Assembly: GCF_018977255.1 (NCBI RefSeq)
Contig: NW_024704793.1
Location: 186,001-250,000, forward strand
Source of the DNA: Callorhinchus milii
Lineage: Eukaryota
DNA: 64,000 nt
Reading direction: 5' to 3'
In this document: positions 1 to 64,000 of the stretch, piece after piece
Numbering within the stretch: the first letter of the stretch is position 1
How the letters are laid out: every line of letters starts with the position of its first letter
Notes under the pieces: model-generated
What the model saw: only the letters and a program-made list of their open reading frames with translations
Told to the model about the DNA's origin: nothing
The model's database searches: none
Translations under genes and position numbers: made by a program

Positions 1-841
1 GCGTGCATGTGTGTAAGGGAGCTGTGTATGGGATGGGGACTAGGTCTGTGTGAGTCGGATGAGTGTACTGGGTGTACGTTTATGTGAGTGGGAGGCTGTG
101 TTTGAGTTTGCGAGATGCTGTTTGGAAGTTTGTGTGTGTGGTCAGATGTTGGGGCTGTAGGTGGGTGGCTGTATGTGGAGTGCTGTGTAATGTGGGTATG
201 TGGGTGGGGCAGTCTGCGGGACGTCTGTGTGTGGGCGTTCTGTTTGTGGCGGTGGCTGTGTGTGTGAGTGGTGAGGCGTGTTTGGGGGGGACGCTGTGTG
301 AGGGGCTGTGCATGTGGATTTATGTAGGTGGCTGAGTATGCACAATTGTATGTGGGGATGTTTGGAGGGGGCTGTGTGTGGGGACTGGTGTGTGGGGGGT
401 TGCGGTTGGGGCTTGTTATGTGTATCTATGGAAGGGGTGTTGTGCGTGTGAGGTCTGTGTGTATGATGGTGTCTGTTGGTGATGCGGGGGCGTCTGTGTG
501 TGGGGGATCTGTGTGTGGGGTTGTCTGTGTGTTGGGTGTCTGTGTGTCGGTGCTCTGTGTGTGTGTGTGTGTGTGGGGTGGTTGTCTGAGCGGGTTCGGT
601 GTGTGGGGCGTCTGTGTGAGTGGGGGCAGGTGTGTGGTTTGACTGTGCGTGAGGTGCTGTATGTTTGTTGACTGTATGCGTGGTGCTCTGTGGTGGGGTT
701 GTGTGTGGGCGCCGATGTGCGTTTGTTGGGGGCTGAGTTTGTCTGTGTGCATAGTCGTGCTGTGTGTGTGGTGGTGGTGGTGAGTGGGTGGGGTGACGGA
801 GTTCTGTGTGTTTGTGTGTGTGTGTGTATGTGTGTGTTTGT
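1..841. repeat. Degenerate (GT)n low-complexity tract
   Basis: GT/GTG-rich; ORFs here are V/C- or H/T-rich artefacts. Confidence 0.9.
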
Positions 842-1108
842 TAGCGCCCGATGACTATCAGAGGAGTACTGGGAGCGTCTGTTTTGTTCAAATCGTCGTC
901 CTTCCAAAGATAAGTCCTCTCTGCGCTGATCTGAGATTTCAGAATCAGTTCCTCCAGTATCCAAACCTAAAATGTTTGAACTAATTTCCTCATTTACTTG
1001 CAAACTGTTGGCAACTAATCAAACTGGACAGCCATTCCCTGTGTTGTTATGTGACGATCTGAACGCTGTATCAGGATACATCTCATTACTATCTGTTTCA
1101 CTTCACAG

Positions 1109-1231
1109 GTGATTTGTGGGGGTAGAAGGGTGGGGAGAGGCTGGTGTGTTGAACACCTGGAATCACCATGGCCCATGCTCTCAATCCTGACACACCACCG
1201 ACAGCTCATGAAGTGCATCAAACTGAGACAG
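1109..1231 (+). CDS. NLR first coding exon (5' UTR plus [21 protein letters not shown]), GC donor
   Basis: Acceptor cttcacag| at 1108, Kozak caccATGG at 1168, ends ACAG|gcaagt in phase 1, matching the next exon (G+GT TTA AAT = GLN). Confidence 0.7.
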
Positions 1232-4200
1232 GCAAGTTCATAAAATCCACTCACATTGATACAGTAACAGGAGCTGTCCACCGTTTAGAATAATAATGAT
1301 CCTTCCATTACTTATTGCGATTTGTTACACTATCAAGACATCTGAAAGCGGAAATACTGCAAAAGTGTGCATTCACTGTGCATTGTGTGAGCGAAACCAT
1401 TTGGTGCAACAATGAGCAACGCGGTCAACTTGTTCACATTGCGAGTTGTTTGGATCTGCCATCCATTGCCAGAAATGGGATGGAAGCCGATCCGTTAACA
1501 ACATTGAAGAGGCAAGTAGATAATTGTTTGGGGAGGATAAGATTCCACGTCTATGGTGAGAGCTCGGGAGAATGTGATATGTTTGGACAGCTCTTTTTTG
1601 AAAGACACCATAGGTCCAATGGCCTCCTTCTCAGTTGCCGAATTCGATGATTCTATGAATGTCCCACAAACAGCAATGGAGTGAGTGACTAATTTTGTTC
1701 TGGGGATTGTTGACCAGGGCAGTGGGTGTAACTTCCTTCCAATTTGGAATAGCGACACGTTATTATTAACATCCACCCGAAAAATCAGTTGAGACATCCG
1801 TTTGTCGCTTTGGAGTCTCAGGTTAGACAAGTTAATTTTAATTCCTGATGTGGGACTTGAACGTCAAACTTTCAGATTCAGTGGTGAATGAGCTGCCACT
1901 TATCCAAGATGCCATATCATAATAATCGTAATATAATGCTTGCATTTGCACATAGTGATGAATCATGAAACATGTTTACGTTATTAACGTTATTATGTTA
2001 TGAAATTAATTGTGATATCTGACTTGTGTCCGATAGGTTTAAATGATTCATTCTACGAGACGCTCGCCATGTACAACGGATACCAACTGTTCAAACTTAC
2101 TCAGTTCTACCGGGACAGAATAGAACAGGCCATTGAGGAAGAAGTGGAGGCTGTCAGCTTAATACTGACAAGGAAGAAATATTTCAGCCAGCAGGAACAT
2201 CAAGTAAGTGGTCAGATGGACATATTTTATTGGACTTCCACCTTCTAATCCTATGTGATATATGTCTGAGCGTTCGTTGTGCAAAGTGTTTCAATTCAAC
2301 TTATTACAATACATTACAGTCTTCATTTTTATTGCATCTTTCACATTGGGTAGACACTCAAAGTGCTTTGCAATGACAGCTGGGCATGCGATCTGGACCG
2401 AGACCTGGAGAGGGTGGTGAGGTAAAGTAAACCGAACACAAGGTAAAAGAAGCGGGTTTGAGCACAGGAAGTGAGGGAGCGAGTGATAGTTACTCCAGCA
2501 TGGGGGGAAGGAGTTGGAGGGACTCCAGGTTGATGCAAGAAATCAATGTTAAACGTCACTGTGAAAACTTGCTATACGTTTGTTCCTTTGGAAACTTTCC
2601 CGATGGTGCAGTGGCTGAAGCTCCAGCTCACGGTGTTTGACAGGCGGTGTTTGAGGAGACAACAGTTAGAAGTTTACTCTTCAGTAAACTCACTGCCATG
2701 TGTCACATGTGAACAATGACAATTGGGGCGAGTATCGAGGGGCAATCTTGGCCTGGAGGATCTCAACCGGCATGACCACACCATGATGAAACTCGCCATT
2801 TCCTGATCACAAGCAGAGCTCACTTTTCACTGCACTCTTCAATGTACTTATGCTCACTCTCTGCAGAAACTCACTGAGCTCACACACAATGGGCGGAAAA
2901 GAAAAAGCTCCAAACTTCTTCTGAACCTGGTGCTGGGGAAAGGTTCCCGGGCACAGAGATTGCCGTGGGAATCCTTTGTGGAAATGAAACACAGTTTACC
3001 CAAACTGCAGAAAATAATAACTGAAATACAGGTGCAAGGTAGCGTGTATTTTATAATGGATCGATTCCCAAATCAATTACGCATTATACAGAAATTGCCG
3101 CGATACGTCATTCGCTGAAACTAATATTCTATACACACAGGTGTCAGTCTAGTAAACCATGTGATGATTGACCGACGTGTACCAAAAGTACACAGCAATG
3201 TGGAAGGTATGTGATCAGCTCATGGTGAAACCAATGGATTCATTTGTGAAATGCAGAGCTTGAATTTTTTGCCACATTATCTGAGATTTTCAGAAGCTAA
3301 AAAATAATCCTGCAGGGAAACGGGAGGGGACATCAATTTGATTTTGCTTTTCCTCTGCTTGACACCCGTTCCAGGTTTAACATCTTCCAGTTTACAACTC
3401 ATCCGTAATTCAACCCCATCCCTACACACACTAAAGCGATTGGCTTGAAGATGCACACTTTCACCATGATATGCTAACACACTTCCACTCCTAACTCTCC
3501 CTGTGACTAATGAAACTCCTTCTAATGCGCACCTCCCCCGTGAACAATCTGTGCATCTATCTGTGTTAAAAGCGCTTCTCAATTCCAGCTCTGTAAATGT
3601 GTCTCCACCGTTCGCATTACCGTTCCAACTCAAAATTCCTGCAATGTTGAGAATCTGCCGTTTGCTCGGTGCTGTGAATAACCTTATGTGTGAATGCTAT
3701 GATTGAAGAATTCCAGCGACTGCACAAGGAGTCGTTACAGAAACAATTCGAAAGACTGGAAGTGAAGACCATCCTGGTAAAGGAGGAGGTGAAGGAGTTT
3801 CAACTGGTTGATCGCTACACTGAGTTAACAATCATTTCTGATCTCCGTCACCGCAAACTGGTCGAACATGAGCTGCTGGCCAGAGGCAGAGACCACGAGG
3901 AGTGGAGGCAGAAGCATCTCCGGGGAGAGCTGGAAAAAATCCGAACTGATAAACTGTTCCACAGCAGCTTCACGAAAGGAAGTCATTTACTTTCCTGCCA
4001 GGGAAGCGGTTCTAACACTCCCGCAGGGACTTCCACAGTCGTGAGTGGAGTAGCAGGGATTGGAAAAACAACCATGGTGCAAAAGATTGTCCACGACTGG
4101 GCCACAGGAAAAATCTATCCTCAGTTTCACTTCGTTTTTATTTTTAAATTTCGAAACCTAAACACTCTTAACTGCAGAATAACCCTGAGGCAACTAATCC

Positions 4201-7200
4201 TGGATGAGTATCCTTACCTCAGGGATGCGCTGGAGGAGCTGTGGAAACACTCAGAGAGATTGTTGTTTATATTTGATGGTTTGGATGAGTTCAGGGCAGG
4301 GATTGATTTCGCTGACAAACGGAGAGCAACAGAGCCTCAACACATGTGCTCAGACACTGAATTCTGGTGTGAGGTGTCTGACATTGTGTACAGTTTAATA
4401 CAGAAAAGGCTGCTGCCAGGATGCTCAGTGCTGGTGACTAGTCGCCCCACTGCCTTACATTTACTGGCAAAGGCTCAGGTCAGTGTCTGGGCTGAAATCC
4501 TGGGATTTGTAGGTGAAGAGAGAAGGGGATATTTTCAGAAGTTCTTTGACGATCAGGGGGTGGCGGCTGCTGTTTACAGCCACGTGGAGGATAACGAGCT
4601 CCTGTTCACCATGTGCTACAACCCGTCGTATTGCTGGATCCTCGCTCTGTCTCTGCGTCCCTTCTTTACACGGAAACAGAGCAACAAACAGCAAGTTCCC
4701 ACGACAATAACACAACTCTTCTCCTATTATATTTACCATATTCTAAAACATCACACTGTAGAAATGGAAATCCCCCGTGATGTGATCATGAAGATTGGTG
4801 CCATGGCCTTAAAAGGCGTCTCCCAGAGAAACATTGTCTTTAGTAATGAAGATCTTATCCAGTCTGACCTCCAACCATCCCAGTTCCTCTCTGGCTTTCT
4901 CACGGAACTTGTGGAGAGAGAGAATTCAGAGCATTGTTTGCTCTACACATTCCCGCACCTCACCATCCAGGAGTTTGTAGCGGCACTCGATGAGTTCCTG
5001 TGTCCAGATCCAAGAACCATCAGAATATGTCTGGATGATGCTGAAAGGGTGGAGGACGGTCGGTTTGAGATATTTCTGCGCTTTGTTGCGGGTCTCTCCT
5101 CCCCACGGGCAGCTCAGCCACTGGAGGATCTTCTGGGCCCATTTGTCCATCAGACAACCTGCACGGTAATCGATTGGCTGAAGGAGAAGGTTAAAGCTCA
5201 AGTGGGAGATACAAAGACAGTTACTGGGAAACGGAAGCTGCTCAACACCCTCCACTACCTGTTTGAATCTCAGAATCAAGCCCTGGCACATCTCACATTG
5301 GGAAGTGTACAAACACTCACAATAGGTGATCCTTTTCCAGAAACAGCATTGCGACTGGCACCCATAGACTGTGTCGTGCTGTGTCAGGCCATTGGTCTGT
5401 GTGACACAATAAATCTACTGGACCTGACCAGCTGCTACATCCAGGATGAGGGACTCCAGCGTTTGGTTCCTGCTCTGCACAAGTGTCAGGAGCTGTGGTA
5501 AGTTTGCTCATATCATTTGTAACTATTATCCTTCCCATTTCACAGCCATCTACAGCACTTAGCTGGCATTAAAAGCGAGCTGATCAATGGGAGAAATGTA
5601 TTACACCGCAGGAGGCGAACATTGGCTGACACGATGCTGAAAGTCACGACACCACAATCCTGCACTGGGGTAATGTGAAGTGAATGGCTCACATTTCACT
5701 GCGCACCTGCCTGGTCAACACCTTGACCGCTTTGGTTACATTTGCATCTTGCTGATGTTATTGGGAATGATTCCTGACACCCTGTTGGAATACTGATCTT
5801 ATTCTCTATATTCTCAGGTAAAAGCAGGTCAGACAGAATGGCGCTTGCACTCAGAGATGTAATTCAGCAGTTCTGCTTTTTCCATCCAGGAATGGTTCTC
5901 GTGAACACAACGTCTCTGGCACTTGGAAACGCTTCTAAACTCCAATCCTCGAAATTTCCCTCCAGCGCATGCCCACAGGAATCACTCTCCTAATCTTTGT
6001 AGTTAAGCCGGAGTCTTTGCTTCTCCCCCCGGCAGCAGCGCCTCGCCGTGCTGTATTCCAGGGCCAATGAACCTTCTGAGGGCTCGAGCACCACTTTTTT
6101 CCAGGAGCAGCTACGTACTTTCTCTAATAAACTAGTTAGGAATCCATTGCAATATAATTCAATACAAACTTATGCCCATCACACTGAAGGCAGTCTGACA
6201 GATGCAATTTCCACCCTCTCTGGTTAAGAGTCTCCATTTCCAGCTCCTTAGATCTACCAGCCACAGTGGTTGGGTTTTCCGGGTCTGGAGCTCACAATCT
6301 TTGGAGAACAAGAGAATATAGACACAAATATTACCCTGTGTCTGGGATAACAGGCCGTGATGGCAGAAGCCAAGACATTAGCCTCACTCACCCACTCAGT
6401 GGTACAGTGCTGCTGGAATAGACGAAATGCAAGCTGTTCATGCAGAGAAGCTTGGTACATCCATCAGTCTATCAAGTCTTTGAAAAAGCTTCTCCACGAC
6501 AGACCTGACCTGAACTTGTGGTCAGTTTTCTCCTCGCCCAAGCCCCAGAGTGAATGTCGTGGAGACTGTCAGACTCACAGCATTATACACACTCACACAC
6601 TTCCCCTTGTCAACCAGCTGGGCACCCAACAGGCAGTAGCTGGTGTCCATCAATGAGAGGAAGCGACTCCCTCCAGCCATTGGGTGCTTGTGAAGGTTAC
6701 ACACTCGCTCGCTTGACTGCGAGCCTGACAGCCTGTGGCCTGGCTTCCCATGGCATGAGCAGCCGTCCATAGCACCAGCTGATCCCACTTCCCTTTCCTC
6801 ACTCCCTGGCCACGTACAATGTTATAACGGACTCTGATTGCATGCAGTCACGAAGGCTGGTAACCTATGCGGTGGGCCTGTAAAGCTTGACGACTTGCAG
6901 CAAAAGCAACAATAACATTATATTTGTGTAGCGCCTTTAACATTGGGAGGAAGTCCCAAGGCGCTGTCAGTCAAGGTTTCGTACCCGAGGCTCGGGTTTG
7001 GGATTGGGGAGGATGGAGGAAATTGGGGAACGTACGGTGATCGAATGCACGATCGAAGAGGAGGCGTTTTGAGGCACCTTTAAAGATGCGTGGAGGCGAT
7101 GAGGCAGGGAGACTGTGCGATGGAGTTTCAGACGGTGAAGGCATATTGGCTGAAGGCCCGCCCACGATTCGTGGAGCGGCCGAGGCGGGGGCCGTGAAGC

Positions 7201-10200
7201 ATTCCCGAGTTCGCTGAGCGTAGGTATGGGGTTGGAGGTTGGACAGTTAATGGAGGGCTTTGAAAAAGAGGACCAGGAACTTGAACTGTATCCTATCTGT
7301 GATATCAATCAAACGGAATCGGGTAAGGATGGGCGAGATAGAGTTACGGAGCTTGTTGCGCAATAAGAAATGGGCTGCAGTGTTCTGGATGATCTGAAGA
7401 CTATGGATGGAAGAGTTGGAGAGGCCGACAAGAAGGGAGTTTCATTTGTCAAGCCTGGATGTCATGAATGCTTACAGTGCAGAAAGCATCAACTGGGAAA
7501 TTGGTGTTGTACTGGGGGAGTGATCAATCACCCTTTACTGTGTTACACACAGGGGCTGACGGAGCTCCTAGGAAGTCTATTCTGCTCTGGATGGCAGCAA
7601 TCGGTGCACTGTCTGCCCTGAGTACAGGCAATGGAATCCTGTGGCCGGGATACATGGGCCGGAGGAGACGGCCATTGAGTGCGGGGAGTGAGTGCTGTTG
7701 AGTGCGGGAAGTGAGTGCTGTTGAGTGCGGGAAGTGAGTGCTGTGGGGTCTGAACTCCTTAAACCAGAGTTGGAGAAAGGCTGAGAGTTGGCAGGAAATG
7801 CAAACCATGTTCCTGCATCACTGTGGTTTGTGTAAGGGAGGAACTGGTGTTTACCAACTTTAACAACTTGTCCACTCCCTCCGCTGTTTTTCCACATCAA
7901 ACTTGCCTTCGGCATACGGGCAGTCCTCAGGTCCTCCACCCTCAGTGGCCTTCTCGTGTCACACGCCCCCTGCCTTCAAAGACAGTCTGAAAATCTTCCT
8001 CTTTTAACGAAATTTCGGTCATCCTCACTCCCGTATCCCCTGCTCTCCAACTCTCTCTGATCCCATCTCAGAGATTGGGGACAAGTCCGTCATGTTTCAG
8101 CGCATTGGAAGATGGGGACAAGTCCTACATACCGCATTGGGACGTATGCTAAAAACTGGAATATTTTGTGTTTGCCACATGAAAGGTGCTAAAAACTGGA
8201 ATATTTTGTGTTTGCCATGATAATGGTGGCCGCTTACAAATATCCTACGTTAATGTAACGTTAAATGGCATCTATTGTGTGAATCTACCGAGAATTAGGA
8301 AAGCTCTCTATGAGTAAACTTTCGCATGTGCCTGACACTAGTCCCAGCTCCGTGGGACACAGAGATCTCAATTTGTATTGCAGTGTTGCACTCTATCCAC
8401 TGTGTTTCTGTCTCTGTGTCCAGGCTGAAGTACAATAATCTGGGAGAGTTTGGAGTGAAGCGACTGTGTGAGGCTCTTAGGAAACCGGACGGTAAAATAC
8501 AGAGACTGGAGTAAGTAACAGACTGAGCAGTTTAATCACCCGAGACAAAGCTGAATGGCATCCAGTGGCCTTAGGCGCGCACACAACATGGTCTCTGATA
8601 GATAATAGACAGGGTCGGTATCCTCTCATTTCCCCATGCTCCCCCTCACAGTACCCCTGTGCTGCCCCGCCGTCCTCACATCAGTCTGCTCAGCCCAGCA
8701 CTGAAGACACTGAAAATATTTCTCCACATCAGCCTCGGCATGCGGCCAGGCCTCAGGTCCTCCTCCCTCAAGCCCAGAGTGAATGGCCTGGAGGCAGGTA
8801 GCCTCACAGTTTTATACCCATGTGCACACGTTCCTTGTCAAATAAATGAGACCCCAACAGGCAGGAGATGGTGTCCATCATTTGGAGGATGAGACTCAGT
8901 CCAGCCACTCACTGATTGACCACACTCGCTCACTCGACTCGGTGAACCTGACGGCATGTGGCCCGTCTACTCAAGGTCTGAACAGCCTTCTATATTATTA
9001 TCTGGTTCCAATGTCCTGTCCTCACATTCAGGTCACTTGCATTGATGTAATGTGTTCTGGATACCGGCCTGTGGAAGGTGATAAGCCATTCTCAGGATGT
9101 TACCGTTTGACTGTGATTCCGTCTTCCTCCCAAACCAATCCCCTGCTCTCCACCCCTCTCTGATCCCACCGCCCGGCTCGGGTGTTAACCCCTCATTGAC
9201 CAGCGCTTTGGTATGCTAAAAAGGGAATTTTTTTTTAGATGTTGTTTTCATAGAGATTGGTGGCCTCGCAATCCTTCGTGTGTGTCTGACCCTATTCTCA
9301 GCGCCTTGTTCATGTTCCCATGTGAAAGGCTACTTCATAAACATAGCAATTTGTTTTGTACTGTCATACTATATTCACCGACCCTCTTCTCTCTGTGTGT
9401 CCAGGCTGGGAGGCAATAACCTGGGAGATTCTGGAGTGAAGCGACTGTGCGAGGCTCTGAGGAACCCGGAGTGTAAAATACAGAGCCTGGGGTAAGTATC
9501 ACACTGTTGACTTGGTGTCATTTACTGTCTGAACACAGAAAATTATATCCCGAGCTGTGAGATCCTGAAAGCTACAAGGACCGGTTTAGCGATAGGAAGT
9601 GAGGGTGAAATGAGTTAGAGCAGAGATTCTTCTCAGCTCCTGTTACGCCCTGTCAGATACAGGTTTTGCAGGTTGGAATGGTATCCGAGCCGGAAAACAG
9701 TGAGATGTTTCCCAGACAGAGCTCTCACAGGGGTCGTTTGCATCTTTATCTGGTTAAGCTCCAGCAGTCACACCACCCACGCCCAACAGACTCTATGCGT
9801 CCCTAAGCCTCGAATTATACCAACCAACACCCAAAACTGCAATCTTTCATGTATGTGTCTGATCCACACACAGCGACATTGTAATAACAAGAATAAAACA
9901 TTTCATTTGCCCAATACATTCACAGTGTTTGTAGCAGTAGACAATATTCTGATCCCTGTTATGTTTCCGAGTCTCTGATCTCCAGGCTGTGTGACAGATA
10001 ATGATAAATACTGCGCTTTCTCTGATCCCTGTTACTTCTCTGTGTTTCTGATCTCCAGTTTGCAGGATAACAGACTGACAGCTGATTGTGCCGATGATCT
10101 CGCCTCCGCTCTTAATACAAACCGCTCACCGACGGAGCTGTACATGAATAATAATAAACTGGGAGACACTGGAGTGAAGCGACTGTGTGAGGCTCTGAGG

Positions 10201-13200
10201 GACCCGGAGTGTAAAGTACAGATTCTGGAGTAAGTAACTCACAGTGTCTGCAGACTCTGAATGACTCAAATATTGCAATGAGTTTATTCTCACTGTCCGA
10301 TCAGTGAGGATGAATATTGTGACAGGAATCGGTGTGAAAGTGTGAGGTCACAAGTCATCTTTTAGTTCAATGCATCGACATTCATTGCTAAGATGAAACG
10401 CCAGTTGCAGTGACATGTGAACAGTCACAGCTCCGATCGCAAATCTCGCCCAAGCCCCAAACCATCTCCAACTTTATTTAATCCCAAAGCTCCTGCCGTG
10501 GTCCCGCTAATCCCTCCACACGTTCTGGATTTGCAGTTGTGTTACCAGCCGTGTGCCTGACATACACAGAAGCATCTGATCATGCTGAACAGTCTCCAAA
10601 CCAACCTATTGATAGGTACACATGTGACTGGAGATTGTGTGATTGAAATGGAGGCACATTCTCTCCCCTGTGGGACACACTCAGCTCACCTCATCCCCCA
10701 TTATTAGGAGCAAGTTGGCAAGAGGCAAGGCTGCATAGTGTATGTGTGTTTATGTGTGTGCTTGTGTGTGAATGTATGTTTGTGTATGTTCGTGTGTGTT
10801 GCTTTGGGTATGTTGCTTTGTGTGTCTTTTGTATGTGTGTTTGTATGTTTCTATGTGTGTGTATATATCTGTTGGATTGTGCGAATATGTGATTATCCGT
10901 GTCTGTATGGTGTGGGTGTTTGTTTGTGTGTATGTACGTATGTGCGGTGCGTATGTATGTGTTTTGTGTTTCTCGGTTTGTGTTTGTGTTTATTTTATAT
11001 TTATATTTTTGTGAAACTGTGTCTGCGTATGTATGTCCTTTTATGATTCCGTTCGTGTTTATGTGTGTATATTGTGTGTGCCTTTGTTGGTTTGTGTATG
11101 TGCGGTGTGTGTTTCAGAGTGTTTGTGTGTATCTTGCTTGTGGATGTACATGTTTAAATGTGTTTAGGTGTGTGTATAAATGTGCGTGTGATGTTTTTGT
11201 GCGTGTTTCTCTGCGCATGTGTTTGTGTTGTTTTTTATGCTTGTGTTTGTGGGTTTATGTGTACATATGTGTGTGTGTTTATAGTTACATGTGTGTGAGT
11301 GTGTGCGCGCACATCTTCCATGGGTGACAGCCTGCAGTTAACTACAGTGGTTTATACACACTGGGTTTACTCTGATCCCTGTCATGTGTCTGTGTCTCTG
11401 ATCTATGTCTATATAGTAAACAATAATAAACACTCTTTTTTCTGGTACCTGTTATTTCTCTGTCTCTCTGATCTCCCCGGCTGTATAGTAAGCACCAACA
11501 AATACTGAATTTCCTGTGATCCATGTTGTTTCTCTGTGTTTTCGATATCAAGGCTGAAAAGTAACAATCTGACAGCTGATTGTACCGAGGCACTGGCCTC
11601 CGTCCTCAGCACAAACCACTCACTGACGGAGCTGGGCCTGCGGAGTAATGCACTGGGAGATTCTGGAGTGAAGCGACTGTGTGCGGCTCTCAGGAAAACG
11701 GCGTGTAAGTTACAGACACTGAGGTAAGTAACACACTGTACCTCCAGAGTCTGCAAGAGTCCAATATCTCAACAGTGGTATTGTTGCTGTCTGACCAGTG
11801 CAGCTAAATATTGTGATAGGAGTTGGTGTGACAGTGTGAGCCCACAGTCATCGCTTAGATCAAACTCTCAACACTCATCAGAAAGCCTCACATTAATTAG
11901 TAAGAGGCAAAGCATTTGGACCATAAATTTGCTTTGATGTACCATTTGGATGTTCATCTATTGATCACTGTGTGGATAGCTTCCCACCGCCTATCCTACT
12001 TGAACACCCTCCCGGCCAGGGCTATGATTTTATGATTAACAGAAGCTGAGACTAAAAACTCTATGCCCCAGTGACTGGTCTGTGATTCCATGTCCTGCCA
12101 ATGAGCCAGACCTTGGAATACCGAGGATCTGCTTGGCTCACTGAATGGACGAGAGAGCATCCCATAGGCTCCGTTACATTCGGAAACTCCATTCCTGGTG
12201 ATCTCACATTCAAGCCCACTGATCCCATGGAGACGGACTTTCCTCATCCCCAGGAAAATTTGTCTCCATCAACAGGGGAGGGGAATCTTTCCATCGACTG
12301 GGCGACTCTGTGATGGAAGTTTCTCAAAACTTCTCTCTTGAACTATGTTGATATCTGTAAAGCCCTCTGAGACCCCTCGCTTGTGGCAGGGCCTGTCTGA
12401 GGGTTGTTTCCATCTCTGTATCAACTTGTGGCCACTGGCGCCGCTTCCTTGCGTGTTTACCGGTGTGTAGTGAGTCACAGTTGATTATAGGTACTGTGTT
12501 TCTTCTGATCCCTGTTATGTCTCTGTGTCTCTGATCTCCAGGCTGCAGGATAACAGTCTGACATCTGAATGTACCGAGGATCTGGCCTCCGCTCTAATCA
12601 CAAACCACTCAATGACGGAGCTGAACCTGTACAACAATAAACTGGGAGATTCTGGAGTGAAGCGACTATGTGTGGCTCTGAGGAACCCGGAGTGTAAAGT
12701 ACAGATACTGAGGTAAGTAACTCACCGTGTCTCCGTGTGTCATGTATGTATGTGTGTCTATGAGCGTGTGTGTGATTATGTGTTTGTGCGTGTGAGTTTG
12801 TGTTTGTATGTGTGAGTATGTGTTTATGTGTGTCAGTGTGTATGTTTGTTGTGTGAGTATNNNNNNNNNNNNNNNNNNNNNNNNNNNNNNNNNNNNNNNN
12901 NNNNNNNNNNNNNNNNNNNNNNNNNNNNNNNNNNNNNNNNNNNNNNNNNNNNNNNNNNNNNNNNNNNNNNNNNNNNNNNNNNNNNNNNNNNNNNNNNNNN
13001 NNNNNNNNNNNNNNNNNNNNNNNNNNNNNNNNNNNNNNNNNNNNNNNNNNNNNNNNNNNNNNNNNNNNNNNNNNNNNNNNNNNNNNNNNNNNTGTGTGTG
13101 TCCGTGAGTATATTTTTGTGCATTCTTGCACTCCTGCAACCTGCAACATCCCTGAACTGCAGACCTCCTTTCAATCTATCCGCCACCCCACTCAGCGGGC

Positions 13201-15134
13201 TCTGGCCTGCTCCATATCTCCCGCCCGACCTGCTACCATCGGCGTCCAGGCTTTCAGCCTCTCTGCACCAACACTTTGCATCACCCTATCCCAATCAATT
13301 GGCCTCGCTCCCTCGACTTAAGATCCTCCTTTTTGACTGTGACTTCAGCCCCCGCCCTCCTACTCCCACTGTCCTCCATCATCCATCCCTACCCCCCAAC
13401 GCTGATCCTGATCCCTGACTGTTCAGCGCCTTGGGACTTCCTGCCGAACTAAAAGTAGCTTTACAAGTGTAATTTTGTTGTTGTTGTTCTGCGATTCACT
13501 CACACAAGTGTTTGGCTTCCTTTATCAATCCCGAGGTGCTTAACAACTCATTCAGTTCAGGGATTCCTTCCACAGTTCCAACAGGCTTTAGCTAACGTAC
13601 GGAAATATATTTTGTGTGTATAAATCAGGTGCGATTTTGTTTTGCATCCACACAGTCAAAATGTACGGTTAAATAAACATACCCGGAGGAAATTCAACCT
13701 GCTTCTCCCTGTGTCAGCTCACGCCCCGCAGTCCGTGTCCTGCAGCTCAGTGGTTAGAGAAATTGCTTTGCAAGCGAGGGGGACCTGGGTTTGCTTTCCC
13801 GGCAGGTCGGAAACTTGTGCATCTTTACTTACTCCACACGCCTATGTTTAACTGGAAGTCAACAGGGATCCGGCTGCTAGTCGGCTTACAAACTGCTTTT
13901 ACAGTAGAAAGAATCCCTTCAAAATAATTCGCCCACGAATTACACAATCAATTCACTTCACTTCAATGTATATAACTGGGAATTGATTAGAGACGTCTTG
14001 AAGACATGATGAAGCATTGTTTCAAACGCAACTGTTATTATATCACATATTATACATCAATATTAGGAAAAATCCCTGAGACCCTCTCGCTGGAGGCAGG
14101 GACTGTCTCTGGGTTGTTTCATCTCCATATCCTCTTGCGGTCTCTGGCGCCTCCTCCTTCCCTGGTTGATGGCCTGTTGTGAGCTACAGTGGGTTATGGA
14201 TCCTGTGTTTACTTTGATCCCGGTTATGTCTCTGTGTCTCCGATCTCCAGGCTGCAGGATAACAGTCTGACCGCTGATTGTACAGAGGATCTGGCCTCCG
14301 TTCTCAGTACAAACCACTCACTGACGGAGCTGAACCTGAATAGTAATAAACTGGAAGATTCTGGAGTGAAGCGACTGTGTGATGCTCTGAGGAACCCGCA
14401 GTGTAACATACAGATTCTGGAGTAAGTAACCCACTGTGTTTCCAGACTGATGACGGGAAACCCCTCTGAATCCCCCTCGCTGGGGGCAGGGACTGCCTGA
14501 GAGTCGTTTCCATTTTTGCATCCGCTGTGGCCCATAACGCCTCTTGCGATCGTGAGTGATGGTCAAAACTGATATACAGTGGGATATACACACTGTTGTT
14601 ACTTTAATCCCTGCTATACCTCGGTGTTTCTCATCTCCACGGTGTATAATAAGCGATAAGAAACAGCTTGTTTCCTCTACTCCCTGTTATGTCTCTGTGT
14701 CTCTGATCTCCAGGCTGAGCAGTACCAGACTGACCGATGGCTGCACTGATGATCTGGTCTCCGCTCTCAGTACAAGCCGCTCACTAAGGATCCTGAACCT
14801 GGTCTACAACTCCTTCACAGACGCCTCTGTCCCCGCTCTCCGCCGTCTCATACTGACCTGCACCAGCCTGGAGGAGATCAAGTGAGTGTCTGTGTCAGTG
14901 TTTCATGAGATAAACACACAGAGAATGGATTTGGTTATCAGAATGGAAACAATTTGCGGGGATGTGATTTATAGAGCAAAGATGTGAACAGCTTACGGTT
15001 TGTATCATTATCCCATGGGTTTGATTTCCTGTTTATTGTGTTTCAGGCTGTGGAGGAATAGATTCAGTTCAGATGGACAGAATCAGCTGTTGTCACTGCG
15101 GGGATACAGAGCTGGACTGACAGTGAGTGTGTGA
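1168..15134 (+). CDS. NLR-family gene (CARD-like N-terminus, NACHT, ribonuclease-inhibitor-type LRRs), 13 coding exons, about 1123 aa, apparently intact
   Basis: Exons 1168-1231, 2037-2203, 2867-3038, 3141-3206, 3709-5497, 8424-8510, 9405-9491, 10059-10229, 11553-11723, 12542-12712, 14251-14421, 14714-14881, 15047-15134. All have AG acceptors and GT donors (first donor is GC) with compatible phases; total 3372 nt, stop TGA at 15132-15134. An extra exon could be hidden in the N gap. Confidence 0.9.
2037..3206 (+). CDS. NLR N-terminal exons encoding a CARD-like death-fold domain and linker (2037-2203, 2867-3038, 3141-3206)
   Basis: Spliced peptide [56 protein letters not shown]|[42 protein letters not shown]...; the LL.LVL.KG..A pattern resembles CARD helices 5-6; canonical splice sites. 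Confidence 0.75.
3709..5497 (+). CDS. NLR large exon: NACHT NTPase with winged-helix/HD2 and first LRR
   Basis: ORF 3690-5501 with Walker [10 protein letters not shown], Walker [11 protein letters not shown], sensor [16 protein letters not shown] motif, FLRFVAGL; donor TG|gtaagt. Confidence 0.97.
6903..7470 (-). mobile_element. L2 3' fragment in NLR intron
   Basis: aacaataacattatatttgtgtagcgcctttaac tail; KRLLFDRAF remnant. Confidence 0.7.
7675..7744. repeat. 23-bp tandem repeat, 3 copies
   Basis: ttgagtgcggg(g/a)agtgagtgctg. Confidence 0.9.
8147..8217. repeat. 31-bp direct repeat with 40-bp period
   Basis: tgctaaaaactggaatattttgtgtttgcca twice. Confidence 0.85.
8424..9491 (+). CDS. Two 87-nt single-LRR exons (8424-8510, 9405-9491)
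   Basis: [28 protein letters not shown] and [28 protein letters not shown]; phase 2-2, ag/gtaagt. Confidence 0.92.
10059..14421 (+). CDS. Four 171-nt double-LRR exons (10059-10229, 11553-11723, 12542-12712, 14251-14421)
   Basis: [56 protein letters not shown] pattern; 171-nt phase 2-2 exons typical of NLRP/RI-type LRRs. Confidence 0.94.
10738..11310. repeat. Degenerate (GT)n tract
   Basis: GT-rich intron. Confidence 0.9.
12861..13092. other. Assembly gap (Ns) within a GT tract inside the NLR LRR region
   Basis: Run of n. Confidence 0.99.
13115..13489 (+). mobile_element. L2 3' fragment
   Basis: [10 protein letters not shown] remnant, cagcgccttgggac...ttgttgttgttg tail. Confidence 0.65.
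14714..15134 (+). CDS. Last LRR exon (14714-14881, 168 nt) and terminal exon (15047-15134)
   Basis: [55 protein letters not shown] then [28 protein letters not shown]; possible ATTAAA poly(A) signal near 15207. Confidence 0.88.
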
Positions 15135-15383
15135 CACTGACAGAGGCAGTGACTGTACGCAGTCTGTGTAATATGGAAAATATTGCGGACACTGTAATGA
15201 TTGATTATTAAAGATGTTAATCCTGATTCCTCTCCCATCCCTGGTCTGGTGTTGGTTATTGTCATATAAGCCCTGACAAACACCTGCCCCTGAGACCCAG
15301 TCCAGAGTAACTGCTACAGTATGGTTAGAGACGGACACTCACAAGCCCTGACTGTGTTTGTGTGTGAGTCACTGTGTGTGTAT

Positions 15384-15613
15384 TTCTCTCTCTCCCAGAG
15401 ATTCTCTCAGTCTCTCTCTCTGATTCTCTTTATTAGTTTCTCTCTCTCTCTATCTCTCACTCTCTCGAACCATCTGTCTCTGTCTGTCTCTCTTCCTCTG
15501 TCAGTCTTTCTGTCACACAGTTCTCTCGGTTTCTTTCTCTCTTATTCCCTCTCTCAGTCGCTCTCACTCTCTGTCTATCCCTTTCTATCTCTTGCACAGT
15601 CTATCTCTCTCTC
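15384..15613. repeat. (CT)n tract; similar GA/CT tracts at 56020-56250, 57150-57470, 58370-58450, 58715-58815, 59610-59820
   Basis: Dinucleotide low complexity. Confidence 0.85.
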
Positions 15614-16031
15614 TGTTGATGGATTTTGTAATTAGTGTGGTATATAATATGTTGACAAGAAAAAGCAACATGAACTGATCACGAGTTTCCCTGGTGCCAC
15701 CCTTTGAGGCGGTGACCAGGCACGGCAGCACATGGCAGGAGAAGGGTGTGTGGTGTGATGGAGACAGACGTACCCCTTTGCTATACAGTGACAGAGAGAG
15801 AGCAACTCCCCCAAGACTGTCTGTTTAATAGACTCAGAGAGACAGAGAGGGAGAGAAGCAGAGAGAGGGAGAGAGAGAAAGAGAGGGATGCATAACGAAT
15901 GCTCTACGACACCGGGGCCCTGAGCTCCTGGAGGAGCGGGAATTGGACCGAATTCCGTAATGAAGACAGAGGCTGTCCAGTAATTCCTCAGAAATCCCTC
16001 TGTCAACGAAAAGAGTTTGGAATCGCTGAAC

Positions 16032-16345
16032 TAATACTAATCCTTGCATTTGATATAGCGCTTTTCACGTCGGGAGGACGTCCCAAAGCGCTTCACAGAA
16101 CACACTGTAAAGTGAATTGACTGTGTATTTGTTGGCGAACGCGGCAGCCAATTACGCACAGCAATGTCCCACGAAGAGTCGTAGATTTAAAATAACAATT
16201 TTTTATTATAGTTTTTGGTTTTGGAGGGATTATTGTTAGGCGTGTGGTATAAGGAAACTTGCCCAAGGTTTCGCCCTCTGACTGGAATTGAACTCAGGTC
16301 TCTCACTTGCAAAGCGAGTGCTTTAACCACTGAGATACAGGACTC
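16032..16345 (-). mobile_element. tRNA(Ala,TGC)-like SINE with L2-type tail
   Basis: Reverse complement begins ggagtcctgtatctcagtggttaaagcactcgcttTGCaagtgagagacctgagttcaattcc (A and B boxes) and ends gacgtgaaaagcgctatatcaaatgcaagg. Confidence 0.85.
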
Positions 16346-16954
16346 CACGAATCTATCAGGGCACTTGATTTTCATGATGATTGAGTGTTTTCACCAGATT
16401 ATCCTAATTGGTTAAAAGGTGTTCCACTCCTATCATCTGCCTTGGTTCCTGGCCTTGCTTTGTGCTGATTAATTCTTCTACAGAGAGACGGTGATGACAT
16501 ATTTTTCTCGCTGAAGCAGAGAGAGTGGAACCTTTGAGGAACTACAGCAAATACTATCGCTTCATGTATTTCACTCCATCTATTCTGGTTAAATCAACTT
16601 AAATTGTTATATGTCATAATTTCTATTAATAACCATGAGTAATCTAAGTTTAAGTAAACCTGTTTAATTGTACAATGGTGTCAGTCCTTACTTCACAGCA
16701 GGGTCACAAGATTAAGAATTCCCTTATAAATGTACTGTGTGGGAAACATGGTTAATAAGTGATATTTTTTCTACAAAGCTTGAAACTGTCACAAGTTTCA
16801 TAACGACAGGGAGAAAAATGGAAACTAAACGAAGCGAAGCACAAAGAGAAGCCAAAAGGTAGCTTTGCCGGAATATTTCGCCTACAAAACAGACAGTCGA
16901 TTCAAATCACAATACATTCTGTCAAGTGTTTGAGATATTGCAGAGAAGTGATAA

Positions 16955-18390
16955 GGTGACACACTAGTTTAGATGGTTAAAGGGGTGATTTGATTGAGGT
17001 ACTTAAGATGATAAAGGGGTTCTAACGGTTAGATACAGAGACACTATTTCCTTGGGTGGGCGAATCCAACACAAGTGGGTGCTGTCTTAGAATTAGAACC
17101 AGGCCATTTTGAAGTGAAATCAAGAAGCATTTTTTCACTCAAAGGGATGTTGAAATCTGGAATTTCTCACCCCAAAATGCCGTGTGTTCTTAGTTTACAG
17201 ACCGCCCAACAGCAGTCGCAACATCTCTCAATGTATAACTCAGGAAATTATCGGAACATGCAGCAAAGGAAAACGATTAATTGTGGATGACTTTAATCTG
17301 CATGTACATTGGGCAACCAAATTGGGAAAATTCAGAGAGAGGAAGAGTTTGTCAGCGCAGTGTCCGACAGAAGGTGAAAACCATCATCATGCTTAGGATG
17401 ATTCAATCAAGTTCCACAGCGACAACTGAATACTCTATAGCACGTTGATGGGCTTCGTCTTGCGGACAGTTCGACAGCACTGAAACGAACGCAGTTTAAT
17501 AGAGCAGCACAGACCATAGTACTCTTCTGTGCTGGATATTTCTATGGTTCTACCTATGCCACTGGCTCGTGGAAAATTGGCTGCAGTTGTAATGGAATGC
17601 ATCGCGTAATGTTCTCCCCTGAATATCCAATCAAAAAGACTATTACAACAACAACAACCTACATTGATATAATTCCCTTCACACAGGATAGGGCCTGGGA
17701 GCTTTGCAACGAGTCCTATTGACTGTTAAGCAAGGCACAGGGGGAGGGAAATGTGACTTTAAGAGCCGTTAAAGAGGTAAATCAGCAAGCGAGATTAAAG
17801 ATAAATAAAGGGAGTTTAATTGGAAGGATTAGAGGGAGGAACTCGGGGGATACTGGGCACAATGTCCTAATCTGTTACATAGAATAATAGAAATTTACAG
17901 CAGAGAAGGAGGCCATTTGAAGGCTACCAAACTTCCCGATGCCCCGCTCTAACTTCATAAACATGCAGTTGTGTTTTTATTTCGTTTTTAGATACCTAAA
18001 TAAATCCCTTTTGTAAGATAATGTCGAATCTGTTTTCACCACCCTTTAGGCAGTGAATTCCTACTTGCTCTTTTGATAAAAAAAATTCGCCTCTTCTCCC
18101 CTCTGGTTCTTTTGTCAAATGTCTTAAATATCTACTCTAAGGGGAACGATCTTAGCTTCTCCAGCCTCTCCACATAACTATGTCCCTCATAGCTGGTAGC
18201 ATCCTGGTAAATGTCGTCCTCACCATCTACAAGGCACCAGCATCTTCCATAAATTTTATTGACCAGAATTGGGCACAATAATCTCGCTGTAACCTAACCA
18301 GCAATTATTGAAGTTTCAACAGAAGTTCCTTAATTTTTTGTTGTATTTTTGTGTAGTTTTTGCCCCAATTTATCAAGCCGAGAATCTTAT
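16955..18390. mobile_element. Cluster of old CR1 and L2 fragments in both orientations
   Basis: agatggttaaaggggtgatttgattgagg (RRLRGDLIE-like), VYRPPN and DDFNL endonuclease remnants, catagaataatagaaatttacagc minus-strand CR1 tail. Confidence 0.65.
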
Positions 18391-18764
18391 ATTCTTGGAA
18401 CCATGGAAAATAACCACAGTGACAGCCTGCGAGACTGTTTCTGTCTGAGATTTAATAAGAGGCAAAAATGTGGACTCTTCTTAAGCCGAGAATTGGACCC
18501 CGGGTTTGTGCTCTAATTAAATAATTGCCACAAGATCCTCACACTTCTGTTCAAATCCATTCAGTCCCTGTCACCTCCCTACCTCTGCGACCTCCTCATT
18601 CACAAATCTGCCACCCTGCGCTTCCGATCCAATGGACTCATTCCCGTCCCTCGCACTATTCGCCCCACCATCGGAGGTCGTGCATTCAGCCATTACGCTA
18701 CTAAACTCTGGAATATTGTACCTCAATCCTTCCGACTTGCACCCTCTCTCCAATGCTTCAAGTA

Positions 18765-21700
18765 CCAGGCGCTATACAGTTGGGTCAGGAGCCGAGCAGG
18801 GGGGAAATGGTCAGGGTGAGGGGAGGGAAGGGAGGGAGCGAGGAGGGGGTAGAGAGTCGATAGGGGAGCTGAAGGCACGGTCAAAGAGAAAGGTCTTGAG
18901 ACCGGCCTTGAAGAAGAAAAGGGAGGAAGTAAGGCGAAGGCACTGGGGGATAGAGTTCCAGAGCCTAGGGGCTGAGAGGCTGAAGGCCCGGCCACCGACA
19001 GTGGGGCGTTTAGGGCGGGGGATGTGGAACAGACTGGAGCCAGAGGAACGGAGGGTACGGGCAGGTAAGTAGGGGGATAGTAGGTCGGAGATGTAGGAGG
19101 GAGCGAGGCCGTGAATGTCCTTGTAGGTGAGGGTGAGGATCTTGAATTCGATCCTCTGGAGGATGGGGAGCCAGTGGAGGCGAGCGAGGGTGGGGGTGAT
19201 GTGGTCGCGAAGCCTGGTGCGGGACAGTACACGAGCTGCAGAGTTCTGAATGACCTGCAGTGTGGAGGGAGGGTCGGGAAGGCCGGCGAGGAGAGAGTTC
19301 CCATAGTCCATCCTTGAGGTGATAAAGGCGTGGACAGAGTTTCTGCAGCGTGAGGGGTGAGATAGTGCCGTAGTCTCGCGATGTTTCGGAGGTGACGGAA
19401 AGCGGTGCCAGTTGTGCCGCGGATATGAGGCAGAAAGGACAGCTCAGGGTCGAACAGAACCCCGAGCTTCGTAACTGGCTTTGAGAGGTGGAGAGTGCAG
19501 CCTCAGATGCTGATGCTGTCGGCGCCTAAGTTGCGGAGGCGCAGAAGCGAGGCAATCAGGTGGGCCTCAGTTTTACGCACGTTGAGCAGAAGAAAGTTAT
19601 CTCTCGTCCAGGACTCGATGTAAGACAGGCAGGCTGTCAGGACATCGGGGGTCGTGGAGTTGAGGGTAGAGGAGGAAATGTTGAGTTGAGTGTCATCCGC
19701 ATACATGTGGAAGTTAACCCCATGTCTGCGTATGATGTCGCCAAGGGGAAGCATATAGAGGGTGAAGAGGAGGGGACCGAGGACAGAGCCCTTAGGGACA
19801 CCGCACGAGACAGTGCGGGGACTGGAGGAAAAGCCATTCGCGGAAAGAAAGTGAAGACGGTGGGAGTGGTACGACCTAAACACTCAATGACCGGGCCTTG
19901 AACGTTGAGGTGAGAGGACAAGAGGTGGAGGAGGATAGAATGGTCGACTGTATCGAATGTTATAGGTCGAGAAGGCAGAGGGAGCCCTGGTCACAGATGG
20001 TCAGGATGTCATTGATGACCTTGACCAGGGCAGTTTCTGTGCTATGGGCAGCATGGAAACCCGACTCATGGGGTTCGAATAATGAATGGGTGGAGAGGAA
20101 AGAGCGCAGCTGGGAGACGACAACTGTTTGAAGGCCCTTGGACAGGAAGGGGAGGATGGAGTTGAGCCGGTAGCTTGATAGCTGCGACGCATCAATGGAG
20201 GGTTTTTTCAAGGTGGGAGTGATTGTGGCAGTTTTTAAGGGAATGGGAACAGAGCCAGAGGAGAGGGACAGGTTGACGATGTCTGTGATTTATGGGGCAA
20301 GGAGGTGGTGCTCGGAGATAAGGAGTGGAGTGGGGATGGGGTCAAGGGAGCAGGTGGTAGGTTTCATGGATAGGATGAGTTTGGTGATAGAGGGTGGGGA
20401 AACGGGTACCAAAGTGTGTAAGTGAGGATGTGTAGGAGTCGGAATGTGGGATAGAGGGGAAGGGGGTTGGGTGGATGTTGGAGGGGAAGTGACCGATGAG
20501 CGAATTCCCTTGATTTGGTATTCAAGGACATCCAGCATCTCCTCACAGTGAAAGTTGTATGAGACGACCTGCGCGGTGTGGCGGGTGGGATGGAGAAGTC
20601 GGGCTGGGGTAGAAAACAGGAGCATGGGGTTGTTCTTCGCCTCCAGGATTATCCTGGAGTAGAAGGACGATTTAGCCCAGGGTAGAGTGGAGCTGCAGAT
20701 TTTGAGGAGGTCCAGCCAGATTTGACGGTGGACCGTTAGGCAAGATTTGACGCAGGTGCGTTCAGCGACCCGTACCTGGCTCTTCAGTGAGCGGAGGTGG
20801 GTGGTGAACCAGGGGAAGGAGCGAGAGTAGGAGACAGTACGAGAGGTGATGGTGGCAAGAGTGTCAAGTGTGGAGGAGTGGGTGTTGTGGATGAGGGTGA
20901 GAGGAGAAGAGGGGTCAGTGATGGTTGCAGGCCAGAGGGAGAGGAGTTCAGAGGACTCCAAGGCAGAGGTTAGTGATTGTGGATGTAACTTCTTCCAGGG
21001 GCGGTAGAAGATGGTGTTGGGTCTGGTGGAGGTGGGGAGGGGTGTGGAGGTGGTGAAGGAGATGAAGTGATGATCGGAGACGGCCTTGTCGGTGATAGTG
21101 AGATCCGAGTCACTGACGCCCGGTCTGATCACCAAGTCGAGTGGGTGTCCGTGACTGTGAGTGGGGGAGTTGTTGTGGAGGGAGAGGTTAAGCGAGGAAA
21201 GCAGGGAAGAGAAGTCTGAGCAGATGGAGCAGGAGGGGGTGAAGTGCAGTTTGAAGTCGCCCAGGATGATGAGGCGATCAGATCAGAGGCAGAGAATTGT
21301 AAGAAGTGTCGAAATATCTGAGATGAAGGTGGGAGAGGTTTTTGGATGCCGGTAGAGGAGGAGGATTTTGAGTGAGAGGAAGGAGGGTTGAGAGTGCGTG
21401 AGCTGCACGAAAGAGGGGAAAGAGCCAGAGGAGTAGGGGGATAGGTCAAGTGGTGTCCTTGAGATAAGGGCTACACCACCGCCGCGACAGTTAGGACGAG
21501 AGATGTGGTGGCTAGTGTCGCCGGGTGGTGTAGCCTCCGCGAGGTGAAAGGTGACGCCTGGGGTGAGCCAGCTTTCCGTTAAATCCATGATGTCAACGCT
21601 CTCATCGAGGATGAGATCGTTGATGACCAGGGCCTTGTTACAGAGGGAGAGGACACTTTGTCGTCCGATGTGGAGGGAGCAGTTGACAGAAGGTGTGTGG

Positions 21701-22130
21701 GAGGGGAGGGGGGTCTATGTTGTGAAGCAGCGGTGGGGGAAATGAGGATGAGAGAGGAGCGGTTGGCTCCCTGGATCTGTGTCCGGGATGGCTGGCGAGT
21801 GTGGTGGGGAATGGGGCAGTCGGTGTGGCTGCTGCTGGACAGCCAACGCCGAGTGCCACGGTGAGCCCGGCCGGCGGAGGATTCCCAGGCTGGAACAGAG
21901 GGAGATTGTGGGAGGGTCAATTTGGGATAGAAGGCGAGAGGGACGGAGAGAGAGGAGGACAGAGCGGGAGAGATGCAGAGGGGATGAGGATTTGTGGGGA
22001 GGGGTGAGGGAGGGAATGAGGGGGTGAGGTGTCTTCGGTGCAAAGCGGCAGCCAAAGTGCGCACGCGGGGAACGGGAGCGAGCGGTCAGTCGGATGGCAT
22101 TAGCCCATAGGCTGGGGCTGGGGCAGCGAA
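18765..22130 (-). mobile_element. Long decayed L2-clade LINE (APE endonuclease plus RT, frameshifted)
   Basis: [50 protein letters not shown]...[29 protein letters not shown] fragments in different frames. Confidence 0.92.
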
Positions 22131-22179
22131 CCCAACAGGACCATTGTGGAACACGTAAAAGGCGCTGATATCAGCATCA

Positions 22180-22292
22180 AACTCGACCTTTGCTGCTCTC
22201 ACTATGATCCAACTGTGCAGCGCCTTGGGGCGTCCTCCTGACGTGAAAGGCGCTTTATAAATGGAATCTTGTTGTTGTTGTTGTCTTGTTGT
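22180..22292 (+). mobile_element. L2 3' tail with (TTG)n
   Basis: cagcgccttggggcgtcctcctgacgtgaaaggcgctttataaatggaatcttgttgttg; same tail as the L2 at 31613-32165. Confidence 0.75.
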
Positions 22293-23420
22293 AGTTACAT
22301 TTCACACAGACTCTATATGAATTACCAATCTTTTGAAGAACAAAATAACGAAAGATGACGCAAGAGTATTTTTTTTAATTTGGTGATGATTCATTGGTTC
22401 AGTGAGTAAGTAACTAAATGTAGACAGTATGGGAAATATATACACGTCAACCAAAATTACAAGCATTTTGAAGAGATACATTCCAGAGTTCATTTTATAT
22501 TTTAGAAGCCAACCCCATCCTCTCCTCAACCAATATCTCGATATAAACGACCCCGCTATTACTCCTTCCCCACTGCTCCACATCTCTCTCTTCTCTCTCT
22601 CGTTAAGTTTCTAACATGCTTAAGAACATGTGGCTTTGGCCGTCAATTCAACTTCCATGATCAACTCTTATTCATATAATCCTTTGATATGTTGATGCTC
22701 GCGTTTTTGGGCTGGTGATTATTTTGGGCTATAACACAATTTTCTGGATAAAAAATAATATTTAACTGTGGTTTCTTGACCTTCATGAGTGAACTGAGTT
22801 GAAAAGGAATCTGGATTTTCTTTTACGGAACACAACGGAAGCATTTAAGATCATACATTCTCATATATCTGTTAATTTGCATTTCTTTCACAGAATATAA
22901 TGGGAAACACATTCAGATGGCTCAACGATGCGGTAATCCACAACATCAATGGCAAGGAATACTATTATTCACAGAAACATGGAATCATAGAATCGAGAAG
23001 CACAAAAAGAGGCCATGCGGCCCATTGAGTCTGCTACGCTTCTTTGAAAAGAGTAATGTTATATCAATCCCAATCCCCAGCTCTTTCCCCATAACCCTGC
23101 AAACACGTCCTCCTAAAGTAGCCATCCCCCGGGTTTTCCGTAAATTTACTTCAGACATCGTCGAGTAAACTTACGGAACAGGTTTCTCGGGAGAAAACGA
23201 AAGCAGAGAATGTTTATTTCAAGAAAAAAATTGATAGATTTCTGTTCGAAAATAATATTTTATGATACGCTCCACATACGGAAAACGCACACACTCTTAT
23301 ATGCGCGCACGGCCATACACACAATATACAGCATATAGTTTGGGAGACAACATGTCAGGCTTCCCGCAAGAAAATGGATGGCGAACTCGATGGATATTAG
23401 TCTTTTTAGGCAGCAAATTC

Positions 23421-26400
23421 TTATTTTCTGAACAGAATGCGTATTTGATAAAACGGGTATTTCACCATATTCTTCAGCTGTTTTCTGAATTTGGTTTGTG
23501 TCAAAGCATAAATACATGTGTTTGTAGAGCAGCTCAAAAGCCGAAGCATATTTCCAAACTGTAGTGCTATCGATGAGTTACCAGCATTATTAAAAGTCAC
23601 AAATAAAATTTCGAAATGAATATAACCTATCACATATGTCACCCATAAGCATATAAAACTCCCCGTTACTGTAAAGAGCAAAATGATGGATTTTCTACGA
23701 TTCTGCATCTCTGCATCTTTCTGATTTTCCCCGTTGCTGTGGCCTCGGAGCCTTCTCCGTGCAGCATTGGTCACTAAGATATATCTGATGGTCAGAACAT
23801 TGAGCAGCAAAATGAGAACAAATGGGATAAATGGCGTTAAAATGCATTGAAACAACGAAAAAGCGGTCCATAACCATGAAAAATAAAAAGTTCCTTTCAC
23901 AACACAAAACCAAGGTGTGTTTTTAATTATAAATAGCGGTTCAAGTTCGAGGTACCAGGGTATGTTGATCAAACAGCTGAACACACAGATCGCCACAATG
24001 ACCACAGTCGCTGTTTTCTCGGTGCAGTATTTGGTTTTCAGTTTCGGATGACAAATTGCTACAAATCGATCAAAGGTGAAAGCGATTGTGAGCCAAACAG
24101 AACAGGTGGTGGTTGCATGAAACAGCACCTCACGGATGCAACAGATAGGAGTCAGATTCAGGAAAATAAAACTCCACGAATAGATCTCTGCAAAGCGCTT
24201 CCATATCACATCAGTGATCACCACCAGCAGGTCTGCCACTGCCATGGCCACCAGGTATCGAGTGACACATGTGGAGAGACCGCACTTTCCTCGGGACAGG
24301 ATCACAATCGTCACCAAGTTAACTACAAGGAATAAATCATGAATAAACTCAGGTTTAGATTACGAAATTAAGGCCCTAGTTTCGATAATCAATGCTTCGA
24401 ATGGAGTTCAATAAGTTTACAAATAATTATCTTTCCAAATCATGCAGTACCTCATTGCGTTGCAGAGACGTTTTCAAGTGCTTCAGATAAGATGCTGTAA
24501 ATTTAACTGACTTTTGTGTGCTGTGGGTAAAAAGCGTCACAGTACTGTCGGGAATACAGTCGTGGATGGAATGAAATTTTACGGGATTATTCCATTCGGA
24601 AATTCAATACGACAATCAAATAACTACAGAGTTTCTACTTACTCTTTTGTGAACAGACATGTGTATCTAATATACATCGGTTTATAATACCGGTTTGCTA
24701 GAAATAATTTACAAAATAACATTAATAATGGATGATTTTGATTAGGTGATTTTGAGGTGCAACATTTAAAAACTTAGGTAACACATCTCCACCAGCTCGA
24801 GAATATTAAAAAACAGACAGTTCTCTTAATTTGTCGCTCGAGAGATAATTGAAGATGTTAGCTGGTAAAGCATGAGGCGTAAAATATAAAATATAAATAT
24901 AAGATAAGATAATTTCTTTGATATCTGTTGTTTTTACTGCTTTGAGCAATTTGTATGCAAGTTTTCCAACAACTCCACAACGTTCACTTCAAAAATAATA
25001 CTGTGATGCCGTTTTGAATGTCTCATTAATGTGGCAATGCGCAGTACGAGAAGCGTAAATTATAAAAAGCAGCGATTGATCACTGATAGTGATATCTACT
25101 TGGTATGTTATTTAAAATTTAGTCACTGTTTGTTCAGATTGCTAAATATCAACGATAGTTTCAAAAGTAGTTTGGATTGCCAAATAAAACTAGTTGATCG
25201 ATTCAATAATTCGTTGAAATACTTCCAACTTATCTTTTCAAAAGTAAAATTGAGTTTCGATTCCAACTTGTAATCTGCAGCCTGTGTACTCCCAACGCTA
25301 AATTCCACACCCCCATTCCACCTGTCCTGGTGAGGCTACACAGTTTCTCTACCAAAAGTGGATCGATTTCAAGATCCTCTCACTTGTCTTACAAGTACGT
25401 TCACCAACGGCGCCTCCCTACCTGAGGTGAGCAGAGAGGGAATGCAATCTATTGGGTGGTGAATTAAATCAAAGGACAAAGTGGGTTCAAGGAAAAAAAG
25501 AGGATCGAGTTTAACATCCCCGGACTAAACTTCAAATCCCACCATGGGGAAGCTTTTCAAACCTTACTATACCAACTGCACTGTCCTCACAGCGGACTCC
25601 AATCTGCAGCAGCTCCTATACTCCTCTCTGCCTAACAATTGGTCTTCGAGATCTAAGCTTATTTCCTTACTCTCTGGAACTTGGTGCCAGAGGCTCCAAG
25701 ATTGACCAGCTGCGGCCGTTTTCTTTCGACACACAGTTGTTGGGACCCTGAATAAACTCTCCTCCATTGCTGTTTGATGAGCAATGTTGATGGTTCCTCA
25801 CGACCTTCCTCTTTAATTTGCATTGAATTTAACAAAAGGCAGCCGTTGACAAATCAGTTGTATAGTTGTGCTTAGGAGAGAGGTGTAGATGGGATGAACG
25901 GTAACAGCACAAAGTTGAGATTGAGCAGATTCGTTTCCCAGGTGGCACGATACATTTGTCAAGTTTTCTTCCTCCACATGCCTATGTTTGCCGAGCAGTA
26001 AGTAGAAACTGCTGTGAGAGGATTGGTGATTAATTTTTCTGGTACTCATAATCGCTTCGAAACAAAAAAATGTTACTCGTCCCAAGTCTGTTTGTGTGAC
26101 ACTGCTGAGCAATTAGCTGCTGTGCTTCGCCGAAAAAATACGGAGTCAATTCAAATTAAAATATATTTTGTGAAGCGATGTGATTAATTGCCAATTGAAA
26201 TGCGAGGCTTATTTCTACCTGCCCTGTGTATCTTTCTGGAGGCTCTTGCCGTCATCCTCACTGTTCACTGCCATGAATTCATTCAGTTTGTTATTTATTG
26301 ATCAGATTCGGAATCATATAAATTATCCACGTATAATGGCTGACGCTCGTGTATAGGATCATTTCGTTTAAACTGAGATCCGAAATTTACTGACGAATTA

Positions 26401-26649
26401 ATCATATAAAATCAGTAACTAAAAGTTGTGATTTTACTCGTTGAATCGTATTACACTGAAGATAAGAATTTGTGGAAACATGAATGCAAGCATCGAGAAA
26501 TAGGGATGAATGGGCAAAGTTCAGAAAATCATAGATTAAACAGAAATAAGAAGTTATATTGACTTACCTGGAACGCCAATAGCTGCAACGATTGCGTAGT
26601 ATATCGGTCTTATCTGAACAAGTTAATTATTCAATTCAACCACATCCAT
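23421..26649 (-). pseudogene. GPR139/GPR142-like class A orphan GPCR copy 1; exon 1 (26649-26568) has an in-frame TAA, exon 2 (24322-23421) is open
   Basis: Exon 1 MDVVELNN*LVQIRPIYYAIVAAIGVP|gtaagt in phase 1; exon 2 VNLVTIVILSRGKCGLS...YLVAMAVADLL...FTFDRFVAICH...RRKSIILL...NTCIYALTQ; seven hydrophobic segments. Confidence 0.85.
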
Positions 26650-26739
26650 TTTTGTTGAGTACGATACGGAGTGTTTGTGGTTACCACAAACGCACAAACG
26701 CTCAGTCTTCAATTGTTGAATGTCGGTGTCAAAGAAGCA

Positions 26740-26763
26740 TTAATATAGCAGAGGAATTTCCCC
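26740..26763 (-). promoter_or_regulatory. Candidate NF-kB site (GGGAAATTCC) 5 nt upstream of TATATTAA, in the GPCR copy 1 promoter
   Basis: Minus strand reads ctGGGGAAATTCCtctgcTATATTAAtg, about 90 nt upstream of the ATG at 26649. Confidence 0.45.
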
Positions 26764-29700
26764 AGTTGATTGATTTGGTGGTGTGATCGCTGAAAATGAT
26801 TATTGTCGAATGAACAAATAATTGAAGACAGCTGCTGAGGAATATCAAGAGGGAATTGAACATGTTTTTACAAGTTGTAACATAGGCTGTATGAAAAATA
26901 AGATGTTGTCATTGACACGATGCACTTTACGCTCCATAGATATGTTTTTAAGCAGATTTTATTGATGAATCAGCCAGAAGAAAAACACTGCCAAAATCTC
27001 ATATGAATTTCTTCTGCTTTTCTTATTATGTTAGAACTTCTTCAAATGGCTACTATTTACAGTCGGTTGATATTTTCTGGAGTTTTGTAGACGAGTGGTT
27101 AGAGCTCTAGACGCACAAACGAAATGACCTGGGTTCGCCTCCTTGGTAGGGCAAAACATTGGGCAAATTTATGATCTCCAAATGAGTCTGTTCTGCAAGC
27201 AGTAAGTAGGAACCTGGATATTCGCTTGGCGTATGCCTTTTCTTGGAGAAAATAATCACGTCAACTTCTGTAAATAATAGAAAATTTATTTGTGCTGTCA
27301 ACCCTGCACTGCTTGTGGGACACTGATGTGGTCAATTGGCATCCAGTTTCGGTGACACAGTGTACAGTCGATTCATTTTGCAGTACGTCCTGTAAAGCAA
27401 ATTGAGATGACCTCCTGATTTGAAAGTCGGCATATCAAATTAGAAATTATTATCCTTTGCTGTTGTCTCGAAGACGTGATCAGGTGCTATAACAGCTGCT
27501 GGGATTATTATTATCATCGTCTGCCGATTTGGGAATAGTCAGAATAACAGATCCAGTTTCCAGCGTGAACGAGGCCAATCACTTTTCAGTTTCACAAGCC
27601 CCGTTTCACAGTATTTTGGTTCGGATCCTTTGTTCGGGGTCTGTTCTCAACACTACTGTTAAGCTTTTCCCATACATCAGTTCTATGATCTTCAACGTTG
27701 CAGGAAATATATTAGTTTTATATAATTATGAAACAATAATGAACAGTTATACATAATTCTGCATTTAATTCATATATCCGTATTTTTCCTGATCCCGTCT
27801 CGTTGCTTATTTTATAAACAATGACACCTGTTGAGTGTATTTTACGTTATCATAATGTCTGTTTTGTTGCAGACACCAGTTCTTTCTATTTGCACCTATG
27901 AGTCTCACGTAAATGAGAATGTTCTCGCTGTAAAAGAGCTAAACAACGTAAATTATGTAACACTATTTCAAACAGTCAAGAATAATAAAATCAGCGGACA
28001 AGTCCTGCGAATGAAGTAAAGTAAATTCAGAATGAAACTACTGAAAGAATATTTCAGTGAGCGAATAGTAAACATATGGAACAGGCTCTCTGGGGAAAAA
28101 GGTGAAGCATAAAATTTTGAACCCTTCAAACACAGATTAGATGGTTTTCTTTTAGGAAATGGATTGATGGGATACAGCACATTGGAAGTTCTTGTCATAT
28201 GTACATGCGACAATCAGGAAAGTGGAAGATGATCAAGATGGACCTCCGTCTTTTTTCTCTCTCTAGAATTTCTGAGGTTCTAATGTTATCATATTATTTT
28301 TAGATGTCACTATTGCAAGTTTGTTTTGCACTAGTTGTTCCTTATGCAAATATCAACGTTTACTCAAATTGTTTAGCGAATATTTCACTGTTTACCTGAA
28401 ACGCCCTACTAATAAGCATAAGTGGTGGGCAATATTGTGGTAAGGATCCTTTTTTCAGCGATCTGCCAGTCTACACACAGCAGTTAAACGTTTTTCACAC
28501 AAAAGGTCTATGATCTACAACCCATAAGGTCAAGTCATGATAACAGGAGCTATCACGTTCTCAGCGAAGTTAAACGATGAAGGCTATATGCGATATCGCA
28601 TTGGTCTGGGCTTTAGAATAACCAACATTCCGGTATAAAATATAGAGTTCAGTCAAGACCAAAGAGATGCAGATGAGATAACACCATCCACTTCCTGCTT
28701 CACTCCCAGTAATGGACACTGATCCACATTTGAATGATCTGGTACCCTGGTTCTAACCATTATCGAGGCTAAAATTATTGAACTTTGGTGAGATGATCGA
28801 CCCTGGAAAAATAACGAATTATCAAATGAATTAACATCCCAATTACGTGCAATATTTCATCAATCATCAAAATAAACTTTAACTACGTATGGAAATCAAA
28901 CAAAGCCAAACTGCTTATTTAAAAAAAATTCCATTCATCTGGAAGTGAAGTTTAAAAATACTGAGGTGAAACAACGGATCCGTGGATTGGGTTGCAAAGC
29001 GCCAGTCCCATGAAGAGTAGATCCTGGGTTTATCCTTGCTAAATACCCGAACAACATGAATGTTGCTTTTGCTCCCGTGATATCACAGTATCATGGAACA
29101 CTGCAAATTTATTTGTTACAAATAACACTGAAGGTTTAGTACATCTGAGAATATTTTCCACCACGTTGCGTTGTTGATATTTTTGTTCAAGAACAACGTC
29201 CCCAATGCATTCTGCACAAGTGGCAGCGGACAGTGGGCATTTCACTATTATCATATCTGACAAGCAACTGACCAAAAGTGAACATCTGGTGAGCAAAGAT
29301 TTAGATTAATCTTTGAGAAACATATCATCAGGTGCAGGAACAAACAGGAGAAGAATATAAGTTTCGACTGTTCTATCATTGACAGGAAAATTATGCTGAC
29401 AAATTCGTTTTATATACCAGCATTAAAGTTGAGAATGAGAATTGGCTCAGTATTAGATCTATGACTGCAGCAATCATGTGCTCATGACCCTCTTCGCTGT
29501 CGCTCTTATATCTAACACTGGAGGCTGCACTTTCAGCGGCTAGGCCCCAAAATTAATTCTTCCTCCATCACTAACCTAACTGTGATCATGGTCAGCATTG
29601 TCTTCACCATGGGTATGAACTCTCAACCGCTGCACGTCTTTAAAGCCAATCGTCTATAACTTGACCAAATATAAACAATATAACCATGAACTGAGAATCT

Positions 29701-29857
29701 ACGAAAACAGTTTCTTCAGCAAATGTTGCCTGACCCTGATTGTTCCATCTATTTTTCTTGAGAGCAAGTTCTGAATCTCGGCTTTTTTAATGACATGCAG
29801 GAAGAAACGAGATTTAGTATTTTTTTGCTGCATATGTTGTAGGTTAAAGGCTTTTCT

Positions 29858-31420
29858 GGAATCTCATAGAATCAAAGAATTATGCTCGACGAAGGAGGCT
29901 ATTCGGCCCACTGTGTCTGTGTCAGCTCTTTGAAAGGATATAACGAAACAATTCTCACAATCCCTCTCGCTCCATAGCGCTGCAAATTGTCCTCCCCATA
30001 AGTTATCTAATTATCCCTTCAAAGTGGTTATCGAATCGGTTTCCACCATTATTCCAAGCAATGCTTTCCGGATCCGAACAACTCGCTCTCTGAAACAATT
30101 TATCTTCAGCTCCCCTCTGCTTCTTTTAACCACTATTCTACATCGGTGACCTTGGATTACCGACACACACCACTCCACCCAACGACCCCCAAATATCTAC
30201 CCCCCACCCAGTGGTAACATTCTCTATTTGATCACCCTATCCAATCTCCTCATTGTACTGAAACATTATTTTAAGCCTCCTCTTATCTATCTCTGCTCCA
30301 AGAGAATATGCATAGTTTCTCAAGCCTCTCCTGATAACTCAATCGCTCATTCCTGGATTCATTCTGGAGAATCTCCTTTGCTTCCTATCCAATGCCTTGA
30401 CAATCTTCCTATCGTTGGTGCCCACAACTGAACACATTACTCTAGCTGAGGCCTGAGACCTGTATTTTATAAATATTCATCTTGCTTATTGAATGTTGTC
30501 TCTATTTATAAAGTATAGTATCCCGTATGCTTTTTACCAGCGTTATCAGCCTGTCCTGCTAACTTAAAAGATTTTCTTATATGAAACACCAGATATCTCT
30601 GTCCTTCACCCTCTTTCTGATTCCACGTTCCAGTTTATATAGTCGCTTTTCATTCTTGGTCACAAAATGCATCGTTTCGCATTTCTCCATATTAAACTTC
30701 ATCTGCCATGTGTCTGCCCATTTTGCCATTCTGTATGTGTCGTCTTATCGTCTAATGATAACCTCCTCATAGTCAACTACAACTCCTAGCTCAATATAAT
30801 CGTTGTGCTTGGAAATTGTATATCCAAGTCCAAATCATTTATATAAATTAAAAACAATAATGGTCCCAATGCTGACGCCTGGGGGATCCAATTGCACACT
30901 TCCCTCCACTCAGAAAAACAATCATCACGTCAAGTATCTTCTGTTGGTCTCCCAAGCAGATCTGAATCTATACTGTCACTGTCCCTCTAATAGCATAGAC
31001 CTCTAATTGGCCTACAAGTCTCTTATGCAGCACGTTGTAATGCGCCTTTTGAGAATCCATCTTCATCAACTGCATAAATTTCGTCCACAATGGCCGTTAC
31101 TTCATCAAAATATTCCATCAGGTTTGTTAGATATGATTTGCGCTCCACAGTTCGTGTTGGCAGTCATTTACTAACCCATATTTTTCGATGTGAAATTACA
31201 TTTTGTCCCGGATTATAGTTTCTAGAAATTTCACACGACTGACGTCAGATCTATAGTTGCCAGGTGTATGTTTTTGCCCCTTTTTCTACAGTGCAGGAAC
31301 AATTGCAACCCACCAGTCCTCTGGCACAAACTCAGTTTACAAAAGGGATTGACAAGTTGTCAGCAATGTCGCCAATATTTCCACTAATGCTTCTCTCAAT
31401 AAACAAGAATGCACCCCGTT
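29858..31420 (-). mobile_element. Decayed CR1 LINE fragment
   Basis: Reverse complement of WADTWQMKFNMEKCETMHF; catagaatcaaagaat tail. Confidence 0.8.
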
Positions 31421-31612
31421 GAATCACATTCTATTCTCGATAGATTCTGCCTGACCTGTTGAGTTTTTCGTGTTTTCTCAGTTATTGCTTTTAATTCTGG
31501 AGAGAATTGGGTTTAGCACGCCAAGGATCAGTAATTTTGGATCTAATTGTGTGTGTTTAGGTACTGTTGGATATTAACCAATTAATCAGAACTTGCTTGC
31601 AATAGAGAATAA

Positions 31613-32165
31613 TAAAACAAAAACAACAACAACAACAAGATTCCATTTATAACGCGCCTTTCACGTCAGGAGGACGTCCGAAGGCGCTGCACAGTAGGGT
31701 CATGACCCGAGCAGGGGTGAAATGGTCAGGGTGAGGGTAGGGAAGGGAGTGAGGGAGGAGGGGGAAGAATGTCGAACGCGGAGCTGAAGGCTCGGTCAAA
31801 GAGAAAGGTTTTGAGACCGGCCTTGAAGGAGGAGAGGGAGGAAGCAAAGCGTAGGCACTGGGGCATAGAGTTCCAGAGCCTAGGGTCTGAGAGGCTGAAG
31901 GCCCGACCACCGATGGAAGGGCGATTGGGGCGGGGGACGTGGAGCAGACCGGAGCCGGAGGAACGGAGAGTACGGGCAGGAAGGTAGGGGGATAGTAGGT
32001 CAGAGAGGTAGGAGGGAGCGAGGCCGTGGATGGCCTTATAGGTGAGGTTGAGGATCTTGAAATCAATCCTCTGGAGGATGGTGAGCCAGTGGAGGCGAGC
32101 GAGGGTGGTGTGATATGGCTGCGAAGCCTGGTGCGGGACAGTACACGAGCTGCAGAGTTCTGAAT
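31613..32165 (-). mobile_element. 5'-truncated L2 LINE 3' end
   Basis: LARLHWLTILQRIDFKILNLTYKAIHGLAPSYLSDLL...LKTFLFDRAF followed by the (AAC)n tail. Confidence 0.9.
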
Positions 32166-33429
32166 GATAATAATAGTCCTTGCATTTCGTTTGGCAACTT
32201 AACACAGCTTTCAGACGTTTTAATCCCCTTCACAAGCTGTACTTTACTGAATTGATTGTACATTTTGTAGGAGAAACACACATTTCCGATAACGATTTCC
32301 CTTCACTTCATACATGATGAAATAAATGGCTCTTTCAAATACAATACATAAAGATGTCAGGCTGCTCAGTGGCAACACTCTCGCCTCCGAGTCAGAAGTC
32401 AATAAGTTGACGCTCCAATTTGGGAAACTCCAGTGAAATGCTGGAATCCTGTCTCTCCCTCTGACTGTCGTGACTCTCTTTATCTCTGTCCCCAGATTTG
32501 TCTCTCTTTACTTATGTTTATGGCTACGCATCTGTGTGTATATTTGTCTATCTGTGTGCATGTTTCGCTGAGTCGCCCTGTGTTTCTCTCTCTACCTGTA
32601 TTATCTGAGTCTCTCACTGTGTGTATCTCTATGTCTGCATCGGCCGCTTGCTGTTGTCATTAGCAGCATGGAGTCATGTTCAAGAACAACAACTTAGACT
32701 AAATAGCGCCTTCCACGCAGGATGGCTTCTCGGACCACTTGAACTTGGCAATATCATTCTCGGGTCTCAGTGCCACACATCTGTACGAGACACAAACTCT
32801 CCATGGCAGCATCCATCCTGGACTCCAGGATCATTAATAATCCGGCTAATTGTCTGTCAGACATCAGGTTCTGTAGGAGAGCCAGCTTGCTACAACTGAA
32901 TGTTTGCAAGAAACAGCGACTCTCTTTGGCTCCCCTCAGCGCCTCCTGACCTCTGGCGCTGCCACTATCACTGTACACCTGACAGAGATAATAGTACATC
33001 TTGCTGTTCTGTTCCTTCTGAATCCACAAGGTTAAGATTTTAGTAAGAAGTGGCAAATGCTGTGACAGCAGAAATTCCACAGTATTCGTTGATTGTCATG
33101 AAATCAACTGAAAGAATACACCATTATGTCTGGCCATTGCCCATTCTCTCTCTCTGTAGATAAAGTTGTTGCGATTGTATTCCTGTCTACAGGTTGGTGC
33201 AGTTTCTCCAAATGCAGCTCTTGCTCTCTGGTGGAAATGTCAGTGTCTGATTATCAGTCGGATTTTTCCTGATTGCTTTACAAATTCGTTCCGTGAGTCG
33301 ACCCTGAATGTTGATTGTTTATGCCGCATCCAAAATTTCTGGCTGCTTAACCGTGACTATCACATTTGTCAATATCTGACCATTTGCCAAAATCTAAAAA
33401 TAAGACTTGCAAAACAACAGAGCAAAGCG

Positions 33430-35860
33430 CAATAATGGGGAATTATTTCTAAAATGCGTGGAGGACTACTTCATGATCAGTACGTTTCCAGCCCAACAAG
33501 GAAGGAAACAGTGCTAGATCTAGTTCTGGGGAATGAAGTAGGGCAAGTGGAGAAGGTATCATTTGGAGAGATGCTGTGTAGTAATGCTCATAGCATCATA
33601 AGATTGAGAGTGCATATGGAAAGACTAGGAACCATGTAAGTGAAGATATTGTACTCGAAAAGGGCAAATTTCAATGGTTCAAAAAGAGACCCAGCCATGG
33701 TGGACTGGAAAGAAGAATTGGCAGGGAAAACAACTAAAAAGCAGTGGGAAATTTTCAAGGATGTAATAGCTCGGGGATAGAATAAATAGATTCACACAAA
33801 ATGGAAAATTAGTTCTTCCGAACCTCCCTCGATGACAGAGGTATATTGTATCCAGAATGAAGCAGCAAAAGGAGGCGCATGACAAATGTCAATCCCAAGA
33901 TACAGAAGACAACCAAATACAATACAGGAAGTGCAGAAGAGGTTTGAGAAAGGAAATAAGAGGGGTTAGAAGATAATAAGAAAAACGTTTAGCGGTTAAC
34001 ATTGAAGGGAATTGTAAAATATATTGCAAACATATCAAGAAAAAAAGGCAAGTCAAAGGTCGTGTGGCGCCAATTAAGGACAAGGTGGAAATCTTATTGT
34101 GCAGGGCTGCCGTGCTGAATAAATACTTTGCATCTGCCTTCACAAAAGGAGTGGATGCACCAAATTTCGCAGTATCGGAGGAGAGGGTAGTGGAAATGGA
34201 TAAGATAAGTATAAGCAGAGAGGAATTATTGAAAAGGTTGACTGCGTTGTAGGTAGACAAGTCTACCTTTCCGGACGGGATGCAACCAAGATTTCTATGG
34301 GAGGAAAGCGTAAAATTAACGGAGGCGTTGACTGCAATTTTTCAATCTTCGTTGGACAAAGGAGTGGTGCCACCGGACTGCCGAGTGGCCAATATGCCTC
34401 TCCTGTATAAAAAAGGGACAGAAAGATAAACCTGGGAACTACAGGCCAGTGAGCCTGACATAAGTCGTTGTGAAATTCCTGGAGACTATAATCCGGGACA
34501 GAATAAATCTCACTGAGAAGTATATGGGTTAATTAGGGACAGCCAACATGGATTTGTTAAAGGCAAATCTTGATTTTCGATGAGGTAACGGATAGGGTGG
34601 TTAAAGGTAGTGCATTTGATGTAGTTTGTATGGTCATTCAAAAGGCATTTTACAAAGTGCCACATGAAAGAATTGTAAGAAAGTTAAAAGCCCATGGTAT
34701 ATAAGGAACAGTGGCTGCATGGATACAGAACTGACTGGTAGACAGAAAGCAGACGGTTTTGGTGAACGGCTGCCTTTCTGACTAGAGGGAAATGTACAGT
34801 GGGGTCCCCCAGTGATCGGTATTATGACTACTGCTCTTCTGAATGTACATAAATGATCTGGACTTGAATATAGCAAGTACCGTTTGCAAGTTTGCGGACG
34901 ACACAAATTTAGGTCGGGTAGCAAACAATGAGAAAGACAGCAGCCAACTGCAGGAAGTCATAAACAGAATGATAAAATGGGCAGACACGTGGCAGATGAA
35001 TTTCAATGTGGATAAATGCGAGGTAATGCATTTTGCAGACAGAATGAGGGGAGGCAATGTAGGCTAGGTAATACAATCTTAAGGGTGTAAAAGTACAGAG
35101 AGTTTTGTGGGTGCAGGCAAGTAAATCCTTGAAGGTGGCAGGACAGGTAGACAATGCTGTGTAAAGGGCAAATGAGATGGTAGGCTTCATAAATAGGGCA
35201 TAGATTACAAAAGTCAGCAGATTATTGTTAACCTGTATAAACAGTGGTTAGGCCTCAGTAAGAATACTGCGCCCAATTGTGGGCACCACACTATAGGAAT
35301 GATGCTTCGGCATTGGAAAGGGTGAAGAGAAGATTTACGAAGATCGTCCGCGAATGAGGGACCATGATTATGAGGAAAGGCTAGAGAGACTAGGATTTTT
35401 CTCATTATATCAGAGAAGGTTACGAGGACATCTAACAGAGGTCTTCAAAATAATCAGGGGATTTGTTTGGTTAGAAGGGGAAAAACTGTTTCCACTGGTG
35501 AGTGTGTCGGTGACTCGAGGTCATAGATTCAAAATGGTCTCTAAAAGAAGCTGAGGGGAGGTGAGATGAAATGTTTTCAAGCAGCGATTTGTTCGAATCT
35601 GGAACGCATTGCCTGAAAGAGTGGTCGAGGCCGATTCGATAACTACATTTTAAATGTGGTGGACGGGTATTTGAGGAGGACGGGTTTGCAGGGATATGTT
35701 GAAAATGATGGAGAGTGAGATTGACATTAATTGCTCTATTCGAAGAGCCGGCACATATACGATGGGCAGAATGGCCTACTTGTCTGCTGTACGAAGAGCC
35801 GGCACATATTCGATGGGCAGAAATGCCTCTTTTTCTGTTGTACGATTCTACGATTCTAAG
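33430..35860 (+). mobile_element. Decayed CR1-clade LINE (RT region and 3' UTR)
   Basis: LNKYFASAFT, YINDLD...CKFADDTNLG, KWADTWQMNFNVDKCEVMHF, QRRLRGHL; tail gattctacgattcta. Confidence 0.92.
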
Positions 35861-36850
35861 AAGTTAATCGCAACAATAAAAATGCATGGTATTGGAGGTA
35901 ACTTTGCGATGTGGCACCTAATTGGTTTCGGGGCACGAAACACATGTTTGCGAAAAAGGGGAACTATCTCTGAACAGGAGCACGGGATAATCGGTGTTCT
36001 TGAGGTTGCTGTCCGGAGGGCTTCACATTTCTCCACATATAAACAACTTGGATGAAGGAATAGACAAATAGATCGAAATCTGCAGATGATAGCAGGGACA
36101 GTATATTTTTTAGATTGAAGCAGGGAGATTCAAATAGAATTATATGGATTACGTGAGCGGACATGATTGTGGCAGATGGAGTTCAATGTGGGGAAATGCA
36201 AGGTCATCCACATTGGGTCCAAAAATAGCATATCATAATATGTACTGAATCGTGAGAAATTAAGAAACATGGAAGAGCAAATGGATTTGAGTGCCCACCA
36301 ACACAATTATCTAAACACAAGCTCGCTGGTACAAAACAATATGAAATTGACAAGTGGGATGTTGGCCTCTAACTGAATATCGCAGATGTGCCAGAAGGAT
36401 AACAGGGTGAAAATTGTTAAAATATGTGTAGAGAGTTGGCATAAACATTGTCTCTATTCCCGTGAATTTAACAGGTTGAGCAGTGAATTGTTTGAGGTTT
36501 TAAATTGATAAATATCATGGATAAAGTATATATAGCTACTCTATTTCCAATGGTTTGGAAATCCAGAACAAGGGAAAATAATCCTGAAATGAGAGCTAGG
36601 CCTTTAGTACAGGAATTAGGAGGTAATTTTTCCCGCAATGCGTAGTGGCTGCCTGGAACTCTCCCCCTCAAGGCTATGGATGCTGAGTCAATTCACACCT
36701 TCAAGGCTGAGGTGGATAGATATTCTTAAGGTAAGATTATTGAGGGATACTGGGCAGGGTGATTAATTGGAAAGGAGGTCGTAATCAGGTATCTTCGATA
36801 AGATGCAGAACAGGTTCGAGGGGAAGAATGGCATCCTCCTGTTTCTATGA
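35861..36850 (+). mobile_element. Second, older CR1 fragment
   Basis: tggcagatggagttcaatgtgggaaatgcaaggtcatccac RT motif and CR1-type 3' end (aatggcatcctcctgtttctatg). Confidence 0.75.
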
Positions 36851-37959
36851 TTCCCTCTATCTAGTCATTCATAGTTGTTGCCTTCTCGACCCTTCTTTCT
36901 TCAACTCCCGACTGAACTTTTAAAATATTTTATTTTCGAGTCTACCCAGCTCCACCGTGCATAGGATCCAACTCATGCAATGCCACGCTGCCTGCATAAT
37001 CACCCTGTACTATAACGCGTACCTCGATCACACCTGTTGTTAGATTATAGAAGCTGTAATCTAATAATATTGAACATTAAACAAATGTAGAACGGAGAAA
37101 GTAATGACAATCATGGGATAGGACACATCTGGTTTTCTCTGTTTTTGAAAGAATAACAGGACTGCTTTGGACATGGCAGGGGTCACCTCTTATCAGTAAA
37201 TGAAAACACGTCCACGGAGATATTGGTCCAGGGTACTGGTCGACACAGGATCTCGACTTAGCAATAAGTCGCTAGATTCTGACAGGGCCTGCCAAGCGAC
37301 AAAAGGTAAACCTCAAAATAGCAAATAATGAGCAAGTTGCTTATTCCAGAGGACCTTGGTACCATCCCGGGATACTGATAGGAAATATGCAGTCATTTAA
37401 AGGGAATGTTCGAATGATCCCACATCACAAAAAAAAATTGCAACAGATACAGCCCTAAATTGATCAATCGTCTATCTCACTCAATCAGATAACAGTGGTC
37501 TTAAGGACAATGTGTATGTGTGCTGAGGCACTACACCCCATGAGGTGTACACGTGAACTCAGCATGGTTTCGGCAGGTGATCTAATGTCCGCACCGACGA
37601 ACATCGGTTTAAGAGTTCCGTTAACTTTGCGAATGGGGCAGTCCCGGGTCGCGGAGACAAGGGTACGGGAGATGGAAGACTGAGAGCTAGAAACACTAAG
37701 ACTGGGGATATCAGATGGAAGATTGAAAGCTGTAAGCAAGAAGACTGAAAGCATGAAGAATCAAGCTTGTGCGCTGTAAAGACACAGTGTTGAACTCGAC
37801 ATATCTACGGTGATATTGTCCTGTTATAAGGCCTGTTGATTGTCCCGGCCTTTGGTTTGACCCATCGGGATATTAGGGAATAACGAAAGAATAATAATAA
37901 AATAGTCTGATATCTGGTTGCAAACGGATGATGGCTGATTTTATTTTCTAACACGGTTT

Positions 37960-38380
37960 TACACAAGCTCCACTGCTCCCCATACCGAACAGGTCGAAAT
38001 ATGATCCTTGCATTCTTTTTCAATTCCCTTCAAGCTTTGGTTCCTCCCTACATTTCTGACATGATTACCCCCAAACCAAATCCCACTCCCACTGCTCGAC
38101 TTATTACAGCCTACGTTATGTGCCCCGTGATGCCCGTTCCACCATTGGTGACATCGCTGTCAGCCACTATTCTCCGAAACTCTGGATCACTCTTCCTCAA
38201 TCCCTTCGCCTTGCTCCTTGCTTTCCCGTCTTCTGGAACCCTGAAGATCTTTCTACTCGACCGTGCCTAAAGACACCTCCCACATCTCCTGGCCCCGGGT
38301 TCGTGCTCCACCATTGTCCAGTCCTCTGAAATGATACCCTGCGTGAGAGGTGCTGTATAATTGCCAGGTGTTTTTCTTCT
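37960..38380 (+). mobile_element. L2 3' fragment
   Basis: LVPPYISDMI...SPKLWITLPQSLRLA...LKIFLLDRA. Confidence 0.7.
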
Positions 38381-39125
38381 ACACACAACATTGACATGAC
38401 AACACTAACGTTCTGGTTGTGAGATTCCCCATCTCTGCCCTGCACAAGCGGCAGAATATCAAGAACTTGGTAACTGATGAGTTTGGAGAACGTAGCAACA
38501 TCAGCAATGTGAGACGGGAAAAGATCAAGGCCCATCTTGCTCAACTTCCACATTCCTGGCGGTTGCAGCACATATGTCCCGAACTATTTATGTGAGTATA
38601 TCACACAGTGTTATTTCCTAAAAGAGCACTATCTAATCTGTCTTTGAATAAATCATCACTTCATGCGTCAATCGTTTTACAAAGGAGCCTGTTCCACATA
38701 ATCTTTGTAATTCCATCACAGAGTTATTTTGACTCGCACACTGGCTTACCTCCTCCAAATCTGTCTCAAGACCTATCACTTTGCCGGAGCCAGGGATTAT
38801 ATTTTCCTTTCTCACCCCACTCAGCTCCAACCACCAGCTTCATCAAAACCCCCAACAATCGCCAAAAAGATCTGTCCAGCAATATATATACATGGAAAAG
38901 AAACTCTTTGCATTTTCACAGAGAAGATACAGTCATTATCTTTACAGCATATTCTGTTAAACACTTTACGAATCCTTAAACACGTGAAAAGGCACTAAAT
39001 CGAATGCAAGGATCAATGAATTTCCAAAACTCTTGTGATAAAGGGCCACATCCCATTTGTGTTACTAACTGCTTTCCACTTATCAGTGATTGAATAACTA
39101 CGCTGCGAGAGGTAAACAGTTTACA

Positions 39126-41754
39126 TTACTTAAGAAGTTTAAACATGTGTTTAAATGGATATATCACGAGATATTTTACATCCTCTCTGAATTTAGATTG
39201 TGACAAGGCATAAATGATGGTGTTTGTGCAGCAACTCAAGAGCTTAAGCATTTCGGTCACGTGGCGGACAACATATACTGGGTCTGTGTAATCTGTGTAG
39301 AAATAATTGTCTAAAGTTCGAGAAAGTATAAATTCTAAAACATACATCAGCCACAACAGGATGAAGCTGCCTGATATGGCGAAGAGTAAGATAATGGATC
39401 TCCTTCGATTCTCCATCTCTGGATCATTGCCACTTTCACTATTTTGGTTCAGGAGACTTCTGCGGATTCTGTTTGCCACTAAAATGTGTCTGACGGTCAC
39501 CACGTTCATCAGCAAAATCAGCAAGAAAGGAACAAATGGGGTTGTTATTGTTTCAAACCAGTGAAACACAATCCATGAGGGGGACGTGTGGTAAACTGTT
39601 TTGAACTTGCAATACCAAGGCACTTTTTTCACTATCTGTCTTGGCTCAAATATAAAGTACCAGGGAACAGCGATAAAACAGCTCAGAGAAGAAATCACTC
39701 CTACAACCACGGCTGCTGTCCTCTCGGTGCAATAACTGGTTTTCATTTTCACAAAACAGATGGCGACCATGCGATCAAATGTGAAAGCCACGGTGAACCA
39801 GACTGACATGTGGGTCACCGCTGTAATCAACAACATTCTGAGGGAACACAGGGGAGTGATGTCCAGAAATGTGTGAGGGAAATAAAGAGAATGGATTCGG
39901 TTGAAAATCACATCGTTGATGGCGACCAGGAAGTCACCCACTGCCATGGCCACCAGGTAGATGGTGATACATTTTGAGAGACCGCACTTTCCCCGGGACA
40001 GGACCACAATGGCCAACAGGTTCGCTGTAAAACAAAAGGAACATCAAACAGAAATATTTGCCAGTAAGCTGCGAAAGTTGATGAAATTTTGCTCGAACTG
40101 CTTTCACACAGCAGTTTCCCATGAACAACCACGGATTGAAGGGTCCAATTCTTTGACCATTTTATTCAACATATTCAAAATATTTTCAACGCTTTATTAA
40201 GCAATGCTTATCGAATCAAATCCAAGTATCTCGTTTGTCTGGCAAGGCCTCTAACCACTGAGCTACAGATATGATATAGCCATTGAACTACAGAGTAAAA
40301 AATACAAAGTTACATGTAAGATGTTAACCTTCATTCCGTGCCTGTTGCTGGTTCAGTTCGACATTATAGACCTCCTTTGACACTGCCAAGAAAGAGAAAG
40401 AACTTTCTCCAAGTTTCCTGACGAAGAATCCATCAAATTAAATTGGTAGCTCCATGTCTGTTGGCGGGACATTGCTTTGCCGTGTTTCGGCCACAAAATA
40501 AATTAAATCTCGACTTTACACTGTGAATCAGCGAATCAGTTTCAGACATCGCCATGATGTGAACGGTGCAACACGAAATGCAAGAATTATTATTTTTTAT
40601 CAACACGTTAAAACTTTAAGTCGGATACTGAAAAAAAGATCATTAAACTTCTCTCGTTAGAATTATATCACCCTGTTATAGGACCTGGGTCAAGTAAATG
40701 CATAGAATATAATTTGAAAGTTGTGGGTCATATTAATTTTAAATGTACGTTTCTTCAGATGCGATAATTACTCCGAATGTCAGCCTCCACTGATTTAGGA
40801 CGACCTTAAATATCACATTGTATTATTGTGAAAACAACAGACATCACCCACAACATAATTTAAAACGTCAAAATAAATGAAGGGATTTGAAGCACCAATA
40901 TTTGTCATCAAATTGCAAATAAACTCTATCATAATTATATGTTCCACGTAGCTATTGTATATTAAGAAAGACAGTTATGGCAATTCATGCGTTTATTAAA
41001 AGTAAGATATAATATATTTTAAAACAATTCAATCATAGCACTTATTGTCAGAGACCAACAATTTCGTGATTCTCCAATGGTTTTCTCCCTGGTCTCCCCC
41101 TCCATTCACAACAACCAACTGATTCAAAGCACTTCCACCATGTCCTTACTGCCACAATCTCCGGAATTCCACCACTCCAGTCCTCGCCAGGCTTCCCCTC
41201 CTCCTTTTCAGCAAACAAATCGCACCTGAAACACTGCAGCGATTGACAAGACCGCGGATGAGCGATCGGTGTGTTTGTTATCAGGATTGGACGCAGGCGG
41301 GCAATTTGGTAGAGGAGGGAAAAAATGGTTTCGTCATGGAAAGGACATGTGCTGGAAGGATCGCACTTGACTCCTCAGTTACTGATGGGTTTGGTGAGTC
41401 TGAGCGAGAGCTCCGGGAGGTTGGAAAGTTCCAACCCGCAGGAGGGAAGTGCGTTGACGGAGGCAAACTCTGTGGCTTCCGAATGCCGACATTCGGCGAC
41501 TGATAGTTTGCACTGATCCAAGCCTTGATATCCCTCAAAACATTGACAGGACATTAGCGGGCCAGGAGTCGAAGCTGGAGTCCGAAACCTAGAGTCGTAT
41601 GCCATTCAAAAATACGTGATACAACGGGGTATAAGTACAAGTGTAATTAATTACCAGTAATCCCAACAGTTGCCAACAGTGGATAGTAAACTAATATTGT
41701 CTGAAAAATTGTGGGCCAAAAGTGCAGTGGATAATCGCCTAAAGCTCGCAACAT
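39126..41754 (-). CDS. GPR139/GPR142-like class A orphan GPCR copy 2, intact, 332 aa (exons 41754-41655, 40024-39126)
   Basis: Exon 1 MLRALGDYPLHFWPTIFQTILVYYPLLATVGIT|gtaatt (gaccATG) in phase 1 to ttacag|CG AAC; FTFDRMVAIC, NTIIYALSQ; 999 nt in frame; TATAAA at 41831-41826. Confidence 0.92.
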
Positions 41755-43733
41755 GGTCTACGAACAGATTGGAGGCTGCCAGTGCTGGAAAGAGCATATC
41801 AGACTCACACTCAAAATTGCCAGCCTTTATATCCCAGAAGTTTCTCCACTGATTTGTGCAAATGACTGTAAGTAACATTAGTGTTCAGTTTCTGGCACGA
41901 ACTGCTGACTCGATTCCTTGGTGTTGGTAAGCAGGATCTCTTGGGGCTGAGCTAAATTTAAGCTGAAGTGTTCAGCAACAACAAGCTGGAATGCAATCAA
42001 ACCTGCGCAGTGGTCAGTGTCTGTGTCTGAGTTGTGCAGGTTGCTGGATGCCCTTAGTGCCTGTTTGAAGCTTGCAGCCTGTTGTTTCGAAGCTATGTCA
42101 CATTTATTGCTAAGTTATGCTGCTCACCATGAATGTGGTTGAGAGCGTAGGGTATCTGCTCTCCACCCAATGAGGGCTCAAAGGGTTTCTTTGATGCCAC
42201 ACCACAAACATCCAAGTCACTGCTGGTGTCATAATTGATCAAGTGAGTTCATCAGCCCACCTCTCACGAGGGTAGATGTTCTTCCTATCTTGTGTCTCTT
42301 TTCAATCCAACAATAAATATTATTTATGAGTTGGGTATTACTTGCTGGACAATCAGCAGGAAGCTTGCCAGATGTTCCTCTCAATGGCAAGCTTGCGGTT
42401 CTAAACTGGTTGAAGTCCAGCCGAGCTCAATCACACAACGTGTTTTGGTTCCTCTGCTAATAGGTATACTCGTTTGTCAGAGAAATGTCCAACCAAACAA
42501 CAGGTGATCCCCATGTAACAGTCACTAAAGTGGACCTCATCCCTGATGCTGCTCTTGTGCATCTTCTCTGCATCTATTCCAATGCCATATTGTTCCCTAT
42601 TATGAGGAAGTGCAAATCGATCATGTGGCTTCAGTTTCAATTTAATCAATGATAAAACACCTGCGCCATTCTCAGTTGACTTTGGTGCTGTATGGTTTTA
42701 AATATATAAATTTCAACACTGTCATGTTTCCCGCAAACACTTTGGACACCCAATATTGGGAAACAACTGCTCGCTGCCGCTTTCAGTTGATCAGTTGCTG
42801 CTCGTTACCAACTCATTTTGCTCCTCTGCGCCTCGCAGAATAATGTCCTTCAGTATATATTGCCCTTCCCTCTTCTTTTCTTGCGAGCTATTGGGATTAT
42901 TCCAGTGATCACCACCATATTGAGTTTCAATATGGACCATGTATTTTCCACTCATGAAACGGATATAGAATTGTAATGAAGGCACGACTGCCAATGCAAA
43001 AGCACAACGCATTTTACTGTCACATTGCAGCTTTACATATCATGCAATCATCATCTTAAATCAGGTATAACAGCAATTGACCCGCATTGCAAACTGCCAT
43101 GAAGTAGCCGTCACAAACTCGATGGGCAGAATATCCTCCTTTTTCGCTGTACAATTCTATGATTCTGTGAAACTAATTCCACAGATTTTCGAAGCGGATT
43201 TATCGTATCAGAAATTCCACAGTTACAGTCATTCGCTGACATAAACATCGAACTTCCAATAATCTTTTCATTTTATTTAGCGCCTTGAGAAGTGTTGAGT
43301 GAATGAGGGAGCGACATAAAGGGAATTTGTTGTCGTTGTGAACCCGCCCACCTATCACCACTTATATTTATACAACGAGGGGAATATTAAATACCTCTCA
43401 ACACAAAAATCATGTTCACTTATGTTAACAGAGTCAGTAAATCTTTAACAAATTCCGGGTTGAAATGTTGCAGTAAACCTGGGCTGCCAAATTTTCAAGA
43501 TATTTTGTGGATGGGTTTGTGCGGGTGTGAGGAGGGAACGAGGGTGTGGTTGGGGTGGAAATGAACTTGATGGGGTTTCCCAAACCCGGAAAAAAACAGT
43601 TTGAAAAATAAAGGACTGAATGCCAAGGGGAAGGGGAGAAATTCACAAACTGAAGTACCACTGTGAAACACTGATAGAAACCATTTGCGATAAGAAGGCT
43701 TGTGCAGCACAGGCAGAGTATATGAAGCTCTTA

Positions 43734-43844
43734 TTAGGTATTCTGAAGATCTGCGTAGAGAACGTTTTGACTGTCATTCCATGTTCTTGGTGGTGCTTGG
43801 CTCAAAGCGTTCAGGTTAATCGAAGCGTAAACAAGGGGAATGTC
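43734..43844 (-). CDS. Terminal exon with two ITIMs
   Basis: ctctgaacag|DIPLVYASINLNALSQAPPRTWNDSQNVLYADLQNT*; LVYASI and VLYADL match (I/V/L/S)xYxx(L/V/I). Confidence 0.85.
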   Translation of the reverse strand, partial: DIPLVYASINLNALSQAPPRTWNDSQNVLYADLQNT

Positions 43845-44147
43845 CTGTTCAGAGATCAAACGTAATAATAATGTAACTTCCATACCACATAGAGGCCTGA
43901 CAATAATCGCTCCCCCAAAAAAATCAATGTATTATTCATTTTCAATTGTTTGCGGGACACTGTTGTGCGCAATTGGCTGCCGCGTTTCGCTTAGAAATAT
44001 ACGGATATTTCACTTTACAGCATATGCTGTGATGCACTTTGAGACTTCTACAAGACGTGAAAAGCGCTATATCAAATGCAAGGATTATTATTATTGACCC
44101 TATCCCGTCTGGTTCATGACTCGTCTGTGTTGGAGATCACACGATTG

Positions 44148-44179
<32 letters not shown>

Positions 44180-44184
44180 ACCTC

Positions 44185-44425
44185 ATCTATATAGAGGTGT
44201 CACGGTTAGGACAATAATATGTCGGAGTTTCAATGTTAATAGCACACGATATAGATGTGCAAAAGTTAATATCAGAATAGGTGTGATTGTTAATACAGGT
44301 CGATATTGGTGGTGCCACTGAAATATCGCACTATATAGAGATGTTACTGTTAATAAAGCGCGATACAGATGTGTCACTTTTAATATCAGAAGATACCGAT
44401 GTGTCACCGTTAATACCAGACTGTA
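44185..44425. repeat. About 30-bp degenerate minisatellite
   Basis: Repeated atatagatgtgtcac.gttaata. Confidence 0.65.
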
Positions 44426-44919
44426 TAATAATAGTCCTTGCATTCGATGCAGTGCTAGACCACAGCGATTAGCAGAATATATTGTAACATGTAATGGCTG
44501 TGTATTTTGGGGGCAGCCAAATGTTCACAGCAGTGTTTCCCAAACATTCGTGGATTGAGTAACCAAATTATTATTATCTATTCTTGGAATTATTACACTG
44601 CGAAGGAAATGCTCCATGCAAATAACAACCTACTTGCTGCTGGGAAAGTTTTCCAACATCAGCAACTTTAATTTATATGCTAACCTTCACGTAGGGTAGC
44701 AAGCCAGAACAAGTGACAGTGGTAGATAAGAGGGAGGTTACCGTAAACATGGTCAAAGAGAAAGTTGTTCTGGTGTAATCTGAAGAATGGGATGGATGGG
44801 ATAAGGATGGTGATTTGAGGGAATGTTTTGGTGGGAGAAATGGAGCGCGTTATTGTGGTACAAACAGAAGCCCGGAAATAGTTAATAGGAAGCAGCTAGT
44901 AATGGATTGGAGAGAATAA

Positions 44920-45560
44920 AGGTGTGAAATGGAGACGGATTGAGAATTGGGTGAGTCAGGAGTTGGATTGCGGTTTAGGGCGGAGATGGGCAGATAATTG
45001 GGTGAGTCAGTGAATGGTTTGATGTGTGAGAGGGAGATGGATAGAGATATGGGGCATTCAGGGGTTTGATTAATATGTCAGATGGAGATTTGTGAAGGTA
45101 TTGTGGAGACAGGGATGTATAGAGACTTGGGGTGTCAGGGAAATATTTAGGTCAAATGTGAGATAGATAGGTACTTGGGGGACTCAGGGAAGGATGTGGC
45201 TCTAAATGTAAGATAGATAGATACTTCCGGGAGTCAGGGAAGGATTTAGGTCTAAATGGGAGAAGGAGAGAAGTGTGGGTGTCAGGTAAGGATTTCGGTC
45301 TTAATGGAGATACCGAAATACTTGGGGGTTCAGGGAAGGAGCTACCTCTAAATGGAAGATAGAGAGATACTTAGGGATTCAGGGGATAGACTGTGGTGTG
45401 AAAGGGAAATGGATGGAGGCTTGGAATGGCGGTGTGAAAGGATGGATTGAGGTGTCAGTTGGAGATGGGTAGAGACTTGGGGGTATCAGGGAATGGATTT
45501 AATTAAGTAAGATTGGAGAAATACGGAGATGTCCGAGATGAATGGATTTGAAACACGTGT
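44920..45560. repeat. Inverted (GA-rich) block of the same about 50-bp minisatellite
   Basis: gggagatggatagagatatgggg and ggagatgggtagagacttggggg are the reverse complement of the 47-55 kb monomer. Confidence 0.8.
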
Positions 45561-45574
45561 GAAGATCTTCAAAC

Positions 45575-46475
45575 CGTTGATTCCATGTGTGTCAGACACT
45601 CGGCTGATCACGGTGACGCGTTACAGTGTGTTTCGGTGTGTCAGACACCCGGCTGTACAGATTGACAGGATTCCGTGTGTGTCAGACACCTGGCTGATCA
45701 AAGTGAATCATTATTATGGTGTATGTCAGATAACCAGCTGATCAGGGTGATGTGTTTCCGTGTGTGTGTGCGTGTGTCAGATCCGGTTGATTACAGTTGT
45801 AGGTAAGAAACAGTGGCGCCTATCGAGCATTGGTGTGATGTGCAGTACGGGGATTGGTTTGTGATAGGGAGCAATTGGAGCCTTCGGAGGATTGATATGA
45901 TGGGGAAGCAGAGTTTAGTGCACATGATGTGGAGCCAGTGGAGCCTGGCGTGGACTGCTCAGAAGGGGTTTTAGAGTGTAGAGTGTGAAAGGCAGCCAGT
46001 GGAGATCTGCGTGGTCTGGTATGAAGGGGTACGGTGTGTAGTGTTTATAATAGGGCGCCAGCGGAGCCCAGTGAGTTCTGCGGTGATGGGAGTTCAGTGC
46101 GGGAGATTGTGAAGTGGTTGGAGGAATGTGTGAAGAGGATTTTATGGATGGCAGTGCTGATGAGACCAGCGAGGAGGATACTGGAATTTGGAAGTGTCTC
46201 AATGATCTTACCGGACTGTTACCCTGTCCGGATGAGCTGTCAGCGCCGCCTGTCAACAAAATAGATATATGGTGCATTAGTCAATGGGAATCCATCTTCT
46301 GAAACATTCCGCTGCTCAATTTTCAATAGCGTCAAAATTTGGGCGTTATTTTCCACTGTGTGTGTGTCAGAAACCCGATTGATAACAGTGACGGGTTTCG
46401 CTGTGTGTCAGTTACCTTGATGATCATGGTAACGGGTTTCAGTGTTTGCGTGTGTGCGTATGTGTGCACGTGTGT

Positions 46476-46506
<31 letters not shown>

Positions 46507-46605
46507 AGACATTGTCTGCGTAAGACCCATGGCTGATTGAAGTCATAGGTTTCCGTGTGTGTCAGACACCCAGCTAATCGTAGTGACTGGTATGCGTAGG
46601 TCAGA
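45575..46605. repeat. About 40-bp minisatellite (ccgtgtgtgtcagacacccggctgatc...) in two blocks either side of an old L2-like fragment and the cytoplasmic exon
   Basis: Repeated gtgtcagacacc(c/t)ggctga at 45575-45795 and 46345-46605. Confidence 0.7.
46212..46249 (-). CDS. Short cytoplasmic exon of the IgSF receptor
   Basis: Branch point tgactaat, acceptor ttttgttgacag|, GGADSSSGQGNSP, donor |gtaaga; 38 nt converts phase 1 to phase 0 as the model requires. Confidence 0.75.
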
Positions 46606-46635
46606 CAACGAGAGGAAAAAAAAATACACAGATAC

Positions 46636-46740
46636 CTTGTTTCTTGAATACCACGAAGTAAAGGACGGTAGACAATGTTGTGATCAATAGAATACAGCCG
46701 ATTATCACTGGTAAAATTATCTTCATCTGTGTGGGTTTTT
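46636..46740 (-). CDS. Transmembrane exon of the IgSF receptor
   Basis: EKPTQMKIILPVIIGCILLITTLSTVLYFVVFKKQ, 105 nt, donor AAG|gtatct; uncharged TM followed by KK; the acceptor (ttttttgggag) is atypical. Confidence 0.8.
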
Positions 46741-47129
46741 CTCCCAAAAAAATATTAATTATAATCATTGCATTTGATATAGCGGCTCATCACGTCTTCG
46801 AGAACTTTCATTGTACTTCATAACATATACGTAAAGTTAGTCAATGTTTATTTAGTGGTTGTAACTTAGGAGCCAATTGCGAAAACCAGTGTTTCACAAC
46901 CAGTCGTGCTTTGAGTGAATATAGTAGTTCTAAAAAATATATATTTGAAGAGATTGTTATCCTCGGAAACCGATCTGTCAATCGACCAACCGGGTTACTT
47001 ACTGCTAGGTAAAGAGAGGCGTGCGAAGACAGAAAACTTGCCTCCGGTTTATCCCTGCCCGGAAAACAAACGCAGGTCCTCTCACTTGTGTAATATTACG
47101 CTTTTGTACTTCACAGAGTGTTATCAGAG

Positions 47130-50100
47130 ATGACACACAAACAGGCATACACACACGCAGACACAAGCAAAAACGCACACTTACACTCAAACACACACAC
47201 AAATACACAATTACTCGCTTACACACGCAAGCCCCTCCCGCCCCACACAGATCCATACACAAACACTTTCACACTCATACTTGCATATACGCAGACACAC
47301 TGAATCCTCAACAGCTCAAGCCGTCTCACTCTCACATCTCAATTAATCTCCTGACTCCCCTGAAATCTCTGTCCATCTCCTTTTCGCAATTCTATTAAAC
47401 CCCTGACTCCGCAACGTGTCCATCCATCTCCTTCTACTACCTCAATCATTCACTGAAAGCATACGTCTCTATCCATTTCCCTCTTGCTATTCAGTCTATA
47501 AATTATGTTTTTTATTAATACATTAACGCCTAATTCTGTGGATATTCCCTTTGTAGTTGGATGAGTGGTTGTGATATCCACAAGTATTAAATTGAAAAGT
47601 TTTCCAATCGTTGATCACAGCACTATGCTCCAAATCAATGGATAGGCTCCTTGTTCTCCACTGCTAACTAAATCTCAATCTGCAACGTCTCACAACTCAA
47701 GCCGTCTCCTCATTCCTCAAGACTGTATCCATCTTCCTCTCACACATTCGTTCATCTCCTGATACACTCACATGTCTATCCATAGCCTTCTCGCAACTGA
47801 ATCCACCCCCAGACAACCCCAGTTCTCTATCCATCTCCCTCTTGCAACTTAATACATTCCCTGACTTCCAAGAATCAATCAGTCTCCCCCATGATCTTCA
47901 ATCTATTAAGTAGTACCATTAATCTTAATAATGCATCATTATTCTTAATAATTATATCGTTATTCAGTATCAGTATTCTTAATAATGATATCTGGCCTCT
48001 TGAGTCTTAGCTCATTCGTTTTGTCTTTGGAGGAAACGTTGAGTTATCTAAAAAATAAATTGAAAGCTTGTTGAATTCCAGTCACCTCAATGGATTCCCC
48101 ATCTCCTCAAGTCTCTATTTGTCTTCTTCTCCCACCTGACTCCATGCCATGACTCCCCTAAAATGCTATCGATCGTCTTCTTCCACTTCAATCAATCACC
48201 TGGCTCCTCCAATCCTCTAGCCATCTCCCATGTACACGTTTATCCTTCCACTGAAACACCAACATCTCACTCCAATCTCCCACTCTTACGTGAATCCATC
48301 ACCTGGATCCTCGAAATCTCTATCCGTCTCCCTCTTACACTTCAATTCATACCCTGATTTCTGCAAGTCTCTATCCACCTCCATATCGCAAATGAATCAA
48401 TCCCCTGGGTCCTCAACGTATATATTCAACTCCCTCTTGTACCTCAAACATCCCCCGCTAACACAGGGCTCTATCCATATTCCTCCTGTACATCAATCTA
48501 TCCATTATTGGCAATAGTATCTACCTAGTTATTCTATGTTCATACAGGTTGTATTTTGGTGAATAGTTGAGATAGCTAAAAACATTTTTTAAAGATTTAA
48601 CATTAGTTCAACAGTTGATAATCGCAGGATGCTCTAACAAAATGGATAAGCCTCGCTGCTCTCCCCTGCTAAGGCAGTCTCAATCGGAAACCTCTCCAAA
48701 CTCAATTGATCCACTACATCCTCAATGCACTGTCCATTTCCCACTCACAACTCAATCCGTCCCCTAATTCCCCCACGTCTCTATCCATCTCCCACTCACA
48801 CCTCATTCAATCTTGACTTCACCATGTCTCTATCCATCTACCTATCAAACGGTAATCGATCCTTGACTCCCAAGTCAATTCACGTGTCTCGAGCACCGCA
48901 ATCCACCCGACGACTCACCGAAGTCTCAGTTATTCTCCATCTTGCAACGCAAACCATCCTCTGACTTCCTCAAATTTTTATCCATCTCCACCTTGCACTT
49001 CAGTTCGTACGCTGACTTCCACAAGCTATACTCACATACATCTCGCAAAACAATCAAACGCTTGAATCCCCTAAGCGTCTATTAATCTCCGTCTTGTATT
49101 TCAGACGCCGCATGAACACACAAGTATCTATCCATCTCACTCTTGCACATCAAACTATTATCTATTTTTATTATCTTACGTTTTGAACCTATGCTCATCC
49201 AGTTTGTTGATCGGGGAATGTTTGAGGTCGCCAAGTATGTTTTTATTGAAAAGAAATGACTCACAAACAGACATACAAAACAAACAGACACACCGCACAG
49301 ACACACTCTTGCACATTCTCACACACACGAACACACACTTACACGCGCAAGCCCCCCCACCACACAGCGACATTCGCACTCACACTTACATAGTCACACA
49401 CACTACTCACCAGCTCAAGCCATATCCCTCTCACAACTCAACTGATCTCCTGACTCCCCCAAATCTCGATCCATCTGCTTCTCTCAACTCAATCAAACCC
49501 CTGACTCCCCCATCTCTCTACCCGTCTCCCTATTGTAACTCAATCATTCATTGAAAATACAACTCTCTATACATCTCCCTCTCGCACCTCAGTCTGTCAA
49601 TGTTTTTTATCATTAATACTATAAAATTTGATTCTGTGCTCATTCCCTTTTTTATTTAGGGGAACGGTTGAGTTAACCGACAGAATTAAATTGTCCAACC
49701 GTTGATCACAGCACGTCGCTCTAAAATAATGAATTAGGCTCTTTGTTTACCACTGCTAACTAACTTTCCGTCTTCAGCGTCTCACATCTCAAACCATCCC
49801 TTAACTCTTCAAGACTCTATCCATCTCCCTCTCACACATTCATTCATCCCCTGACATATCTTCATTTCCATCCATATCCTTCTCGCAACTCAATCTGTCC
49901 CCTGACATCCCCAAGTTTCTTTCCATCTCACTCTTACAACTTTACCCAACCTCTGACTCACCAACATCTCAATCCATTTCCCACTCATACGTCATACGCC
50001 TGATTCTCTAAATCCCTATCCATCTTCCTCTTCCAACTCAATTCATACCCTGACGTCAGCAAGTCTCTATCCACTTTCCTCTCGTAACTGAATCATTCCG

Positions 50101-53100
50101 GTGAGTCCGGCAAGCATCCATCCATCTCTCTAATGCACCTCAAACATCCACTGCTTACACAAGGCTCTAACCGTATTATACCTCTTTAATCTTTCAGTTA
50201 CTGATATCATGAATATCTTACCAACTGAGCCTGTGCACATACTTGTTTTTGGGGCATAGATGAGATAGCAACAAAAATTAAATCGAAACGTTGTTCAATA
50301 GTTGATCATCGCAGTACGTTCTAGAAAAAATGTATTAGCCTCGCTGCTCTCCCCTGCTAAGTCAATCTCAATCGGCAAACTCTCCCAGTTCAATAAATCC
50401 CAAAAATCCACAATTCGCTGTCCATTTTCCACTCGCAACTCAATCCATCGCCTAATTCCTCCACATCTCTATCCATCTCCCTCTCACACCTCAATCAATA
50501 CCCTAACTTCTGTATCCAGCGCCCTCTCACACGACAATCCATTCTCTGACTCCGAGAAATATATATTGTCCTCTCTCTAGCAACGCAATCCATCCGATGT
50601 CTCACCGAAGTATCAATTCATCTCCATCTTGCAACTTAAACCATCCACTGTCTCCATCAATTCGATATCCATCTCCCTCTTGCACTTGCATAACTCTATT
50701 TATATCAATCTCGCAAAATTGTCAATCGCCTGTCGCACTAAGCGTCTATCAATGTCCCTCTTTTATCTCAGTCGTCGCCTAACAACACAAGCCTCTATCC
50801 ACCTCCCTCCTGCATAACAACTGTTAAATATTTTTATTATTCATATTTCACTTTTTATGTTTGTGCTCATCCACGATGTAGATGGGTGAATGGTGGAAAT
50901 AGCTTAAAAAGCGTAAATTTTAAAGTTGTTCAAACGTTGATGAGAGCACGGGTCTCTGAAACAATGGAACAGTCTCGCGGCTCTCTACTGCTTACTCAAT
51001 CTCCATATGCAAACTCTCCCACTTAAATCCAGCCCCTAATTCCTCAAGTCTCTATCCATCTCCCTCTCACACTTCAACCCATCCCTTGATTCGAGTATTT
51101 CCTATCCATCTCCCACATGCACGTCAATCCATCCATGACTCTTCATATTTGCCTATCTATCTCCGTCATAAAAATGAATCCATCCACATGACTCCTCAAA
51201 TCTATATCTATCACCCCGTCACACCTATTCCATCGCAAAAGACCGTGAAATCTATATCCATCTCGCTATGGCACGTCAGTCAATCCCCTGACTCCACCAA
51301 ATCTCTGGTTATCGACTTCTCGCATTTTAATGCATCCCCTGACTCCCCCAGATGTCTATTTGTTTCCTTCTCGCACATTAATCTATCCTCTAACTCAATC
51401 TGGCTCTGTCCACCACTGTGTTGCAACTTCTTCCATGCCCAAGTGTCTGTCCATCTTCCTCTTTAACCTCATTCCATTCTCTGACTCACCCTTTTCTCTA
51501 TCCATATCCATATTGCACCTCAATAGATCCAGTAATTGAAAATCTATATCCATAATAATCTCACACTTTACTCCATCGCCTGACTGCACAACATTAAATC
51601 CACCTGCCCTCAATCAATCCGCTGACTCCTTACACCTCAAGCAATCCGCTGCCTCGCCCTCATGACTATCTATATCCCATTCGCAAGTTTATCCATCCCC
51701 TGATCCCTCAAATCTCTATCCATTGGTTTGTCGCAACTCAAACGATTTCCCGTATCCCCAAGTCTCTATCCATCTGCATCTTACACCTCCATTCATCCTC
51801 CGACACACTCACGTCTCTATCCATCTCCTTCTTGCACTTCAATCCATATCCTGAATTCTGCAAGTTTCTATCCATAACCATCATTAAAAATCACCTAACG
51901 CCATCCATCTTCCTCTTGTACCTCAATGCATTGTGTGACTGCAAAAATCTCCAGGAGTTCCCTTTTGCAACTGAATCTATTAATTATTGCCCTCATTAAT
52001 ATTTTACATATTGAGTCCGTACTCATATATTTGCAGGTGGGGGAATGCTTGCGATATCTAAAAAAAGTAAATTGAAATGTTGTAGAATCGTTATTCATAA
52101 CAAGATGATCGAAAACTATGGATGATCTCCACTGCTAACTCAATCTGAGTCTGCAGTCTCCCCCACCTCAATGGATCCCCTAACACTTCAATTCTCTATC
52201 CATCATCCTCTCACACCACAGTCTATCACCTGATCCCCCACATATCTATCCTTATCCCTGTCACCTCATCCATCTACTGACTTCCGCAAATCTTTGTCCA
52301 TCTCCATCTCACATGCCATGCCATCCCTTGACTTCCAAGAGTTTCTGTTTAACACTCCTTAACAGCTCAATACATTCAATGCTCTCCGAAGTCTCAATCT
52401 ATCTACCTCTTGACCATGAATCCACCCCCTGTCCCTCAAGTCTCTATCCATTTCCCTCTTGCACTTCAATCCACACACTGATTTCCACTATTCTCTGTCC
52501 ACCTACATCTAGAAACTCAATCATTCCGCTGACAAATCGAAATCTCCATCCATCTGCGTCGTGCAACTCAATTCGTTAAATAATGTTGTTCTTAATATCT
52601 TACCACTTGTGCCATTGCTCATCTCCTTTGAAGTTGGGAGTATGGTTGAGATAGCTAAAAAAAACAAAAATGCATATTTGTTCAATTCTCAATGATAGAA
52701 GGTGCTCTAAAACAATGGATCAGACTCCCTGCTCTCCACTGATTTCTCAATCTCAATCGGCAATCTCTCCCACCTCAATCGATCCCAAACTCGGCAAGTC
52801 TCTCTCCATCTCCCTCTCACACCTCAATGGATCCGCTAATTACCACGCATCTCTATCCAACTCCATCTCACCACTCAATCAATCTTCTGACATCCCCTCT
52901 TAATTATCGATCTCCCTCTAACACCACAGTCTCTCTTCTCACGCCCAAGTCTGCCTTTTAAGCTCTACCTACCACCACAATCAATCACATGGCTCCCGGA
53001 ATTATCAATCCATCTCCCACTTGCACACCAATCCATCCACTGTCACCATCTGCCAGCCACTTGTACGTCAGTGCATTCCCCGATTCCCCAAATTGGTTAT

Positions 53101-54960
53101 TCATTTCAGTCTTACACTTCAATCTATCCAATGACTCCTGAAATCATCTCCATCTCACACGTCAATCTATCACCTGACTCAACAAGTCAATTTTCATTTT
53201 CCTATTACATTTCCATCCATCTTCTCACTCCCCGAAATCTCTATCCAACTGATTATTGCAAGTCTATACTTCCCTCAATTCCCGAATCTGTATCCATCTA
53301 CAGATTTCATAACTTAATCTGTCACCTCATTCTAGAAAGCCTCTAGGTGCCACTTCCTCACACTCATTCCATTGCTTGGCTCCCCCAAGCCTTTATCCAA
53401 CTCCGCCTGCAGCTCAATCCATCCCGACACCACAAAGTATTTCTCTTCACCTGACACCTCAATAGTTGCCCTGACTGCCTAAGTCTCAATCCGTCTAACT
53501 CTGCACCACAGTAAGTCCCCTGACTCCCAGATGTTTCCAGCCATCTCTCACACCACAATCCTTGGGACAGCTTATATTCACTTCCCTCCAGCACCGCAAT
53601 CCATCCTTTGACTTGCCGAAGTCTTATTCCATTACCCTCTTGCACTTCAATCCATCCGCTGACTCCGGTAATTCTATATCTGTCTCCCTCTTGCCCTTGA
53701 ATCCATATCCAACTTCCGCAAATCTCTATCCACTTCCATCTCGAAACACAATCAATCCCCTGAATCCAGAAAGTAATTCCGCTGTCTCACCCAAATCTCT
53801 ATCCATCTCATTCGTGCACCGCAATCTATTAGTTAGTGTTATTGTTAATCGGTTACCTCTTGTTCCTTTGCTCGTCTCCTTTGAAGTTGAGTGTATGGTT
53901 GGCATAGCTAAAAAAAGAAAAATTGCACAGTGTTCAATTGTTAATGATTGCCGATGCTCCAAAAAGATGGAGCCTCTCTGCTCTCCACTGATAACTCAAT
54001 CTCAATCTGCAAGCTCTCCAATCTCAAACGATCCCCAAACTCCTAAACTCTATCCAGCTCCCTCTCACATCTCAATCGATCCCCTAATTTCCCGCAATCT
54101 CTATCCATCTCCATCTCGAAACAAAATTAATCCACTGAATCCTCTTAACAACTATCAATCTCCCTCTTTTACTTCAGACACCAGTTGAATGATCAAGTCT
54201 GCATCCGTCTCCGTCTTGCTCATCAATCCATTAGAACATTGTATTACCAATCTCTTATCTTTTGCGTCTGTGGTTATCCGTATTGTAGATGGGGAAATGG
54301 TTGAGGGAGCTAAAAAATTAAATTGAAAAGAAGTTCAGTCGTAGATAATAGCACAATGATCTGAAACAATGCATCAGCCAGCTGCTTTCCACAGCTTACT
54401 CAATCCCCATTTGCAACCTCATCCACTTCAATCTCGTTGGTAACTCTTCAAGTCTCTATCCATTTCCCAGTGGCACATCAATTCACCCACTGGTTCCCGC
54501 ACATTTCTGTCCATCTCTCTCTCACAGCCCAATCCATCCCTGAATCCAAAAAATTCTCTATCCATCTCCATCTTTCGCCTCAATCCATCCCTAAATTCCC
54601 ATGTTTATATCCATCTCTGTCTCACATCTTAGTACACCCACTGACTCTGAAAAGTCTCTACCCATTTCACTTTCACACATTCATCCATTCCCTCTCTCCC
54701 AAATATCTCATCCCATCTCCTGCTCACACCTTAATCAATCAACTGAGTCACCCAAAAGAACATCCACCTAACTCTTAAACTTCACGACTTTCCCATGAAC
54801 CTGCAAGACTCTATCCATCTCCCTCTCGCAGTTTATCGAAAATCCTCTGACTGGACATGGCTGTCCACCTCCCATTTACACTTCCATCTATCGCATGATT
54901 ACACATGTCTTCATTTGCATTTGTTCATCACTTAAGTACTCAAATTCTTTATCTATCTTC
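47130..54960. repeat. Composite minisatellite: about 50-bp CT-rich monomer arrays separating the stalk-exon modules
   Basis: Approximate consensus TCAATCCATCCCCTGACTCCCCAAGTCTCTATCCATCTCCCTCTCACACC; for example gtctctatccatct recurs at 51762 and 51813. Confidence 0.85.
47527..54309 (-). other. Array of 11 duplicated, mostly 51-nt, Ser/Thr/Pro-rich stalk exons (3 intact, 8 degenerate)
   Basis: Copies at 54309-54259, 53907-53857, 52654-52604, 52057-52008, 50902-50852, 50268-50222, 49676-49625, 49230-49180, 48575-48525, 48047-47997, 47577-47527; consensus tttttttag|CTATCTCAACCAT...ATGAGCACAGACTCAAGTG|gtaagata. Confidence 0.8.
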
Positions 54961-55567
54961 CTCTTCGGTTAGACGGACAGATAGAGAGAGAGAGACGGAC
55001 AGGCAGATGAGCAGTAGGAAGGACTGATGTGGAGATAGGTACTTACGAACAGGATGAGGCCATTTAGCCCATGGAGCCTGTTCCGCTATTCTATAAGTTT
55101 ATGTCTAAACTGTACGTAAACTAGAATTACCCATTCTTGCTCCTTTTCCTTTAATAATCTGAGCTAATAAACATCTATGCGCCTCCGTCTCGACAATGTA
55201 AATGGTTCCAGCCACAACAGACAGCATTTTGCGGTTGAGAGAGTGTTGCAGATATCCATTGCCCTTTATTTCAGTGGCAAAATGGCTGCAAGTTTCACCC
55301 GTAAATGACTCTGCGTTAATTTTAAGATAATGTCCCGTGTCCTGGATTCCCCCACATAGTAAAAAGCTTATAAGTAGCTACGTTATCGAACACTTTATAA
55401 TTTAAAAAAAACTTAATGCTGAAGAGAGAGAGATACAGACAGAAAGGGAGAAAGACCTAGAGACAAGTTGGAGAGAAGACAGATGGAGAAACAGATAGAG
55501 AGTGGGAAGAGAGAAAGGAGAAAAAGAAAATGATGGCAGGTGAACAGTTGAGTGTGATCACACTTAC

Positions 55568-55876
55568 CTGATCGAACCGTCACGTAAATTTCCTGGAAGG
55601 AATGGGTGAGACCTTTTATCTTGAAAGTATAACGATATGATCCAGAATCTTTGAGTTCAAGTTTGCTGATGTTTAAGCTTCTAAAATCCAGAGAGTGACG
55701 ACTGTCAGCGAAAATCAGATTGCCATCATGTGTCCACTGTACCTCAATTTCATCCGAACTAATTGTGCCGTCTCCATGAAATGTGGGTTTGGTGTTAAAA
55801 TAACCAGGGTGTGAGATTTGACATGTGAGAGCCAGCCGTCCACCTGCGGTCAGAGAGATCTCAGTAGACACAGACA
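55568..55876 (-). CDS. Second Ig domain exon (C2/I-type), F-strand Cys replaced by Tyr
   Basis: GGRLALTCQI...VQWTHDG...SLNISKLELKDSGSYRYTF...IYVTVRS; 309 nt, phase 1-1, ctgcag| and |gtaagt. Confidence 0.85.
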
Positions 55877-56289
55877 CTGCAGAGAGGCAGGAGAAAGAGT
55901 GGGGACAAACAGTTACTACTATTAACTGAAACATATTCCAACATGATTTACAGCAGGAACAGTCACCGTTTCTATCTGTATCTGGTCTGCCCAATTCACT
56001 GCACCATATGTGCCCTTCAGCGAGCGACAAAGAGACAAAGAGAAGGAAAAGGAGAGAGAGATAGAAAGAGAGAGCGAGAGATTGAGAGAGAGCAAGAGCG
56101 GGAGAGAATGCGAGAAAGAAGGAAAGAAAGAAAGATATGAAAAAAAGAAAGAAAGTAAGGAAGATAGATAGAGACACTGAGAAGGAGATGTAATGCGAGA
56201 GAGAATGGCTGAGAGAAAAGATTGAGACTGAGAATGAGAGAGCGAAATACACATGTCGAGAGATCAGTCAGGTCTGTGCAGTAACTTAC

Positions 56290-56644
56290 GGTGAAACACT
56301 ATCAGATGGACGATGCATGTATACGCAATTTTTTCTTCTTTTTTTATAAACAATGCACTGTTACTCGCCAGCCAGACTCATTGTGGGTGTGAGTAACAGG
56401 GAGAGATCCCCTGACTGGAAAGCGTTGGAATCAGCCACTGATATGTCCTTATCATGAGTGTCGTCACACGCAGAGCTGTCTTCAGTTATCTCACACAAGT
56501 TTAGTTCTTCCTTCCCTGAGATGGAGTACCAATACCATTTAGCGGATTTGTTTTCCCTCCCAGCGTCAGGTGAGCAAGGCAGTAAGGCAGAGCTGAAGCC
56601 GTTAGACACCACATAACTCTCGCTCTCATCACTTCTCATAGAGA
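56290..56644 (-). pseudogene. IgV-domain exon with a premature stop and a frameshift
   Basis: SALLPCSP...AKWYW...FQSGDLSLLLTPTMSLAGE*QCIV; TAA sits where Tyr of the GxYxC motif is expected; 355 nt, and removing one base from the A-run restores ...KIAYTCIVHLIVFH|gtaagt in phase 1. Confidence 0.85.
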
Positions 56645-57790
56645 CTGCACAGGAGATAAACGTGAGAGAGACTGAGAAACATTCCTCACCGAATAAACAG
56701 CACACAGCGCAAACTCAGCCCCTCGTGATCATTAGCACATTACACATTGTTTAATAATAATCATTGTTCGCATATTAACTGCAGCGATTTATTGCGTATT
56801 CGAGGCGTCACAAAGCACTTTACAGAATCTACTGTGGGTCGAATTAACTGTATGTTTTACTTCCGAAACATGGCAACAAATTACACACAACATTTTCCCA
56901 AGGAAAGTGACGGATTGTGTAACTGGTTCATTATGTATATGTAAAGCAATTCTTAACTACGGAAAATAGATACGCCCATCAATTAACAACTGTGTTCCTA
57001 CTGATTGGGAGGTAAACGCTGGTGCGTATAGTAAGGAAAGTTGCCCCACATTTAGCCCTTCCAGGTATTGAACCCAGAAATCTCACTTGTGAGGCGAGTG
57101 CTCAAAAAGCTGAGCAACAGGTCTCCACATAGTGTTGTGATAAGCAGCACATCACAGAGAGGGAAGGAGCGTGAGAGGAAGGAGCAACACAAAAGTTAGG
57201 GATAGAGTGAGGGAGATAAATGAGGGAGATTTAGGGATCGAGAGGGAGTGGAAGAGAAAGAGAGGGAGAGGGAGATGAAAAGGGAAAGAAGTGAACCAAT
57301 GTGAGACGGGAAAAGAGGCATCGATGCAGGAAATAGTGAAGAGGTAAAACAAGGGGAGTTGAAGGGAAGGAAGAGCGAGGAAAGCGTGAGGGAGAAAAAG
57401 AGGCGAGAGACACATAGAGGGAGAGTGACAGAGAAGGAGAGATAAATAAAGATGACGGAGAAGGAAAGAGAGCTTCCCCTTCTACAGACCTTCGATCACC
57501 CTCCAGCCCTCACTGCCCTCCACCCCTCATGATCCCGTTCTGCAGCTCGGGTACAAACCGCTCACTGTTGAACAATAACAACTTGCATTTACATTGCTCC
57601 CCTCACTCAGGGCAACGTCCCAGAGCAGGTAACAGCTTGAAATGTTCTCCCAAAGTGAAAGTCACTGTGTAAATTCAGTCGGTGGTTGTGGCTGGTGGCT
57701 GTTTGTGGGAGACAGGAGTCAGTCCTCTGATATCCTATGTAACAGTAAGTGCCATGGTTGGTCTGATCAGCAGCCTGATGGTGAGACACC

Positions 57791-57791
<1 letters not shown>

Positions 57792-57821
<30 letters not shown>

Positions 57822-58113
57822 ATGCATTTGATATAGCGCTTTTCACGTCGGGAGGACGTCCCAAAGCGCTTCACAGAATATACTGTGAAGTGAATTGACT
57901 CTATATTTGTGGGCGAACGCGGCAGCCAATTGCGCACAGCAATGTCCCACAAACAGTCGTTGATTGAAAATGACCAATTTATTATGGTTTTTGGTTTTGG
58001 AAGGATTATCATTAGGCTCTGTGTGGAGTAAGGAAACTTGCCCAAGGTTTGGCCCTCTGCCTGGAATTGAACTCAGGTCTCTCCATTGCAAAGCGAGTGC
58101 TCTAACCACTGAG
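57792..58113 (-). mobile_element. Same SINE family, well preserved, (ATT)n tail
   Basis: Colinear with 16032-16345; further copies at 13735-14040(+), 27078-27455(+), 43875-44095(+), 56740-57126(-), 59280-59535(-). Confidence 0.85.
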
Positions 58114-58382
58114 CGAGTGCCCTCCTCTCCTCTCTCCTCTTCTCACTCAAAGCCAAATCAGCAAGTACAAAGGAGACTGCAATCATCATAGCTGATGCTA
58201 ACTTTCGCACAGAGACTTTCACGACTCAAAGTGGTTCAGAAGGTCCACAGTGAAGTTTGTTGACTGCGTTTTATGGCGCAACGCGGCAGATAATTGCATA
58301 GAGCGACATTCCCGCAAACAGCCGTGAAATGAACTGCGATTGAAACCTTTCAGCCAGGACACCGAGAAAGAAGGAGAGATAG

Positions 58383-58432
<50 letters not shown>

Positions 58433-58542
58433 GAGGGAGAGAGAAAGAAAGTACCTTCTCTTTACCTGACACAACATACAGCACAAGTTAGTCCATGGGG
58501 TGAAAGGCAGAGATAGGAGAGCTCAGGAGTGTGGACACGTAC

Positions 58543-58636
58543 CTGAAGTCAGGAGACAGAGAGGCAGGAACATCCAGCAGAATGATATGACGGAGTGACT
58601 GAGCTCAGCTCTGGGCACGACACGGCCTCTGTCCAT
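58543..58636 (-). CDS. Signal-peptide exon of the IgSF receptor
   Basis: MDRGRVVPRAELSHSVISFCWMFLPLCLLTS, ends CAG|gtacgt in phase 1; acceptor (ct)n-cag before 58713. Confidence 0.75.
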
Positions 58637-59879
58637 CCCAAATCCTGACCCACGCTATTACTGTATCTCTCAGCCACATAGACAGGGGGCACTCCCCAAG
58701 CCAGAGAGTGTCACTGAGAGAGAGAGAGAGAGAGAGCGACAGAGAGAGACAGGGAGAGTCAGCGAGAGAGACTGAGAGACAGCGAGAGAGGTAGTCAACG
58801 AGATAGATGGAGAGACAGAACCAGAGCCGAGCACTGGTCAACACCGCTCACACCACAAAATACCACGAACATCTCAGTGCTGTGACCTGAACACATTCAG
58901 TGACAAAGGCGGGACATGAAAAAAAAACATTTCATAATGATGCATCTGTCACTTTCCTGTTGCAAAATGACCTGCTGTTTTTCTCATCATTCACATGTTG
59001 TGTCCTTGAGTCTCTATCGAACTCCCGCTCACAGCTCAATCCGTTTTCTCACTCCCCGCGTCTCTGTCCGTATCTCTCTCGCACTTGAATCCAACCCCTT
59101 GTGCCTCAGGACAAAACACTCAAATGACAGGCAAAGAACGCGAAAGGGCAGCAAATGAATCCTGAAGGGGAAAAAACAGCAGAAACAGCAGCCAATTATG
59201 CAACAGGAAAGTTGCAAAAAACACGTTGTGAAATGGTGTATTTTATGTTTTCTGATTGGTCACACAGACGTGTTATAAACCTTGCATTTGATATGGGGCT
59301 TTTCACGTCGGGAGGACGTCCCAACGCACTTCACAGAATACACTGTAAAGTGATTTGACTGTATGTTTGTGGGCGAACGCGGCAGCCAATTGCGCACAGC
59401 AATGTCCCACAAACAGTCGTAGATTGAAAATGTTGTTTTTTTGGGGGGGTTTTGGAGGGATTATTATTAGGCTCTGTGTGGAGTAAGGAAACGTACCCAA
59501 GGTTTCGCCCTGACCTGCCGGGGATTGAACTCAGTCTCTCGCTTCAGGCCACAACCCGGAGAATCTTCTCATTTCCTGGTCTGAGCGATTTTAGTCAGTG
59601 CTGTGCACTCTATCGCGCTCTCTCTTTCCATATTTATCGTTGTATCTTCCTGTCTCTCTGTGCCTTTCGCTGAATCTCTCTCTCTGTATCTCTTTGTCCC
59701 CCTTCTGTTTCTCTCTATCTCCTTCTCTCTCTCTCTGTGCCTCTCTATTTGTCTTCCTCAGTGCGTCTCTGTCTCGATCTCTCTCGGTATGTCTGTCTCC
59801 GTTTGTCTCTCTCTGTTGGTCTGCAGGGGTGGGAGTGTGGGATTGGTGGGGGGAAACGCCTTGTATCAGGCACATGGGT

Positions 59880-60350
59880 TATTCTTAATAATTATTATCT
59901 CCTGACTTATATATGTGTGTGTGTAGTGTTACAGTTTTTAAATTATTGCAGGTATTACCATTAGACTCATGTCGTACTATAACTATGTAACTATATTGTT
60001 AAATTTGGACACTATATTATTATCATTACAGTGTTTGAACTAATGCAAATATTCTCACCTTTCTTATCGCTTCACTCTCGCTCTACTTTATTAAATTTTA
60101 TAAATGAATACATATATGTATTAAGATTTCAGAGATTTTATATAAAACAGATATAAAATAAAATATAATTACACGATATAATACGTTATAAACTGTTATA
60201 AGTTATTCAACTTGATAATATCAATACATTAAAACAGTTTGCTATATTTTACAATATATTTGTAAATATTTTTTAAAAATAATTATATTATTCCGTAATG
60301 TTTTTCATATAATTATTTAATATTGTAATAGTATTTTTATTTATTACTGT
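59880..60350. repeat. AT-rich low-complexity region
   Basis: Very high A/T content, no ORF. Confidence 0.7.
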
Positions 60351-60610
60351 CTGTAGCCTTTGTGGCTACGCTTGCAACCAAAGGATATGATATGGAATGT
60401 AGAATGGCACACAGACAGACGTACAGACAGACTTTCATTCTTAATGATATTCATCTGGAAGGACACCTGTGGGAGGACTCATTGGGTGGACTCTGCGTTA
60501 AAAATATAATTGTGTTGCTGTTGCTGGGGCTTAGCTTTTCTACATTGGTTATGTTGGCTACGGACTTGCGCACGATGACAGAGCGCCAATTTGGCTCTGA
60601 GCAGTTGGAA

Positions 60611-60621
60611 GAAAAGCGAAA
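60611..60621 (+). promoter_or_regulatory. Candidate IRF-E/ISRE-like motif upstream of a possible TRIM 5' UTR exon
   Basis: GAAAAGCGAAA with nearby CCAAT boxes and donor AAG|gtgagg at 60698. Confidence 0.3.
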
Positions 60622-60796
60622 ATGCAAACAAATCATGAACGACAGGAGATACCGAAAAAGAAATATCTCATTCTACTCCCACATTCAAGCCATTGAAGGT
60701 GAGGTATAAATCCCGTCTCGCCTCCGTCTGTGACACAGTGGACCACTCAATCCTCCTCCACCGCCTCTCCTCTCACCTCAAACTTCAATGCGCCAT

Positions 60797-61243
60797 GTCT
60801 GTTTGTGGGAAATTGCTGTGCGCAATTGCCTGCCGTGTTCGCCCACAAATATACAGTCAATTCACTTAACAGTGTATTCTGTGAAGCGCTTTGGGTCGCC
60901 TTCCCGAACTGAGAAGCGCTAAATCAAATGCATGGATTATTATTATTATAATCATTATTATTATTGTAGCGTTCTTCACGTCTTCCATTCATCTCAAAGC
61001 GCTTCACAGGATATTCTATAAAGTGAATATATGGGCAGTAGGCGGCAGACAATCGCGTACAGTAATATCCCACAAACCCTCCTCGATTGAATTATCCATT
61101 TTTATGATTTTTCATTGGTTGCGACATTATTATCAGGTGTGTGTTTGATTAAGCATCTTGCCCAAAGTTTCGCCATGCTGGGAACCGAACCCAGGTCTGT
61201 CGCTTGCAAGTCGAAAGCTCTAACCACAGATCTACAGGACTCC
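60797..61243. mobile_element. Two SINE copies tail-to-tail sharing an (ATT)n tract
   Basis: Plus-strand 3' half 60797-60960 and minus-strand copy 60960-61243 whose head is ggagtcctgtagatctgtggttagagc. Confidence 0.75.
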
Positions 61244-61949
61244 AGAAATAACAGAATTCCTAGTGCAAAATAATGCAATATGTGATGGAACAAACGCAAC
61301 TTTTGACATTCTGTTTGTTTTTGGATATTGACTAACTTTTATCGAGAATAATTGACTGGTGTTAAAACTCATCTCCACTGTCATCCTACAATATTGTGAT
61401 AAATGAAATTAAAGGCAATCGATGCTCAGCAAACACCGTGTACTGATTGCGACGATTTTCATGTAGTTTGGTGTTACGAAATACAACTAATTGCATCTTG
61501 TGTAACAGACATTCACTTCAGACACATGATTACCCACAAATAAGCTTTATGTATAACAAGAGGACATTTAAAACATTGATGTCAGTGGCAGGATTGTCTC
61601 AGCGACAAATGACAATCAGTTGGTTTCCCATCGATCACCATTGGTTGAGCACAAATTTGTGAAAGGAGAAGTGCATGTAATGCACGATAACAGCGCTTTT
61701 TTAACGTTAACTAAGATTAATGTTAAATATTGTTGTTTTGGTTTATCACAGTCAATGAAATAATATGCCTTTTCTCCGAAAGACATTTACTCTTTGGTTC
61801 CTCTAATCGCAACATTTTTGGCTATCAAACAACTTACCATTTTGCCTGAAGCTGCTTTCCCAACTTTTCCTGTTTTTATTTTCTTCACTTCCAATCTCAA
61901 AACCATCCACTAAGGCTACACATATGGTTGTTCTTTCCTTCTATTCATT

Positions 61950-62480
61950 GCAACGAGAATTGGCTATGCAAACCCCTTGACTGCCGTCCTCCGCAACTCC
62001 TCCCTCTTTCGGCTGCAGATCATCCAGAACACGGCATCTCATGTCCTCTCCCTGTACAGGGTCCGTGGCACTATTACGCCCATCCTCGCCCTACTCACAG
62101 GCTTCCCGTCACACAGAGGATACTGTCCAAGATCCTCGTCCTTTCTTTATATGTGAGCGCTTAGAGTGCTCTGGCCTTCTTCAACCCCCCGACTCGCTCG
62201 CCACACGCCTGTTGATAGGTATTCTGCCACTCTGCCCTCATCCTACGGAACACCATGCCGCAGTCCCAAATCCTCGCTCCCTCCCTTGCCTCCTTCAAGA
62301 CCCATCTGAACACCCTCCTCTGCGACTGTGCTTTCTAACTCTCTGTTTCACGCCCGCCTGCCACTCTCCCCGATTCCGAACCCTAGCTCGGGTCCCAAAC
62401 ATTGAGTGTCCATCGACTTGGGACATCATCCAGACGTGAAAGGCGCTTTACACATATGATGTTGTTGTTTTTGTTGTTGT
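61950..62480 (+). mobile_element. L2 3' fragment
   Basis: HRLPVTQRILSKILVL remnant; gacgtgaaaggcgcttt and (TTG)n tail. Confidence 0.7.
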
Positions 62481-62680
62481 TGGCCTTTATTGTTATTATT
62501 ATTAAGCGCTCGTAGAGACTGCCTTACGAATTTGAAGAATGTGCTAAACATCTCTGTTTCCTTTGTCTTCAGGTGCCTGTCGCTTTATACAGCAGATGAT
62601 CTGTGAGTCCCGCCCACACGGCCACTTCCTCTTGTGGGTAAAAGTATAAGTAACAAACAGAGTAAAGAGCTGATGGTGAA

Positions 62681-63094
62681 ATGGCTTCCGTACAGGAACC
62701 AGAGAACATGAGAACTGAAGCTGCTCGTTCAATCTCTCTGGAGTTTTACACGGTTCCGGTGACTGCAGACTGTGGGCACAACTTCTGCAGAGCCTGTACT
62801 TTACAGAGTTGGGGCACAGTGTAAGGAACTGTGTCCTGTCCTCAGTGCAGGCAGTAGATTCCCCAGAGGAGTGTTCGGCCCAATCGCTTTGTGTCTAACA
62901 TTGTGAAGAGTATTGAGAGACTGAGCCTGAATCCGAGACTGGAAGAGACGGGATACCAGTGTGAAGATCATGAGGAGAAGCTGAACCTGTTTTGTGAAAC
63001 GGAACAAAGATCGTTCTGTGGGCTCTGTGCCATGTCTCGTGATGACAAGGATCACACTGTAATTTCCATTAAGGAAGCGGGTGACCTCCACAAG
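62681..63094 (+). pseudogene. TRIM (TRIM39/TRIM27-like) RING plus B-box exon, pseudogenised
   Basis: MASVQEPENMRTEAARSISLEFYTVPVTADCGHNFCRACTLQSWGTV*GTVSCPQCRQ*IPQRSVRPNR...CEDHEEKLNLFCETEQRSFCGLCAMSRDDKDH; stops at 62822 and 62855, first two RING Cys lost; acceptor at 62572, donor AAG|gtatgg. Confidence 0.9.
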
Positions 63095-63129
63095 GTATGG
63101 CATTTTGTAATAATCCTGACATTTATACA

Positions 63130-63560
63130 GCGTTGGGATACAGGAACAGGATTAGACCATTCAGTCTCTCAAGCCTGTTCCGCCACTCTATTAAATCATG
63201 ACTGATCTGTACCTCAACTCTAAATCCCCAAATGTGTGCATATCACTTTATAGTCTGACATAACAAAAGTCTAATCACCTCCGTCTTGAAAATTCAAATG
63301 GATCCAGCCATAATTCACAGCCTTTTTGTGTGAGGGAAATCCAGATTTCGAACACCATTTGCGGGAAAAAATACCTCCTTATTTCATTTATAAAGGCTTA
63401 CTTACAACTATAAAATGATATCCCTCGTTCTGGATTCTGCCAAAAAAAGTTAGTTTCCCCCGAGTTACCATCTCAAAATAATTTATCATTTCAAACACCT
63501 CAATCAGATCCACGCTCAAACTGCGAAACTCAATACAATACACACCCAGCTCATGGAAAT
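63130..63560 (-). mobile_element. CR1 3' fragment (similar piece at 55035-55410)
   Basis: ggaacaggattagaccattcagtctctcaagcctgttccgcca CR1 3' UTR reverse complement. Confidence 0.6.
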
Positions 63561-63809
63561 TGTACTGACTGTGAATGTTGTGTAAAACTGGTCACAGAGC
63601 AGCAATCTCGCTTCCCTCTGGATCAGAAGTGTATGTGTTCAAACCCTGGTGCTGGCTCGGTTGCTGCCGCCATGTTAGGTAAATGCAGAAGGACTGAGCG
63701 GCCTTGCCATATGGCTGTGCTTATGCTGCAGAATGAAATATTACAGCGCTGTCAGACAAGTGGAATATAACAAACTAATAATAACGACGCTAGCCTTTCT
63801 CCCTGTTTA

Positions 63810-64000
63810 TTTACAACAACAATATGATTACATTTTATAGCGCCTTTCATGTCGGGAAAACGTCCCAAGGCGCTGGACAGTGCACAGCCTTTCACACCCA
63901 AAGGGGGTGGCCGATGGCATGGTCGAAGTGGAGAGACTTGAGGCGGGACTTGAAGGAGGCTAAGGAGGAGGCGAGGTGGAGTGACTGGGGGATGGAATTC
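63810..64000 (-). mobile_element. L2 3' end, runs off the window
   Basis: acaacaac...atagcgcctttcatgtcggg...cccaaggcgct. Confidence 0.7.

What the first reader, a model, noticed from the sequence alone, without database searches (positions are those of the whole stretch)
43734..58636. Hidden Ig-Ig-mucin-TM-double-ITIM inhibitory receptor gene
The leader, TM and ITIM exons do not appear in the ORF track. All exons splice in consistent phase into a type I receptor with tail KKQGGADSSSGQGNSPDIPLVYASINLNALSQAPPRTWNDSQNVLYADLQNT. Two ITIMs with tyrosines 24 residues apart fit tandem-SH2 phosphatase (SHP-1/2) recruitment, and the TM has no charged residue. I do not recognise V-C2 plus a multi-exon mucin stalk plus two ITIMs as a named family, so this may be an undescribed checkpoint or paired-receptor family.
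Basis: partly seen in the sequence, partly recalled or inferred. Interest (0 to 1): 0.85.

Follow-up and report, generated by a model that had tools for sequence, protein, structure and literature searches.

The report
Shark-lineage inhibitory Ig receptor, broken copy
This is a real, transcribed gene for a two-Ig-domain surface receptor with an inhibitory (ITIM) tail from an unnamed family of sharks and chimaeras, but the copy in this assembly carries a stop codon and a frameshift, so it is one more lineage-specific immune receptor, not a new kind of system.

Summary
That tail has two ITIMs with tyrosines 24 residues apart, and the TM is uncharged.

One claim fails. Ig1 is 355 nt, not a multiple of 3, and has an in-frame TAA at the conserved Tyr. 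So the phases fit only after repair.

An RNA-like contig (X8, about 97% identical) is spliced Ig1-Ig2-stalk at the predicted GT..AG sites. X8 and a DNA run (X1) read TAT instead of TAA. Their A-tract is one base longer, which still breaks the frame.

Relatives exist in Callorhinchus milii (two ITIM-less paralogues) and in three sharks. Some shark proteins combine homologous Ig1, Ig2, TM and an alignable ITIM tail. All are "uncharacterized" models, and my searches found no paper on them.

The nearest solved relative by profile is LAG-3, but the family's WxC and tail motifs are absent.

Verdict: a real member of an unnamed chondrichthyan inhibitory IgSF family, disabled in this haplotype. The scan read this stretch before (s1-903992) and has met other ITIM receptor families in this genome. 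I never joined the exons; every search was exon by exon.

The parts
58543..58636 (-). Leader exon (ATG at 58636; hydrophobic core VISFCWMFLPLCLLTS; phase-1 donor cag|gtacgt)
   Evidence: Sequence. 65.5% identical over 29 aa to the leader region of paralogue P0001 (tblastn). I did not see its use in a transcript of this locus: the X8 contig that lies here has 10 differences in 95 nt and is probably a paralogue's.
56290..56644 (-). Ig1 (V-type) exon, 355 nt. In-frame TAA at 56363-56361 at the Tyr of YxC. The A-rich tract 56345-56329 is 17 nt, and 19 nt would keep the frame.
   Evidence: 58% identical to P0001 and 55-56% to P0002, which scores V-set at 29.1 bits against a cutoff of 26. Exon ends are confirmed by the X8 spliced contig. 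X1 and X8 read 56361 T>A (giving TAT) and one extra base behind 56328.
55568..55876 (-). Ig2 (C2/I-type) exon, 309 nt, phase 1-1. The F-strand Cys is replaced by Tyr (SGSYRYTF), which is a family trait.
   Evidence: Pfam I-set E 2.6e-5, 24.6 bits against a cutoff of 23.7. 100% identical to P0023, 66% to P0001, 59% to P0024, 34-43% to shark members. Y-x-Y is seen in all family members except P0024. The X8 joint 55876|56290 has ends CT..AC.
54259..54309 (-). Stalk exon copy 1 (51 nt): open frame, AG acceptor, donor AT in this assembly
   Evidence: X1 reads 54258 T>C, which gives a GT donor. X1 also reads 54280 G>A and 54273 G>C, which give the W and S found in P0023's first stalk exon.
53857..53907 (-). 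Stalk exon copy 2 (51 nt; MPTIHSTSKETSKGTR), intact AG/GT
   Evidence: X8 joint 55568 to 53907, ends CT..AC. Present in P0023.
52604..52654 (-). Stalk exon copy 3 (51 nt; ISTILPTSKEMSNGTS), intact AG/GT
   Evidence: Present in P0023. It lies just outside the stretch given to read laying.
47527..52057 (-). Eight further copies of the 51-nt stalk unit (52057, 50902, 50268, 49676, 49230, 48575, 48047, 47577). The copy 50902-50852 is open with a weak donor. The other seven have lost the acceptor, the donor or the frame.
   Evidence: nhmmer with a profile of four copies, then hmmalign; alignment A1.
46636..46740 (-). Transmembrane exon (KPTQMK-IILPVIIGCILLITTLSTVLYFVVF-KKQ), phase 1-1, no charged residue in the membrane span
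   Evidence: 100% identical to P0023.
46212..46249 (-). Cytoplasmic exon 1 (G-GADSSSGQGNSP), phase 1 to phase 0
   Evidence: Present in P0023. The similar GADSSPGQ occurs in paralogue P0024.
43734..43844 (-). Cytoplasmic exon 2 with two ITIMs (LVYASI, VLYADL) and stop TAA
   Evidence: It aligns with the C-terminal ends of shark P0017 (41% over 29 aa), P0006 and P0018. I did not test whether it is transcribed.

Best explanation
The stretch holds a real, transcribed locus of an unnamed chondrichthyan family of type I receptors. The build is: leader, V-type Ig, C2/I-type Ig without the F-strand cysteine, a Ser/Thr-rich stalk made of 17-residue (51-nt) exons, an uncharged TM, and a tail with two ITIMs.

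In C. milii the stalk exon has been copied 11 times, and most copies have decayed. The haplotype in this assembly is disabled by a nonsense codon and a frameshift in Ig1, plus a lost donor at the first stalk exon. Other haplotypes lack the nonsense codon.

An intact allele would most likely work like other ITIM receptors; this mechanism is inferred and was not shown here. The V domain binds a ligand. Src-family kinases phosphorylate the two tail tyrosines. The tandem SH2 domains of SHP-1/SHP-2 dock on them and dampen nearby activating receptors.
For: - Splice sites and phases.
- Transcript: the 1070-nt X8 contig is laid as 56644-56290 | 55876-55568 | 53907-53857, with CT..AC intron ends on the plus strand (GT..AG on the gene strand). 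It has 10 of 355 and 9 of 309 differing letters.
- Homologues of the Ig1 piece among 1.84 billion representatives: 6 hits at E<=0.001, 5 of them family members from C. milii, Pristiophorus, Heptranchias and Heterodontus.
- Alignment A2 shows shared motifs in Ig1, Ig2 and the tail.
- P0017 differs from P0006 by a 17-residue insert at the stalk position.
- Lesions: TAA and the 355-nt length.
- X1 and X8, 2 of the 2 runs that cover the place, read TAT. X1 reads a GT donor at 54258.
- X5 (DNA) is identical to the window over 55485-55985, including position 55827 where X1 and X8 differ. So the window's haplotype occurs in independent reads.
Against: - The A-tract has three lengths in three sources: 17 nt in the window, 18 nt in X1 and X8, and 19 nt implied by P0023. 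Only 19 keeps the frame. So either homopolymer calls are unreliable and a working allele exists, or the gene is frameshifted in every haplotype seen.
- X8 differs from the window by about 3% in exons, while X1 differs by about 1% in introns. X8 could therefore come from a very recent paralogue, not an allele.
- I saw no transcript evidence for TM to cyt1 to cyt2 in C. milii. The old model P0023 skips the ITIM exon.
- X8 is labelled RNA only as a guess.
- There are no functional data of any kind.
Confidence: 0.62

Rival explanations
1. The gene is intact and functional in the species. On this reading the stop and the frameshift in the window are assembly or consensus errors.
For: X1 and X8 read TAT at the stop position, and their A-tract is longer. 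P0023 implies an in-frame 19-nt tract. The locus is transcribed and correctly spliced. Homopolymer length is the classic weak point of assemblies (established knowledge).
Against: The TAA and the AT donor are substitutions, not homopolymer indels. X5 reads match the window's haplotype where they cover it. X1 and X8, from two separate studies, both give 18 nt, which is still out of frame. Three degenerative differences sit on one haplotype.
Confidence: 0.2
2. The family is a two-domain (V-C2) member or sister of the CD4/LAG-3 family.
For: The profile of alignment A3 against PDB sequences puts LAG-3 first (8dgg_A E 2e-10; 9cyl_L 33.2 bits, E 2.3e-7 over profile positions 34-175, spanning D1 into D2). 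In the AF2 model the two domains together superpose best on CD4 D1D2 (Z 13.6, rmsd 3.4, 174 aligned) and LAG-3 (Z 13.0). The model has one long strand, 126-141, running from Ig1 into Ig2.
Against: The WxC motif in strand F of the C2 domain, which Takizawa et al. 2023 call the most supportive family motif (PMC10768021, passages read), is Y-x-Y here. There is no Cx(C/H) in the tail, and the last motif is YADLQ, not (F/Y)xxL(D/E). The model is poor (mean pLDDT 54). Ig1 alone matches CAR, nectin and CD226 equally well (Z 14.2-14.9). FCRL5 scores nearly as high as LAG-3. The neighbours in the window are an NLR and two GPCR ORFs.
Confidence: 0.1
3. The exons are a chance assembly of ORF fragments and motifs, not a gene.
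For: ITIM pairs occur by chance: there are 11 stop-free pairs in the six-frame translation of the window. The window's Ig1 piece has no Pfam match of its own.
Against: A spliced contig joins Ig1, Ig2 and a stalk exon. Homologues are collinear from leader to tail. P0023 is 100% identical over Ig2 and the TM exon and 94-95% by tblastn over two stalk exons.
Confidence: 0.02

Closest known systems
ITIM-bearing IgSF inhibitory receptors in general (for example CEACAM1-L, CD33-type Siglecs, PECAM-1, SIRP-alpha, LAIR-1; examples recalled, not tested here)
   Same: Type I topology, N-terminal Ig domains, an uncharged TM, and two (S/I/V/L)xYxx(I/V/L) motifs about 24 residues apart near the C-terminus. 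ITIM-less paralogues exist in the same species. Predicted ITIM-plus, ITIM-minus and TM-less isoforms exist in Heterodontus.
   Different: None of these families appears among the top profile matches. The Ig2 domain lacks the F-strand cysteine. The stalk is built from repeated 51-nt exons. Phosphatase recruitment is untested.
CD4/LAG-3 family
   Same: Best PDB profile match, running across the D1-D2 junction. The two-domain geometry of the low-confidence model is CD4-like. Ig1 is a single exon, and shark CD4 and LAG-3 also have no intron in D1 (PMC10768021, passage read).
   Different: Two domains instead of four. No WxC in C2 strand F. No Cx(C/H) or (F/Y)xxL(D/E) tail motif. Two canonical ITIMs. 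No synteny evidence.
JAM/CTX-type V-C2 adhesion molecules (CAR, JAM, JAML)
   Same: One shark member, P0018, is automatically named 'junctional adhesion molecule C-like'. CAR D1 is the top structural match for Ig1 (Z 14.9, rmsd 2.3, 110 aligned). JAM-A is a weak single-sequence match (E 0.03).
   Different: The Z scores are tied with nectin, CD226 and CD200R. With both domains the rmsd to CAR is 11.4. The tail carries ITIMs. That JAMs end in a PDZ-binding motif is recalled, not tested.
Lamprey NICIP (two Ig domains, TM, ITIMs)
   Same: Similar architecture according to the abstract start in the search listing (PMC5071834).
   Different: I saw only the listing and made no sequence comparison. 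It is an analogue at best.

Membership tests
ITIM-bearing IgSF inhibitory receptor (functional class) | Type I membrane protein: signal peptide, ectodomain, single TM without a charged residue | tested here: met
   Leader and TM exon sequences. No predictor was run; I judged hydrophobicity by eye.
ITIM-bearing IgSF inhibitory receptor (functional class) | At least one Ig-superfamily ectodomain | tested here: met
   Ig2 scores I-set at 24.6 bits against a cutoff of 23.7. The Ig1 piece has no Pfam match of its own, but it is 55-56% identical to P0002, which scores V-set at 29.1 bits against a cutoff of 26.
ITIM-bearing IgSF inhibitory receptor (functional class) | Cytoplasmic (S/I/V/L)xYxx(I/V/L) motif(s) | tested here: met
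   LVYASI and VLYADL, with tyrosines 24 residues apart. In the sharks the last motif fits in P0006, P0017 and P0003 but not P0018. The first fits only in P0018.
ITIM-bearing IgSF inhibitory receptor (functional class) | Uninterrupted reading frame | tested here: not met
   TAA at 56363-56361 and a 355-nt Ig1 exon in this assembly. Other runs read TAT, but their 18-nt tract is still out of frame.
ITIM-bearing IgSF inhibitory receptor (functional class) | Phosphotyrosine-dependent recruitment of SHP-1, SHP-2 or SHIP | not testable with these tools
   Needs biochemistry.
CD4/LAG-3 | [quoted passage not shown] | tested here: not met
   The window has SYRYTF and the sharks have RYTYT at that position.
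CD4/LAG-3 | Tail motif Cx(C/H) (CD4) or (F/Y)xxL(D/E) (LAG-3) (PMC10768021) | tested here: not met
   The tail has no cysteine. The last motif is YADLQ in the window and YAEIK in the sharks.
CD4/LAG-3 | Overall ectodomain sequence similarity, with CD4 or LAG-3 as top matches | tested here: inconclusive
   LAG-3 is the top PDB profile match (E 2e-10; best single stretch 2.3e-7), but FCRL5 scores 7.1e-10 and many Ig proteins follow. No reciprocal search was possible.
CD4/LAG-3 | Location in the conserved LAG-3/CD4 genomic region | tested here: inconclusive
   The window shows a NACHT ORF and two 7tm_1 ORFs as neighbours.
JAM/CTX | V-C2 ectodomain with specific similarity to JAM or CAR | tested here: inconclusive
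   CAR D1 has the top Z for Ig1, but it is tied with nectin and CD226. The JAM-C-like name is automatic.

The most novel reading that the evidence does not exclude
The family could be a surviving single-unit (V-C2) relative of the lineage that gave rise to CD4 and LAG-3, kept only in cartilaginous fish and carrying true ITIMs. That would show what a pre-duplication CD4/LAG-3-type receptor with an inhibitory tail looked like. In C. milii it would sit in a polymorphic cluster with null alleles and ITIM-less partners.
Probability: 0.1. Interest if true: 0.7.

Novelty: new member of a known kind. Interest (0 to 1): 0.4.

Why it matters
Cartilaginous fish are the oldest living lineage with antibody- and T-cell-based immunity, and their non-rearranging regulatory receptors are barely described. 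This locus adds an unnamed V-C2-stalk-ITIM family shared by chimaeras and sharks.

It shows three features typical of fast-evolving immune receptor clusters:
- ITIM-less paralogues in the same species
- haplotypes that differ by inactivating changes
- a stalk exon copied 11 times, with most copies decaying

Its weak but repeated resemblance to LAG-3/CD4 gives a testable lead on the origin of that family. For annotation, it shows that the existing model of this locus is a chimera with the neighbouring GPCR gene and misses the ITIM exon.

Tried and rejected
- Pfam on the four exon translations: only Ig2 matched.
- PDB sequence search with single exons: nothing specific.
- ESM Atlas with Ig2 and with the P0006 ectodomain: only generic V-set and I-set immune clusters such as IL1RAP, CD200R, TACTILE, TIGIT and PD-1.
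- tblastn of the exon translations against the window: no paralogue inside the window. The only weak Ig-like match was at 14201-14413 on the plus strand, E 0.058, and I did not follow it up.
- Word-indexed protein searches with P0006, alignment A3 and P0001 added only P0017-P0019, P0023 and P0024, plus three marginal teleost hits at E 1e-4 to 9e-4.
- CEACAM: I considered it because of the tail pattern and rejected it. No CEACAM appears among the 60 best profile matches. The two CEACAM papers only mention cartilaginous fish in passing (passages read).
- Siglec: only CD22 d6-d7 at E 0.026.
- Mucin scan: a simple S/T/P-rich ORF scan missed the stalk exons. A splice-aware scan found three, and nhmmer found all 11 copies.
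- I could not see the supplementary files of PMC10768021 (sequence lists, BLAST top matches). They were closed and I did not ask for them. They might list related shark molecules.

Full report
ANATOMY. The gene lies on the minus strand. Reading the sequence and checking every border by script gives these exons:
- leader 58636-58543 (ATG...TCA G|gtacgt, phase 1)
- Ig1 56644-56290
- Ig2 55876-55568 (309 nt, phase 1-1)
- TM 46740-46636 (105 nt, phase 1-1)
- cyt1 46249-46212 (38 nt, phase 1 to 0)
- cyt2 43844-43734 (phase 0, stop TAA)

LVYASI and VLYADL both fit the ITIM consensus. The two tyrosines are 24 residues apart, and the membrane span has no charged residue. Those parts of the observation are correct.

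THE STALK. Between Ig2 and the TM exon lie 11 copies of a 51-nt unit, each with similar flanks. nhmmer with a profile of four copies gave E values from 3e-36 to 8e-9 (alignment). In this assembly 2 of the 11 have an AG acceptor, an open phase-1 frame and a good GT donor: 53907-53857 and 52654-52604. One more (50902-50852) is open with a weak gtgaaa donor. One (54309-54259) is open but has AT at the donor. Seven have lost a splice site or the frame.

The usable copies encode 17-residue segments that are about half Ser, Thr or Pro, with NxS/T sites. So a glycosylated stalk is plausible but short.

THE FLAW IN THE OBSERVATION. Ig1 is 355 nt, which is not a multiple of 3. It also has an in-frame TAA at 56363-56361, where the Tyr of the YxC motif belongs...SLAGE*QC. 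Downstream of the A-rich tract 56345-56329 the Ig-like G strand (EKIAYTCIVHLIVFH) and the phase-1 donor lie in another frame. That frame is the ancestral one, because paralogues P0001 and P0002 end Ig1 with ...IIHLIVFH and ...IVHLTVFN. So the exons do not all splice in consistent phase as the assembly stands.

By contrast, the missing F-strand cysteine of Ig2 (SGSYRYTF) is not a lesion. Y-x-Y is shared by P0001 and all shark members, and the sharks have a new cysteine further on.

TRANSCRIPT AND HAPLOTYPES.

Run X8, labelled RNA as a guess, holds a 1070-nt contig. It is laid as 56644-56290 (contig positions 53-408; 10 differing letters, 1 gap), then 55876-55568 (409-717; 9 differing letters), then a joint to 53907-53857. 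The skipped parts have ends CT..AC on the plus strand, which is GT..AG on the gene strand. So Ig1, Ig2 and a stalk exon are joined exactly where predicted, in a sequence about 97% identical to the window.

Run X1 covers the introns as well, at about 0.5-1% difference in most pieces, so it is DNA of the same locus.

At 56361, X1 and X8 read A instead of T. These are 2 of the 2 runs that cover the place; X5 and X7 do not cover it. On the gene strand this gives TAT, which is Tyr. Both runs also have one extra base behind 56328, which makes the A-tract 18 nt. X1 reads C at 54258, which gives stalk copy 1 a GT donor. X5 (DNA) is identical to the window over 55485-55985, including 55827, where X1 and X8 differ.

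So there are at least two haplotypes. The window's haplotype carries three degenerative states: TAA, the shortest tract and the AT donor.

THE OLDER GENE MODEL. The 392-aa protein P0023 is an older model of this same locus. By blastp it is 100% identical over Ig2 and the TM exon, and by tblastn 94-95% over stalk copies 2 and 3 and cyt1. Its first stalk exon carries the W and S that X1's variants encode. It reads CIVYKKKKKKIAYTC..., which implies a 19-nt, in-frame tract.

Three sources therefore give 17, 18 and 19 nt. I cannot tell whether a working allele exists. P0023 starts two codons after the position of the stop, misses the ITIM exon, and runs on into the GPCR ORF at 40016-39126. It is a chimera.

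FAMILY. The Ig1 piece before the stop was searched against 1.84 billion representative proteins. Six scored E<=0.001, and five of them are relatives:
- P0001: C. milii XP_007882626, 58% identical
- P0002: C. milii A0A4W3GJ61, 56%
- P0003: Pristiophorus japonicus, 35%
- P0005: Heptranchias perlo, 30%
- P0006: Heterodontus francisci, 32%

The sixth hit is an unrelated repeat protein. Further searches added P0017-P0019, P0023 and P0024.

Alignment A2 shows shared motifs in Ig1 (SNGSSxVLLPCS ... LCxI ... C ... GNYSL ... YxC) and in Ig2 (LTC ... W ... FDFRSLNI ... GRYTYT). The shark tails (...NYAAINLYALGK...ILYAEIKTN-end) align with the window's cyt2 exon (VYASINLNALSQ...VLYADLQNT-end). Against P0017 this is 41% identity over 29 residues, at the C-terminus in each case.

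These shark proteins are automatic gene models; I saw no cDNA. P0017 has a 17-residue insert at the stalk position relative to P0006. Heterodontus models also include ITIM-less and TM-less isoforms.

The two C. milii paralogues lack ITIMs. P0001 has a short tail. P0024 has one stalk segment, an Arg at the start of its membrane span, and a tail with no tyrosine beyond the juxtamembrane KRRY and no ITIM. That fits a paired-receptor cluster but does not prove one.

CLOSEST KNOWN. A profile of nine family members against PDB sequences ranks LAG-3 first. 8dgg_A scores E 2e-10. 9cyl_L gives a single stretch of 33.2 bits, E 2.3e-7, from the start of D1 into D2. FCRL5 is next at 7.1e-10, summed over many weak repeats.

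An AlphaFold2 model of P0006 is poor (mean pLDDT 54; Ig1 62-84). With it, Foldseek lists CAR, LAG-3 D1-2 and CD4 D1D2. VIA-align shows Ig1 alone tied among CAR, nectin-1, CD226 and JAML (Z 14.2-14.9). Both domains together fit CD4 D1D2 best (Z 13.6, rmsd 3.4, 174 of 177 residues aligned), then LAG-3 (Z 13.0).

Against membership, I read passages and section 3.1 of Takizawa et al. 2023 (PMC10768021). They name the WxC motif in strand F of the C2 domains and the tail motifs Cx(C/H) or (F/Y)xxL(D/E) as the family's marks. None of these is present here. I therefore file the family as an unnamed IgSF family with a distant, unproven resemblance to CD4/LAG-3.

LITERATURE. Five searches bear on this:
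- the LOC and accession ids: 0 papers
- cartilaginous fish + ITIM + IgSF + inhibitory receptor: 8 papers, none on this family judging by titles and abstract starts
- Callorhinchus milii + ITIM: 1 unrelated paper
- elephant shark, inhibitory receptor, Ig-like, multigene family (at least three of the four terms): 91 papers, 15 listed, none on this family
- the CD4/LAG-3 search

Subscription journals and supplementary files were not searchable.

MECHANISM. Shown: the exon structure, splicing of Ig1-Ig2-stalk, family membership, the motifs and the lesions. Inferred from general knowledge of ITIM receptors: ligand binding by the V domain, tyrosine phosphorylation and SHP-1/2 docking. Not shown: use of the ITIM exon in C. 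milii, any ligand, the expressing cell type, or whether any allele is intact.

VERDICT. This is a real locus of a real but unnamed chondrichthyan inhibitory-type Ig receptor family, disabled in this haplotype. It is a new member of a well-known kind. It is of moderate interest because of the stalk-exon accordion, the haplotype differences and the LAG-3/CD4 lead.

Noticed in passing
window 3690-5501 (+), and 14556-14885 (+): A 603-aa ORF with NACHT (E 2.8e-37), NOD2_WH and NLRC4_HD2 domains, so an NLR gene. The later ORF reads like leucine-rich repeats but had no Pfam match.
   Followed up: partly
window 23421-24317 (-) and 39126-40016 (-): Two intronless rhodopsin-type GPCR ORFs (7tm_1, E about 1e-21 each). 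Where P0023 covers them, they are about 59% identical to each other.
   Followed up: partly
window 39705-46744 (-), protein P0023: An older gene model fuses the receptor (end of Ig1 through cyt1) to an exon at 41560-41378 and to the GPCR ORF, and skips the ITIM exon. It is probably an annotation chimera.
   Followed up: partly
window 57725-58122 (intron between leader and Ig1). Similar ORF text recurs at about 43950-44100 and 59200-59500.: A very high-copy repeat, with summed contig depth above 2 million in X1 and many joints and loose ends. It looks like a SINE-type element.
   Followed up: no
window 48000-54000, and 45121-45384: The stalk introns have a strong strand bias (GC skew about -0.5 on the plus strand). 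They also hold degenerate repeats of about 48-51 nt (TRF periods 48 and 51), which give long S/P/T-rich ORFs on the opposite strand.
   Followed up: no
window 18700-22100 (-): Several long ORFs that look like a retrotransposon, for example 19503-19883 with a YADDTQL-type motif. Observed only.
   Followed up: no
window 14201-14413 (+): A weak Ig-like tblastn match to the Ig2 exon (28% over 79 aa, E 0.058). It could be chance.
   Followed up: no
proteins P0010-P0016 (Heterodontus francisci models): The predicted isoforms of the shark homologue include forms with the ITIM tail, with another short tail, without a tail and without a TM.
   Followed up: partly
window 58542-58636, X8 contig (record 31): A 381-nt RNA-like contig matches the leader exon with 10 differences in 95 nt and is unlike the window on both sides. 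It is probably the leader of a close paralogue or a divergent allele.
   Followed up: no
window 12861-13092: A run of 232 N. I left it alone.
   Followed up: no

Follow-up and report, generated by a model that had tools for sequence, protein, structure and literature searches.

A Probable Fossil Array of Duplicated Stalk Exons in a Chimaera Gene for a Predicted Inhibitory Receptor with Two Ig Domains

The repeat array in the window (the whole 64-kb stretch of DNA that was analyzed) probably consists of 11 tandem copies, eight broken, of what is likely a Ser/Thr-rich stalk exon encoding 17 residues. The gene that holds it is predicted to specify an inhibitory receptor with two Ig domains and is itself likely a recent pseudogene; we regard the array as the fossil record of stalk exons gained and lost and not as an accordion now moving. 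When a profile made from three modules was searched against the window, exactly 11 full matches were obtained, all on the minus strand at 47.5–54.4 kb (E 1e-53 to 8e-7), the number and orientation of duplicated 51-nt modules that an earlier note on this DNA had described. Elsewhere in the 64 kb the profile gave just four weak matches (E 0.9–7.4). Tandem Repeats Finder did not report the module array, finding three short spacer pieces alone.

With an intact module defined as AG, 51 nt without a stop, and GT, three of the 11 modules are intact and eight are broken, splice-site loss affecting six of the eight. Modules 2 (53857–53907) and 3 (52604–52654) are both intact at 51 nt and appear in the database prediction P0002; module 5 (50852–50902, 51 nt) is nominally intact, has weak sites (AAG acceptor, A/GTGAAA donor) and is absent from P0002. 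Among the broken copies, module 1 (54259–54309, 51 nt) has its donor GT changed to AT, module 4 (52008–52057, 50 nt) keeps its splice sites and carries a frameshift and a stop, module 6 (50222–50268, 47 nt) has no acceptor, modules 7 (49625–49676, 52 nt) and 11 (47527–47577, 51 nt) have neither acceptor nor donor, module 8 (49180–49230, 51 nt) has no acceptor, module 9 (48525–48575, 51 nt) has an in-frame stop, and module 10 (47997–48047, 51 nt) has a stop, a GC donor and a truncated upstream flank. This site-by-site reading returned the same intact copies that the earlier note had named by their starts (53907, 52654 and 50902, the last with weak sites), and all six of the module translations quoted there were reproduced. 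The modules are of phase 1-1, as had been proposed, which agrees with the phases of the Ig2 exon (309 nt) and the TM exon (105 nt) on either side, and the translations of the 51-nt copies (336 residues) are 36% Ser+Thr and 44% Ser+Thr+Pro. The bare pattern of a pyrimidine tract, AG, 51 nt and GT has 10 minus-strand matches in a control search, seven of them outside the array, and the same loose pattern at other lengths (39–69) has 1–12 matches per length; as the pattern is so common by chance, it does not by itself carry the exon reading, which draws on homology, position and conservation.

The host gene, also on the minus strand, likely encodes a V+Ig2+TM receptor with two ITIM-type motifs, predicted to be inhibitory. 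Its exons comprise an open leader (signal-peptide) exon with a phase-1 donor (58543–58636), a homolog of which lies upstream of the paralogs; a broken V-type Ig exon of 355 nt (56290–56644); an open phase 1-1 Ig2 exon (55568–55876; I-set E 2.6e-5); an open TM exon without a charged residue and with a weak GAG acceptor (46636–46740); a first cytoplasmic exon of 38 nt, phase 1-0 (46212–46249); and a last cytoplasmic exon with the stop codon and two ITIM-type motifs, LVYASI and VLYADL (43731–43844), which is kept in the paralogs. The ITIM consensus is (I/L/V/S)xYxx(I/L/V). An uncharged TM together with two ITIM-type motifs is found in the window gene, in C1098 and with the LVYAS-type exon of paralogs; C1098 and C52:16k are intact paralogs. 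Ig2 lacks the F-strand Cys (Y-x-Y); this was considered as a lesion and ruled out, since it is common to the paralogs and the shark homologs and is thus a family trait. The neighbors of the host gene in the window are 7tm_1 GPCR genes.

Comparison with the paralogs supports the assignment of the module as an exon. Among the best-scoring candidates genome-wide, 17 of the 18 matches covering the module core are in Ig-gene loci and one is at a contig edge, and wherever both Ig2 and TM exons are present the core lies between them; the earlier note had reasoned that a dispersed repeat unlinked to Ig genes would count against duplicated mucin-stalk exons, and both this distribution and the splice sites kept in the paralogs favor the exons. 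The module counts per gene at 12 loci were 11, 6, 4, 4, 4, 2, 1, 1, 1, 0, 0 and 0. Four modules of C361 (identical to C205) and two of C784 were dropped from the module tabulations. For the test of conservation, the 19 non-window modules were thinned to 11 so as to lessen relatedness; the splice dinucleotide bases match at 39/42 (intron background 0.72, p=0.001), the exon sequence at 0.81 against 0.72 (p=7e-4), and 7/11 copies are intact where neutrality would predict 1.9 (p=0.001), these p-values being optimistic because the copies are related. For all 12 non-window 51-nt copies dN/dS is 0.83 (0.42–1.41), an interval that includes 1, and the 48- and 45-nt variants in paralogs preserve the frame and keep both splice sites. 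At the level of genomic sequence, these comparisons establish that genes throughout the family share a single kind of module, 51 nt long and of phase 1-1, which is placed between the Ig2 and TM exons at 0–11 copies per gene.

Database predictions differ in their use of the modules: P0002, for the window gene, splices in modules 1–3, P0003 splices in the one module of its paralog, and P0001 skips both modules of another paralog. P0002 is a poor prediction that runs into the neighboring GPCR, and a pattern search of G000 for its version of module 1 gave no match. For the V–Ig2 stretch of C1098, the comparison with sequencing runs listed no RNA run, which was counted neither way. Predicted stalk units of sharks and rays agree with the module in position and length, but their complexity is too low to demonstrate sequence homology, and the isoforms are database predictions. 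Annotated isoform pairs of Heptranchias differ by one stalk unit of 17 aa (P0061/P0058) or 18 aa (P0007/P0043), Heterodontus has one gene with a 17-aa unit and a paralog without it, five units of 17 aa, four of them identical, are present in Mobula P0010, and Hypanus P0012 has 15-aa units. The module is likely a stalk exon in the family, with predicted splicing. The idea of stalk-height tuning by splicing or copy number, put forward in the earlier note, fits at the family level (annotated shark isoforms, manta repeats) but not in the window gene, with its absence of recent duplicates, its neutral decay, and its V-exon stop and frameshift.

The spacers between the modules (47300–54950, minus strand) are made of a degenerate, purine-rich 51-bp (23+28) repeat that is also present on unrelated contigs. 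Sixteen spacer units of exact length have a mean identity of 63% (maximum 84%); the figure for this repeat is 93% where it forms a young array, on C1247, and the spacer reads as a worn, genome-wide minisatellite. The "minisatellite introns" of the earlier note are thus tandem 51-bp repeats, though degenerate and not homogeneous. That exon and satellite share the length of 51 raises the alternative that the module belongs to the satellite landscape as non-coding DNA, or was exonized from it, and merely mimics an exon, a reading to which the frequency of the loose AG-51-GT pattern and a weak exon–satellite alignment (six of 18 uncorrected permutation tests at p<0.03) lend something. We consider it highly improbable: 39 of 57 genome matches are satellite-only and include many unrelated contigs, whereas the 18 core matches stay with the Ig family; the paralogs conserve splice sites and frame; a 17-aa unit occupies the same position in sharks; and 11 of 12 half-exon tests were not significant. 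A satellite origin of the exon was likewise not adopted, the alignment support being weak and uncorrected.

The stalk-exon array in the window is old. Identity between window modules reaches 75% at most (median 61%), the closest 660-nt units are 76–79% identical, and duplicated units (74–79%) are about as divergent as paralog introns (76–78%), which dates the array, as judged by divergence, to approximately the split of the paralogous genes. A tandem block duplication (47167–50897, minus strand) is recognizable from the 77% identity between 50897–49295 (modules 5–7 with a GT-rich flank) and 49225–47167 (modules 8, 9 and 11 with flank). In line with it, the module tree pairs 50268 with 48575 and 49676 with 47577; module 8 lies at the junction, and GT-rich DNA replaces its upstream flank. 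The tree is compatible with one origin for all 11 copies in the window without demonstrating it (p-AU 0.23). The window copies also look neutral in their rate of decay: 36/44 splice bases match (p=0.12 against the intron background), exon identity is 0.75 versus 0.73 for intron (p=0.39), dN/dS is 1.23 (bootstrap 0.69–2.29), three of 11 copies are intact where about two would be expected under neutrality, and all three length variants break the frame.

These observations bear on the proposal that the minisatellite introns drive ongoing unequal crossover, so that module number varies between individuals and tunes receptor height. The spacers are indeed a tandem repeat, both ends of the module 2/3 duplication fall within minisatellite, as crossover there would predict, and paralogs differ in module count; the near-identical units of the Mobula homolog mean that recent expansion does happen in the receptor family. 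The largest duplication junction in the window, however, lies outside the minisatellite, at the GT-rich flank adjoining an acceptor, so that crossover within the minisatellite fits one duplication and not the other. Nor does the array have the near-identical neighboring copies of an active VNTR, given the limits of 75% for modules and 79% for larger units and the low identity of the spacer units beside the young C1247 array, and C1098 is not homogenized either (maximum 76%). As copies no more than 75% identical are decaying at a neutral rate, the window gene gives no indication of an accordion at work, and an active one is very unlikely.

The reading frame from leader to tail is not intact in the window gene. 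In the V exon a TAA (56363–56361, minus strand) takes the place of the Tyr of the G-x-Y-x-C motif, which is invariant in eight homologs, and the exon length of 355 nt (1 mod 3) reflects a frameshift inside two A-runs near the 3′ end. With this stop and frameshift, the gene is likely a recent pseudogene. The frameshift may be a sequence error, in view of the A-runs and of its absence from P0002, so the pseudogene call depends mainly on the one TAA. All 645 coding nt outside the V exon and the modules are open, for which the probability under neutral decay since the paralog split is approximately 1e-3; the gene therefore outlived most of its modules, and the V-exon lesions would be late in its history.

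Alternatively, the gene may be alive, either by skipping the V exon to give a V-less one-Ig ITIM receptor or as a null allele among working haplotypes, with modules 2 and 3 (and 1 or 5) as live cassette exons. V skipping would preserve the frame, given the phase-1 donor of the leader and the 1-1 phase of Ig2; all exons except V are open with AG/GT ends; the ITIM exon has a dN/dS of ~0.3 against paralogs; and P0002, in which Ig2 is identical, module 1 differs at 4/17 residues and the V frameshift is missing, hints at a second haplotype. P0002 nevertheless starts just past the position of the stop, as would be expected if its source shared the stop, the TM acceptor is weak, the constraint is not seen in the window modules, and recent death accounts for the same signals. 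We therefore consider a living gene unlikely and retain the pseudogene reading.

In the history that we favor, the module and its flanking intron were evidently duplicated in tandem, singly or as a three-module block. Extra copies may have been tolerated because the exon is symmetric, and most would later have been silenced, mainly through splice-site loss, while the gene was functional. Usable copy number together with skipping would set the length of a predicted O-glycosylated stalk, which would differ between paralogs and isoforms. Such a stalk would span ~4 nm per module copy. A broader reading, tentative and on balance doubtful, is of an undescribed LAG-3/G6f-related paired-receptor family of cartilaginous fishes that sets height in 17-residue steps through one ancient cassette exon older than the chimaera–shark split, skipped or included in sharks, amplified independently in chimaera (11×) and manta (5×) and thinned out as splice sites were lost; multi-module alleles that work, or a V-less form of the window gene product, would still be present in the population. 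If true, it would offer a natural series in which to test selection on inhibitory-receptor height. Size-based signaling models could be tested with paralogs and isoforms that share a head and carry zero to five stalk units. The direct payoff is limited by the window gene being probably dead.

With respect to known receptors, a fold search of the PDB was run with the structure modeled for a shark homolog (mean pLDDT 70, most of the Ig region >80), in which LAG-3 D1-D2 ranked first to seventh (E 1.4e-13, 22% identity) and CD4 D1-D2 had the best TM-score; the predicted receptor fold is thus nearest to the V-C2 pair of LAG-3/CD4. PDB sequence searches with single exons reached E 0.0045 at best, and the ESM Atlas gave generic V-set leads alone (CD200R1-like, TACT, VSIG4, TIGIT; scores 0.91–0.92). 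The tails of the LAG-3/CD4 family are described, in the available text, as having CxC/CxH or (F/Y)xxL(D/E) motifs (PMC10768021). The window tail, in contrast, has YASIN and YADLQ with neither the Cys motif nor (F/Y)xxL(D/E), and the family differs from LAG-3/CD4 in being multigene with pseudogenes, several tail types and a mucin-like stalk. The best named sequence relatives outside the chondrichthyans include "g6f-like" of bowfin, gar and bichir (E 1e-7 to 3e-4), and hhalign against G6f-like spans both Ig domains (probability 99.1%, E 1.4e-18, 22% identity). The accessible description of G6fL of ray-finned fish gives it four Ig domains and an ITAM (PMC3528668), whereas members of the chondrichthyan family carry two Ig domains, and their tails are ITIM-type or of other kinds.

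NILT, DICP and NITR, in the available text of two preprints, are clustered receptors with inhibitory and other forms, frequent pseudogenes and gene-content variation, and no tandem stalk-exon array is described for them there (bioRxiv 2022.04.21.489081, 2021.06.11.448072). The present family resembles them, as so described, as multigene Ig receptors with inhibitory and other forms and pseudogenes; none of the three was among the 10+10+3 matches whose names were looked up. No description of the receptor family or the array was found in the literature searched, mostly freely readable main texts; the supplement of the elephant shark genome paper (PMC3964593) may list such genes. The family, present in chimaera, sharks and rays and "uncharacterized" in databases, combines a LAG-3-like head with two ITIMs and would inform the question of how inhibitory immune receptors first evolved.

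CD46 and CD45 already provide examples of small O-glycosylated exons that tune a stalk; new here is a readable record of stalk evolution, in which a symmetric exon apparently multiplied to as many as 11 copies, most of which were then silenced while the gene was alive. CD45 exons A/B/C are symmetric O-glycosylated cassettes, regulated by cell state, that change ectodomain height at the N-terminal tip of a phosphatase. The modules are similar as candidate symmetric cassette exons with a predicted height change, but their place is beneath the Ig domains, in an ITIM receptor, and the differences are chiefly from one paralog to another. CD46 (MCP), according to the available text, has Ser/Thr/Pro-rich membrane-proximal segments, a 15-aa one of them alternatively spliced, that alter an O-glycosylated stalk (PMC2118878). 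In both cases a short S/T/P-rich unit of symmetric phase lies between ectodomain and TM, its splice sites here being conserved in the paralog copies and not above background in those of the window. CD46 has complement-control domains and a small number of such exons, with splicing that is proven; the present receptors, in contrast, have a V+Ig2 head and a 17-aa unit in up to 11 copies, mostly dead, with predicted splicing. The best reading of the array is thus the birth and death of a cassette stalk exon, similar to the STP exons of CD46, in an apparently undescribed chondrichthyan receptor family.

On the minus strand between 54.4 and 47.5 kb, strand reading and profile searches identified 11 modules of ~170–185 bp, spaced 402–1253 bp apart, each running from a T-rich tract through an AG-like acceptor and ~51 nt to a GTAAG-like donor. 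Three of the 11 are intact (53907, 52654, and 50902), six have lost a splice site, and two retain their sites but carry a stop or frameshift; lengths of 47, 50, and 52 nt occur once each. The array is real and was correctly described in the earlier note, whose 11 modules, three intact copies, and broken or off-length remainder are borne out by the module table. Across the family, the 51-nt copies encode 36% Ser+Thr, or 44% with Pro included.

Searches with the V-type Ig (V) and second Ig (Ig2) exons, followed by annotation of the fetched stretches, revealed 12 family loci in the chimaera genome including the window, on contigs C52 (four), C71 (four), C1098, C205, C361, and C1510 (the C361 locus is the same as that on C205). 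These carry 11, 6, 4, 4, 4, 2, 1, 1, 1, 0, 0, and 0 modules, and two further copies lie at the edge of contig C784. With C361 excluded, 10 of the 19 modules found beyond the window are intact. The family has at least three transmembrane (TM)/tail types, and several members are broken genes; the database records that name it come from the elephant shark, Callorhinchus milii. C205, C361, and C784 hold near-identical copies of one broken paralog, which could be haplotigs or products of recent segmental duplication. Two adjoining paralogs on C71 (1.5–10k and 13.4–19k) have Ig exons ~96% similar but different TM and tail exons, with ITIM-like motifs in one tail and none in the other, resembling paired receptors; both have lost the module acceptor. 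ITIM exons with neither V nor Ig2 in the fetched flanks occur in six copies (C52:108.6k, C52:372.5k, C52:404.1k, C316:77k, C63:206k, and C1647:0.7k), several of which have lost one tyrosine.

The possibility that the module is a dispersed repeat unlinked to Ig genes was considered. A genome search with module plus spacer (the intronic DNA between modules) gave 57 matches among the best candidates scored; the module core is covered by 18, of which 17 fall within Ig loci and the remaining one at the edge of C784, whereas 39 cover spacer alone and include many unrelated contigs. Among the candidates scored, the dispersed-repeat reading therefore finds no support for the core.

Conservation, scored against the commonest letter of each alignment column, points to the modules being exons. 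Non-window copies keep 63 of 70 splice dinucleotides; in a thinned set of 11, 39 of 42 are kept (p = 0.001), exon bases score 0.81 versus 0.72 for flanking intron (p = 7e-4), and seven copies are intact versus 1.9 expected, although the p-values are optimistic because the copies share ancestry. Non-window length variants with both splice sites (48 and 45 nt) keep the frame. dN/dS is 0.45 in the six intact non-window 51-nt copies and 0.83 in all 12, with an interval spanning 1. The database predictions P0002 (host gene) and P0003 (paralog C71d) incorporate modules, in P0002 modules 1–3; P0001, a paralog prediction, skips them. We infer that chimaera modules are spliced.

The window copies themselves are without sign of constraint: splice bases are kept at 36 of 44 (p = 0.12), exon scores 0.75 versus 0.73 for intron, dN/dS is 1.23, and three modules are intact versus ~2 expected. 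The closest module pair is 75% identical (median 61%), and the closest larger units are 76–79% identical, as are paralogous-gene introns (76–78%). The spacer is a 51-bp minisatellite with units worn to 63% identity. The window array is old, and the active accordion proposed for this locus shows no sign. Minisatellite-driven crossover fares unevenly: the module 2/3 duplication has both ends within the minisatellite, but the largest duplication, a three-module block (50897–49295 versus 49225–47167, 77%), has a junction outside it, at the point where a GT-rich flank meets the module 8 acceptor. A tree supports both duplication pairs and is compatible with single or multiple origin of the 11 modules; some C1098 modules pair with modules from a different gene, which places parts of the arrays before gene duplications.

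Young arrays of the spacer's 51-bp repeat, with 93% matches, also fill introns in an unrelated gene on C1247 (1–1480), where, in opposite orientations, they surround two short exon-like pieces. One piece reads TVYSVV, an ITIM-type motif, and this is possibly another inhibitory receptor gene sharing the intronic repeat. The intron separating the host gene's two cytoplasmic exons holds the spacer minisatellite as an inverted patch (44930–45500), and paralog C1098 carries one at the equivalent position.

The host gene, on the minus strand, comprises a leader exon (58636–58543), the V exon (56644–56290), Ig2 (55876–55568), TM (46740–46636), a cytoplasmic exon of 38 nt, and a final exon (43844–43731) encoding LVYASI and VLYADL, both ITIM-type motifs. 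Neither this tail nor the condition of the V exon was mentioned in the earlier note. The V exon (355 nt) is out of frame, and a substitution has produced a TAA at 56363–56361, where eight of eight aligned homologs show Tyr; P0002 begins just past this position. The frameshift may be a sequence error, since it lies in A-runs and is missing from P0002. All 645 coding bases besides V and modules are open, which has a probability of ~1e-3 under neutral decay since the paralog split, in a simple simulation fed with divergence and indel rates measured against paralogs. Most modules thus appear to have died in a gene still under selection, the V lesion being late. The host gene is probably dead; a living V-less isoform is possible because skipping V preserves the frame, as are working alleles. 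P0002 is identical to the window in Ig2, TM, and modules 2–3 and differs at 4 of 17 residues in module 1 (54259–54309), a difference that may point to another copy or to a divergent haplotype.

Elsewhere in the window are two single-exon rhodopsin-family GPCR genes (39129–40043 and 23424–24359, minus strand; DNA 65% alike) and tandemly repeated segments 70–85% alike (8300–14900, plus strand), one open frame of which presumably resembles an NLR-type leucine-rich-repeat exon. We take 18700–21700 and 30000–35600 to hold many SINE-like copies alongside broken reverse-transcriptase fragments of LINE-like type. Pfam searches of one ORF from each of these two sets gave no match.

A protein-library search with P0001 returned 40 matches; among those named (20, plus three from a further search), two-Ig homologs, their tails bearing paired tyrosine motifs, come from Pristiophorus, Heptranchias, Heterodontus, Mustelus, Pristis, Mobula, and Hypanus. 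According to database annotations, members of Heptranchias isoform pairs are separated by precisely one stalk unit, 17 aa long in P0061/P0058 and 18 aa in P0007/P0043, Heterodontus has a 17-aa unit in one gene that is absent from its paralog, Mobula P0010 carries a run of five 17-aa units of which four are identical, and Hypanus P0012 has 15-aa units. Stalk tuning by unit number or splicing, as earlier suggested, thus finds support at the family level. Gained copies of a symmetric exon would be harmless, pruning would occur mostly via splice-site loss, and the surviving number would set stalk length; at ~0.25 nm per residue, a mucin stalk would change by ~4 nm per unit.

In the literature covered, mainly freely accessible main texts, no description of the family or array was found. 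The finding brings to light what appears to be an undescribed family of inhibitory receptors in chondrichthyans, in which a 17-residue stalk unit has been amplified repeatedly; the weight of the finding is limited by a probably dead gene, an old array, and precedent for stalk-exon tuning. CD45 has variable exons, and the module array would work likewise. By the predicted fold of a shark homolog, the receptor head is nearest to LAG-3 and CD4 D1-D2, and by profile it is nearest to G6f-like. CD4 and LAG-3 are defined by tail motifs (PMC10768021), and G6fL has four domains and an ITAM (PMC3528668); these features are absent from the chimaera receptor, which we therefore class with none of these. 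The array itself, with its predicted splicing, is comparable to the STP segments of CD46, which are alternatively spliced (PMC2118878).
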